This document shows, one piece after another, positions 1-64,000 of a DNA stretch of 64,000 bases (the first letter of the stretch is position 1; the number at the start of each line of letters is the position of its first letter). The DNA lies in contig JBHGNT010000016.1 in assembly GCA_043228905.1 (NCBI GenBank), positions 7,812,001 through 7,876,000 on the forward strand. The letters are read 5' to 3'. This stretch comes from Azolla caroliniana. Taxonomy: Eukaryota > Plantae > Polypodiophyta. The position numbers and the translations under genes are program-made. The notes under the pieces were generated by a model. The model saw only the letters and a list, made by a program, of their open reading frames with translations, searched no databases and had not been told where the DNA came from.

Positions 1-895
1 GCACGAGCCGTTGTACTACTGTCGTGATCTCCGACATCTCGCGTTGTTCTTGTAGCATTCTCTCGAACATCATCATCATCATGTTCATCGCCTCTTGTTG
101 ATTCTCCATCTCCTTGCCACCCGCCTTCACGTCGGGTTCACCAACTGTGTCGTGCCTTTCGGCTCCGGATCGTTGCGTGAGTCGGGTGGGAACCACCGGG
201 GTTTTGGACTAGGAGGAGGAAGAATTTGAGACTATTATAATTATGAGTAGATTATTAGAAACTTGTGAATCCCACAAGTATAATGTATTTTATTGATTAA
301 TATTTATGTAAGAATATGTATTTAGATTGATAGAGAAAGATATAGAAATCTCGTGAATCCCACGAGTATAGTTTGTTAATTGGTGTTTTAGGAAATATAT
401 CCAATTTCCCAAATATTTCACACACTATTACATTGTGCTCCCCATCCTTATGTAGTGATGGGAGAGACTAAGCATAGCTACATGCTTTTTTTTCTAATAT
501 GTTCATGCACACTAAATATGCATGTGATGCTTTTCTAATCCTTGCTTTTATTTGCTAAATATAGTGCTCATGCACGCTAGATGTGCACGAGTCACTTTTT
601 AGTTGCTTACGTTTTTTTCTATAAAATATTCACACACTCTAAAAATGCACGATTTACCTTTTAATAAAGGTAAGCGCAAATAAAGCACTTATAGTTATTA
701 AATCTATTTATAGAACACTAAAGATAAGGTAGCATAATGGTAAGGTTGAGGTTTGGCTACGTGGAGGTACAGGGTTCGAATCCTGCCCTATGCACGTGAT
801 AAATATCTTGATATATTATTTTATTTATTTATATGTAATTAAATCGGTTATATTATTTTTACTTTTTCACGTAGTGTACGAAATACACTACGACA
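1..895 (-). mobile_element. LTR-like insertion (minus-strand start TGTCGTAGTG) truncating the copia RNase H; other end outside window
   Basis: Copia ORF homology stops at HFVRDC exactly at the ...CTACGACA|ACGC junction (895); same TGTCGT/ACGACA terminus as the solo LTRs at 13879 and 41942; AT-rich with internal duplication GTGAATCCCAC.AGTATA (~265, ~353). Confidence 0.6.
728..790 (+). ncRNA. tRNA-like / Pol III promoter module inside LTR (not a functional tRNA)
   Basis: A-box-like TAGCATAATGG and B-box GGTTCGAATCC at tRNA spacing, with a T-arm stem CAGG..CCTG; no convincing acceptor or anticodon stem. Confidence 0.55.
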
Positions 896-3800
896 ACGCA
901 GTCCCGAACGAAGTGATATCGAACGTCGATATGTTTGGAGGCGTTGTGGTGAACCGGATTTCTCGACAAGGCAACAGCACCTTGACTGTCGCTATAGACA
1001 ACTGGAGCCGAGTCATGGTCGACTTGCCGAAACGTGTGCGCCAGCCGGCCGAGCCACAAAGCTTCTTTTGCAGCGTCGGACGCAACTACATATTCTGCTT
1101 CGGTCGTTGAGGTCGCTGTGCACTCCTGAAGTTTCGACTTCCATGAAATTGCTCCATTGCCGAATTTGAAGCAGTATCCAGTTGTTGATTTCCGACTGTC
1201 TATACAGCCGGCGAAGTCCGAGTCGGTGTAACCGACTACGCCTGAGGTTCGGTTCGGACCGAAAAGAATGCCGTGGTCTTTTGTGCCAGCCAGATATTTG
1301 AACACATGCTTGACTGCGTTCCAATGCGATCGGCCAGGATTGTGCATAAATCTGCTAACGACTCCTACGGCATGAGAGATATCAGGCCGTGTCGCGACCA
1401 TCAGGTACATAAGGGAGCCGACTGCCGGTGCATACGGTACCGACTTCATATCTTCCCCCTCCGGACCGGATGTCGGGCAGTCTCGCTGAGAGAGCCGAAG
1501 ATTCATGGGGAGCGGGGTTGAAGCAGATTTGGCTGATTTCATGTTGAAGCGTTCCAAGACTCGTCCGATATAGTCGGTCTGAGACAAAAAAAGATGTCGT
1601 TTATCGCGATGCCGACTAATCTTCATGCCAAGGATGTGTCGTGCCGGACCGAGGTCCTTCATGGCAAACTTCAACCGCAGTTGCCGAATGAGATCGGCAA
1701 GTTCGCCCGCGTGGCGTCCAGAAATTAGCATGTCGTCCACGTAGATGATGAGGAAGATGGGTGATCCATCTTGAGCTGTGTTGGTAAAAAGACAATGGTC
1801 CTCATCGCTTTTTGAGAAGCCGATCGATTGGATGAAGTCGTCGAACTTCTTGTACCATTGTCGCGGTGCCTGTTTGAGGCCGTATAGACTCTTCCTGAGT
1901 CGGCAGACTAGATGTTCTTGGCCAGGTGCCACGAAGTCTTTTGGTTGCTCCATATAAATTTCCTCTTCAAGATCACCATGGAGGAAGGCTGTTTTGACAT
2001 CTAGCTGAATCAGCTCCAAGTTGTCGGCTGCCACTACGCCGAGTAAAAAACGAAGGGTTGTCATTTTCACCACTGGTGAAAAAATCTCATCGAAGTCGAC
2101 GCCATATTCTTGTCGGAAGCCCTTCGCAACTAATCTGGCCTTGTACTTTGGGGTGGTCGAATCAAACGTCTCTTTTAGTCGATAAACCCACTTGCAAGGA
2201 AGAGCACGTCGATTCTTAGGTAGTTCGACCAGATCCCAAGTCTTGTTTGCCCGAATGGAGTGCATTTCCGACTCCATCGCCAGATGCCAGGTGGCTGAAT
2301 CGACAGATGTCGATGCTTCTTCGTAAGACGTCAGTTCGCCGGCGTCGGTGAAGAAAATTCCAGGAGAATACCTCTCCGGAGGTTGCGACAGTCTCTCGGA
2401 TCGTCGAGGTATGATTGGACTGGTCGCATCGGGTATCGAGGTCAGATGGTCCGAAAGCGAATCATTCGGCTGTCCCGAGTCAGAGTTGTCTGAGTCGGTA
2501 GTGTAAGGTTCAGCTACCCGTGAAGCTGACCGTGTGTTAAGAGCGGGGCCTTCTTGAAGGGTCGGCACATCGGAAAATGTTACCCTTCGGACTTCGATCG
2601 GTTTTTCGACTGATGGGTTCATAGCCGACTCGTTGAACACAACGTCCGAACTTCGAACGATTTGTCTGCGTTCGGGGTCCCAGAGTCGGTATCCCATTTC
2701 GCCGTCGGATCCATATCCAAGGAAAATGCATTTCCTGGACCGAGGTGCAAGTTTTCGGCGATCATCTTTCGGAATAAGGGCGTATGCCTCGCATCCGAAG
2801 ATCCTCAGCTTGTCGTAATTCGGCTTACTGCCGATCCATAGTTCCTGAGGAATTTGAAGTCCTAGAGGTCTGCTTGGCGACATATTGATTATGTGTACTG
2901 CCGTGAGTAGAGCCTCTGCCCAGAAGCCATCCGACAGTCCGGAGTGTTGGAGCATAGAAACTATCCGTTCTTGGATTGTCCGATTCATGCGTTCGGCAAT
3001 CCCGTTTTGCTCCGGACAGTGTGGTGCCGTAAATTCACGTCGGATGCCGCGTTGTCGGCAGAATTTGACGAATTCTTCTGATTTGAACTCTCCCCCATTG
3101 TTGGTCCGAAAGCATTTCAGTTTTCGGTCAGTTTGATTTTCTACCATAGCGAGCCAATCGGAGAAGATCGAGAAGACACGATCTTTGGTGCGAATTGGAT
3201 AAGCCCACACCTTTCGAGTCGAATCGTCAATAAAACTGACGAAGTAAGAGGCACCGCCGAGAGACTGATGCGGCATTGGGCCACAGACGTCCGAGTGGAC
3301 TAAATCGAGAGGTCTCGTTTCTCTTGGTGCTGATGTCGGGTGTGATGCGGCTGCTTGTTTGCCATACTGGCAATGTTCGCAGAATTGATGGTCTGAGAAG
3401 GAGAGTTTAGGAATGTATCCGGCTCTAGATAGGTGCGTAATGCCGGCCTTGCTGAGGTGTCCTAATCTTCTGTGCCATAGTGATGACACGGGAATATCCA
3501 CCAAAAACAGGTTACCCTCTCTGAGCGTAACATGTAACGGATACAGTGAGTGTATCTTTGGTCCTCTAGCAAGCAGGAGGTTCCCCCTGTGGAGTGTCCA
3601 CCCTCCCGAAGAAAAATCGGCACGAATGCCGTCTTCATCTAGTTGTCCGATTGAGATCAATGGCCTTGAGAGCTCGGGTACATGTCGGACATTGTGAAGT
3701 ACAAGTGTAGAGCCACCTGCAAGGTTGAGCTCTACTGTGCCGATTCCAATGATGTCACAGTGTTGCGAGTTGCCGACTCGAACTGAGTCGGAGTGACGGA

Positions 3801-4794
3801 TCGTATATTGCCGAAATTGGGATCGATGAGGAGTCACGTGAAATGACGCGCCCGAATCTAAGAGCCATGTGCTCGATTCTTCAGTCGTGAGCAGAACTTC
3901 TGATCCGACTGGGTTTTCGATTGATAGTATATTCGGGTCGTTTGGTAGCACATCAGCTGAGAAGCTGACGTAATTGATCTCCTCATGCCGGCCACTCTTC
4001 TTGTCTGATTTCTGAGACTTGTCGTTCTTGTTCTTGAGTGCGCGGCAGTCGGCCTTGATGTGTCCGGGTTTCTTGCAATAGTTGCAGATTCGATTATCCC
4101 GTGACTGGCTCCGTCTTCGCTGATTGTTCGGCTGCCGTGAGGAATCTCTTCCTCGTATGTTCGATCGGTCTGTCGAACCTTGTACTACATAAGCGTCGTC
4201 TGTTGAGTCTTTGGCGAAAGACTTTCTCCGAGCTGCTTCGGTCAGGATTGCGCTCGTGACTTCAGAGTATTTAACAGCCGTGGTTGACGCGTTGCACACG
4301 GTTGTGACGAAAGTTTCCCATGATGAGGGAAGGCTACTCATGAGTATCATTGCTCTGAGTTCATCCTCGATTGCCGTCCCCTGAGATGAGATTTGGGAGC
4401 TTATGCTTTCGTACTCATTGAGATGTGCTTGAACCGAATCGGATTCTTTCATCCGCAAGTTGTAGAGGCGCCGGATCAGAAACATCTTTGTTGCAGCGAC
4501 CTTCTTTTCGTAAGTGTCCGACAGTGTTTTCCACAGTTCGAATGCTGTCGTACACGATTGCACCGTAAAGTATACCGATTCCGATAGGTGCATTCGAATC
4601 GTGGCGCGGACGATTCTGTCCAGCTTCTGCCACTCAATTGGTTTGTATCCTTCTGGAGGTTCTTCATTTTCGATGGGATCGATTTGCCCCTTGACTATGA
4701 GATAGTCCTGCATTTGCTCCTTCCAGAAGTTGAAGTTCGATCCATCGAACTTTCGTAGACTCATTTCTGACGAGCCGGATGTTGATGCCATCAA
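859..4794 (-). CDS. Ty1/copia gag-pol polyprotein (gag, CCHC, protease, integrase, RT, RNase H; C-terminus truncated by insertion)
   Basis: 1311-aa ORF with CNYCKKPGHIKADC, WLLDSGAS, HSDVCGP...QNGIAER, QLDVKTAFLHG, YVDDM, YTDSDFAG; PR-IN-RT-RH order. Confidence 0.97.
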   Translation of the reverse strand: MMASTSGSSEMSLRKFDGSNFNFWKEQMQDYLIVKGQIDPIENEEPPEGYKPIEWQKLDRIVRATIRMHLSESVYFTVQSCTTAFELWKTLSDTYEKKVAATKMFLIRRLYNLRMKESDSVQAHLNEYESISSQISSQGTAIEDELRAMILMSSLPSSWETFVTTVCNASTTAVKYSEVTSAILTEAARRKSFAKDSTDDAYVVQGSTDRSNIRGRDSSRQPNNQRRRSQSRDNRICNYCKKPGHIKADCRALKNKNDKSQKSDKKSGRHEEINYVSFSADVLPNDPNILSIENPVGSEVLLTTEESSTWLLDSGASFHVTPHRSQFRQYTIRHSDSVRVGNSQHCDIIGIGTVELNLAGGSTLVLHNVRHVPELSRPLISIGQLDEDGIRADFSSGGWTLHRGNLLLARGPKIHSLYPLHVTLREGNLFLVDIPVSSLWHRRLGHLSKAGITHLSRAGYIPKLSFSDHQFCEHCQYGKQAAASHPTSAPRETRPLDLVHSDVCGPMPHQSLGGASYFVSFIDDSTRKVWAYPIRTKDRVFSIFSDWLAMVENQTDRKLKCFRTNNGGEFKSEEFVKFCRQRGIRREFTAPHCPEQNGIAERMNRTIQERIVSMLQHSGLSDGFWAEALLTAVHIINMSPSRPLGLQIPQELWIGSKPNYDKLRIFGCEAYALIPKDDRRKLAPRSRKCIFLGYGSDGEMGYRLWDPERRQIVRSSDVVFNESAMNPSVEKPIEVRRVTFSDVPTLQEGPALNTRSASRVAEPYTTDSDNSDSGQPNDSLSDHLTSIPDATSPIIPRRSERLSQPPERYSPGIFFTDAGELTSYEEASTSVDSATWHLAMESEMHSIRANKTWDLVELPKNRRALPCKWVYRLKETFDSTTPKYKARLVAKGFRQEYGVDFDEIFSPVVKMTTLRFLLGVVAADNLELIQLDVKTAFLHGDLEEEIYMEQPKDFVAPGQEHLVCRLRKSLYGLKQAPRQWYKKFDDFIQSIGFSKSDEDHCLFTNTAQDGSPIFLIIYVDDMLISGRHAGELADLIRQLRLKFAMKDLGPARHILGMKISRHRDKRHLFLSQTDYIGRVLERFNMKSAKSASTPLPMNLRLSQRDCPTSGPEGEDMKSVPYAPAVGSLMYLMVATRPDISHAVGVVSRFMHNPGRSHWNAVKHVFKYLAGTKDHGILFGPNRTSGVVGYTDSDFAGCIDSRKSTTGYCFKFGNGAISWKSKLQECTATSTTEAEYVVASDAAKEALWLGRLAHTFRQVDHDSAPVVYSDSQGAVALSRNPVHHNASKHIDVRYHFVRDCVVVVYFVHYVKK

Positions 4795-5500
4795 ATTTGG
4801 TTTCGGTTGACGAAGCTCGGTTCGGAGTTGACTACGAACCTTGTTGGAGTGCAGCCGGTTGGCTCACCCGATATCGTTCTAGTCAGATTTGAACCCGAGT
4901 CGGTTCGGCTTCGGATATATGTATTGTTGAACTTGCTCGAATTGACTCCGGTAACTTGAGGGACAGAACCGACTGGTCTTCCCGAATGTTGCCGAGTCGG
5001 GGTGAGCCCGGTTCGCTTCCGAATATTTATGCCGAATACCGATTATTGAAACCGATTGTCTGGACCGATTCTGCTTCGGGTGGCTGCAGCGACGAGAGAG
5101 ACGGATCCAACTGATCTTCCCGAATGTCGATCAGCCGGATGAAGCACGAATTGGGGTTGTTGTCTTGAGACTGATCTGCACCGAGTGGTTACAATGAGCG
5201 GCGAGCAGCGTTTGATGACCTCTTCGGATGCCGTTTGACCGAGTGGAGCACGATCGTGTCAATGTTGCACAAGGGGATTTCACCTCGAGCGGTTACGATC
5301 ACAAGGAATCAGAGTACAACCTGCTGGCTTACTCCAAGCGAAGATGATCTAACGCGGTGAGATGCAAGCCTCGTTTTTCTTCTTCTTCTCTCTTCTCTGT
5401 TTCTTCGAATGACGCGAATACTGTGCAGGCTGTGATGAAGCGAAGAACCGAATGCTGTGCAGGCTGAGACGACGGCCGACAGCGGGTGTTGAGGAACCTA

Positions 5501-5512
5501 GCTCTAATACCA
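5501..5512 (-). promoter_or_regulatory. Primer binding site (tRNA-iMet type)
   Basis: Minus strand TGGTATTAGAGC, 2 nt inside the LTR end. Confidence 0.85.
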
Positions 5513-5514
5513 GA

Positions 5515-5601
5515 TGTTGGAGACAAGGCCGTCAATGCGGAAGAGCAAACACCATTCAATTCTGTTGAATACCTGCGTATGACAGTTTCAAGGTCGTGCA
5601 C

Positions 5602-5635
<34 letters not shown>

Positions 5636-5822
5636 GCACAAAGAGTCTTTCTATTCCATAAGACAATAATACAACCCCCAACCTTACAAAGAGGTTACAA
5701 GGTCACTATATATAGTGACCGACTTAGGGCAACTACCATTTATGTTAATTACACAAATGGCCCAAACTTGATCTTTACAAAGGGATAGTGTGAGTACGTC
5801 CATTATACACTTGTATTCGACA
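5515..5822 (-). repeat. 5' LTR of the copia element
   Basis: Minus strand TGTCGAATAC...CCAACA, TATA box, (CT)n tract, abuts the PBS; right flank resumes in gypsy gag. Confidence 0.85.
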
Positions 5823-8800
5823 CCCAAGGGGATATCGCAACAACAATGGTCTAAGGAGGTCAGAACTGAAATGTTTCAACTGCCAAGGCCCACATATGGT
5901 TAGCGAGTGCCTAACCAAATATGAATACTACAACCGGATGGCACAACGACCACAACACCCCCCCACTCAACACACCCCCACAACCACCGGCGCAAGGTCT
6001 CACCCAACAGACGCAGGATCTTATCGAATGGTTCCAACAAGAAGCATCATGCCCAAGGTGCGGTAAGGAACACTTAGTACCTGACTGCCCAGAAAAGAAG
6101 AAAAGGGCCGGCACAAATATGTTGTCCATTGTACCATCCACGATCGACGCCAACGTCATCACACGAGCCAAGCGAGTAGCTCACAATTTAAAATACCAAG
6201 ATCAAAGTCTCCCAGTGGCCACTCGTAAGAGACGAAAATCTAGAAAAAGTACATCCACGCAAGCCTCAAAACAAGATCAAGAACCGGAGGGAGACATAGA
6301 AACATTACTCGTCAATCCTAACCAAGAGCAATCGGCACACCTAGTGGCATACCCAAACCCAATAGCTGAGAAACAAAAGGTTGAAGAATACATTAAACTC
6401 ATATGCCACGAACAGTTCGAAAAATCACTTAGTCTCCCAAGCTTAAACTTCGACCAACCGGAGTAATGGGTAAACCCCTCACCTCCCCTCGTTGTCACAC
6501 CAACCGACACCCCCACCTGCCATCCTACCCCGATCAAAGAGGTCAACACAGCCCTACTACAACAAATCTTAAATTTAAGATTACGACTCACATTACGCGA
6601 AGTGCAGAGCTACACTGGCACCTTCGTAGCCGACAACCCCGTACTACGACCTCTACTCGCCAAGGAGATAGATTTCACACTTGAAGAACTACTCAAACTC
6701 GACATTCAACCGTGGCACAACGTCCTCCGATGCCTCAATGGTTGGCTATCAGCAAGGTATGGCAAAAGGATACACACCCATGCTCCTCATACGTCCACAG
6801 TCCTCAAGCAACCCGAAGGACCACCAGTCGATATACGCGAAGCTCACTTCGAGAGCGACGATACTAGTTTCACTCTACCAATCTGCGTCAATGATAAGAC
6901 GTGTGACGCAATCATTGACACCGAAGCAGGGGTAAGTATCGTCAGCTACGAATGTTGGTGTAAGTGGGGGAGCCCAAAAATGCTTCCTTCAGATGTCAAA
7001 CTACGAATGGCAAATGGGTCCATCCAAAGGCCGAAAGGCATGATCCTAGCCCATCACTTCACTATCCATGGAGTGGAGTTCAATCTCACCTTCGTCGTCA
7101 CAAGATCATCCAACCATGTGGCCTACGAGTGCTTACTAGGAAGACCATTCCTACGTATAAGTCGCCTGGTAATGGATTTTGGGAATGATATAATCTATAT
7201 GCGTAAAGACAACAAAACCTTTCGCATCAAAGCATACACACAAAAAGTGCATGAACAAGAAGGCAACCCTCTCATAGACGATTGTGCAGAAACCATTGAG
7301 TTCGAGAACAACCTCCTAGCGTGCAACCCCACAAAGACAATTCAACTCTTGGCCAGAGCCCAACCGTTCCCCCAAAAACCCGCCAATTCCAAAGAGGAGA
7401 ACGTACGTGAGAGAGACGACCAATTCGTCGCTTCTGAGACGTCAGAGATGAATTGGGTACACGCTCTTGCCACAACTGACGCCATGTACCCTATAGGTAC
7501 AAAGATTTGTGATGAAGACGAAGACACAATCTCTTGCTTCAACGTCACCACCCTCGGATCCCAGCGAAAACAAGTAGACGTAAAGGTAGAAGACCTGATC
7601 CAACAAGTCACATGTCCAGGTGACGCCACGACCACTCAGAAGACCTTGACAGAAGTGGACTTCCCAAAGCATTTCAAACTTGATGAACAAGAGAGTCAAG
7701 CAGTGTCTTGTAAGAGACCACAACGCACCCCCCAAAGCCTAGGAGAATTCTACGATGGACAGGCAAGGGTGAAAGAAATCAACCTCGGGAAAGGGACAGA
7801 CTCCAAACCAGTGTTCATAGCCGCATATCTCCAGTCGGACGAGGAGGCATCTTTGATCACCCTCTTCACAGAATTTAGCGACGTGTTCGCATGGTCGTAC
7901 GTCGATATGAAGGGGGTCCCAACTGAGGTCGTCACCCATAGTATCCCCATGCGAGCCGACGCCCGCCCAATCCGGCAACGACCACGCCCAATGAATCCTA
8001 ACTACGCCCAACAAGTAAAAGTCGGAATCAATAAAATGTTGGCCACAGGCATCATCGACCCGATTCGAACGAACTTCTTGGGTCTCCCCGATTGTAGTCG
8101 TCCCGAAGAAAAACGGCCAAATACGCATATGTGTCGACTATCGCCAAGTCAACGAAGCCACCATCAAGGACAACTACCTGGTTCCCTACATCGAGCATCT
8201 CCTTGAAAGAATTGTGGGAGCTGAAGCTTATAGCTTCATCGACGGGTTCTCGGGGTACAACCAAATCTCTGTGGTACTTGAGGATCAACACAAGACAGCC
8301 TTCGGCACCGAATTTGGTACGTTCGCGTATAAGAAAATGCCTTTCGGACTCACGAGTGCCTTGAGCACCTACCAAAGAGCGGCGGAACATATCTTCGCAG
8401 CAAGGTTACGACAAGGGGTGGAGTCTTATGTTGAAGACTTATGCTGCCATTCGAAGTGGCATGATCACATGGCGCTATTCCACTTGACGTTCGAAAAATT
8501 CTGGGCCTATCAACTCTCTCTCAACCCACTCAAGTGTCAGTTCTGGGTCAAGCACGGATTAATATTAGGGCACGTTGTGTCCCGCCATGGGATCTTGACC
8601 AATGAGGCAAAAGTAAAACTCATACTCGACATGCCACCTCCCATGAACGAGAAACAACTACGAGGGTTCATGGGATACACAAGTTACTATAGACGCTTCA
8701 TTAAGATGTTCACATACAAGGCCAAACCGCTCAACGCCCTACTAAAGCAGTTCGCTTGGACAAAAGAATGCACACACTCCTTCAAGCTCTTGAAAGAGTG

Positions 8801-10332
8801 CCTAACTAAGGTCCCCATCCTCCGGTCCCCAGATTGGACCAAAGAATTCCACGTTCACATCGACGCTTCCGCCTTCGCGATTGGTGCAGTGGTAGCTCAA
8901 CCCGGTGAAGGGGCACTCAACCTACCGGTCACCTTTGCTAGTCGCCAACTAAACGCCGCGGAACAAAATTACTCCACGACAGAATGGGAAGCTTTGGCCA
9001 TGGTTTACAACGTAAAAAAATTCCGCCACTACCTCTTAGCGTGATGGTTCTCGTTTTTTGTAGACCATCAGGCCCTACTCTACCTGGTAAATAAAATTCA
9101 CGCCACCGGACGAATCTCACGATGGATTGTAACGTTACTCGAGTTCGACTTCAAGGTAGTGGTGAGAAAAGGAAAAGATCATGTACTCACGATGGATTGT
9201 AACGTTACTCCTCCAGTCCAGCCTCTGGTGGCCAACACTTTTCATAGACACACACGAGTATGTACGCCGTTGTGATGAGTGCCAACGTTTCAAACACCCA
9301 CTAAAAGCGGATTTCAATACGTTAAACCCGGTGCTAGCATGGCAACCATTCGAGAAATGGGGTATCGACTTTATCGGCCCGATCAGCCTAGCTTCCAACC
9401 TCAACTGATACATAGGAACCGCCACTGACTACGCTACCAAGTGGGTAGAAGTTAAAGCTTGCATAAACACCAATGCGCGTAGCACCGCCAAGTTCCTATA
9501 TGAAAATGTCATAGTACGGTTTGGATGCCCGCTCGAAATCATTAGCGAGCAAGGCTCCCATTTCCTCAATGAAGTGATACCACATCTACTAGGCAAATTT
9601 ATGGTGACACACCGCAAGAGCTCTCCTTATTACCCAGATTGCAATGGGCAAGCGGAAAGCACGAATAAGGTGTTATGCGTAGTGCTCACAAAGACAATCG
9701 CCGCCTCACAGTCTAATTGGAGCACCAAACTCCAAGCAGTAGTGTATGGACAAGAAGCAGTATTACCCATCGAGTTCCTGGTCCCCAACGTCAGGATACC
9801 TGTACAAGAACGATGGGACGGGGACCCCCTCCTGTCACGTCTAGAGAACTTGGAACGGCTAACCGAAACTCGCCTTCTCGCGTTCCAAGCACTCTTGGCA
9901 GAGAAAGCCAATAGAAAGGTGTGGCACGACAATAAAGTAAGGAACAAAGATCTCGCTGAAGAAGACATGGCCCTCAAATTCGCCTCCCAACAGCACAAGA
10001 AGAAGCTTAAGTTACGTGGTGAGGGCCCATATGTGATCTCAAAGATTACCAAGACAGGAGCATGTTGCCTACACGTGCTCGAAGGCCTCGACGTCCCCAG
10101 ATTCATCAATGGGAGCAAGCTCAAACATTACGACGGACCCCTCACCCTTGAGGCTCTACTCGCGGCTCGGCAACGAGAAGTAGAAGCCAAACTTAAGGCC
10201 TCTGAAGGCCGAATGGCCCGGCTCGAAATCGACCTTCGCAATATGCAAGTGAAATTGAAGCGACAAGGGCACACCCATCCGGCAGCCATGGCTAAGGCGG
10301 TCAACTCTAATGAAGGAGCAATAAAACTATAG
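5823..10332 (+). pseudogene. Degenerate gypsy gag-pol
   Basis: CFNCQGPHMVSEC and CPRCGKEHLVPDC knuckles; AIIDTEAG...LLGRPFL protease; SFIDGFSGYNQI RT; HIDASAFAIG RNase H; KWGIDFIGP, NGQAESTNK and GPY integrase; several frameshifts and stops. Confidence 0.92.
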
Positions 10333-10680
10333 TGCTACATCAACGACATGCCTTTGACAACGGTAATCGACACAGGAGCATCACTAACCCTTTTCTCCTT
10401 CAAAACATGGGGACGTCTAGGTTGCCCAGACCTTGAAGTGTGCAACGACAACTTCCATGGCTTCGATGGTTCCACATCATGCTGCTTGGGAACCTTTGTG
10501 TGTAACATCAAGATAGAATACAACGCCCACTCAATCTGAGTTCGAGTACTCCCACCCGAGGTGATGTACACACAATGCCTCCTCGGTCTAGAATGGTGTC
10601 GCATAAGCGAATGTCTCCTACCACCCTGCAAGCACATTCTCTCCTTCCAAACAGGGAATGGAATGAAGTCCGAAGACCTC
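10315..10680 (+). pseudogene. Second retropepsin-like aspartic protease domain downstream of integrase
   Basis: In frame with the integrase tail after one TAG: INDMPLTTVIDTGASLTLFSFKTWGRLG...GFDGS...LG...CLLGLEW, paralleling the first protease (IIDTEAGVSIVSYECWCKWG...CLLGRPF). Confidence 0.75.
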
Positions 10681-12226
10681 ATTGTAACAACACTCGAATC
10701 ACGCCCTGTTGACCTCGATGACCCCCAAGGCATGGAGTTGCCCAACCAAACAACATGCCAACACCCACCAGCCATTCATGACCAGCGCGACGCTAACATC
10801 AGAACACTGACACCCAAACCACGTGAATGGGTGAATGTCCACGCGGTTTTTGCTGAAGGGCCTCGTTGTGGAGAACCTGCCATGTGGCGAGTCAGAAAAA
10901 CATTCACAACTGCACAAGGTTGGCACAAAGGCGCCACTAACTTTTGGGTCTCGAAACGAAGCTGGCTCCCCAGTCACGATCATACCACGCCCACATGGGA
11001 CACCCGCAAATCGCACACATCAGTCAAATATCCCGCCCAGGTTAAGGTCACAGAAGTTGACAAGCCTAAACAACTAAGAGGCCACACACCCCATAGAAGG
11101 GCTTCACAAACCCTCCCCATCCCTTTGACAAACATGTCGCAAGTCTGGGTCCTTAAACGTCATAGGCCTGGAGCCTCGAACGATACCCGAACGACACTCC
11201 CCCCACATTCACCCCCTCAAGGCTCCCCAAAAGCTCTTAATTTCCCTAGTCCCTCCCTACACTCCCCGTGGACCCCCGTTCAACCCCACCGCCCGCATAG
11301 GCACTTTGGCCACCTCGCAGCTTTTAACTCACACCTTCTCTCATACCACCCCGACCATCAATTACTCGACTCGCCTCCCCTCTTGACCTCTGATAGACCA
11401 TAATCCCCTCTAATGTACGTATGCGTCTCGTCGAGTTACCCTTTAGGTCTAGGGGTACCATGAACAATTACCTTCCATTATTTATGACGGCTGAGTTATT
11501 TTGGGTGCAACTCGTACTACGCCACCTCGGGTTTCTACCATTCGTTTTACCCTTGGTTTTTTTTTGGGGTCGACTCGGTTGTTTTAACTATTATCAACAT
11601 TCTATTCTTTTCCTTCGATTGTTTTTCCTCTCTCCCCACCTCACGTCGTTTTCTTGCGGCCTCACGTTTCCCTTGGTTGTCCCCTCGTTCCCTTGGTTCG
11701 TTCCTCTTTTTTCTCTTTCCCCCCCTCTCTCTCTTTTGTTAGCCGTTCTTTTTTCTTGTTTTCCCCCTCCCTCTCATGACCCTCTCCATTTTCTGTAGCA
11801 TTCTCCCTTCTCCCCCCTCACATCCTTTCCTTCCTCCACCCCGTCACCACTATCTCTGTTCGGCACGATCCCCCATCCACCCTTGGCATTCTCGCTCCTA
11901 CCCCGTACGTCGCTTGCTCCGACCGCCGCCTCGTCTCCTACATGCCTGGACTACCTACGCCTCGGGTAGGCCTCCTCTTTGCCCTCTCGTTTCTCAATTC
12001 ATTTTCTTGCCTGCACTAGTCCACGAAACGCCATGCACTTCGCCCCTCTGTGGCGGCCATGGTAGCGGCCACGTCGTTTCCTCCCCTCCTCATGTCGCTG
12101 GCCATTAATGGGCCACGTCGTTTCCCCCCCGTGGCAGCCATGACGGCGACCCCGTCGTTTCCACACCTCCTCACGTCACTGGCCATTAACGGGTCACTTC
12201 GCCTCGTTGTTTTGCGTTCACACGGG

Positions 12227-12985
12227 TTCGAGGAGCTTAACTCCTCGAACCCCCACCCGTTCGAGGAGTCTAACTCCTCGAAACCCCACATGTTCGAGGA
12301 GTCTAACTCCTCGACCAACCTAACCTTTGTTTGAGGAGCCTAACTCCTCGAACCCCCACACGTTCGAGGAGTCTAACTCCTCGACCAACCTAACCTTTGT
12401 TCGAGGAGCGTAACTCCTCGAACCCCCACACGTTCGAGGAGTCTAACTCCTCGACCAACCTAACCTTTGTTCGAGGAGCCTAACTCCTCGAACCCCCACA
12501 CGTTCGAGGAGTCTAACTCCTCGAACAACCTAACCTTTGTTCGACGAGCCTAACTCCTCGAACCCCCACACGTTCGAGGAGTCTAACTCCTCGAACCCCC
12601 ACATGTTCGAGGAGTCTAACTCCTCAAACAACCTAACCTTTGTTTCAGGAGTCTAACTCCTCGACCAACCTAACCTTTGTTCGAGGAGCCTAATTCCTCA
12701 AACCCCCACACGTTCGAGGAGTCTAACTCCTCCAACAACCTAACCTTTGTTCGAGGAGCCTAACTCCTTGAACACCCACACGTTCGAGGAGTCTAACTCC
12801 TCGAACAACCTAACCTTTATTTGAGGAACCTAACTCCTCGAACCCCCACACGTTCGAGGAGTCTAACTCCTCGAACAACCTAACCTTTGTTTGAGGAGCC
12901 TAACTCCTCGAACCCCCACATGTTCGAGGAGTCTAACTCCTCGAACAACCTAACCCTTGTTTGAGGAGCCCAACTCCTCGAACAA
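12227..12985. repeat. Array of ~22 palindromic units TTCGAGGAG-YCTAA-CTCCTCGAA with two alternating spacers (33+37 = 70-bp higher-order repeat)
   Basis: Directly visible; spacers CCCCCACACG and CAACCTAACCTTTG alternate. Confidence 0.95.
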
Positions 12986-13152
12986 CCTAACCCTCATCCG
13001 AACCCCCTCGCCAGTTCGCGGAACATGACCCCACAAACCCCTCACCAGCCTGAAGCGATATCCTACTCACTACCCTTTCAAACCTCAATTCCCCCACCCC
13101 ACCAATAGGGATTCGTCACCAGATTTAACTACACTAATCTTTTTCCCGCAGG

Positions 13153-16100
13153 TTGCCAACGATGATATCTCCTCAATTCATCAAACTCCACGCGTACTAC
13201 CCCAACGTAGGTTGCAGTTCCTTAGTCATTCCGGCGGTGTTCAACAACACCCCATCTACTTACCGGGTCCCAACGGCCACCACGCAGCTCAAGTACCTCA
13301 AACTCGACGTGTTCGACACCCTTTTCCGACTTGGCCTCAAGTTCTTCCTCGGGATTGGCTCGTGGGGCGTCCTACCCGAGCTGGTCAACCGCTTCCTCAC
13401 CGGGTACAACCCCAACACGGGCCACATCGATATGCACGCTTTCGCAGATTCCCCCTTCGTCGAATTCCAATTCACTGCCACCAACGTTTGCTCTACGTTG
13501 CATTTACCACTTGATGGCATCCCCTTCCGCACCACGAAGACCCCTGGGGTCATCCCCGACATCATCCCCGCCGCCTACGCCGAATATTCTGGATGCAAAG
13601 GATGGCGTTACACTGAAATCCCTCTCCACCTCCACGACCGTTGTAGCACAATTGACCAGATCGGTGACACCGCATCTATCGATGCCACCGCCCGCATCAC
13701 CGGTGAGTTCCTCATGTGGGCACATGATCCTCAACTGGTCTAGTGGGCTCAGGAGCTTGTTTGCCAGGTCCGAGAATGTCACACACAACCCAAATCGGCA
13801 GTCAATTTTGCGTGGTTCCTCACCCGCTACTTGTGCGCAAAGTTCAACATTGGACCCCCAGCCCCTCCCTTCATACGCTGTCGTGAAGATTTCCGGCTAC
13901 GGTGAGAAAACCGGGAGGGACAAAGAAATGGGGATGTGCAACATTGCACATGAACTTGTAAATTTGTATGATGAGAATAAGATAACAAAATGTAAAAGGG
14001 AAGGGTAATCATCTAAGGTGCTAAAGGTGCACCACGAGGTTCGTAGAGGCATAAATGTGATGTGCACTTTGTAGAGTAGAATGAGTAGTGGGCATTGAGA
14101 GTGAATGTGATAGGAGAGAGAGAGTTAAGGCCCACCGATTTAAGATCAAGGGAGATATTCCCCATTAAAGGAAAGGGTATTTGACTCCCTCTTGTAATGT
14201 GCTCACCCCTTACTACTATAAAAGGGAGTGAGGGGTCACTTGTGAAGGGGTTGCCTATTTTGAGTGAGAGAGGCATATCACTTAGGTCAAGGGTTTCCTA
14301 TTTGGTTTTAGGGTTTCAGTTAGGGTTTCTTCTAAGGTTTTCTTCTTGGGTTTCCTTTAGGGTTTTACTATACTTCTCTACTTGCTTATCCGGTTCGGGT
14401 TTTCTTGTATTCATTAGGTGCGGTCTATGCGGCCATGGTTGTAATGCGTGTGGTGTTCTTCTTAATACAAACCATTTGTGTATCTTGCCTCCATCATTTT
14501 CTCGTTCAATGTTAATGTTTTATTCCTTCTCCTCTTGAGCTAAGCTTCCATTTCTTGTCTTACTCTTTCTCTTCTACTCCTTAGTCCAAGACCCCCGTGG
14601 TCCAGCCTCGGATCCCACACGCGCTCGCGGATTATCGCGACAATGCTGCCAGGAACGACACCGCAAGATATTTGTACCGGGCCAACCCGAGCGACTCTGC
14701 CTCCCCAAACGCGACTTCTTAAGACAGGTACACCAAGGTGAACAGGAACGGCTACCGGCACACAAACAACCCCTGATCACCCACGTGACGGCCGAAGCTA
14801 TCCTCAACACCCTTGAGGATATCACAAATCGTGTCAAGGAATTCCAGACATGCGAATTCACTCCCACCGAAATCCAGGTCTTGTCCACTACCTTCCACTA
14901 TGTGTCACATCAGACCACAACCACGACCCTGCGTACCCGCAGTTGCAGAACCGAATCAATCTTTCGTGACCAACGAAACCCGACAGCCCCACCTCCCCCC
15001 ACCTCGCCAACCTCTTTGCCTCGAGAACCCTCACCCCCCACCCCTGGCACAACTACCCAACCATCACCTCCCATGACCATCGACGACACCCCTCAACCTC
15101 GACCCCGTAAACTCGCCCGTTACAATGCCCCCGACACCGAAACCCCCAACCTACCATCACCCACAGACCCAGTTGTCACCCTTCAACCCACCATCGTTCT
15201 CGCCCAGATGACGACCCCCCCACCACCCCACCCGGCCACCGCTCCCTGCTCTACCCTGCTCACTGCCGTCACCGCCCACCATAATCCGTCCCTCGCCAAC
15301 CCCCCCAAACCCTTAGCCGACATGGTGGCCAACCTCCTCAAGATGACTTCTGTCGTGAACCGTCGCCTACTTCAGGTCCATGCATAGGCCCGACAGACCG
15401 CCATCGACCAGCACGAGACCTCTACACGGAATGAGATCTTGGTTGCCGAGGTGAGGAGCGCCCTCCATACCAACCCGTGCCAAGCGGCCGCCTACGACCT
15501 CCTCAAGCAAGAACTGCTAACAACACAAACCCGACACCAACAACTCGCTGACGAGTTCCAACAAGCTCGGACAACGTGGCACCACGACGAGGAACTTGCA
15601 GCATAAATACACGCCGAACTCTCTGCCGAGTACGTCCGCCTCACCACCCAACACCAACAGACCGAGTCCTACCTTGCAACAGTGACGACTGATCTCTCTG
15701 AACGGTTCGAGGCTCTACCCACCGCCATCACCACAACTCACAGACTCACAAGCGAGATCATAACCCTCAAGGCTGAACATGACACTATGGTCCACCAAGT
15801 CGAGGTCACCAATGAACGGAACAAATGTCTCCTCATCAAACACCACCGCTAGTGCGCCGACCTCGAAAAAGACATCTTCCAACTCCACACGTCCAAAGCC
15901 GCCCTCAAAGTCGCCCTCAACCCCGGCACGACGGGCCCCTACACCATTCAAACACCTCTCCTTACCCCACCTGGCACTCCAAATATGATCCAGGCACTCT
16001 TGGTGTATGTAACCTCGACATCACTGCTCTCCGAACTTTTCACTGCCCCACGTACACCGCGTAACCTTCTCACCCAAGCCACGTGCATCCTTCGGTCGTT

Positions 16101-17999
16101 GGCAGCCACGCGTCGCGTATTCTTTGACGACGACACCCCCCCAGACCGACAGACCTTTATCCGCGTGCTCCCTGAAGACAACCACACCCTCGCCCTCTTC
16201 ATGTTGTACCAGGAAGCCACCGAAGAACCTTTCTCCCCAGCCGGCGAGCTCTTCCCCCAACATCTCCCTATTTTGTTTCTCGAAGGCATGGCCTACCTTC
16301 ACATCGCCATCACCCCTGACTTAGACATCTCCGACCTGACCTACCCTTCGATGTCACGATGCAAGTCACCGAAGACCAGCTACCCCACCTCTTCGCAACG
16401 TTGGTGCGCTTAAACCACATTGCCGACACCCTCACCCTCACCTTGTTGGAGAACGCTACGACCTTTGTGCCCCCTTTCAGTTTCCTCTGGCTAATACGCG
16501 TTTGGCAAACCGCCTGGGACGTCTTGGTTCGTACTCACTTATTCAACATCGAACACGCCGCATTCAACTGGCCCACCGACCTCGAGGCTAACGACATACC
16601 AGAGTTAGCCCTACACCTCGACGTCTCTCGTGAGTATCAATTCATAACGTTCAATGAGGATCGGGCCCGTGCCCTCCTACCCCCACACCCCCCTCGGCCC
16701 ACCCCCATCCCCCACCCCCACCCGACCCTTTCCCCCTCCACACACGAGTCGTCACCCACCCCGGTCGGACATTCATAGATGCCATCCTCCGCAAAGCTCT
16801 CCCTTTCAACCACCCCCTCGCCCACCTCATGCTCCACCAACAATTGCCCCCCCCCATCTTTACTACACCTCCACTACTTCACGACCCAAGTGCCCGATTC
16901 AACGATGCGGCCTTCTACGCTAATTTGGTCGACTGTTACCAACTCACCCACGGCCTCCAAACCGCCCTTGATTGCATCGAACACGGTACCGGTTGGGACA
17001 CTCGCCTTGATAATCAATCTGCCACCCCCTTCCCCTGGGAGTTTGATTTCTGCGAGACCCCCCTACTCCTCACCCGCCTCTACACCTATTACCCCGAAGT
17101 CGCCTCTGAACCCCAAGTTGGCATCTCTCCTTTACCCCCATGTTTACCGCGATAAGATGTCTACTTGGGCGGCCGCAAACCCCGCTCCCACTCGAGGATG
17201 ACACCACCCCGTAACCAACCCCCTCCTCGAACCACTTGGCATCCAACCCCCATGGCGTCTCCCCTAGTTCGTGCACGCATCCTTCCGCGAATGGCTCACC
17301 CTCCACCCCCCCGAGATGCGCACCAACCCCACCTTTTCCCCCCTCCCTCGTCGTTGGCCATGGCACGACTTCAAAGCCGCCCAGGCACGCCTACCCACTC
17401 TCCAATTCAACTGGCCGGTGTTCCCCCGACCCCCGCGCACATCCCCGACCGAACCGGGCATGATCCGGGTCGTGTGACGCTTTCTACGTACATACCTCGA
17501 CGTCCCTTACCCCGACATTCAAGCCAGCCTTCGGTTTCTACAACTATTGCTCATACTCCTTGACTCTAGCCCGTATGAAGCCCCCCCCTTTCAACAACAC
17601 AACCACCCAGCGTGGGGCCTCACCTTTGATTTGAATAAAGGTCTGACTCGTCACCAACTGGTCGGCCTTTGGACCCGTGTCAACGTGCTCCCTGCCACCT
17701 ACAAACGAGATTTTGAAACCATGATCGACACACGTTTTTTCCCACTTACATAAGCTTTAGTCGAAACCCCCCTTCTCCCTTCGCTGGCCACAACACTTGC
17801 ATCTGGCTCACCGGCCCCAAGAAGGACTTCTTCACGACAACAAACCAACTACAGGAAATCCAGCTTCCCCCACTGAACATCCGCCGTCTTCTCCATCATC
17901 TCCGATGCCACCTGCCCCCCGAGGAACCCCCCTACTAAATCCTCCTCGCCCCCGATGCCCAAAGCTCCCCTCCCACAGTGCACCCAGGAGTGTGCACTG
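13153..17999 (+). pseudogene. Long accessory ORF of the gypsy element (N-terminal plant-transposon-protein-like domain, Pro-rich linker, coiled coil, unknown C-terminal domains); decayed and split by a solo LTR
   Basis: ORF fragments 13153-13743, 14785-15387, 15985-16413, 16359-16778, 16829-17155, 17547-17753; motif LPELVNRFL...VEFQFTATNVCSTLHLP resembles the Athila/Transposase_32-type motif; uniform C-rich strand bias. Confidence 0.55.
13879..14642 (+). mobile_element. Solo LTR, TGTCGTGAAGAT family, 4-bp TSD ACGC/ATGC
   Basis: TGTCGTGA...TCGCGACA ends, CTATAAAAG at ~14215, composition break from the C-rich flanks. Confidence 0.8.
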
Positions 18000-18015
18000 A
18001 TTAGGTTGGGAGGGA

Positions 18016-18568
18016 TGTTAAGCGCTTGGATAACAACACAACCAATCATTAATAAGAGTGCATCAACAAGGATGTAGTACGAAGAGGAAACGGCAAGAGA
18101 AAAAGAAGCAAAGAGATGTCCAAGTGTGAAAGGCCATACCCTAAACGTGAAAGCTATATAAACCACATAGTAGTGGCTTTGTGGGGGTTCTCCCATTTGT
18201 AAAGATCTCCTAATTGATTAAGAGCTAGAGCTTCCTCTCCTCCTCCTTGTAATCTTTAAACTTAAGAGAGATTAGTGAAGTGTTTAGTTAGAGAACACTA
18301 ATCTCTCTTCCTTGTTGGTGCTAGACCTCTTAGTAAAGACGGTTAATAAACATATTCATTACTCTTGTGGTCTACATTCATTACCCCATTGTCTATGAGA
18401 GTGAGCTTGAGAGAGTGAGAGAGATATCATGCTTAATCATTTATTAATCGTTAAGTGAGTGTGAGGCTCGGATGTGTCCGACAATCGTCTTTGCCCGATT
18501 CGCCATCAAAAGGGTATATGCCGGTTTGAATCCCGCAACGACATCTAGGAGCTTATTCCATCGATACA
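18016..18568 (+). repeat. 3' LTR of the large gypsy (right end 18543 or 18568)
   Basis: PPT-like GGGAGGGA then TGTTAAG; CTATATAAA at ~18154; AATAAA at ~18345; followed by copia RNase H. Confidence 0.7.
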
Positions 18569-19446
18569 TAGATCCTTCACAATCCACAAGTGGATATATG
18601 TTTACATTGGGAAGTGCAGCTATTTCATGGAGTAGCAAGAAACAAGCTATTGTTGCATTATCAAGTACTGAAGCTGAATATAGAGGAGCTGTAATAGCCA
18701 CTTATGAAGAGGTATGGATCAGAAGATTGATTGTTGATTTGGGAGAGTATATAGATGGTGTAGTCACAATTTGGTGTGACAATATGAGCAACATTCAACT
18801 CACAAAAAACCCAGCGTTCCATGCAAGAACAAAGCACATTGAAGTGCATTATCACTTTGTTAGAGAAAAAGTGATTGATGGAGAAGTGGATTTGTTGTAT
18901 GTAAGCACAAATCAACAAGTGGCTGATATTCTTATGAAGGGACTAAGCATAGAAAAACATACACAGTTTCGGGACATGATGGGAATTATAAGCATTGGTA
19001 TTATAGTTGAAAAGCATGAAGAAAAGAAGATGGAAGATGACCTCAAGAAAGGATAAGTTGAGCTTGAGGGGGAGTGTTAAGAAACAAGCTCAACAAAAGC
19101 ATGTGATGCTCATTGGGAAATAAGATCTTCTAAAGTAGCTATTAGGAAATTAGCTACTAGTGGACATAAGTACTCACAGCTATTTAGCTAATCACAACTA
19201 ATTAGTCATTCATAGCTAATTAGCTGCATATGTAAGTCACTTATATACTTAGGTAAAAAAGTAAGAGTATTATGAGAGTAGTTGAAAGAGGAGAAGTAGG
19301 GTCTCTCTGTGTAATGAAATAGAAGCTTTTGGGTTGCTACAGAGGTAAGTCTCCTTCCCCCTTCCTTTTCTGTCTTGAACACACTAAACGATCCAGCACA
19401 TCATGATCCGTTGTGCATTAAGAAGAGCCGGCGCGCCTTCATAACA
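18569..19446 (+). mobile_element. Copia 3' remnant: RNase H, PPT and 3' LTR (19075-19446)
   Basis: STSGYMFTLGSAAISWSSKKQ...HARTKHIEVHYHF; TTGAGGGGGAG|TGTTAA...ATAACA. Confidence 0.88.
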
Positions 19447-19924
19447 TAACTTCCCAATTAGAGAAGGCTAATTGAAGTACTAGGAGGTAATCAATTCTAA
19501 CCCCCTACATTCCTGTTACGGGCATGACCATGTAATATCCCGTGGTGAGAATTTACCATAGTATTCTATACACATGGATATTATATGGTCATGCTCGTAA
19601 CAATTCCACATGAGGTTCAACCCCCTACATTCCATAGGTGCATCTAGTAAATTAAGAGATATGTTACTATGGAGTAATAGAGAGGTGAGAAATTTGGGTT
19701 TTGAACCCAAGACATAGTGCTAGTAGTGTAAAACTTACCAATTAAGGTAAGCTAATTGAAGTACCAGGAGGTGATGGGTTCAACCCCTTACATTTCACAG
19801 TGGCATCTGGTAAATTAAGAGATATGTTGCTATGGAGTAATAGAGAGGTGAAAAAAATCGGGTTTTGAACCCAAGACATAATGCTAGCTAGTAGTGTATA
19901 AACTTACCAATTCGGGTAACCTAA
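19447..19924. repeat. Degenerate tRNA/SINE-like tandem (~170-bp unit, about 2 copies)
   Basis: Repeated GTAAATTAAGAGATATGTT...GGGTTTTGAACCCAAGAC...CTTACCAATT; B-box-like motifs on both strands. Confidence 0.5.
19514..19602. mobile_element. 89-bp fold-back mini-element made of two inverted chromovirus LTR U3 ends
   Basis: TGTTACGGGCATGACC...GGTCATGCTCGTAACA; TSD ATTCC on both sides. Confidence 0.9.
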
Positions 19925-20367
19925 TATTAAAGACATGAACTAATGTAAGCATTAGATAAGGATAGCATATAGATAGATAGATAGAAAGGAGAGAGAGAAA
20001 GAAGGGTGCCGATCCACCCGACCACCCCCGAGCGAAGGGATTGACACGGACTCGAGCCTCGATCGGCGTCCCATACCACCGCTGTGGCGTCGAGTTGTAC
20101 CTGGTGCTGGCGTGCTCACTTCAAGAGTTGACCCACCACAAGACAAAGTCTCGACGTAGTCAACAAGATGATCAAATGAGGGTAGCTAGGCCTCTTATTT
20201 ATAGCGATACCCAAGGCCCCTAGGCAAGTTCACACTTGGTCTAATGGGTTGTCTCAATCCCGAGGATTAAAAGTAATCCTCCCCTTCTTTACACTCTCGT
20301 TTAACCCTCACACTTATCCACGTGTATAGAATACTACGGTAAATTCTCACCACAGGATATTATATGG

Positions 20368-23300
20368 TCATGCCTGTAACATACTCCCCCTCTTTAAAAC
20401 ATTGCACTCTTGCAATAAAAAGTTAGGGAAGTTAGTTCTTAGAGTATTTTCACGTTCCCATGTGGCATATTTTATTGATTTATCCATCCATTTTATTTTA
20501 AATTCTCGGATTTCTGTAGTACGTAATTTTTTTGTTTTAACATCGAGAATTCTTTCTGGTACATGTGGTTTAGAAGATACTTCTTCAATAGTAACCAGAG
20601 TTTCAGTTGTAACTATATTGTCGCCAAAACCTAGAAGTTCTTTAAGACGACTCACATGAAAAACTGGATGAATTTCAACACCATCGGGAAGAGCGAGACG
20701 ATAGGTTGATGACCCAATGCGTTTGAGGACTATAAATGGTCCACAAAACCGTGGGGCTAACTTAGCGCACTTACCCTTAGACAATGTCTTAGAATTGTGA
20801 GGTACACGTAAAGATACCTTATGTCCAGGGTTGAATACACGAGGTTGCCTATGATGATCGACATAAAAACGCGCTCTATCTTGAGTTGTTTTTATATTAT
20901 CTCGTGCAATATGCAATATATCTTGCATATCCCGAAGAAAGTTTTGCGTATTTTGCAACTCATCATGATGTATATTAACATCAATTGGGGCTCGTGGCTG
21001 AAAACCATACATCAACATAAAAGGACTATATCCCGTCGACGTATGCTTGGAGCTATTATAAGCAAACTCCAAACATGGGAGATAACGTTCCCATTTTGTT
21101 GGTTTTGCACCAACGTATGCTCGAAGCATGTCCTCAATAATTTGATTTACTCGTTCTGTCTGTCCATTGGATTGAGGATTGTCCGTGGAGCTCATGCTCA
21201 ATGTAGTTTCTAACTTCTCGAAGACTTGCATCCAGAAGTCACTAGTAAACTTTGGATCTCGATCACTCACAATATCCATCGGTAACCCATAAAAATGAAA
21301 TAACTCGTGAACGAATTGGTAAGCCAATTCAGGAGCTATTACCGTGGTTTTAGTAGCAATAAATCTGGCCATTTTAGTTAGTCTATCAACCACAACCCAG
21401 ATGGAATCATGACCTTTTTGGAAGTGAGGAAGGCTAACAATAAAATCCATGGATATACTTTCCCACTTATTATTGGGAATGTCCAAGGGATGTAAAAGTC
21501 CTGCGGCTTTAAGTCTCTTGGCTTTGTTCACCTGACTTTGGTGACATTTAGTCACATAACTATGTATGTCAGGGCGCATCTTAGGCCAATAGAATTGAGT
21601 GGAGATGAGAACGAGTGTACGATGTATTCCAGGGTGCATCATGGCATTCAAAAAGAATCCTCTTTTTGATCTCGGGTAAATCTAGAACACAAACCTTCCC
21701 ATTATGGTAGAGCAGACCATTAGCAATGTGAAAGTATTCCTTCGAGGATGTGGTGGTGTTTGTTCCAGACTCAACTCTTGCCCAGTATTTCGCAAAATAA
21801 CTGTCATTAGGATACTTTCCTCGAAGGTGATCATAAAGATCTGATGATATTTCAATGAAGCTAAGCATGTTAACTTCACGGATTCGACTTAGTGCATCAG
21901 CAACAGTGTTCATGGAACCTTTACAATATCGTATGGAAAAATCAAAGTTCTGGATGAGATCAACCCATCGTGCCTTACGACCTTTCAGGTCTTGTTGGTC
22001 ACAAAAATATTTTAAGGACTCGTGGTCCGTAGTTACCACAAAGCGATTTCCATAAAGATAATGGCGTCATGTTTCGAGTGCATGTATAACTGCAAATAAT
22101 TCCTTTTCTTGAACGGTATATCGACATTGAGCAAAATCAAGTTTCTTACTCTCGAATGCTATTGGTTTACCATCTTGATATAAGACAACACCTATAGCAT
22201 AATCACTTGCATCAGTTTCAACCTCAAAAGGTTTTGAAGGATCAGGTAAAAGAAGTGAAGGAGCCTTGCACACCAGGTCCTTGAGTTCCTTAAAGGTGAG
22301 GTCTAGTGTAGCATTCCAGACAATAGGTTTTGTAGACTTACACGTTTGACCTTTTAGAAGATCAGTAAATGGCGTCGTCAATTGGGAGTAATTACGTAGG
22401 GATTTTCGCAAAAACCCAACAAAACCAAGGAATGATCGAACTTCTCGAATGTTCCGAAGAGTGGGCCAAAGCTTGATTTTCTCGATGCGAGAAGGATCAA
22501 TTTCAACTCCTCGTTCAGTTATGAGATGTCCAAGATAAGTAATTGATTTCTTGAAGAACTCACATTTTTAGATCTTCACATAAAACTATTTGTCATGCAA
22601 TGTTTGTAAAACAAAGCGGACATGTTTAACATGTTCTTGTAATGTACGGCTATAAACTAAAATATCATCCAAGAAAATAACGACAAATTTTCCAAGTTGT
22701 TCTCGGAAAATGTCATTCATTTCTCATTGAAATGTAGCCTGAGCATTGGTCAAACCAAAAGCCATAACCAAAAACTCATAATGGCCATAGCGCGTACGAA
22801 ATGCCGTTATAGGAACATCGTCCTCACTTATACGAATTTGATGGTAGCCAGTACAGAGATCAAGTTTCGTAAAATACCAAGCTCCCTGGAGACGGTCAAT
22901 TAGATCGTCAGCCCGAGGCACTGGATACGAATTCTTGATCGTCACTTTATTCAAGCATCGGTAATTAATACACATACGCCATGTGCCCTCTTTCTTTTAA
23001 ACCAAGAGAACTGGTGCACCCCATGGAGATTTACTATAACGTATATATCCCATTCGTAAATAGTCCTTGATTTGCTTACATACCTCATCCTCTTCGGATC
23101 GACTTAAGCGATAAGGAGGTATACTTATTGGTGCAACACCAGGTACAATATCTATACGATGGTCTATATTACGTTTAGGAGGTAACCCATCTGGTAGTTC
23201 ACTCGGAAAAACATCACGAAAATCATTTAAGATTTTATCAAGTTGTTGTTGTTCAAAATATGTTAATTGAACCGAGACATTATCGATATTGTAAACGTGA

Positions 23301-24428
23301 ATGTCCGGATCAAGTACACAATAAAATAGAGTAGAACAAGACGACTCGGATATTGATGGAGAGGAAACAATTGAGAGGGATGGTTTTTTTACACATTGAA
23401 TAAAATGATTACAATCGTTCAGTACAAATGTTATTGAATGATGAACCCAATCAGTAGATAAAGAAGAGTTTTTATTATAGAACCAGGGATAACCCAATAT
23501 TACATCCATGGTACAAAGATTCATTACATGGAAGTGTACTTCCTCTATATAAGTATCAATAGAAATTCCTAATGAATGAATCGCCCCGTTAATGTATTGT
23601 ATTCTTCCATCAGCCAAGTGCATCGTATAGGTGTGATCACTTACGGTGGGTTGGATTCCCAGCGAATTGCGACTGCTTAGTACCGGGCATTTCGTTGGGT
23701 TTGTTGTGGTCCTTCTTCGAAGTGCATTGATAGCAAATAACTATTTCAACGGCTTCTTCGAAGGATTTTGGATCCTTATCGTGCACTATCTAGTGATAGT
23801 CCGAATTGGGGATGCCATTGACAAAACAAGCTATTAACCAATTGTCCCCTTCTAGACCCGATTTTTGGATTTGGGTTCTAGCATGGTGGACATAGTCTTC
23901 TAGCGAGGAAAAGTTCCGGCTAGAGAGGTTCATTAAAGCTTGTGCTGCCGCAGTTCCAGAGGGAGGTTGCAGAAGCTAGCCCTTGTAAACTGTGACAAAA
24001 TTTGTCCAGGTATCGTGCAATTTCCCCAAAGTACGGCCCTTACCCCCTAGTTCTCGAACGACATATGCAATCTTCGTACTATCTAACGTGGGATAGAGCT
24101 CAAAATGAGACTCCCATCGGCCCAGCCACGTGTAGATTGCTTCTTCGGTTCTTTCCTTTTTTTCACCCGTAAATGGCTTAACGACAAACGATGGTTCACC
24201 CTGTCGCTCATCATGTCTATTAGTCTCACGTTGTAAACTAATGACACGTGCCTCGAGAGCATTTTGAGATTGCCGAAGTTCGGTCATCTGTTGAGCGGTG
24301 AAACTAAGGTATTGGGTTATTTGCGAAAACAATGGACATTTGTCTAGGAGGATTTCCTTGAGTTCCTTCCGCTTGAGCGGATGACATCGGGTCATTATTT
24401 TGAGCCATTGAATGGTTATTTCTGGCAA
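20368..24428 (-). pseudogene. Chromovirus gag-pol with C-terminal chromodomain, frameshifted
   Basis: [56 protein letters not shown]...KW...ATWE. Confidence 0.92.
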
Positions 24429-25670
24429 AGAAATAGGATAAGGTCAGACAAATAGTCATAACATCATGTCGTGATGTAAACATATCATGGGCAAACATTA
24501 ATCGATATCATGATCTCACGTCAATACCCCTCGAGACGTATGAGATGAGGTTCAAGATCAGGTTAATATAGTAACACAAATGTGTTTTAAAAACCATGGG
24601 GGTGACAAGTAAATGTCTTTCCCTGATCTCTATATCGATTTTTTCATGGCAGCTCCCCGAGGCTCAACCATGTATGTCCGCATCATGAGTAGTTTATACA
24701 CGAAAAAAATGTTAGCAATAAACTATGTTTCTGTGCCCACATATGTGGTTTCGGCTCTTTAAGTCCTATTACGAGGACCCCGAAATGCACTTAGACCTCA
24801 AGTCTAAACATGTGTTATAGTCATATATATATCAACGACGTTGTATGGTCTTGGTCATATTTAAACTCGAGACCTCAAGAACAAACGCATTAAACACTTG
24901 AGCCAACCAAGTAGGTTGCTCTTCTTGAATGTTTAATGTTTCAAAAATGCATATAAGAGATATGCGAGGCATTTGCCCATATATGTTTTTTTAAAAGAAA
25001 CATATATGTCAAGAGTCCTTATTTCCCCCTCGTGTACTACAAAATATGTTGGTGCGTTACCTAACCTCAAGTCTCGTAATTACGATGGCATACGCCAAAG
25101 TGCAACCTAATGGTCAAGCCAAATGAGCCCTCTTTTCGTAGTAGGCCCACGTGGCCCATCACATGGTTACGTCATTACGAATGCCTCTCATAAGAATGAT
25201 CTCATGGTGGCATCATATCCATATAACGAGGGAGGGATGTTGGATATGTGTGTGATAGGAGCGACCTCACATGAATTGGGTCAAGCCCTACGTTCTCAAC
25301 ATCATTGTGGCTATAGGCATTTCTTTACGTAATAAAATCGAAGTCAACAACGGGAATGTCAACAATAAAAAATTGTTGAAAAAAGGGATGGTGACAACAT
25401 CATTCTCACAAAAATGTGAGGACGACCACCAAGATCCTTTCACCGAAAAGGAAAACATTCGATATAAAGATCACGTAATATCAAATATACACATATGTTT
25501 ATTTATCACATATATACGATCAAATACGTATACACGTGACCACATATGCGTATATTTAAAAAAATCATAACATCAAATAGCCAACATATGATGAAATCGA
25601 GACACATAATCGAAGCATGTAGCCTCTACGCACACGAAACATCCAAAAATAAGGGTTAATCGTAATACGC

Positions 25671-25860
25671 AATTGAGGTATTGACCTCATATGCATACGA
25701 CACCAAACGCATATCATTTACAACGAAATTGAGGTATTGACCTCATACACATACGTAACATATGTAAGTGAACGTAATACACAATTGAGGTGTTAACCTC
25801 GTACGCATACGACACTAATCACATATTATTTATATGTCAAATGAGGAATTGACCTCATGC
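25671..25860. repeat. Four 56-bp-spaced hairpin units TGAGGT-ATTG-ACCTCA in the chromovirus leader
   Basis: Units at ~25671, 25727, 25783 and 25839 with alternating spacers. Confidence 0.75.
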
Positions 25861-27824
25861 ACATATGTAAACATTTTATATAACCAATTAATTACAACTA
25901 CAACATCATTAAATTAATGAAAACAAGTACATATAGACTATACACATGATTAGATGGGAGAAGAAAAAATAGAAAAAAAATAAGGAAAGAGTTACCGACG
26001 TTCCTTTGTTGATCATTGTCTGGATCAAGGCCGACCACACATCGATCGATCACCATCAATCAACAAAACAAAAGACAACAAAAGAAACATTAGCACATAG
26101 CTCGGATACCAACTGTTAGAGACATGAACTAATGTAAGCATTAGATAAGGAATAGATAGACAGAAAGGAGAGAGAGAAAGAAGGGCGCCGATCCACCCTA
26201 CCACCCCTGAGAGAAGGGATCGACACGGACTCAAGCCTCGATCGGCGTCCCATACCACCGCCATGGCGTTGAGTCGTACCTGGTGCTGGCGCGCTCACTA
26301 CAAGAGTTGACCCACCACAAGACAGAGTCTCAACGTAGTCAACAAGATGATCAAATGAGTGTAGCTAGGCCTCTTATTTATAGCGATACCCAAGGCCCCC
26401 AAGCAAGTTCACACTTGGCCTAATGAGTTGTCTCAATCCCGAGGATTAAAAGTAATCCTCCCCTTCTTTACACTCTCGTTTAACTTATCCACGTGTATAG
26501 AATACTATGGTAAATTCTCACCACTGGATATTATATGGTCATGCCCGTAATAGCTAATAACTTCAATGCCCTGTTATCTTGCAATCAAATTTCTCAACGA
26601 TTCTCAAGATCGAAGAGTTTCAATCATTTAGATTGGTGTCAAACTTGTAGATCCTTGCTGAAGAACCCACATTCGTATAGGCTTTGGAAGTAATCCTTCA
26701 AATGGACACTGGTTGTGAGTTATATCTCGCACTATAGGATTGAGAATAACTCAATCCTTACCCTTTACTCATAAATTAGCCCGCACATACTAATTCATAA
26801 TTGTAATCGTAGTTGTGTGCTAACTCATAATGAACAAAGGGCGAGGGTTGAGTTATCTCAATCCTAACGGTGCAAGATAACTTTCGAGTGTTTCATCACT
26901 TGTCCACTTTTTTATGAAAAAACTACCAAGTGTGAAACATTGAGGGGCATAGTAACTGAGCTTATATAAGAAGGCTACTAGCCACCTTCATGACGGGGGA
27001 TATCTCTTATCTTTATTGTTTTGGAGATAGAGAATATGATAGTGTGGAAAAGTTCTAGTTACTTACATGTGTGCCTCTTGCGTCAAACCCAAGGTAAGAT
27101 CCATGTTCGTACTCAATGGTATGGGACACTGATAGGGGACTTGAATCCGTCTCTCACCTTCATTATGGGTGGTTAGGTGGAGTGGTGCCCTTTCTTCATT
27201 ATTTTCCTTCTTAATTTTGCTTAACATTAATATGGTTATGCTCGTAACAATTAGTTATTCTATTGTAATCTTATCATCAAGTTATCGTGATGATAAGATT
27301 AAGATATCATCATGTTATTCAAGTTTTAAAAAACCATTTGAGCACACGTGGTTGCAATAAATTCACTTCTAGTGTATGTCATTATTGAACATGTTCATTC
27401 TCCCATTGTACCAAATGTTATGCATGATCATGCATTACTATTCATCCCTTATTATCCATGAGTATCAATCTCTAAGCATGTAATTCATTGTTTCTTACTC
27501 CTCAATATGCCCATTGTCTGCACAACAAATACTTCTTTGCTTCTTGACACCAAACAATGTCTATACTATTCTTGGCCATATGTTTGTTAGCTTAACGCTA
27601 AGAAGACTTCAACCTTAACTAGTTAGGGATGATTTACCTTTGACTTAGCTAGAGAAAGCCATAGAGTGAAATACACTACTCGTGAGTTTATTATTATGGA
27701 AGATTTTCCTTTTGATCTCCATTGACTCCTTCATGCAAAGTGGCATCATCCCTCAAAACCCATGAGTTGTTTATTTAATAAAACCCCATAAATCCATTGA
27801 TTCATTCATCCCTTAAAATCCCAT

Positions 27825-28560
27825 CTTTTCCTTCCAATTGTTTTAGTGGGTTTCAAGCCCTTTATCAAAATCCTAAACTTTTGTAAAACTTGTCATTTTC
27901 TCCCTTTATACACACCACATCATGAAATCCATCCAAAGAAAACCAACACATCCTTTAGTATGTGCCAAATGATAGCATGGGTTGGGTGAAACAATTGTCA
28001 TGACCCCCAACTTTTCCTTCTAATTGTTTTATGGGTTTCAAGCACTTTATCGAAATCCTAAACTTTTGTAAAGCTTGTCATTTTCTCCCTTTATACACGC
28101 CACATCATGACATCCATCCTAAGAAAACCAACACATCCTTCAGTATGTGCCAAATGATAGCATGGGTTGGGCGAAACAATTGTCATGACCGCCAACTTTT
28201 CCGTCCAATTGTTTTATGGGTTTCAAGACCTTTATTGAGATCCTAAACTTTTGTAATGCTTGTCATTTTCTCCCTTTATACACACCACATCATGACATCC
28301 ATCCTAAGAAAACCAACACATCCTTTAATATGTGCCAAATGGTATCATGGGTTGGGCGAAACAACTGTCATGACCCCCATCTTTTCCTTCCAATTGTTTT
28401 ATGGGTTTCAAGCCCTTTATCGAAATCCTAAACTTTTGTAAAGCTTGTCATTTTCTCCCTTTATACACACCACATCATGACATCCATCCTAAGAAAACCA
28501 ACACATCATTCAACATTTGCCAAATGATAGCATGGGTTGGGTGAAACAATTATCATGAAC
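27825..28560. repeat. Tandem repeat, ~185-bp unit x4
   Basis: Unit starts at ~27825, 28011, 28196 and 28381 (CTTTTCC.TC.AATTGTTTTA.GGGTTTCAAG...). Confidence 0.93.
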
Positions 28561-28821
28561 ATAAACTTCTTCCTCTTGATTGATGCTCTATCTTATTGAT
28601 ACTCCTAATTATTCAGGTTTGCCCCATTACATACTCCTTTCAATTTTCATCCTTTTTATGGGCATGTCCACCTCTTCCCTCAAAGCTTAAGTCCATACTA
28701 CCCTTGTCTCTTCTACCAATAGAGTTAGTATCATGGCACTTAAGTCCTTCACATCTACTCTCATCGCTTATGGGACGTGTTCTCACACCGACCTTTATTT
28801 CCACTAAAGATTTTTGTTAAC

Positions 28822-29594
28822 TCACACGCGAAATGGTAACACGTTGCTGATGTGCCGAATAGGGTGCGTGGTGTTGTCTCCCGTCTCTATGTAGCCGGGT
28901 CGATCCGGTGTACGCAACTCATTGAACCACTCTTCGTGGGATGTCATGTGATGTGAGGCGCCGGAATCGATGAACCACACATCTTTTGAATTGGAGGTGC
29001 TTTCGGAGTTGTAGACCATCATAGAGTTCGCTCTATGCCTCATTACAAATAGTCCGCCATAATCATCGTATTCGGAGTTGACGACGTAATTCGTGAGTTG
29101 TCGACTTGTCGACTTGTCGAAGCCGGCTAGGTTCTTCTTTTTCGGCACTCCTCCTCGCGATGGCCGATTTTTCCGCAATAGTTGCAAGTTGCGGGCCTCA
29201 TTTGCCGACCTTGTTAGGTGTGGAAGCTCCCCCTTCTTTCGAAGGTTCCTCGATGGCTTCCACGAAGGTTTGAGTTCCCTTCGTGTGATGGGCCGAATTG
29301 GCCTCTTCTACCGCCATGACCTCCTCCTCGGCCACTGTCCGAATTCGAGAAGAACATTTGTCCTTCTGACGTCTTGCTTTCGGTTCAGATGTGGTTCTCT
29401 TCGAGCAATAGCAGTGATTGGAGGTCGAAGAATGAAGGAGGGTTTTCTCTTGCCAAGATTGCCGTCCGTAATGGATCGAATCGTTGTGCGAGGCCGCCCA
29501 AGCATACTTGAACCATCTCGTCTTCGTCGACGTTTATGTTGATAGAACCAAGTGAGTCGCAAATGCTCTTGATCTTGGCAGTGTAGTCCAACAC
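28822..29594 (-). pseudogene. Copia gag-protease fragment (same family as the 43140 element)
   Basis: DYTAKIKSICDSLGSININVDEDEMVQVCLGGLAQRFDP and WFIDSGASHHMT match the 43246 and 44100 regions. Confidence 0.85.
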
Positions 29595-29599
29595 CTAAC

Positions 29600-32239
29600 C
29601 CCTGACACAAAGTGCTTCTCATCATAAAAGGCCGGAGTCCACGGTCTTGTAAAAATGGGGAATGAAGGAGCATGTCGAATCGTCGACATTGAAGATGTGT
29701 GTCTAATGGCATCGACTGGGTGCAGACTAGTGTTGAGAGATGTTCAACATCTTCTGGAATTTCAACTGAACTTGATAGCAGCCGGTCGGCTGGATGATGA
29801 AGGGTACATGGGTAGCATTCAAAATGGCGTGATGAAGTTCTACAAGGGGAGCCTGATCATGGTTCGAGCCTGGAAAACCAACACACTATATATATAATTA
29901 ATGCTCAATATGCCGAGGGGAAATAAACGTGGCAGTTGACACAGTCGGTGAGTTGTGGCATAAGAGGCTATGCCACGTGAACCAGAAGGGAATGTAGATG
30001 CTAGCCGAAAAAAAATTCCTTCCGGAGGTAAGGAAAATGCATCTGGATAAGGGTGTTGATTGCATGGTTGGAAAAGAAATTGAACTGCGTTCTAATCGAG
30101 GCCCCCCATGAGGAAGAAAATGCCGCTAGAACTCGTGCATACGGACGTATGCTACGTGGACATGAAATCACATGCTGGGTCATAGTATTTCGTGACCTTC
30201 ATAGAAGATTGTGGCCGGAAGTTGTAGGCTTCCTTGCTAAAGACGAAGGATCAAGTGCTATCCATCTTCAAAGAGTTCCAAGCGAGGGCTAAGAGAGAGA
30301 CCGGCCGAAAACTGAAGGTAGTCCGAGCAGACAATGGCGGAGAGTATCGTAGACCATTTGAAGTATATTGCCGAACGTAGGGAATTCAGCTCGAGTATAC
30401 CGTGTCGAAGATGCCAGAGCTTAACGGGCTGGCTGAGAGAATGAACCAGACCATAATGGAGAGGGTTCAAAGCATGCTTGCACATGCGAAGTTCCCAAAG
30501 ACGTTCTAGGCTGAGGCGCTGATGACCATATTGTATGTGATAAGTCGATCACCCTAAGTACCCTTGGACAGTGATATTCAACAAAGGGTGTGACACAGAA
30601 AAGACATATTGTACCGACACTTGAGGGTGTTCGGTTGTCTTGCCTATATGCATCTTGCAAAGGACTAGAGGGGGAAGCTGGATTCAAAATCTCGGCCATG
30701 TATATTTCTGGGCTATGACGATGATGAATTCGGCTATTGGCTATGGGACTTAGCCGAGAAGAAAGTGATTATGGGCCGCGACATTGTCTTCATGGAGAAA
30801 AGGACAATAATCGATTGGGAGATTGTGAACAAGTCTCCAACTACCGAATAGAGCTGAGTCGACGCTCGACCGAATCCGAACTAGTCGACCGATTTAATAC
30901 TAGGCAAAACCAAGAACCAATTGAAGAACAAGGGGAACTAGCCGAACGAGGAACCGAATTTGACTCGATCGAAGAAGTAGAAGAAGAACTAGATGAAGAG
31001 CATGTATTGCTAACCGATGAGGGGGGGCCAAAAAGCTTTGAAGAAGCTAAGAACGATACCCATAACCGAAAGTGTTTAAGTGCCATGCAAGAGGAGATGG
31101 ATTCCTTGCATTAGAACCACACATACGAACTGATCGAGTTGCCAAAAGGGAAGAAGGCACTACGGAATAAGTGGGTATACAAACTAAAGCCAGGAGATGG
31201 TAGAAATCCACCCAGATACAAAGCATGAATTGTCGTGAAAGGTTTCCAACAAAAGAAGGGTGTTGATTTCGAGGAAATATTTGCCCAGGTCATGAAGACG
31301 ATGTCAATCCGAACAATGTTGAGCATCGCGGCCAACATGGATCTCGAAGTCGAGCATCTAGATGTCAAGACTGCCTTCCTCCACGAAGATTTGGAGGAAG
31401 AGATATATACATGCACCAGTCGGAAGGATTCATGGAAAAAGGTAAAGAAAACCTGGTATGTCGATTGAGAAAGAGCCTATATGGGTTGAAGCAGGCACCT
31501 CGGCAATGGTACCGAAAATTCGAATATTTCATGGTGGATCATGGTTTCGGAAAGACACAAGCTGACCATTGCGTCCTTGTCAAGAAGTATGATGGAGGTG
31601 ATTTTCCCATCCTCCTGTTGTATGTTGATGACATGTTTATTGTCGGAAAGGACCTGAAGAAAATTGGAAGCTTGAAGAAGGTGTTGAGTAGGTTGTTCTC
31701 GATGAAAGATCTGGGTCCGGCAAAAAAAATCCCGGGAATGCAGATTGTTCGTGACTGAAGAAAGAAATTGTTATGGTTGTCATAGGAGAAGTATGTCACA
31801 AAAGTGCTCCAGAGATTTGGCACGAAAAGTGCAAAACCGATCGGCTTGACATTGCTAACAAACAACAAACTATCCGTGACACAATGTCCGAAATAGAAAA
31901 CCGAGAAGGTTGAGATGTCAAAAGGCCCTTATGCCTTGGTAGTCAGAAGCTTGATGTATACAAGGCCGGACATTGGATACGCAATCGGGGTGGTCAGCTG
32001 ATATATGAGCAATCCCGATAGAGAACATTGGGTTGTTATGAAGTGGATACTTTGATACCTGAGAGGTGCCTCGAATGTGTGTCTCAATTTGGCTCGAGTA
32101 ACACCACATTGGAAGGTTATATGGATTCAGACATGTCGGCTTATGTGGACTCCAACCGATCTATGTCCGGATAAGTGATGACTAATGCGGGGAGAGCTGT
32201 TTTGTGGTAGTCGTGGTTGTAGAAGGCCATGGCGCTATC
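29600..32239 (+). pseudogene. Decayed copia pol (protease remnant, integrase, RT, start of RNase H)
   Basis: LNLIAAGRLDDEGY, DNGGEY, HLDVKTAFLH, LLLYVDDM; many stops. Confidence 0.88.
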
Positions 32240-32542
32240 TGATAGGGTGATAAGATAGATGATAGTCATACACAATATGAGGGCTTGATCAAGTCGATTA
32301 GATGGAGTTGTGAATTATAATAGTTTTTATAGATCCAAGTAACTACGAATTAGAGAGAGAGACTCAAGAAATTAAGACAAAAGGTAGAGAAGATGAGAAA
32401 GAGATAAGAATGTTATAATATTCCACTATCAAGTCAATACAAAGGGGATAAACTCCAAATTGAACCAAAAAACCAAAGAACTTCTTATTTTGAATCACTC
32501 AAACCTACAAATGTCTTTCACTATTCTACCTTAATCTCTTTC

Positions 32543-33054
32543 TATTAGGAATTCGGTCCCTCCGAATGGGATCCGGAGGAGCCGAAGGAAGGAACCAGAT
32601 TGGACCAGAAGGTATCCGGATGGATCCGGTGTGAACCGGATCCAAGGACATATATGCAAATATGTTTTTGGTGTGCTTGTAAATGCTATATTTGTAAATA
32701 GTCTTAAAGTCATATAAGTATAAATATGAGTTAGGTTAATCAGTTTAGGTGTAGTGGTGGTGGTGGTTGTTGTTGTTAGTAGTATCATAGTTGTACAGAG
32801 AGAGAGAGAGAAGAGAAGTCACCGGTTGGTGAAGATATTGAGCTCGAGGTTGTTGCCTATGAGTCTCCTGTTGTACCTCCTTTCTCATATAATGATAGTT
32901 GGAGTATGTGGGCTCCCGTGGTTTTTCCCTGGTAGGGCTTTCCACATAAACATCGTGTGTCGTCTCTTCTGTGTAAGTGTACGAACCTCCATTTCTGTTT
33001 TGTTCTTTCATAAAGTGTTTGACTCTCGGTTGTGGGCGAGTGCTATTCTGCACA
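32543..33054 (+). mobile_element. Solo copia-type LTR, TSD CTTTC
   Basis: T(A)TTAGG...GCACA flanked by CTTTC; CCCGTGGTTTT...TTTCCAC motif shared with the LTRs at 33355 and 57763. Confidence 0.75.
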
Positions 33055-33354
33055 CTTTCTTCCTTCAACTATGCTTCCTTCTTACCACTACTAAGACCTC
33101 TCCTCTACTAAGAATCTCTCTCTTATTTCAAAGGTATCACTTCCCCCCCCTTTAGCCTCCTTCATCTCACTTCTTATAATCTTCTTCCCCCCTCTTTCAT
33201 GCTTTTGTAGAAACTTTTTATCTCCTATTTTTAGCTAAGACGCAATGACCTTCTAATCGTCATATCTCCATCATCCGAGCTCTTAATTTAGAGATTTAAA
33301 AAATTATAGAAATCTCTCTTTACGGCTTTCTAACTCATATTTAAACATGATATT

Positions 33355-35424
33355 TGTTGGGAATATGTCCCTCCAGTGGGAGGAGGAACCGACTGTCCAG
33401 AAGTTGCTAACAGTCGATGACTACGAGGAGCTGACTGATCGGACCAAGGAGTGCCGACAGTCGTAAAAATGGAAGATCTGACTGTTCCGAAAGTCGACAG
33501 TCAAAGAGTCGAAAAAAATGAGTCGATTGTCCGATAGTTCGACTATTATTATTATAGTAATAATAATAATGATACGTAGCAGAGGCTACATTTGTAAATA
33601 GCCCATACATTGTATAAGTATAAATACACTTACGGCAAAACGTGAGAAGGAGTGTAGAATAGAAGTAGCATGAGAGTGTGTGAGACAGAGAGTGAGTGAG
33701 AGCAGCGCCATAGCTGTGTGCGTAACAATAGACGCCAAGAGCCCTGCATGGCTGATACACTCATAGGAGTGTTGTAACATTCTGTGTTGTATATCCACTA
33801 TACATAGTCAAGCTCTGTTCCCGTGGTTTTCTCCCGTTTTAGGGTTTCCACGTTAAATCTCTGTGCACCATTGTTGTCCAGTTTTTTTGGCATATCTGTG
33901 ATTCGTATTTTAGCACAGTTCGTTTATTTTGATTTGACCGAACGATTTCTCAACAAACTGGTATCAAAGCTTGAGGTGCAAAAATGGAAGGAGGTGTGAG
34001 CGGTTTCCCAGGTATGATAGTTCTAAACTCACAGAACTATGTAGACTGGAAGATAAAGATGGAATACCTCCTCATCGTCAAAGACCTGTATGAGCTAGTC
34101 GATAGAGCAGATATACCTAGGGGGGTATTGGAGTCGAATTGGAAACTTCTAAACAGAAAGGCAATGGCCACCATCCGATAGTGCATCGATGTAAGTGTCC
34201 TTCAGCATGTGGCGAATGACACAAATGCCCACGAAATGTGGCAGAAGCTGTCGGGTCTGTATGAGAGGAAGAACGCGCTCAATAAAACCTCGCTGATGAG
34301 AAAAATTGTACGGCTGAAATACAGAGACAGTGAGAGCATCGTCGAACACATCAGTACATTTATGGGGTATCTAAATCAACTTGTTGCGACCAAGTTTCCC
34401 TTGGATGATGCAATGCAGGCCATCCTGCTGATGTGCACACTATCGGACAGTTGGGAGAACCTGGTGGTTACTCTCACCACCTCCTGTCAAGAAGAGAACT
34501 TGTCTTTATAGATGGTGAAGACAAGCATCCTAAATGAGGAGGCAAGGAGGAAAGACAAAGGTGTCCTATCCCAATTAGAGTCGAATATGACTCAACATAT
34601 GGACAGAGGAAGAGACCGGCGAAGAAGAAGTCCGCAATGAGCGGACAAATCCCACGCCAAATCGAAGTCCAGAGGTAAGCCCGTGTGCTTTTATTGTGGA
34701 AAGCCTGGACACTTCCAGAAGGACTATCGACACTTAAAGAAAGATAAGAGTGTCGGAAATAATGTCGAACCTAGGAAAATTCCTGATGAGAAGAACACTT
34801 TGGCCATTGCTAAGAGCAATGAAGAACTCCTATTCATTTGTGAACAGACAAGTGCAAATCTTGCAAGTGAAGATTGCACGTGGGTGATTGATTCCGGGGC
34901 ATCGTTCCATATAACTCCGTCAAGAGAGTATTTCTCGAGTTACATAGTCGGGGATCATGGTTGTGTAAAGATGGGTGACAGTGGAGAGTGCACGGTAACC
35001 GGAGTCTGAAGTGTTTACTTAACGACGTCGACAAGGTGTCGACTGACTCTGAAGGATGTTCGACATGTCCCCGATACCAGATTGAATCTGATATCGACTG
35101 GAAGGTTAGATGACGAAGGCTATAGTGGTAGCTTTCGAAATGGCAAGTGGAAGTTCTGTTGAGGAAATCTTATAGTGGCCCGAGCATAGAAAGAAGGCAC
35201 ATTATATATGATGCATGCCGGACTGTGCAAATCGGAAGTAAATGTAGCAACCGACTCGGAAGGAGAAATATGGCATAAGAGGCTAGGCCACATGAGTGAG
35301 AAGGGAATGCACTTGCTAGCAGAAAAGAAACTTCTACCAGAAGTCAAGGGAGTGCACCTAGAGAAGTGCGTCGACTGCTTAGTCGGAAAGCAGAATAGAG
35401 CAGCATTCCACACAAGACCACCGA
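33355..35424 (+). mobile_element. Copia 5' part: LTR 33355-33955, PBS 33959-33970, decayed gag-protease from 33984
   Basis: TGTTGG...CTCAACA, TGGTATCAAAGC, CFYCGKPGH, WVIDSGASFH, WHKRLGHMSEKG; cut at 35425. Confidence 0.9.
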
Positions 35425-38400
35425 TGTTGTTCGGTCGACAATTACTATTTTGCCGACACAGTATAAGATGAACATTCGTACCGAACGTTCTATCAAGAAG
35501 TTGTGGTTAAACGAATAGAGACGAATTAGTTGTAAACTTATTGGTGATAACAGACACCGAGATCGTGACTTATGTAATATAGTTTAGACAGAATGAAATA
35601 GATAGCAAGAGCGATTCGTACACAGAGATTTCCTAACTAAACTTTATATTAGTAAATACAACGATAGATTTTTACAATGCCTTCGGTTCCTTTTATAGGT
35701 AACCTGAAGGTATTTTCTCATCAAGAAATCCTACTGCCTATAATTATCAAGAATTACAAAACTTCGTAACTAACTATATCCTATTCGGCTATCTGCTGGG
35801 TCATCGATCCGAACTGTCGATCCGAACTGTCGATCCGACTCCGACTCCGATGCATCCATACTTGTCCGGGTAACACTTGGCACGCCCGTGGGGCAACACG
35901 TTGCCCGGCGGACCCCCGGTAACCCCTTCACTCCTGCTGCTTTGAGGGAAGATCGTCCTCCAACTCCAAATCATCGTCTGCGTCGTCCTGTAGAATGTCG
36001 AACAAGGAGGGTTCTTCTTCATGTGGTGCTACGCTGATATCGTCATCATCTTCATCTTTGGCGTCCTCCCCATCGTCGTTTTCCTGGGTAGGTCTCTATA
36101 ATTACTCCGCGGATTCTCCGGCTTTGTCCTGTCCAGCGGGGAACGGGTTAGGTCGCCTAGGTCCCAGGTAAGGTTTTAGGTGAAACCCATTCACCTTTTG
36201 CCGTAGCACTTCTCCGGCCAAGGTGCCAAGTTGAAACGTGTCGTCTTCCACTCCAACTATCCAATACAGGCCGGTCCAGTGGAATCTTAATTTTCCTAGC
36301 ATTTGCCCCATGCATGTTTGAAAAACTAATACTGCTTTCCCGACCGTAAAATCCTTTACACACGCATGACAGTGTCGGTCCACGAATGCTTTGCGCCATC
36401 GTTCTTCCTGTTCCAATATGGCCATACTGTGTAACTGTGTTTTGCCTAGTTCTAACAGTTGTCGTAGCCGTATTCGTTCAGATTTGTCCTCTGCCAGCCG
36501 GTCTCGTACTTGAATATGCAGACTGGGTACCTGGAATTCGATTGGCATCACAGCCTCCAACCCAAATGCTAGCCTGAAAGGTGTGGATTGTATGCTAGTT
36601 TTATAGCTGGTTCGATATGCCCATAATGTGCTATCCAATTTGATATCCCAATCTATTCTGTTCTCATTGACTATCTTTTTGAGGATAGTTTGTAATGTTT
36701 TGTTCGTGGATTCGGCCAAGCCATTTTCCTGGGGTTAATACGGCGTACTCTTTTTATGGACCACAACGTAGTGTTGGGTCAGTTTGTTGATGATCGTATT
36801 CAGCAAGTGACTCCCTTGGTCACTAATAAGCTCAATAGGGCAGCCAAAACGACACCAGATATGTTCGTAAAGGAATTTCATTGTGATTGTCATGGTATTT
36901 TCACATAGTGGTTTCGCTTCTACCCACTTGGTGCAGTAATCCGTAGCCACCACGATATACTTATTGCCGGTTCGGGCAGTCGCCGGGGTAAAGGGTCCCA
37001 CAAAATCCAGCCCCCACTTTTGGAAAGGATCCAACAGCAACACCAGTTGATGTGGCATTCTCGCGACTTCCGTGGGCTGGCCCATCCGTTGGCATAAATC
37101 GCACTGTTTGCAATATTCATACGCATCCTTCTGCGTAGTCAACCACCAAAGTCTTGCTTGCTAGATTTTCCGGGCCGTAACATCGCCCGCGTAGTGTTCT
37201 CTCGCCATACCACAGTGAGGTTCACGTAAAACCATTGCCTTCTCATCCTTCCATATTCCGCGCCTCCAGATGTCGTCACTGCCTTTGTGATATAGGACAC
37301 CTTCGACTAAGTAGAAATTACGACTCCGGACGGCCAGTCATTTTTTCTCGTTCGTCCTTAATTGTGCTGGCAGTAACCCCGTGGTCAGAAAGTAGGTCAT
37401 TTCCATTTCTCCATTATCCAATCTGCTCAAGAAATCCGCCACCGTGTGTTGCGTACCCGGTCGGTGTTGAATGACAAAGTCAAATTCTTGGAGCAACAGC
37501 ATCCATCTAGCCAATTTTCCTGTCAGTGCCTGTTTCCCTACCAGATATAGCAATGTCGTATGATCCACGTGAAATGTGAATTTTCGCCCTAGCAGATAAT
37601 GCCAGAATTTATTGATGTTGTATATCATACCCAACGCTTCCCGTTCCGTTGTGGAATAGTCACGCTCAGCCGTTGATAGTTTCCAACTAGCGTAGTACAC
37701 TGGTCGGTACCAATTCGGCTCCGAGAGCTGCATCAACACACTACCTATCGCTATATCTTAGGCATCCACAAACACGTGAAATGGTTTCGCCCAATCTGGT
37801 GGCTGTACGACCGGTGCCTGCGTTAGTATTATTTTTAGCGCATCATATGCCTTTTCTTCCGTTGCTATCCATTTGAAAGGGGTATGGTGGACGACAGCAT
37901 GTAATGGTGTGGCGAAATCCGCCAAATAGCGTAACATCCGACTATGCCATCATATTTGTCCCAGAAACCGGTTGAGTGCTTTGGCATTTGTCGGCGTGTT
38001 TGCGTGAGTAATCGCGGAGATTTTGTTTGGATCGATTGTTATCCCCTCCTTACTAACTAGGTGGCCGAGGAGGGCTCCACTGGTGACGCCGAAGGCACAT
38101 TTGGCGGGATTCAGGCTTAAGCGTGAAGTTCAGCAACGCTCCAGGCAAAGTTGGAGATGCGTAAAATGTTCGGTTGTTGTCCCATACACCGCAAAATCGT
38201 CTAAAAAGACCTGCATGAAGGCAGGTAAATATTCCCCAAAAATCTCCATGATTGCCCGCTGAAATGTAGTTGGCGCTGTCTTTAGCCCGAACATCATGAC
38301 CACCGCGACATAGACTCCCCAGTCCGTGACAAACGCCGCCTTCTCTTGGTCATTGGGGTGCATGCGTACTTGATTGTACCCACTGAAGCCATCTAGAAAG

Positions 38401-41400
38401 TTGTACATGTCATGCCCTGCGACTGCATCCAGTACGTTGTCAGTGAAAGGTAAAGGGAATGCGTCTGAAATGGTTACGACGTTCAATTTCCGGTAGTCCA
38501 CGCACACACGTATTTTTCCATTTTTCTTTGGTACGACTACTATCGGGCTTAACCATGTAGCTTGCTTGACTGGTCGAATGAATCCGGCCTTTAGAAGTTT
38601 GTCAATTTCCTCTTTTACGCGAGCCGTGTAATTTGGATTCATGCGGTATCAACATTGTTGAACTGGTTTCGCATCGGTCGCTAAATTGAACTTATGTTGA
38701 TAGAACTTCGGATCTAATCCCTTCATGTCCTCGTGGAACCAAGTGAACACATCTTTATACTTCCTGAGCAGTGCTATCATCGCCTCTCTTTGATCCGGTA
38801 GTAACTCTTTTGCGATGGAGAGGAATCGGGGGTCTGATGTCGTACCTACGTTAACTTCTTCTAGGGTTGAGGCAGCGACTCGTCGTGAAATTTCAATTTC
38901 CTTCTCGAACGCCGCCTATGCTCTGCTTAATTCTAATATCGACTCTAGGTCTGGTTCATAAGCCTCGTCGTGAAGCGCAGTAGGCGTGGCGTAATCTGCC
39001 GCGGTTTCTATTCCGTCAATTTCGAATAGTGGGATGATTCAGGGCTGCTCGTCGAGGTATGCTTCTAACTCTGTATCATCCACCCCCTCCAGCATATTTA
39101 TATCTTCTACGTATAACGGTTTTATCCCCTTGGGTTGTGCCGCCATTTCCTTTGTGGGTACGCAAACCTTGGTGCATCATCGTCGAAAACTGATGCACTT
39201 ATGTTGCCAACTCTATTTGATATTCGCCGAATGAAGCAAGGTCTACCAAGCAGCATAGGATACACTCTTGGGGCGTCGAGGGCGAGCACTACCGCTGAGA
39301 TGTCGAAGCAATATTCGCCGATGATGATGCCTAACTTTCGGATTAAGCCTAAAGGCCTTACTAAGAGGGTATTCGCCATGCGCAGCCAAAACGGGCAAGC
39401 TTCCCATTCTGAAATTCCCAATTGTTCACATGTCTTTGCGCTAATTACATTGATGCTAGAGCCTCTGCCGATTACGCATCTTGTGATTTCCTGACCGTGT
39501 AATACCAACTTGATAGCTGGATTGTGGTGATCCACCACCGTTGGTCCATCGCTAGTGTCTGTAAAGTTGGTGGAGACGCTTGCCCCAGGTCTGCTTGTTA
39601 TGCGATCCTCTACGGCTTGGCAGAACCATGGAACTAGTTGAAGTAGCTTCTCCATGGTCAGTGTTATTTCACAGCCTGCCAGTGCTTGCCATATGGGATC
39701 TGGGGATATTATGTCTTCCTCTAATGGCCCAACATTGTTTGCAGACTCCTGCCGCATGCGCTCCGTATTGGCCACGTTCGCTTTTTCGACCCATGCTTGG
39801 GCCGTCTAACGTATCACATCTTGCGTAGCCCAATCAACATTTTTCGTTTGCTGGCTTGTCGTAACTTGCTTAACTTCCGCCATAATCGTATTGACAGCGG
39901 GGCCCTTGCCCTTGCGGAGTGGACATTGAGTGGCATAATGTCCGGGTTGTTGGCAAACGAAACAATGGACACTGGATTCGCCTTTCTCGGCAGTTGGTGG
40001 CGTGTTCCTCTCCCCAGGTGTGACTTGCTCTTCCTGGTCTTGGTTTATTCTTCTGAATTTCCGCGGTGGTTGTTGTTGGTCCCGGTGCGGCTCCTGGTGC
40101 CGGTCATCTTGCGAACTTTCGTTGTAACGTCGTTGGTCCCTATACTGTCGATGTTTCCCGCAAGGCCCATTGAAGCCACTACGTTTGTTCGTCGGTCGGT
40201 AGTTTTCGTAATGTCGTCCTCCTTTATTGTATTTGCAGTTGCCTCAGTAGTCTTCGTCCTTTGGCTCTTCTTCCTCGGAATCGTTGTTATTCCGTCGATT
40301 CCGGTAGTGCCGGTCGTCGCGTAGATTTCGATCTGTATATCGGGGTCGCTCTTCTTGGCGCCTTTGATCATTTCAGCGAGGTGGTAGTTGTGTTTCTACG
40401 GTTTGTATTGTGGGCGTAGGTCTGTTCGGCATATTGTATTCACACTGCTCGACCGTGGGTGCTTTGGAGTGACAAATTGGGCAGTGGATTCGCATGTTGC
40501 ATTCCACTACGAAATGCCCAGAATTGAGGCAAATCATGCACTGGATTTCCTGATGAAAATGTTGTTCCTCATCCTAAGGTAACGCTTGTCATAATGAGGA
40601 CATAGAAAACCGTTCCTCTTCTTCGTCCAGCTCGAGCTGTAACGGCCACTCTATGACCATATCGGTTGTTTCTCCTTTCACGTTATTGTGGTTGAGCGTC
40701 GTCAGTATAGGTCGCCGTAAGGCTGCCAGAAATGTCTCCCGAGCCTCGTCCTCTATCGGTCCCCGTTCTAATTTCCGCTGCAGATTTTGGAAGCGTAAAC
40801 TGAAGTTCGTGACAATCTCAGCTGGCAACTATTTGATTGTATAGAACTACCCGAGGATTTCGCGTTGCGACACCCTCCGATGGAAGAAACGCAGAAAGGC
40901 CGACTACAACTGATCGAAGGTCGTGATTGTTAGCAGATCCATCTACGAATGCCAAAACGTAGCTCTACCATCCAGAGTTAATCCAAACTCTGTCATTTTG
41001 GATTGGTGCGCTACTTCTTCTGGAAGTCTCTACGCCATATGATTCACATTCCAGACATTCAAGAACAAGCGAATGTGGGTTGCGGTGCCTGTTTCGCGAT
41101 TGAAGCGGGGATAGGAGAAGGCCATGTTGGACGCTACAGTGAGCAAGGAAAGACCACAGTACTTGTGTGGTGACGGAACTTTGTGCATCTCACCAGGGTA
41201 TTTGGTGAGTGGGAAGTCGACTTTGTGGTCCCGACAAATATCACTGAGGTCACTCAGGCGAGGTTTTTGCCTTACACGTTCCTCTGCCTGCTTGTGATTG
41301 GTCAGTCTTGTCGTGTTGGTTCTCTGGGACGTCTACGGCTAAACATCCATTCGTCATTGTTCGTCTGCGAGAAGACACAGATCACCAAGCGTGCCAAACG

Positions 41401-41872
41401 TGTTACCGATTAGGAACACCGTCTACGGCCAGTCCTTCGACGTAGACTTCAAGGTGACTATGTTGCGAAGAATGGTACCATCGCACCGTAATACGTAATG
41501 GGATACTCCCTCATATCCTAGTAGCATATAAGGGAGACGGCTACAACCAAATTCCCTAGGAAGTGCACTAGTATTCGCACTTACGCCTACACCCTTACGA
41601 TTAGTAGTACGCAACAGACAACAAAGAACACAATAGATAAAAAACCACAGATACGCACAGAACTCAAAGAAGATAGTATTCTATTACGAAAGCACTCTCT
41701 GTGCCAAAATTACACGCTACCTCTTACAGAGGATTTCTGTCCTTTATATACACATAATGTCTTTTAGCCGTTCACGCTTCCCGCGTGAACTGTTACATGC
41801 ATTTCTTACGCTTTTACTATATTCTAATATTTCTGCGCTTTTGTTCGTCAGTTACTATTCTGGCGAACAACA
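35425..41872 (-). mobile_element. Non-chromovirus gypsy element with dissimilar terminal LTR-like segments (35425-35875 and 41401-41872)
   Basis: Outer ends TGTTGTTCG...CGAACAACA; PBS-like TGGCACGC at ~41396 on minus; no TSD; flanks belong to different copia elements. Confidence 0.8.
35900..41125 (-). pseudogene. Decayed gypsy gag-pol
   Basis: WLSPIVVVPKKNGKIRVCVDYRKLN, FLDGFSGYNQV, FLDDF, YSTTEREALG, KWGLDFVGP, AESTNK; acidic tail after integrase. Confidence 0.92.
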
Positions 41873-41941
41873 CTCTCTTCCTCTCATACTCTCACATACA
41901 CACACACATCACATAAATGTCAGCTACTTAATCACATACGT

Positions 41942-42906
41942 TGTCGTGAAGATCCGTCACTACGCGCGGATCGTGAGGCGAAACCGTCGGGGTTCTGGAT
42001 CGAAAGGACTCGAAGTTTGCACTAGCTTTAGCAAGAAAGGAATTAAGACAGCTTGAAAGAGAGAGAGATTGAGATAAGATAGAACACTTGATTTTAGATT
42101 GAGAGAGAGATTAAGATTGAACTCTTGACTTTAGATTTGAAGAACAAGATTAATACATCAGTTGGATAACGAATTTTCTTCTTAATATTAATTTTGATAT
42201 AAAGCTCTCATGTATGAGAATTTACATGTAAAGTTACAATGATAAAAATATAATTCCAAGAAAATGTGTTGGCTTAGTGGTAAGCTTATTGACTCTTAAT
42301 TTAGAGGTGTAAGGTTCAAATCCTTACTTTCCCTCCTTGTGTATATGTATAAATATTTAAATTTATTTATTTATCTAGCTAGCCGCCGGTCGCCGGTTGT
42401 CGGATGCCCGTTCCGTCACCGGATGTCGGTTACCGTCCAGTCGCCGGATGTCGGTTACTGTTTGGTCACCGGATCCCGGTTCCGTCGTCGATCCGGTTTT
42501 GGTTGGCCAAAACCTTTGGAAGTAGCCAAGGCACACCCATTCATCCAATAGCTTAGTTCAAGTCATCTTGAACTCTCTATACTCCATACATAGACGCAAA
42601 GATAATAGCTTTTGCTCTACCTTATATATGGTGAGATCCTCATTTATCCTGTCTATGTGGGATATCTCACAATTTTATTTTTCTCTTTATCTTTGCAAAC
42701 TTCTTACCCACATAAGTTGACACTTAGATGTCTATTTCTTATGTAGTAAAGTGCATCTAAAAGCTCTTCAAGACCTCCATCTTTTTGTACTAAGATATTA
42801 AACTTACTTAAAATTAGTATCTTCACTATTATTGTTTTATATGAATCACACTCAATTTCGTAAGTTTTATGTGATTTTCACACCATTGCCAAAAATCTTC
42901 ACGACA
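41942..42906 (-). mobile_element. Solo LTR, TGTCGTGAAGAT family, 4-bp TSD ACGT
   Basis: 12-bp terminal inverted repeats TGTCGTGAAGAT/ATCTTCACGACA; removing it restores the host LTR seen at ~53781. Confidence 0.88.
42265..42330 (+). ncRNA. tRNA-Lys(CTT)-like Pol III module within LTR
   Basis: TGGCTTAGTGG A box, CTCTTAA anticodon-loop-like heptamer, GGTTCAAATCC B box with TAAGG/CCTTA stem. Confidence 0.6.
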
Positions 42907-45682
42907 ACGTGATTAACTATTCACATAATTAGATATTAATTAACCCTTAGTTAATTACCTAATTATTAACACGGTATCAAAGTGTGTGGTTTAGCATATC
43001 TACTAAGCCCACCCGATTCATTGTGATTGTGTGTTCAATACCCCAAGAGAAATCCGACCATCCACTACCATAGTGCCGTTACGTAGCACGTATATGTGAC
43101 TGAAGGAAGAAAAGTCAAAAAGGAAGACACTACATCAACATGAACACACAAATGGGTAGCTCACTCCCTAGTGAAAAACTAGATCAGATCAATTTTTCAT
43201 CTTGGGAACTTACAAGATGAACAAATACCTAGTCGGCCAAGGGTATTGGAGCTACATCGACAGCGCACTCGAAAACAAAGCCGACATCACAAATGCTCAC
43301 ACGTGTATTGTTTGGCAACATGTGTCCACGATCACATTCTTTGTCACATTCGTGAGTCCAAGACACCTAAAGAAGCGTGGTTGAATTTGAGAAGAATCTT
43401 CACTACCAACACGACCGCCCGCAAGCTTCAACTCCAGCAAGAGTTGAACAACATTTGTCAAAAAGATATGATCGTGTTAGACTACACGAGCAAGATCAAG
43501 AACATTTGTGATTCACTTAGCTCCATTAATATAAACATCAAACAGGACGAGATGGTGCAAGTGTGCTTGGGTGGCCTTGCACAACAATTCGACCCAATAA
43601 GGACGACAATATTAACGAGGAAGAACCCTCCTTTGTTCTTACGACCTTCAATCCATGTTATTGGTCGAAGAGAATCATGTTAGAACAAAAAGTAAGATGT
43701 TGGAAGGAAAGATGTTCTTCTCTAACTCGGAAGGTGGTTGAGGATGTGATCGAGGTGGAAGAGGTCGTTTTGACCAAGGCAAAGGAGGACGAGTCAGTTG
43801 GAATCACAATAGTAACTCAACCCTTCAGCAACCAAATGGAAATACTCGAGGAACCTATGGAAGAAGGGGGAGATTTCTTACCAAACATGGTCGGCAAATC
43901 AAGCTCGTTACTCGCAACTACCGTGGTAAGATTGGCCACCGCGAACAGGAGTGCGAAAAGAAAAGAAGTGAGTCTGCTTCCACAAGTCAGGAAGTCACCA
44001 ACTACACCACTAACTCCAAATTCGAAAACTATGGAGGCATGTTCTTCATGAAGCACAAAGCGAACACCATGTCAGCATCTGGTTTGGCCAACACATCTAC
44101 ATCAAAAGAGGTATGGTTCGTCGACTCATGCACCTTAAATCACATGATGTCCCACGTAGAGTAGTTCAATGACTTGTGTACGCCTGATCAACCTGGCTAC
44201 GTGGAGACGAGAGACGACACCACACACACCATTCGACATATCGGCAATGTTCCTCTCAGCATGGCCAACAACAATTGCATCAGGAATGTCCTGCACATTC
44301 CAACAATAACGAAGAATTTGGTCTCGGTCAGCCTAATCGTGGAGCAAGGTATGTAGGTTTGTTTTAACAATGAAAGTTGCTTTATAGAAAAGAATGGCCG
44401 ACTCATTGCCGAAGGAAGAAGAGAAGGTCGAATGTTTATTCTCAATTTAGATGAGGTAAAATCGGCCATGTATGCCAAAGGCCTCAAAGTTGAGACGAAT
44501 ATCGAGTTGTGGCACAAGAGAATCGGCAACATCAACCTCCAATGGCTCCAAGCTATGCAATCAAAGGGAGTCGTTATCGGCCTTCTGACATTTGGGTCAA
44601 AACAAGTCAACCGAGGGTGCGAAGCATGTCAACTCGGCAAACAACATCAACTCCCATTCCCAAAAGAGGGACAGGTAAGCGACAGCCTCCTTGACGTAGT
44701 CCACTCGGATGTATGGGGGCCGACTCAAATGTTGACGATCGGTGGATGCCGATAGTACAAAGAGTGAAGTGCTCTCCCACTTCCAAAAGCTCAAGGGTCA
44801 AGTGGAGAAGGAAACGGTGCCTGCGATCAGATGGAGGGAAGGAGTACTTCTCCGATGAATTCATCTCCTATCCTCAAGGGGAAGACATACAGAGAGAATT
44901 TTCATGCCGACACACACCCCAACAGAATGGTGTAACCGAAAGAAAGAATCAGTACATACTCGAGGTAGCAGGCACCATGTTGCATGAAAAGCACATGGCA
45001 AAATATTATTGGGCCGAAGCGGCATCCACAACCGTCTACATTATGAAGCGATGTGCAACTACTAGAGCACACAAACTAACCCCACACGAGGTGTATATTG
45101 GAAAGAAGCTGACTCTGTCACATCTAAGAGTGTTTGGAAGCATTGCATATGTTCACATCCTAAACGAAAAACGAAAAAAGCTCAACCCGAAGTCGGAAAG
45201 GTGCATCTTCATGGGATATTCATCCGAATAAAAGGGATATAAGTGTTTCAACCCTTCTACCCATTCGGTTATCTTCGACGAATCATCATCCTGGTATGAA
45301 CCCGATTCGACTTCGTCCGACCTGACTGAGGAAGAGTCAGACATCATCTCCTATCACGACATTCAGCCAAGACCTATACCTGCTAGCCCAAGCTCAACCA
45401 TGATGAGCACACCATCGGAGTAGCCAAGAAATCGAAGCACAACACAATCATCAGTCAGGATGGACAAAGGTAAAGGTAAGATGCCTGAATACGAAGTCGA
45501 CCATCCTAGTGAACGTGATTCAGACCAGTCGGCTTGCTTGCTTGACAATGAGTTTAGAGTGCCCATTATGCGGACCTCCATTGCACAAGAAGACGATCGG
45601 TTGCCGATGGATATACAAGATAAAGCACAACGTCGACGGCTCCATCAACTAATACAAAGCTCAGCTTGTCGTTAAGGGGTAT

Positions 45683-46152
45683 TGTTAATAATTAGGTAAT
45701 TAACTAGGGTTAATCAGGGTCTAATTATGTGAGTATTGATAAAGCAACGGAAGATTATGTGATTGTGTGTGTATGTGTGTGAGAGGAAGAGAGAGGGGAA
45801 GATACACTTCTGAACAATAATATAAATGGGGGATGATTAACAAGAGTGTAGCTAAAGACCTTTCTTTATATTAATAAGCATCAAAATACAACGATATCCT
45901 CTATGAGATATATATACACCTCATGTGCAAGGGTGCACATGTGTGAGGAGAATATAGGTACAAATGTGTAAGTCCTATATTAAATTAACTTGGTAGTGGA
46001 GGATCTAGAATGTATCCCCACTTACGTACAAGTACAAGATCTTATTTAAGGGTTAAAAGGTCAACACACTAACTAGATTCTATCTAGGTAACTACTAGTA
46101 AGTTACGTGGTTAACTAAATGGCTAAACTAAGTTGAGCTTGATATCTCAACA
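45683..46152 (-). mobile_element. Solo LTR of the host copia's own family, inverted, TSD GGTAT
   Basis: Reverse complement matches 53415-53854 (TGTTGAGATATCAAGCTCAACT...ATTATTAACA); GGTAT on both sides. Confidence 0.92.
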
Positions 46153-47169
46153 GGTATGCTCAAACCCATGGCATCGACTACGAAGAAACCTTTGCCCCAG
46201 TGGCAAAGATGACCATGATTTGGACAATCCTAGCACTCACGGCAGCAAAAGGGTGGCACCTCCACCAAATGGACGTGAAAAATGCGTTCCTCCAAGGCGA
46301 GCTAGAGGACGAGGTGTACATGGTCCAACCACCCGACTACACATTGAAATCACATCCGAATGTCGTATGCCGACTCAAGAAACCCCCTTTACGGCCTCAA
46401 GAAGGCGCCAAAGGCTTCTCATTCAAAGATCACGCAATCCTTGCACCGAATCAGTTTTCAAATGTCTAAATCCGACAATTCCTTGTTTATCCGAAGCAAC
46501 TCCAATGGTCTAATCTTCATCATCATATATGTCGATGACTTAGTGATCGGTGGTGAACACCTAGCCGAAATCAACAAGGTCAAGATGCTCCTATCCGGGA
46601 AGTTCGAGATGAAAGACATGAACGAACTTCATTACTTCCTGGGAATCGAGGTCATTCGAACTAGAGATGGTATCTGTCATGATATGGCAAGACTCGAACC
46701 CATGACCTTATGCTACATGGGTCGAGCTCTTACCATTAGACTATGAATTGTATGTTGTAAGATATTATTTTCATTTATGCTTTATCATAGAAAATTGATG
46801 TATATTCCAGATCTCTCTGGAACATTCTAGAAGCTTCAGGATTATTCCTAAAAACACTATAAAAGAAGGCACAAGGCATTGTTTTGAACCAAATTGGTTC
46901 AACACCAGTCTTAAGCCTCTTAATCGATTTGTACTTATCTTTCATATAATATAAGAGCTGTTGTCATCATCCTATCTCTCTCTCTCTCCTCTTCTCACTT
47001 CCTCTCTCTCGGGAATCTTACGCAGTCCCGTCCTCTTAGTACTAATAGTACTACTCTTCTTAGTACTAATTCCATCTCTGTTTTAGTACTATTCCTGACA
47101 GTTTGAACCAATTTTTTCCTCTAGCCTACTTGTCACTCTCCCTCATCCTCCTACCCTTTCCCCTATACT

Positions 47170-48324
47170 ATGGCTACTGTTAGCGCCCAAGAATACCAAT
47201 CCGTTTTCTCCGAGCTACAGTGCCTAAAAGAAAAGTTTGTTGCCTTGGAACAAGAAAACCAACGGCTGATAGGGGATCTGCAACAAATCGCTCTAGAAAA
47301 ACAACAAACGCAACAACAACATGGGGAGTTAGCGTTACGGGTACAACAACTCGAAGCAGCGTTGCAACAAGGATCCAGTCCCCAAGGATTTCATAAAGAG
47401 CCCAAGATTGGACTTCCTGTGAAATTTGATGGAACGCGTTCGCAATTTCGGGGATTCCTTAATCAGGTACGCTTAGTCATCCAGATGCATCCTTCCCGAT
47501 ATCCCACTGATGCATCTCGAGTCGGCCTAATAGGCACGCTACTTAGCGGCTCAGCCTTGGCATGGTTCGCTCCGCTTCTAGAAAAACAATCGCCCTTGCT
47601 TAATAACTTTGAAGATTTTATTGGTGAGTTTAAAGCCTGCTTTGGAGACACCGACAGCATCAGGACGGCGATCAACAAGATCTGGCGATTGCGTCAAGGC
47701 GATCGTCCAGCCTCTGCCTACGCGGCGGATTTCCGCCTACTTGCTTCAGATATACCCTGGGATGATCAAGCACTAATGGAGCAGTTTCGCTATGGCTTGC
47801 GAAACGATGTCAAAGATCTACTTCTAACTTTCCCCGAAGAACCAAAGTCTCTTACGGAGGCAATCAGTCGAGCAGTTCGATGTGACAACCGCCTTTTTGA
47901 ACGGCGTTCAGAACGTCAATTACAGATACCACGATCTAGGCCAGAGCCCACTTACGCCGCAGTCGCGGCTAAACCGTTCGCACGAGACATACCTCAAGCA
48001 AATACTTCGACACCGATGGAGATCGATACCATGCGTCGACGCGGCCCGTTATCGGAAGAGGAAAAGCAACGACGACGTGCCAATCGATTATGCCTTTATT
48101 GCGGTGGACCAGGACATATCGCCATCAATTGTCCCCATAGGCCAAGGAGACAGGTAAATCAAATCGTCGCCTGTACTAAACCTGAGTCAATTCTTCCCTT
48201 CGGAGTGTCTGATAGTAGTAATAGTACTAATAGAGTGTCAGATAGTATTCATAGTACTAATAGCCCAAGTATCTCAAATAAATTTGAAATCCTTAGTCAA
48301 TTAGATGAAGAGTTAAACGATTGA
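47170..48324 (+). CDS. Gag (coiled coil, capsid, CCHC zinc knuckle), PEG10/sushi-like
   Basis: 384-aa ORF with PVKFDGTRSQFRGFL, LRQG...AYAADF, PMEID, CLYCGGPGHIAINC. Confidence 0.95.
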   Translation: MATVSAQEYQSVFSELQCLKEKFVALEQENQRLIGDLQQIALEKQQTQQQHGELALRVQQLEAALQQGSSPQGFHKEPKIGLPVKFDGTRSQFRGFLNQVRLVIQMHPSRYPTDASRVGLIGTLLSGSALAWFAPLLEKQSPLLNNFEDFIGEFKACFGDTDSIRTAINKIWRLRQGDRPASAYAADFRLLASDIPWDDQALMEQFRYGLRNDVKDLLLTFPEEPKSLTEAISRAVRCDNRLFERRSERQLQIPRSRPEPTYAAVAAKPFARDIPQANTSTPMEIDTMRRRGPLSEEEKQRRRANRLCLYCGGPGHIAINCPHRPRRQVNQIVACTKPESILPFGVSDSSNSTNRVSDSIHSTNSPSISNKFEILSQLDEELND

Positions 48325-48367
48325 GTCCAGCCAAAATAGGAGCCATTTGGTTGGACAGCAGCCCTAG
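48312..48367 (+). promoter_or_regulatory. Putative -1 ribosomal frameshift signal
   Basis: G_TTA_AAC in the gag frame within the 16-nt gag/pol overlap; 6-nt spacer; 11-bp stem 48325-48335/48346-48356. Confidence 0.7.
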
Positions 48368-51300
48368 ATCTGTACAGCCCATTAGTGGTTCCATTCCTTC
48401 CAAGCAAGTTAGCAATGTGTTCCTAGCCCAAGTCATTGTTAGTACTAAAAGTACTCCCCCAGTACCCGTCCTAGCACTTTTAGATTCCGGAGCTAATTCC
48501 TGTTTCATGGATCGAAATTTTGCCCAAGCTTCTCAGATATCCTTAAGAAAACTTCCTTGTCCCGCATCTGTAGTGGTCATTGATGGTCGTCCCATTGCTT
48601 CCGGGAATATTGTAGAAGAATCAGAACCCATTCAAGTTGTCCTAGGTAGTTTTGTGTGTATAATATCATTTAATATAATTAGTAGTCCAGAGCATCCCAT
48701 TGTCCTAGGATTACCTTGGCTTGAATTACATAATCCAGCCATAGATTGGAGAACAAGAGAAGTCCGATATCGACCACCCCAAGAATCAACTCGCCGAGTT
48801 TCGACCATTTCACTCCATCAACTACGTGAAGAAGGACCCAAGGAGGCAATGTTCCTATTTTCCATATCAGTACATCCTTCCAGCACTATTAAGAAGGACT
48901 CCTCAGTACAACTTCCGGCAAAATATCATCCTTATGCCGATGTATTTGACAAGGTAAAAGCCGGTACCCTTCCTCATCACCGTCCCTATGACTGTCCCAT
49001 CGATTTACAACCAGGAACCGAGCCACCATGGGGACCAATTTACAACCTGTCACCCACCGAGTTAGAAGTCCTTCGAGCCTACATAGAGGAGAACTTGGCA
49101 AGCGGGTTCATCCGTCATTCGAAATCTCCGGCCGGTGCACCCATCTTCTTTGTCAAGAAGAAAGATGGCTCACTTCGTCTTGTCGTTGATTACCGCGGAT
49201 TAAATAAAGTCACCATCCGGAATAGGTATGCACTTCCTCTTATATCAAGTCTTTTAGAGCGAGTTAATGGTGCCAAGTTTTTTACTAAAATCGACCTACG
49301 CGGAGCGTATAATCTCGTGCGGATCCGACCGGGAGATGAGTGGAAGACCGCTTTTCGCACGCGGTATGGGCATTTCGAGTATACTGTTATGCCGTTTGGC
49401 CTAACCAATGCACCCGCAGTCTTCCAACACATGGCAAATGATATATTCAGAGACCTCTTGGATATCTGTTTGATCATTTATCTGGATGATCTGTTGATTT
49501 ATTCGAAGACCCAGGAAGAGCACGATTCTCATGTACTATTAGTACTAAAGCGACTCCGCGAGAATGGTCTTTATGCCAAACTAGAAAAATGTAGCTTTGA
49601 CTGCAAGCAAGTGGAATTTCTAGGCTACGTCATCTCCTCAAAGGGCATCGCCATGGATCCAGCTAAGATCCAAACTGTACTAGAGTGGCAAATTCCACGG
49701 TCGGTACGAGATGTACAATGTTTTCTAGGTTTTGCTAACTTCTACCGTAAGTTTATACAGGGTTACTCGAAGATTATTTTACCTCTCACACAACTTACGA
49801 AGAAGGGCCAAGCATTTCTTTGGTCCATTGAAGCAGATATGGCTTTTCGGCATCTTAAGAAAGCCTTTACATCAGCACCGATTCTAGCTCATGTGGATAC
49901 AAGCAAACCATTCATCATGGAGGCCGACGCATCAGATTTCGCCCTCGGTAGCATCCTTTCTCAACAAGGTGATAAAGAAGAGTTGCATCCGGTGGCTTTC
50001 CATTCGCGCAAATTCGATGTCGCAGAAATCAACTACGAAATACATGACAAGGAGTTATTAGCCATCGTGGATTCATTTGTACAATGGCGGCATTTCTTAG
50101 AGGGCTCTCCACATCAGGTGATTGTCTTCAGCGATCATAAAAATCTTGCTTATTTTCAGAACGCTCGCGTACTAAATCGACGGCAAGCTCGGTGGGCGCA
50201 ATTCCTCACGCGTTTCGACTTCAAAATCACATATCGACCGGGGAAGCAGCAAGGAAAAGCAGATGCACTATCACGACGTTCATATCTTGCACCTCGTCCT
50301 GGTGACGCAACATTTGATAATCAAAAGCAAGTAATCTTGGGACCAACACGATTGCACACGACGCGGATTTTTCACATCCCGATGGATTCACGGATTACCG
50401 ATGACATACGTGCAACCTTGAAGACGGATAGTTTTGCTCAAGACATCCTGGCGCACATTGATACTTCTCGGGCATCCTGTTCTCAGTCTCAACAACCAGG
50501 TATTGACTACCGACAATTCGAATATCATGATGGTTTGTTATTCTTTAAAAAGCGCGTATATGTCCCCGATTGCTCCTGTCGCCTTCAAATTGTCCAACAT
50601 TGTCACGACACCCATACGGCGGGACATTTCGGTAGTACTAAGACGTTGGAACTAGTGCAGCGATCTTTTTGGTGGCCCCACATGCGCCGTTTTGTCGACG
50701 ACTACGTTCGGACCTGTGATGCTTGCTGCCGAGCAAAGATGCCACGACACCATCCATATGGCTTGTTGGAACCTTTACCAATTCCAAGTAAGCCATGGCA
50801 GTCTATTTGTCTTGATTTTATCACAGATCTGCCGGTCTCGAAAGGGTTCGATGCTATCCTAACCGTCGTCGATCGATATACGAAGATGGCACATTTTGTG
50901 CCATGTACTAAAGCCATCACTAGCGAGGAAACCGCCGCTCTTGTTATGCGTGAGGTTTTTTGGCATCATGGCCTCCCAGACAGTATTATCAGTGACCGAG
51001 GCCCGCAATTTGTCTCCAAATTTTGGCAGCATCTCTTCAAGATGCTCAAGGTCTCCTGCAACCTCTCCTCCGGCTACCATCCTCAGACCGACGGACAGGC
51101 GGAACGAACAAACCAAACGCTGGAGCAATATCTCCGGTGTTTCCTGAGTTATCAACAGGACGATTGGGCCGAGATTCTCCACTTTGCGGAGTTTGCGTAT
51201 AATAATGCTATTCACTCCTCGACTCGGGTCTCTCCATTTTTCGCTTATACCGGTTTCCATCCTCGCTGGACGGTGATCGACACTCCGGAGCTACTTACCA

Positions 51301-51893
51301 ACCCTCGTGCCGAGGATCATTTGGAGAGGCTACGCAAGATCCAGATGGATCTCTCTACTCACCTTCGTCATGCTCAACACACACAGAAGACTTATGCGGA
51401 TCGTCATCGGATTCTCTCCTCTTTTGCCATCGGAGATCGAGTATGGCTCTTACGTCGTCACATCAAGACTACTCGACCGTGCGACAAGTTGGATTATCGA
51501 CGACTCGGTCCTTTCCGTATTACGGGGAAGATTAATGATGTCACCTTCCGCCTTGATCTCCCTCCGCAGCTTCAGATACATCCGGTTTTCCATTGTTCTC
51601 TTCTTGAACCTTATAAAGCAAACACCATTCCCGATCGTGTGACACCACCGCCGCCCCCACTGGAGTTGGACGCCGGCCCGGAGTATGAAGTTGCTGCCAT
51701 CCTCGATTCCAAACTTGTTCGCAACAAACTCTATTACTTGGTCGATTGGCTCGGTTATAGTCCGAGCGAACGTACTTGGGAACCCGTCGAGAATGTTGCC
51801 AATGCACAAGATCTTCTTGCTGATTTCCACCGAAAGTATCCGGACAAACCCGGTCCGCAATTAGCGCTGACTCGTTCCACTCGTCGTCTTTAA
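48321..51893 (+). CDS. Pol (protease, RT, RNase H, integrase, chromodomain); no ATG, -1 frame to gag
   Basis: 1190-aa ORF with LLDSGA, KIDLRGAYNLVRI, YLDDLL, EADASDFALG, H..GH...C..C, GQAERTNQ, GPF, YEVAAILD...YLVDWLGY...TWEP. Confidence 0.97.
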   Translation: MSPAKIGAIWLDSSPRSVQPISGSIPSKQVSNVFLAQVIVSTKSTPPVPVLALLDSGANSCFMDRNFAQASQISLRKLPCPASVVVIDGRPIASGNIVEESEPIQVVLGSFVCIISFNIISSPEHPIVLGLPWLELHNPAIDWRTREVRYRPPQESTRRVSTISLHQLREEGPKEAMFLFSISVHPSSTIKKDSSVQLPAKYHPYADVFDKVKAGTLPHHRPYDCPIDLQPGTEPPWGPIYNLSPTELEVLRAYIEENLASGFIRHSKSPAGAPIFFVKKKDGSLRLVVDYRGLNKVTIRNRYALPLISSLLERVNGAKFFTKIDLRGAYNLVRIRPGDEWKTAFRTRYGHFEYTVMPFGLTNAPAVFQHMANDIFRDLLDICLIIYLDDLLIYSKTQEEHDSHVLLVLKRLRENGLYAKLEKCSFDCKQVEFLGYVISSKGIAMDPAKIQTVLEWQIPRSVRDVQCFLGFANFYRKFIQGYSKIILPLTQLTKKGQAFLWSIEADMAFRHLKKAFTSAPILAHVDTSKPFIMEADASDFALGSILSQQGDKEELHPVAFHSRKFDVAEINYEIHDKELLAIVDSFVQWRHFLEGSPHQVIVFSDHKNLAYFQNARVLNRRQARWAQFLTRFDFKITYRPGKQQGKADALSRRSYLAPRPGDATFDNQKQVILGPTRLHTTRIFHIPMDSRITDDIRATLKTDSFAQDILAHIDTSRASCSQSQQPGIDYRQFEYHDGLLFFKKRVYVPDCSCRLQIVQHCHDTHTAGHFGSTKTLELVQRSFWWPHMRRFVDDYVRTCDACCRAKMPRHHPYGLLEPLPIPSKPWQSICLDFITDLPVSKGFDAILTVVDRYTKMAHFVPCTKAITSEETAALVMREVFWHHGLPDSIISDRGPQFVSKFWQHLFKMLKVSCNLSSGYHPQTDGQAERTNQTLEQYLRCFLSYQQDDWAEILHFAEFAYNNAIHSSTRVSPFFAYTGFHPRWTVIDTPELLTNPRAEDHLERLRKIQMDLSTHLRHAQHTQKTYADRHRILSSFAIGDRVWLLRRHIKTTRPCDKLDYRRLGPFRITGKINDVTFRLDLPPQLQIHPVFHCSLLEPYKANTIPDRVTPPPPPLELDAGPEYEVAAILDSKLVRNKLYYLVDWLGYSPSERTWEPVENVANAQDLLADFHRKYPDKPGPQLALTRSTRRL

Positions 51894-54299
51894 GGGGGAG
51901 ATAGTGTCATGATATGGCAAGACTCGAACCCATGACCTTATGCTACATGGGTCGAGCTCTTACCATTAGACTATGAATTGTATGTTGTAAGATATTATTT
52001 TCATTTATACTTTATCATAGAAAATTGATGTATATTCCAGATCTCTCTGGAACATTCTAGAAGCTTCAGGATTATTCCTAAAAACACTATAAAAGAAGGC
52101 ACAAGGCATTGTTTTGAACCAAATTGGTTCAACACCAGTCTTAAGCCTCTTAATCGATTTGTACTTATCTTTCATATAATATAAGAGCTGCTGTCATCAT
52201 CCTATCTCTCTCTCTCTCCTCTTCTCACTTCCTCTCTCTCGGGAATCTTACGCAGTCCCGTCCTCTTAGTACTAATAGTACTACTCTTCTTAGTACTAAT
52301 TCCATCTCTGTTTTAGTACTATTCCTGACAGTATCATGCTCTCCCAATGCCACTACATCCTAAACCTTTTGTTCAAGTTCGGCATGACTGACCACAAGCC
52401 AATTTCAATTCCCCTCGATCGCAACCTAAAAGTACACGCGAACTCCGGCACACCATGTGAGCCGACTTAGTATCGGCAAATCGTAGAGAGTCTCATCTAT
52501 CTAACTATCACTCGACCCGACCTGAGCTATCCAGTCGACCTCCTTAATCAGTTTATGCAAACACCGTGTGACACACATTTGTATTGTTCTAAACGAGTCT
52601 TATGATACATTAGTGAAACCATGGATTGAGGAATCTTCTATAAGACAGGCGCGACAATTCGGCTAGAAGGATACACAGATGCCAATTTGGCCGGCAATGT
52701 ATCCGATTGACGGTTGACATCTAGCTTCGTCTTCTCACTTGGCAGCGAAGCCATCTCATGGAGTAGCAAGAAGCAACCGACAGTTGTGTTGTCCAGCACC
52801 AAAGCAGAATACAGGAGCACGCCCATAGCCACATGCGAAGCCATTTGGTTGAAGCGGCTACTAAAGGACCTCAATGAATCGGCCGACAAACCAATACGTA
52901 TCTACTACGATAATGAAAGTAGCATACAATTAGCTCGAAACCCGGTCTTCCATGCCCGAACAAAGCACATCGAGGTGCACTATCACTATGTTCGGGAGCG
53001 CATCATCACGGGAGACATTGATCTCCATCACGTTGGCACTGATCAACAGACGGCCGATATCTTCACCAAGGCCTTAGGAGTAGACAAGCTCCACCAGTTT
53101 TCACTAGCACTTGACCTTCGATCACTTAACCCTCCAAGTCTTCGTCGATGGCTTGAGGGGAAGGAACTTGAACCAAAAACTAACGGGATTCATCGTCTAT
53201 AATCGAATGTCGAACGCAAACGCCTCACACTTGAGCTTGAGGGGGCGTGTTGAGATATCAAGCTCAACTAGGTTTAGTTATTTTGGCATATGTGTAACTT
53301 AGTAGTTACATATTTTGGCTTGAGGGGAAGGAACTTGAACCAAAAACTGACGGGAGTCAACGTCTATAATCGAATGCCAAACGCAAATGCCTCACACTTG
53401 AGCTTGAGGGGGCATGTTGAGATATCAAGCTCAACTAGGTTTAGTTATTTTGGCATATGTGTAACTTAGTAGTTACATACATAGAATCTAGTTAGAGTGT
53501 TGACTTCATGGCCATAAATAGGATTTTCTACTTGTACTTAAGAATGGATACATTCTAGATCCTCCACTACCAAGTACATTTAATATAGGACTTACATCCT
53601 TGTACCTACATTCTCCTCACACATGTATATATACCTCATGATGGGTATTTTTGTATTTCGATGTCTTTTAATATAAGTGTTAATCATCCCCCATCTTGAC
53701 TTAGTGATTATAAGTGTTCTTTCTCCCTTCCTCTCATACTCTCACATACACACACACACATCACATAAACTTCCGCTACTTAATCACATATGTAATTAAC
53801 TATTCACATAATTAGATATTAATTAACCCTTAGTTAATTACCTAATTATTAACATGGACGATATAATTATCATGGGTAACAACGAAGGAGAAATTGCCCA
53901 ACTGAAGGTACAACTAGGTAAAGAGTTTGAGTTGAAGGATCTAGGATTACTACAATACTTTCTTGGAATTGAGGTAGCTCGTGGGGTAGAAGGAGTTGTT
54001 CTATCTCAGCAAAAATATGTATTAGATCTTCTCATAGAAACTAGAATGTTGGTTTGAAGGGATGTGGCTTCTCCAATTGACCCAAAGATTAAGTTAACTA
54101 AACTTGCAAGAGAGAAAGTTGATCGTGAAAGGTATCAAAGATTGGTAGGTCGGTTGATTGATTTGACTCATACTCGTCTAGATATTTCATTTACAATAAG
54201 TGTGGTAAGTCGCTACATGCATGATCCGAGGAAAGATCATTTGGATGTAGTGTACTAGATCATGAGATATCTCAAAGGGGCCCTAGGGAAGGGATTGAT

Positions 54300-54504
54300 T
54301 GTTACGGGCATGACCATATAATATCCTGTGGTGAGAATTTACAGTAGTATTCTATACACGTGGATAAGTGTGAGGGTTAAACGAGAGTGTAAACATGACC
54401 ATATAATATCCTATGGTGAGAATTTACCATAGTATTCTATACACGTGGATAAGTGTGAGGGTTAAATTCTCACCATAGGATATTATATGGTCATGCCTGT
54501 AACA
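54300..54504. mobile_element. 205-bp fold-back mini-element from chromovirus LTR U3 ends
   Basis: TGTTACGGGCATGACC...GGTCATGCCTGTAACA; TSD TTGAT. Confidence 0.92.
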
Positions 54505-54606
54505 TTGATCTTTAGAAAACATGGTCATTTTAACATTGAGGGCTATTGTGTTTCTAATTGGACTAGTTATGCTAATGATTGGAATTCCACATCAGGATAT
54601 TGCATG

Positions 54607-54785
54607 TGTTACGGGCATGACCATATAATATCCCGTGGTGAGAATTTACCGTAGTATTCTATACACGTGGATAAGAGTAATCCTCCCCTTCTTTACACTC
54701 TCGTTTAACCCTCACACTTATCCACGTGTATAGAATACTATGGTAAATTCTCACCACGGGATATTATATGGTCATGCCCGTAACA
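54607..54785. mobile_element. 179-bp fold-back mini-element from chromovirus LTR U3 ends
   Basis: TGTTACGGGCATGACC...GGTCATGCCCGTAACA; TSD GCATG. Confidence 0.92.
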
Positions 54786-57762
54786 GCATGTTTGTTGGGG
54801 CAATCTGGTCTCTTGGAAGAGTAAGAAATAGTCAGTGGTAGCAAGGTCAACAGTAGAAGCAGAGTATAGAGCTATTGTTGTAGGAGTTGCAGAGATGTTA
54901 TCGTGAGAACTCTCCTAGTAGAATTAAAGATTAATCAAGAAAATCAGATGAGGTTGTGGTGTGACAATAAGTTAGCAATCAGCATTGTCAACAATCCAGT
55001 ACAACATGATAGGACCAAGCACATCGAAATCAACATATTCTTTATCAAGGAGAAGCTTGATAGTGGGATACTAAACTCGAGTCATGTTTCTACTAAAGAT
55101 CAAGTAGCAAATTGTCTTACAAAGGGCCTTGGTCCAGTCAGTCTTTCTAGATTGTGTGACAAGATGGGCTTAGTTGATATCTTTCACCCATCTTGAGGGG
55201 GAGTGTTGAGAATGATTAAAGTTATAGCCAAACGGCTAGCCCAACGACCACATCTTGGCCTTTATAAAGAGGAACCTTCTCTTCCTGTAAAAATAAGCCA
55301 TCTCTGTATTTTCTCTCTTGTTGTGACATATATGTATATTCTTGAATAAATGTGTTTTCTCATTTTTCAATTAGAACTAATTAGAGACTAGAATCAATTT
55401 TATTATTAGGACTTAGTTGATTTACATGGAATTTCAATCAATGTGGATAATTGATTGCTTTATGTCCTAGACCATCGCAATACAAATTTTTCTTAAGATT
55501 ATTTCTTCTCATCATCAAACAAAGGTCCTCAACACGTGTCAGTTTGATCTTCATCATTGTGGGATCATTCATATGAATAGGGTGGGGAGGCTTGTGCTTG
55601 AGAAGGCCTTGCAGGTTGGGTTGATGTCACTAAACCATGGGTAAGCTCCAATTTAGCATGTGTTATTTGTTGACACTTGAGGACACCATTCAAAAACCCA
55701 ATTACCACATTATATTGCTTAAGTAATGCCCTCTATAAGGGATTTGGGAGCTTTGAAAAACATAAAGAAATACTTCACATCATTTTGTAGCTCATTCCCG
55801 AATTGGCCCATTAATGTTACTTCATCACAGGGATATAGTTTGCTAGAAACCGACAAAGTACCATATACATTGAGATTGGGCAATCTTCTTCTCACAAACT
55901 TTGAATGTTGTTGATTACAAGTCTTACACAATTTGCATCTCCAAAGATCCCTTGAAATTCATTAAATAAACTTTCAAAATATCAAGCAAACATGACTTTT
56001 GTTACAACAATAGTGAAAATCATGCTAGTGTCACTCTTGTCAACGAAATCCAACTAATGCAACAGGAACTACATTGGTTGGATATCGATTGCATTCATAT
56101 GAATCGTTAAATGCACTTGGTTTAGTAATTCTCAAGAGTGGGATCGAGTACCATCCAACTTTACTTACAAACTAATTTTCAGTAAGATTAAGTACATACA
56201 AATATTTTCAATTCTTTGAAGGAAGTTTGTTGTTGCAAAGATTGCAATGTTGCTTCAAGTTGATAAATTATGTTTGATAACTTGTCCTATTTTGCTTTTT
56301 CGTCATTGACTTCTTGTAAATCCCCATGTATCTTTGGTTCTCCTCTAGTACCATTGATTTATTTGTGAGGCACTCTAACTTAAGAGAACAAGCATAAACT
56401 CTTGCCTACTAACAACGTCCATGGTTATGAGAGAGCTCAATAAGATTCCCAAAAAGAAAGGAAGGGAGAAAGAAGGGAATTTTGGTTCAAACATACATGG
56501 GTGAAACCCAAAAACTATGAGGTTGAAAAAGAGAGAAGAAATGGAAAGTAAGGAATTCAAGGAATTTGTATTATGTACCAGGTCAAGATTTACAAGGATG
56601 CATTGAACTCTAGCATTGAAATGGAATGGTTCAATGAATATGATGCTTCTTTTGTGTATAGTATCATTTTGTGTGCATGGTTGTCACGTGTTCATGATAA
56701 ATGGTTGCCGCTTAGAAAAATGAAGTAAATTATTGAACACGAAATCCAAAAGATGCAAGAAGTGGTCATTGATAATTGATTAAATAGCAAACAAATTATT
56801 ATAATGTCCTATTTGTATGTCTAGTTTGGTAGTCACTTTGTGGATAATACCTCGACAAGAGTTTACAAGACATTCCGAAATTTCTTGACCAAGTATTTCT
56901 GAAATTTTGAGAGGAATTGTAGCCCCTTATCATTTATGACGCCATAGGTTTGAGACGCCCAAATACATATGATATTTTGTAATGTCATGACAATGTGGTA
57001 TCACTCATTCATAGTTCTTCCTTATTTCGGTTCACATGGCTACAATTGCCTAAGACAACCAGATCATTTGCTAGTGTAAATAACTTGATATACGACCTCG
57101 ATCTAGAATTTTTCTTATTACATGGTTTTCTTGTTGTCAATGAGTAATGGTACAACTTGTTCATTGGGGCTAGGTTGAGCCAACTTTTACATAGATCTTT
57201 AGTAGAATTGGTTTGAATGTCCTTATATAAACATTAATAATGACCCCTTTCATGCATTTAATAAGAAAAGCATCAAATCATGAAGACATAGTGCATCGGA
57301 ATAACCGAGCATTATTCTACTAATTTTGTAAAGGATTATCGGTGTTCCAAATTTCTCCAATTCATTGACAACAATTCTCATTACAATCTTACATTGCTTG
57401 GCAGAGGACAAAATTTTTAATGGAAGTCTTCCAACTTAGTGTCTTGGATTTTTAATCACGCATAATTGAGCATGCCACCGCTAAGTCTTTACCAATAATC
57501 ATTGTTTGTGCTTTTAACTAGTCACAAATATATCTTTACTAATAAAAAATTATTCTTGTGCTTTCATTACCACTAGTTTTGGTATGTTGGAGACATTATT
57601 GTGAGACATAAAGAAAAGCTAATAAAAAATTGTCATGTCAAGGTGCTATCAATAGTTTTGGTATGTTAAAGACATAAATACCATTGAATTGGAGGCATCT
57701 GCCTTGAAAGGATAATCAGTCTTCGTGAATGATTGGACAAATGGGATTTTCCTACATAATTC

Positions 57763-58329
57763 TGTTGTGAAATAGGTTCCTCAGGATGGGAAGGTGAGCA
57801 CGAGCCAGATCAGTTGGATCCGATGAAGAAGCGAGACCGGATCCAGACCTGGATGCGATCCAGAGAGGTGTCCAAAGAGGCATCGGGAAAAGGCCAAATT
57901 TGTAAATAGGTTTTGTTGCACCTATTTGGTCCAGAATTGTAAATAGCCCTAAAGTTGTATTAGTATAAATAAAACTAGGACAAATCATTGGAGATGATGA
58001 TGCATAGTTGTTGTTGGGTTGTCGCCTCTGTAACTAACCGAGAGAGAGACAGAGATAGTGGTTTTAGAACTCTGTTGTAACCGTCTGTTAGACGAAGACG
58101 AGCTCATGGTTTTTGCCTTAGTTTCCTGTGTATATTCCTCTCACCATAGTGATATAGTTCGGAGTTTGTGAACTCCCGTGGTTTTCCCCATTCAAGGGTT
58201 TCCACGTTAAATCTTGTGTCCCTGTATTCTTTGTCTATCCATCTTCTGTGATTTTTGTGATTAAAATCTTTGCACACGTGACAACCAGTTGTGGCCAATA
58301 GTATCCTCTTCAAATTGATCCTAGTAACA
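57763..58329 (+). mobile_element. Solo copia-type LTR
   Basis: TGTTGTG...GTAACA, imperfect TSD AATTC/AGTTC; 5' end and CCCGTGGTTTT...GGGTTTCCACGTTAAATC motif shared with 33355 and 32543. Confidence 0.7.
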
Positions 58330-59689
58330 AGTTCTGTGTGGAAATTATTAATATGACTTCTTTTGTACAGCAATAAATAATTAAGGTTATATGACCATCA
58401 TATTAAGCAAAACACAAGCCATGAATATAAGACACAAATGGACTATCACAAAACACATGAGATGAAGTACGATATATTTTTGAGTAATTTTACTCTATTT
58501 CATATTTGTATCTGTGGTTTTACAACCTCATGAATTTTGAAAGCACTTCATTGTAGTAATGTTTTGTACGTACCCTTGATTTCCTATTTGAGAGTTTTGA
58601 CGATATCGCACAAGTCATTGTACATAGTAGCAAAAAGAATAGGAAGAATGTCATCAAGCAACATGCATTAGAAATTTCATATCCATGTCCAATCATTAAA
58701 TGGTGGGCACTCCTACATATAAATCCGTGGCTGGTCACCCCTCTATACATTTCGTGTTAACCATCAGTACAATAGTTCCTTGCATAAAACTGCATGTTAT
58801 TATATCAAATCAATTAAAATTGTTGTGTTGCCAAACTCCAAAGCAAGCTATGGCCGATGACTAGACTTGCCTAATCTGGATTTAATTTTCATTTAGCCAT
58901 AGCAAAGCAAAGCAGAGCATAAGGGTGTTAGAATAATCAAAAGAGCCTTATCACATATATGATGTATGCCAGGTTATCAGGAATCAAGCATATAAATGGT
59001 GATTTTCTTCATGATCAATGGAGGATTGCTAAAACAGACCACAAATTAACATGGTGATGTGCACAACAAGAAAATTGCAGAATCATGATAGTGATTAATT
59101 CATTATAAATCTATTATATAAATGGATTCTCTCAAACAAACATCGAAAACACTTGATTTTGTCATGTAAACATGCGTGCATCACAAAGAGATGAAGAGAA
59201 CCCGAAGTAATGAGATATCAATATGGTATATATCGGACCATGATGACCCAAAAGTGCCAAGTCTGACAATGAAGAGGACAGCTAACACATGCATGTTTCC
59301 TTATCACTACAAAGTCATAATGCTCTCTATTGGAGCAGCCTCACAAAAAAGGTTGTTGATAAAGATGTCAATGTTTGTTCACATATAAATATTCACGCAG
59401 GCTTCAAAAACATAATCAAGATGAAGAGTGACACTAAACAAATTCATGTATTGTTAAGGGCTGAGGGTCCAAAGAAGGACATACAATGAGATCAATTATG
59501 TAAGGATTTTTTTTCCCCTTGCCCCATTTAATCAGAGACAAATTTTGCCCCATAAATTTTTTATCTTAAAAGAGTTTCCATAATACTGCTTTCGTTAGTA
59601 CTTCTACAAATACATTCAAGTGTAAACAAGATAAAAAAATGAAATTTCAATCATAAAATACATTTGAGTACAGATGGGAGGAATGGAGC

Positions 59690-62600
59690 TTAGAGTAGAC
59701 CAGCCTTTATCAACCTATCTCGCGTCAAGGTTTCATCCACAAGATCAAAAGTCCTTTTTATAATGTTTTGGTCAAGGGCAGTTGTCTTGTAAATATGGAA
59801 CACTCTACTCACATTGCTTGAAGGGGTATTTTTATCATAGATTTCTTGGAATTTCTTTTTAATGAACCTGAAAAGAAAACCAAAGGATCTCTTAATTGGG
59901 GAACTGATAAGGAACAGTTGGTACAAGTACTTTCTTCCCGATTAGTTATTTAGCATGTACTGTCAATGATGGGTGAAAGACATACTCATATGCATGATCA
60001 ACCTCTTGACTGGGGGATACAGAAGGCTCGTAATCTTTAAACCATTCACACACTGATAAAGGGACCTTCCTTGCTTTTTGTTCAAATAAGTCAAACTTGT
60101 TGAGGAACAACAAAAACGATGTATTCTGAAAGTGGGAAAGAAAAACACAAAAAAACTCAAAATTATGAAGAATTAATACTCTCCATTATATGTCTTGTTT
60201 CTTGAGGCTCTGACGATTTCCCAAAAAAAGTTAAAAGAACACCTTATTCATACCTCAAACCATTTTTGTTGTAATATCCAATCAAATAGTTCCTTTGTTT
60301 CCATCATCCGATTCTTTGTGTTTTCCTCGACAAGTGTCTGATCATATCTGAGCAAACAAATTCAAAAAAAGGTAAGAGTTCTCTGTTGAAAAGCACATTT
60401 TTTTACTTAAGTTTATGATAGGTCATGAGTTCAACTCACGATCCTGCAATAAAATAAGATACATGTTCTCTATTGAAAGGTACATTTTTCTACTTGGGAT
60501 AATAAAATGCGACGAGTTCAAAACCAGGCCCCACAATAAAATAAGATGTAAAATAAGATGCACTCACTCACTCAGGGATGCACAAAAGATTACTGCTGTA
60601 ACACCATCAAACAAATGTATCCATTTCCGGCGCTCATTACGCTGTCCTCCAACATCAAATAGCCTATATTCCTCAGTTTTATTATTACTGTAAAATTGTC
60701 ATTTGAAGAAATCAATATATCAGCATTTGTTCGCACGAACCTCTTTAGAGAATACTATATTTCAGAAGCCTAATTAGAAAAAGTCATAAAATAACCAGTA
60801 ACATATTTAGCATGGTGAAGAATGTTTTATTCCTTTATTAATTAGAATAATCAGACTTTCTTATAAAAACAATATTTGACCTTCTTAAATACAATCACAT
60901 TTGTGCTTAGCAAGATAAGTATCCTATTTACGTATATAAGTAATACTTGTTTGGGAACTGATTACCGGTTTGGCATGTATCATATTTTACAAGAATCAAA
61001 CATAAAACACATTATTAATCACCTGAAATCTAACTCAACAACGCCTGTTGTTTGTTGCCTGGCATAAAGAATATCTTCCTGTGAAAGTTTCAGATGAACA
61101 TTTTGAGCACTCGCATGAAATGTATAAGTTTAAGATCCAACCACAACTGTTCATCGCATGTTGGCAGTTCCAAAAGTAGTATGCTAAAAAAGACTATGTA
61201 TTATCAGGATGCACTCTCTTATAAGCCGACCAAGGAAAGAACTGGAGCATTTCAACCACCTTAAGTCCAAATAAAATGATGCATGGGGACTACAAATCCT
61301 AAAGCAATTGCCCATTTTTAATCACAAAGAGACTTATATTCTGACTAACCCAAAGGTTATGAAATTAAACTGCACAATATAGAAATGGCATTTAAATCAC
61401 CATATTGTTGAATGAACAAATTCCAAATATTGATTACCACAGTACCTGATATATTGCATTAGTTTCACCAGGTAAATATGGCATGACATCACTTTATTTT
61501 TTAACCATGAAATTCTATGGATCAAATAAAATTATTATTTCCTAGGCTACTAAATTTCAACTATTTTTTAATACATCGATCAAAAATTAACTTTCATTGA
61601 TATGGTCAGATCAATTTAAGTCATTATGATTATTGATTTGAGCTACCAAGTAATGTTGAATATTTTGAGGTGAATATGTAGAAAACTCGATACCGATAAC
61701 AATAAATTTTCTGATAATGACAAATGCAAATAAGATTATCATTTTCATCGATCCATTATGAAATAAAAGGGAAACTGTGATCAGACATGAAAGATTGAAA
61801 CTCTCATTATCACAACATTTTTCCTAGGTATTTTCACTCCCACCATTTCCCCCAATTAAACTGGTCCATCTGGGTAATTTCTGAGATGATTGGTAAGAGA
61901 AGTGCCAAGAAAGCCAACTTACCTGAGATGGTGTATAATCAGATTCTGCCAACCTTAAGACATTTTCCAAAAAGAAAGATGTGCAATCTGGAAGTTGCAA
62001 TTCACTTCCTCTCGCATATCCTACCTGTATAGGGAATTGGTGAGATTATAATTCAGCAAACATTGATAACTTTACATCTAACACATGAACTTGTACTTGG
62101 ATGGCAGGATCTCTCCAGAAACTTTGCACTTTGATAGCAATTTCCTCATTCAAAGCAGGAAATCCATCAGAGTCTTCGATTTCCAAAAGCATCTCTCCAA
62201 ATGCCTAAATGTGTTTCCAAAAAAGAACATTTTATTTTCTTTTACCTTTTAACATGTTTTCAAGAAATAAATGTAAATCATCTATTTTGTCAAATATAAT
62301 CTGAATAACATGAGATGAAGAGAGATATTAGGGACAAGTTTTCACATCATTGACAATTTAATGATTTCAACTATATAGTACATCAGCCTCCAGCAGATAG
62401 ACAAATTTATAATATGCATTAAATGATTTAAATTGCAGCATATGATAAAAAGAGATACTAGGGACAAGTTTTCACGTTAGTTTAGAACTTAATGGTTTCA
62501 ATTCAATGGCAACATCATCCTCCTAGCACAAAGAGAATTTCATTATTTCTGTGTTACCAAGACTTTTCTTCTCAAATATTCTAATAAATAATCTGGTAAG

Positions 62601-63219
62601 TCTCAAAGTTTAAGAAGTGGAAATATGGAGCCTAAGATGTACAATATTTCTACATAATATTCTAAAGGTGTTTTTAGTAGCACAAATTAAGTCCATATAT
62701 TGCTACTAGCTCAAGATTCTAGATTCACAATGAGGTTATTCATTTGCATTGAGCTCAGCACAAAGATTAAACTTTGCAGTTAAATCTTGATGATAAACCT
62801 GATTTTCAGGTTGCAATTGATATTTAGCTGAGCCTTCTCCATCAGCCTCAGCAAATTGTTTACATCCACTGAACAATATCTGAAATATTGTCATTGATAT
62901 ACTTGTCAGAATATTTATTCACATTTTTCTATAAACAAGGATAGTACATGGTAAATAAATAAAGACTGAGAAGAATGACGATATGGGTTTTCATACTCTT
63001 ATTGATTGATAAACATTGGCGTGGATAACAGGCACATAGCTCTTTCGCTCGATATCATTAAATCCTGTTTTGTATAAAACTTTGATCTACAAAAGCAAAC
63101 AGTATAATAGAGGATAAAAGATGATTAAACAAGCAAAAAAAAAAAAAAAAGCATATGATAGACAAAGGAACATGATATCACCTGCTTCAAAATAGTAGAC
63201 TTGCCAGATTCTCCAGCAC
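59690..63219 (-). CDS. GPA1: Heterotrimeric G-protein alpha subunit, 5'-partial; exons 63182-63219, 62997-63086, 62799-62879, 62097-62204, 61923-62024, 61023-61078, 60568-60687, 60254-60347, 59986-60125, 59690-59867
   Basis: All introns GT-AG and phase-compatible; G1 GAGESGKS, G2 YARQQTTG, G3 [17 protein letters not shown]4 FLNKFD, G5 TTALD, plant-type C-terminus ...KAGLL*. Confidence 0.95.
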
Positions 63220-64000
63220 CTACAGATATAGAAAATAAGATGCAGGTTGAAACAAGGATCTCTCTATCATCCACTCTATTAAGTCTACATATTGACCAAC
63301 TAGTAGAGTTCATCCAAGAAGCATTAGGAGAACATGAGAAAAACCAGACAATGGCTTTTTCACAATATTGCACACACTATGTACTTTCAACATTTCCTCA
63401 AGTGACTGCAAAATCCTTGGATGCAGTACACACTTTCTAATGAACCTAGTAGTGGCCTAGCAGTCAACGTGACTACAACCAAAATCATGGTGGTGGGCAA
63501 TCTCACATCTGAAAGTCAGCAACCAGTAGTATTCTATGAAGATGATTGAAGTGGTTCACAATTTCAATTACCTTGAAATTGGCATACCTAATTAACATGT
63601 TTGAAACAAGTATCTAACTAAGAAAATGAAAGCTGGTACGGCCCAATACTATCAACTTGAGAACAACCCGATGATAGGAGTTGTTTAAAGCAATAGTATT
63701 TGATGCATGTGTAATGCAAATTCTGCTTTATGGAACCAAGGTTATGGGAGGCATATTTCAGGAAGCTCATGAAATGAAATAGCGAAAATACAAAAGAGAG
63801 TTCTATTCATCATTTAGGGTTTAAGAACCCAACCACATAATCCATTGCATTCCTAGAAACTAAAAGAAGGCCAATACATTTTTATGCCCGTCGAGGAGTT
63901 TATAAGTACATACTGACGGTAAGGGCAATGCCTAGCAATCGCCTCTCAATGGCCACCTAGGAAATTGGATGCTTCGTTTAACATTTCAGATTTTAGTTTT

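Follow-up and report, generated by a model that had tools for sequence, protein, structure and literature searches.

Three short inserts in a 64,000-nt stretch of Azolla caroliniana DNA (the window) consist of the start of the U3 region of one chromovirus LTR, read forward and then as its reverse complement, which leaves the same U3 terminus at both ends. We consider it probable (about 70%) that these inserts are dead-end by-products of chromovirus reverse transcription, in which DNA with two U3 ends was inserted by the element's own integrase. The observed features behind this reading are composition from U3 alone, exact termini, target-site duplications (TSDs), inner junctions that vary in position and are enriched on U3 inverted repeats, and recurrence of the same anatomy in other sequence data.

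To describe the inserts, we number U3 positions along the 3′ LTR of the parent element, with U3 nt 1 at window position 20381; no strand is assigned to the inserts themselves. Insert A (19514–19602, 89 bp) joins U3 1–67 (19514–19580) to reversed U3 27–1 (19576–19602) with a 5-nt overlap, GGATA, at its inner junction, and is flanked by a perfect 5-bp TSD, ATTCC (19509–19513 and 19603–19607). Insert B (54300–54504, 205 bp) comprises U3 1–94 (54300–54393), U3 10–82 (54394–54466) and reversed U3 42–1 (54463–54504), the last two overlapping by the 4 nt TAAA, between perfect 5-bp copies of TTGAT (54295–54299 and 54505–54509). Its first two segments (54300–54466) form a direct reiteration of the U3 start. 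Insert C (54607–54785, 179 bp) joins U3 1–69 (54607–54675) to reversed U3 110–1 (54676–54785), with no exact overlap at the inner junction, between perfect 5-bp copies of GCATG (54602–54606 and 54786–54790). A perfect 5-mer on both sides is expected by chance with p of about 0.001 per insert. When the window was scanned for sequences shorter than 700 bp with TG...CA ends, terminal inverted repeats and a perfect 5-bp TSD, exactly A, B and C were returned.

Sequence comparison bears out the original prediction of three U3-only inserts of 89, 205 and 179 bp at these positions, including the architectures of A and C; its description of the last segment of B as 38–1 denotes the same junction, being 42–1 minus the 4-nt TAAA overlap. 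Every base of the three inserts maps to U3 1–110, and the primer-binding site (PBS), polypurine tract (PPT), R, U5 and coding sequence are absent, in agreement with the earlier view that they are neither solo LTRs nor TRIMs. Each segment is 92.5–100% identical to the parent 3′ LTR. The two arms of C differ at 1 of 69 positions, and in B a C28>T change is common to all three segments and G29>A to the last two. The three duplications are indeed different and perfect, as had been claimed; the parent's own TSD, the length of which they had been said to share, matches at just four of five positions (CCTAA/GCTAA).

The parent (19925–26552, minus strand) is a chromovirus of the Ty3/gypsy group, now decayed, with a gypsy integrase bearing a C-terminal chromodomain, LTRs, a PBS and a PPT. 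On the minus strand, its 5′ LTR (26114–26552, 439 bp) and 3′ LTR (19925–20381, 457 bp) differ at 26 of 439 aligned positions; a PBS-like motif (26100–26111), which we take to be of the tRNA-Met type, lies 2 nt inside the 5′ LTR boundary, and the PPT (20382–20391) stands directly before U3 nt 1. The integrase reading frame (20368–21681, minus strand) shows zinc-binding, core, SH3_Tf2 and chromodomain matches, of which the rve match falls below the Pfam curated cut-off and the other three named domains above it. Because the parent is minus-stranded, with the purine tract directly before the terminus common to A, B and C and the PBS-like motif after the other LTR, this terminus is the U3 attachment end. 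The same PPT-then-U3 context is found in five metagenome loci (L009, L012, L028, L040 and L046). The possibility that the LTR had captured the end of a DNA transposon with these terminal inverted repeats (TIRs) is disfavored by the position of the terminus directly behind the PPT, in the parent and in 5 of 52 loci, and by arms of no fixed length.

The target sites of the inserts are genuine, as B and C interrupt copia motifs and copia contigs skip C. B and C lie in a decayed copia RT/RNase H region (53855–55200, plus strand), and their flanks are consecutive parts of the RT/RNase H coding sequence. Paralogous copia contigs skip insert C in four joint rows, with skips of 189–201 nt, among the 15 of 38 rows listed from the public runs described below. 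The 163-bp repeat unit adjoining insert A contains ATTCC once. This degenerate repeat (19448–19925) was the target of both insert A and the parent element, which lie 322 bp apart within it; the target sites of B and C are 97 bp apart.

We searched metagenome contigs with a 27-nt U3 motif and recovered 52 stretches (loci); the motif had no match in collections of viral contigs or genome contigs. Five loci follow a PPT, and the other 47 represent 44 distinct host-flanked sites, 25 of which reach a contig edge too early for classing. Among the 19 informative sites, 7 are fold-backs, a proportion that is no true frequency, since fold-backs are likely over-represented in short-read contigs. The remaining informative sites comprise eight LTRs that stay colinear for at least 130 nt, one internally deleted solo LTR, one direct U3 reiteration and two that break into other sequence. 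The deleted solo LTR (L037, a minus-oriented copy of 169 bp) joins U3 1–46 to LTR position ~331 onward and has a TSD matching at 4/5; L020 is also a solo LTR of the parent family. The direct reiteration (L007, 601–750) consists of U3 1–127 followed by 1–24.

The seven metagenome fold-backs differ in completeness. One carries a perfect TSD (L013), one a TSD matching at 4/5 (L052) and two none (L006 and L049), and in three the TSD is uncheckable. L006 is the weakest, with a second arm of 9 nt, and L031 and L034 are interrupted by contig ends. The long fold-back L025 (601–907) runs from U3 1–54 through three slipped copies of reversed U3 ~79–103 and reversed U3 to nt 1, then into the PPT and internal sequence; its contig is of low coverage and possibly a misjoin. 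Flanks are mismatched even at full LTRs in these contigs (L022 and L039), and the absent TSDs may reflect assembly joins. The LTR terminus is exact in all three window inserts and in all four of the metagenome fold-backs that end, on the far side too, at an LTR terminus. These seven elements with two LTR termini (A, B, C, L006, L013, L049 and L052) have exact U3 on both sides (7/7), with a 5-bp TSD that is perfect in 4/7 and matches at 4/5 in one.

We then aligned all contigs of four public runs (three studies, with three organism labels, A–C) to insert C, such that a fold-back shows as a skip; each run contains less than half of the query words. The 15 of 38 joint rows listed comprise 10 fold-back joints, 4 empty host sites and 1 deletion inside U3, and one further fold-back is evident from the tabulated inserted letters. 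These rows support the fold-back class and give no exact counts, as the two sides are mostly no longer than 30 nt and were matched at 85% likeness, a range flagged as unreliable, and library fold-back chimeras are possible for any row. No close match across the inner junction of insert C was found among the contigs listed from these runs. One row falls within a base of the insert A junction and carries the insert A change at nt 61, and is possibly insert A itself. Among the rows listed, most fold-back joints occur at about single-contig depth; 97|54 (the two U3 positions joined) reaches 6.6 and 5.1 times this depth in the two runs of organism A, from two studies, 33|33 reaches 4.6 times in organism B, and 67|27, the junction of insert A, reaches 3.1 times in organism C, values that are depths and no copy numbers. 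With 7 of 19 informative metagenome sites and at least 10 fold-back joint rows, the earlier suggestion of a recurrent process is upheld.

We also looked for equivalent structures made from the other LTR end. With contigs aligned to the whole LTR, no joint fell inside U5 among the 15 of 125 rows listed, and no inverted U5 pair was present in the window or in the 52 loci, which were selected on U3. The same rows include one opposite-strand joint (LTR 251|44) and, in three runs, a joint between 20378 and 20322 (U3 nt 4 and nt 60), which is a further direct reiteration of the U3 start in this family. An inverted LTR pair in the window (45683–46152 and 53415–53854) was considered as a U5–U5 element and rejected: 45683–46152 is a reversed solo LTR of copia type, with its own TSD (GGTAT), inside copia RT and 72% alike to the LTR at 53415–53854.

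What determines the position of the inner junctions? U3 1–120 of the parent 3′ LTR carries the inverted repeats at which they fall. We tested exact inverted microhomology anchored at the junction, using as reference L022, one LTR copy with two differences from the window LTR over 135 nt. Among 14 distinct junctions, five lie on 4–5-nt exact inverted microhomology, as compared with 2.4% of random pairs (binomial p 1.4e-5). Enrichment persists when L006 is left out (4/13 junctions with at least 4 nt, p 2e-4) and among TSD-bearing elements alone (2/5, p 0.006). The other nine junctions show 0–1 nt of exact microhomology to L022. The most recurrent junction, 97|54 (product length 147), lies on a 9/10 inverted match, and the insert B junction, 82|42, falls in the register of a CACGTG quasi-palindrome. 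The junction of L013 and L049 is one base off this CACGTG register, in a variant with an extra base. The short-arm end of insert C could pair imperfectly, with a bulge, to U3 nt 111–118, a partner beyond its own length, and a second, longer strand would therefore be needed.

Folding of the nascent plus strand provides a complementary prediction. We folded plus strands of 20–124 nt (105 lengths) as DNA and obtained a paired 3′ end at 10 of these lengths, corresponding to five product lengths of 34, 74, 88, 89 and 220 nt. The 13 observed lengths include three of these, 34, 88 and 89 nt (p 0.0016; 0.028 without L006), and a 67-nt plus strand is predicted to form a hairpin whose closing pair is the junction of insert A. 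No product of 74 nt occurs among the joint rows listed, and the 220-nt product lies outside the detectable range of the insert-C alignment. Fold-back arms span 9–111 nt and rarely pass nt 111. Rows such as 19|111 and 100|33 rule out pure snap-back with arm lengths differing by only 10–43 nt.

The claim that each insert arose independently holds in part. Junctions vary, with 14 distinct positions; they are not unique, as 97|54, 67|27, 54|39 and 70|50 recur. Since the inserts lack a PBS, PPT, R and U5 and a second round of retrotransposition is therefore not expected of them, these recurrent junctions are best read as hot spots.

Sequence variants suggest how many templates were involved. In B, L049 and L052, rare variants are common to both arms, as expected of a single template lineage. 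In L025 and L013, the arms resemble different LTR variants, and in L025 one arm starts at U3 nt 1 and the other runs through the PPT. The makeup of these arms indicates that two plus-sense molecules were needed. L013, which has a TSD, is a safer case than L025, with the caveat that its long arm is diverged.

We propose a pathway of four steps that would apply the biochemistry of yeast elements to this plant element. Plus-strand DNA primed from the PPT, starting at U3 nt 1, would stall or be displaced no more than ~110 nt into U3. Its 3′ end would then pair through 4–10 nt of inverted repeat with a plus-sense strand, which may be the same strand (snap-back, with registers for 34, 88 and 89 nt) or another molecule from that particle, be it plus-strand DNA or RNA; such a second molecule is required for L025 and likely for C and L013. 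Reverse transcriptase would copy back to U3 nt 1, with a further PPT-primed strand as partner, and the hairpin or flap would presumably be converted into a linear duplex with two U3 attachment ends. Finally, integrase would insert this duplex with its normal 5-bp stagger. Precedents for the individual activities come from yeast: PPT re-priming, plus-strand displacement and a build-up of dead-end plus DNA are reported for Ty3 (PMC5371799); Ty1 integrase inserts non-Ty DNA ending in TG...CA with 5-bp duplications, as well as composite elements made by reverse transcriptase, according to the available text (PMC2939329); and the in vitro work excerpted in PMC8487063 has Ty1 integrase using 30-bp ends and preferring U3 to U5 in concerted integration.

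The exact U3 termini, the TSDs, the junctions on inverted repeats and the match to hairpin lengths favor this account, and instability at this very step is also suggested by the direct U3 reiterations in B, L007 and L025. All tests run, including those of exact termini and of junctions on U3 inverted repeats, agree with the original prediction of a by-product that has two U3 ends and was inserted by integrase. Counting against misfired plus-strand synthesis are the nine of 14 junctions with 0–1 nt of microhomology, the bulged pairing in C, the lack of a TSD at L006 and L049 and the missing 74-nt product among the rows listed. Nor does it account for the 97-bp spacing of B and C or the 322-bp spacing of A and the parent. 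Recurrent junctions at about 3–7 times single-contig depth would also be produced by amplification.

Several alternatives can be weighed against these data. Integrase may instead insert a pair of separate U3 ends, or fold-back cDNA of far greater length, and host repair would then shrink the insert. Such repair could join the two free ends at microhomologies, collapse a long palindrome, or recombine the 5′ U3 with a fold-back 3′ end, leaving a "solo" fold-back. Long forms do exist (L025, which continues into the PPT and internal sequence, and the LTR 251|44 joint), filler and slipped copies at the junctions of B, L025 and a 54+7+31 row resemble end-joining scars, the TSD-bearing elements are all asymmetric, and the excerpted in vitro work describes integrase joining two separate donor ends (PMC8487063). 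We nevertheless consider such shrinkage unlikely, as it would not predict junction lengths equal to those of 3′-paired hairpins of the nascent plus strand or arms that almost never extend beyond nt 111; it would still require U3–U3 or fold-back cDNA first, and alters only the last step. An artefact of assembly or library preparation, to which the lack of a close match across the insert C junction among the contigs listed might point, has a close to negligible chance given the direct TSDs, arms that differ at 1–2 positions, paralogous sites without an insert, and L013, an element from an independent assembly that shares this anatomy and has a TSD.

Two further alternatives were weighed. Some fold-backs might propagate themselves as a non-autonomous TIR family moved by a retrotransposon integrase or a Ginger/TDD-like transposase, which would agree with the depths of 97|54 (about 6.6 and 5.1 times) and 67|27 (about 3 times), a rough proxy, with the junction common to L013 and L049 at different sites, and with TG...CA ends and inverted repeats resembling those given for Ginger in the available text (PMC2836005). 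That at least 14 different junctions exist, each rare, makes this very unlikely; moreover, the recurrent ones coincide with strong inverted repeats of U3, 97|54 is shared by L025, which is no miniature, the long-arm variants of L013 and L049 differ, and the termini are those of the PPT-adjacent LTR. Among the TSD lengths given in the sources at hand, Ginger has 4 bp and GingerRoot 6 bp, 5 bp occurring in TDD alone (PMC2836005, PMC6839031). Still more improbable is the conversion of a resident solo LTR by two replication-fork template switches, the second via the 5-nt TGTTA/TAACA terminal repeat. Fork switching would keep the old TSD without a new insertion and use inverted microhomology, and solo LTRs of the family exist (L020 and L037), but the second switch must land exactly on a terminus 300+ nt away in 7/7 complete cases. 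It cannot yield arms of different variants under one TSD (L013), and it predicts equal U5–U5 products, none of which occur in the window or the 52 U3-selected loci. A more far-reaching proposal takes U3–U3 fold-backs to be the first stage at which an LTR retrotransposon gives rise to TIR elements, with the 147-bp 97|54 form already re-mobilized by integrase ("retro-MITEs"), a living Gypsy-to-Ginger transition and a steady source of hairpin RNA against the parent promoter; we regard it as a long shot.

If they arise through misfired plus-strand synthesis, the inserts would be a fossil record of the early part of this process, which has been studied in retroviruses and in the Ty elements of yeast, with junctions that are partly predictable from the U3 sequence and can be counted in any assembled genome. 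They would also provide a simple route by which an LTR element acquires terminal inverted repeats, the structural change on which the published Gypsy-to-Ginger scenario depends. Such inserts would be annotated as MITEs, or overlooked where a pipeline searches for direct LTR pairs. If transcribed, they are predicted to form long hairpin RNAs against the parent LTR, matching its promoter end.

The window contains other retrotransposon features. A 167-bp tandem duplication (53149–53479) covers, in a copia element, the PPT and ~65 nt from the start of the 3′ LTR and is possibly another slip of reverse transcriptase near the plus-strand start. A young chromovirus of a different family (46675–52330) is nested in copia, with LTRs about 99% identical, the TSD GTATC and gag and pol frames that are open over 399 and 1194 aa, respectively. 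On the minus strand, 859–4863 holds an open frame of 1334 aa for a copia polyprotein that includes gag, protease, integrase and RT domains. Tandem arrays occupy 12226–12983 (70-bp unit, about 11 copies) and 27820–28558 (185-bp unit, 4 copies).

Among known classes of element, the inserts share with their parent chromovirus the sequence source, TG...CA ends and 5-bp TSDs, and differ in having U3 twice, inverted, without R, U5, PBS, PPT or coding sequence. A solo LTR is excluded, as there is no LTR sequence past nt 110 and the second end is an inverted U3. Autointegration joins an LTR terminus to internal element sequence at the inner junction; here, the inner junctions connect internal U3 positions and involve no terminus. 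Like MITEs, the inserts are short and non-coding, with terminal inverted repeats, a TSD and a predicted stable hairpin. Unlike a uniform MITE family, they have LTR-U3 arms of variable length (9–111 nt), no fixed family structure, 14 distinct junctions and low copy per junction (at most about 7 times single-contig depth). TRIM/SMART elements have two direct LTRs and, as described in PMC13570524, an internal PBS and PPT. The inserts lack these features, and their repeats are partial copies in inverted orientation. Among published plant structures, the closest we found is the maize Zma-SMART inverted tandem TRIM, described in the available portion of PMC4717578 as two inverted units under one 5-bp TSD, about 560 bp long and of a PCR-validated class. 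In that array, each of the two TRIM units has LTRs and an internal region, whereas the inserts are partial U3 alone, of 34–205 bp.

The TG...CA inverted termini of the inserts also recall Ginger1, Ginger2/TDD and GingerRoot, which have integrase-type ends and, within this group, a 5-bp TSD in TDD (PMC2836005, PMC6839031, as excerpted). The 5-bp TSD of the inserts fits only TDD among these and fits LTR integrases equally. Ginger-type elements, as described in the same excerpts, encode a transposase between fixed TIRs and have 4- or 6-bp TSDs, whereas the inserts are non-coding (PMC2836005, PMC6839031). The only linked integrase sits in an element with RNase H and LTRs, and an integrase-like transposase without RT is absent. 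Derivation of Ginger1 from Gypsy by "reverse evolution" is a published hypothesis (PMC2836005).

A full-text literature search, judged mostly by titles and abstracts and thin on older retrovirus work, returned no description of miniature U3–U3 insertions. The accessible parts of a sugar-beet survey report other reverse transcription errors and rearranged derivatives and not the U3–U3 form (PMC13570524). In defective HIV-1 proviruses, integrated errors of reverse transcription include premature plus-strand transfer and rare inversions; the forms covered in the available text are deletions and internal inversions, not two-U3-ended miniatures (PMC12657518, PMC9278108). Repeated PPT priming in Ty3 frees plus strands, the integration of which is not described in the consulted sections (PMC5371799). 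Ty1 composites resemble the inserts in that a priming error or strand switch in the particle yields an integrase substrate, with a 5-bp duplication and TG...CA ends; they differ in being experimental and containing foreign DNA, and natural U3–U3 miniatures do not feature in the available text (PMC2939329). Exact attachment ends on both sides with a TSD of family length, the features of integrase-inserted aberrant cDNA, are found in all three window inserts, with a perfect TSD also in L013, a 4/5 match in L052 and none in L006 and L049. The best reading is that the miniature U3–U3 form, itself without a description we could find, belongs with integrase-inserted aberrant cDNA, a class already known.
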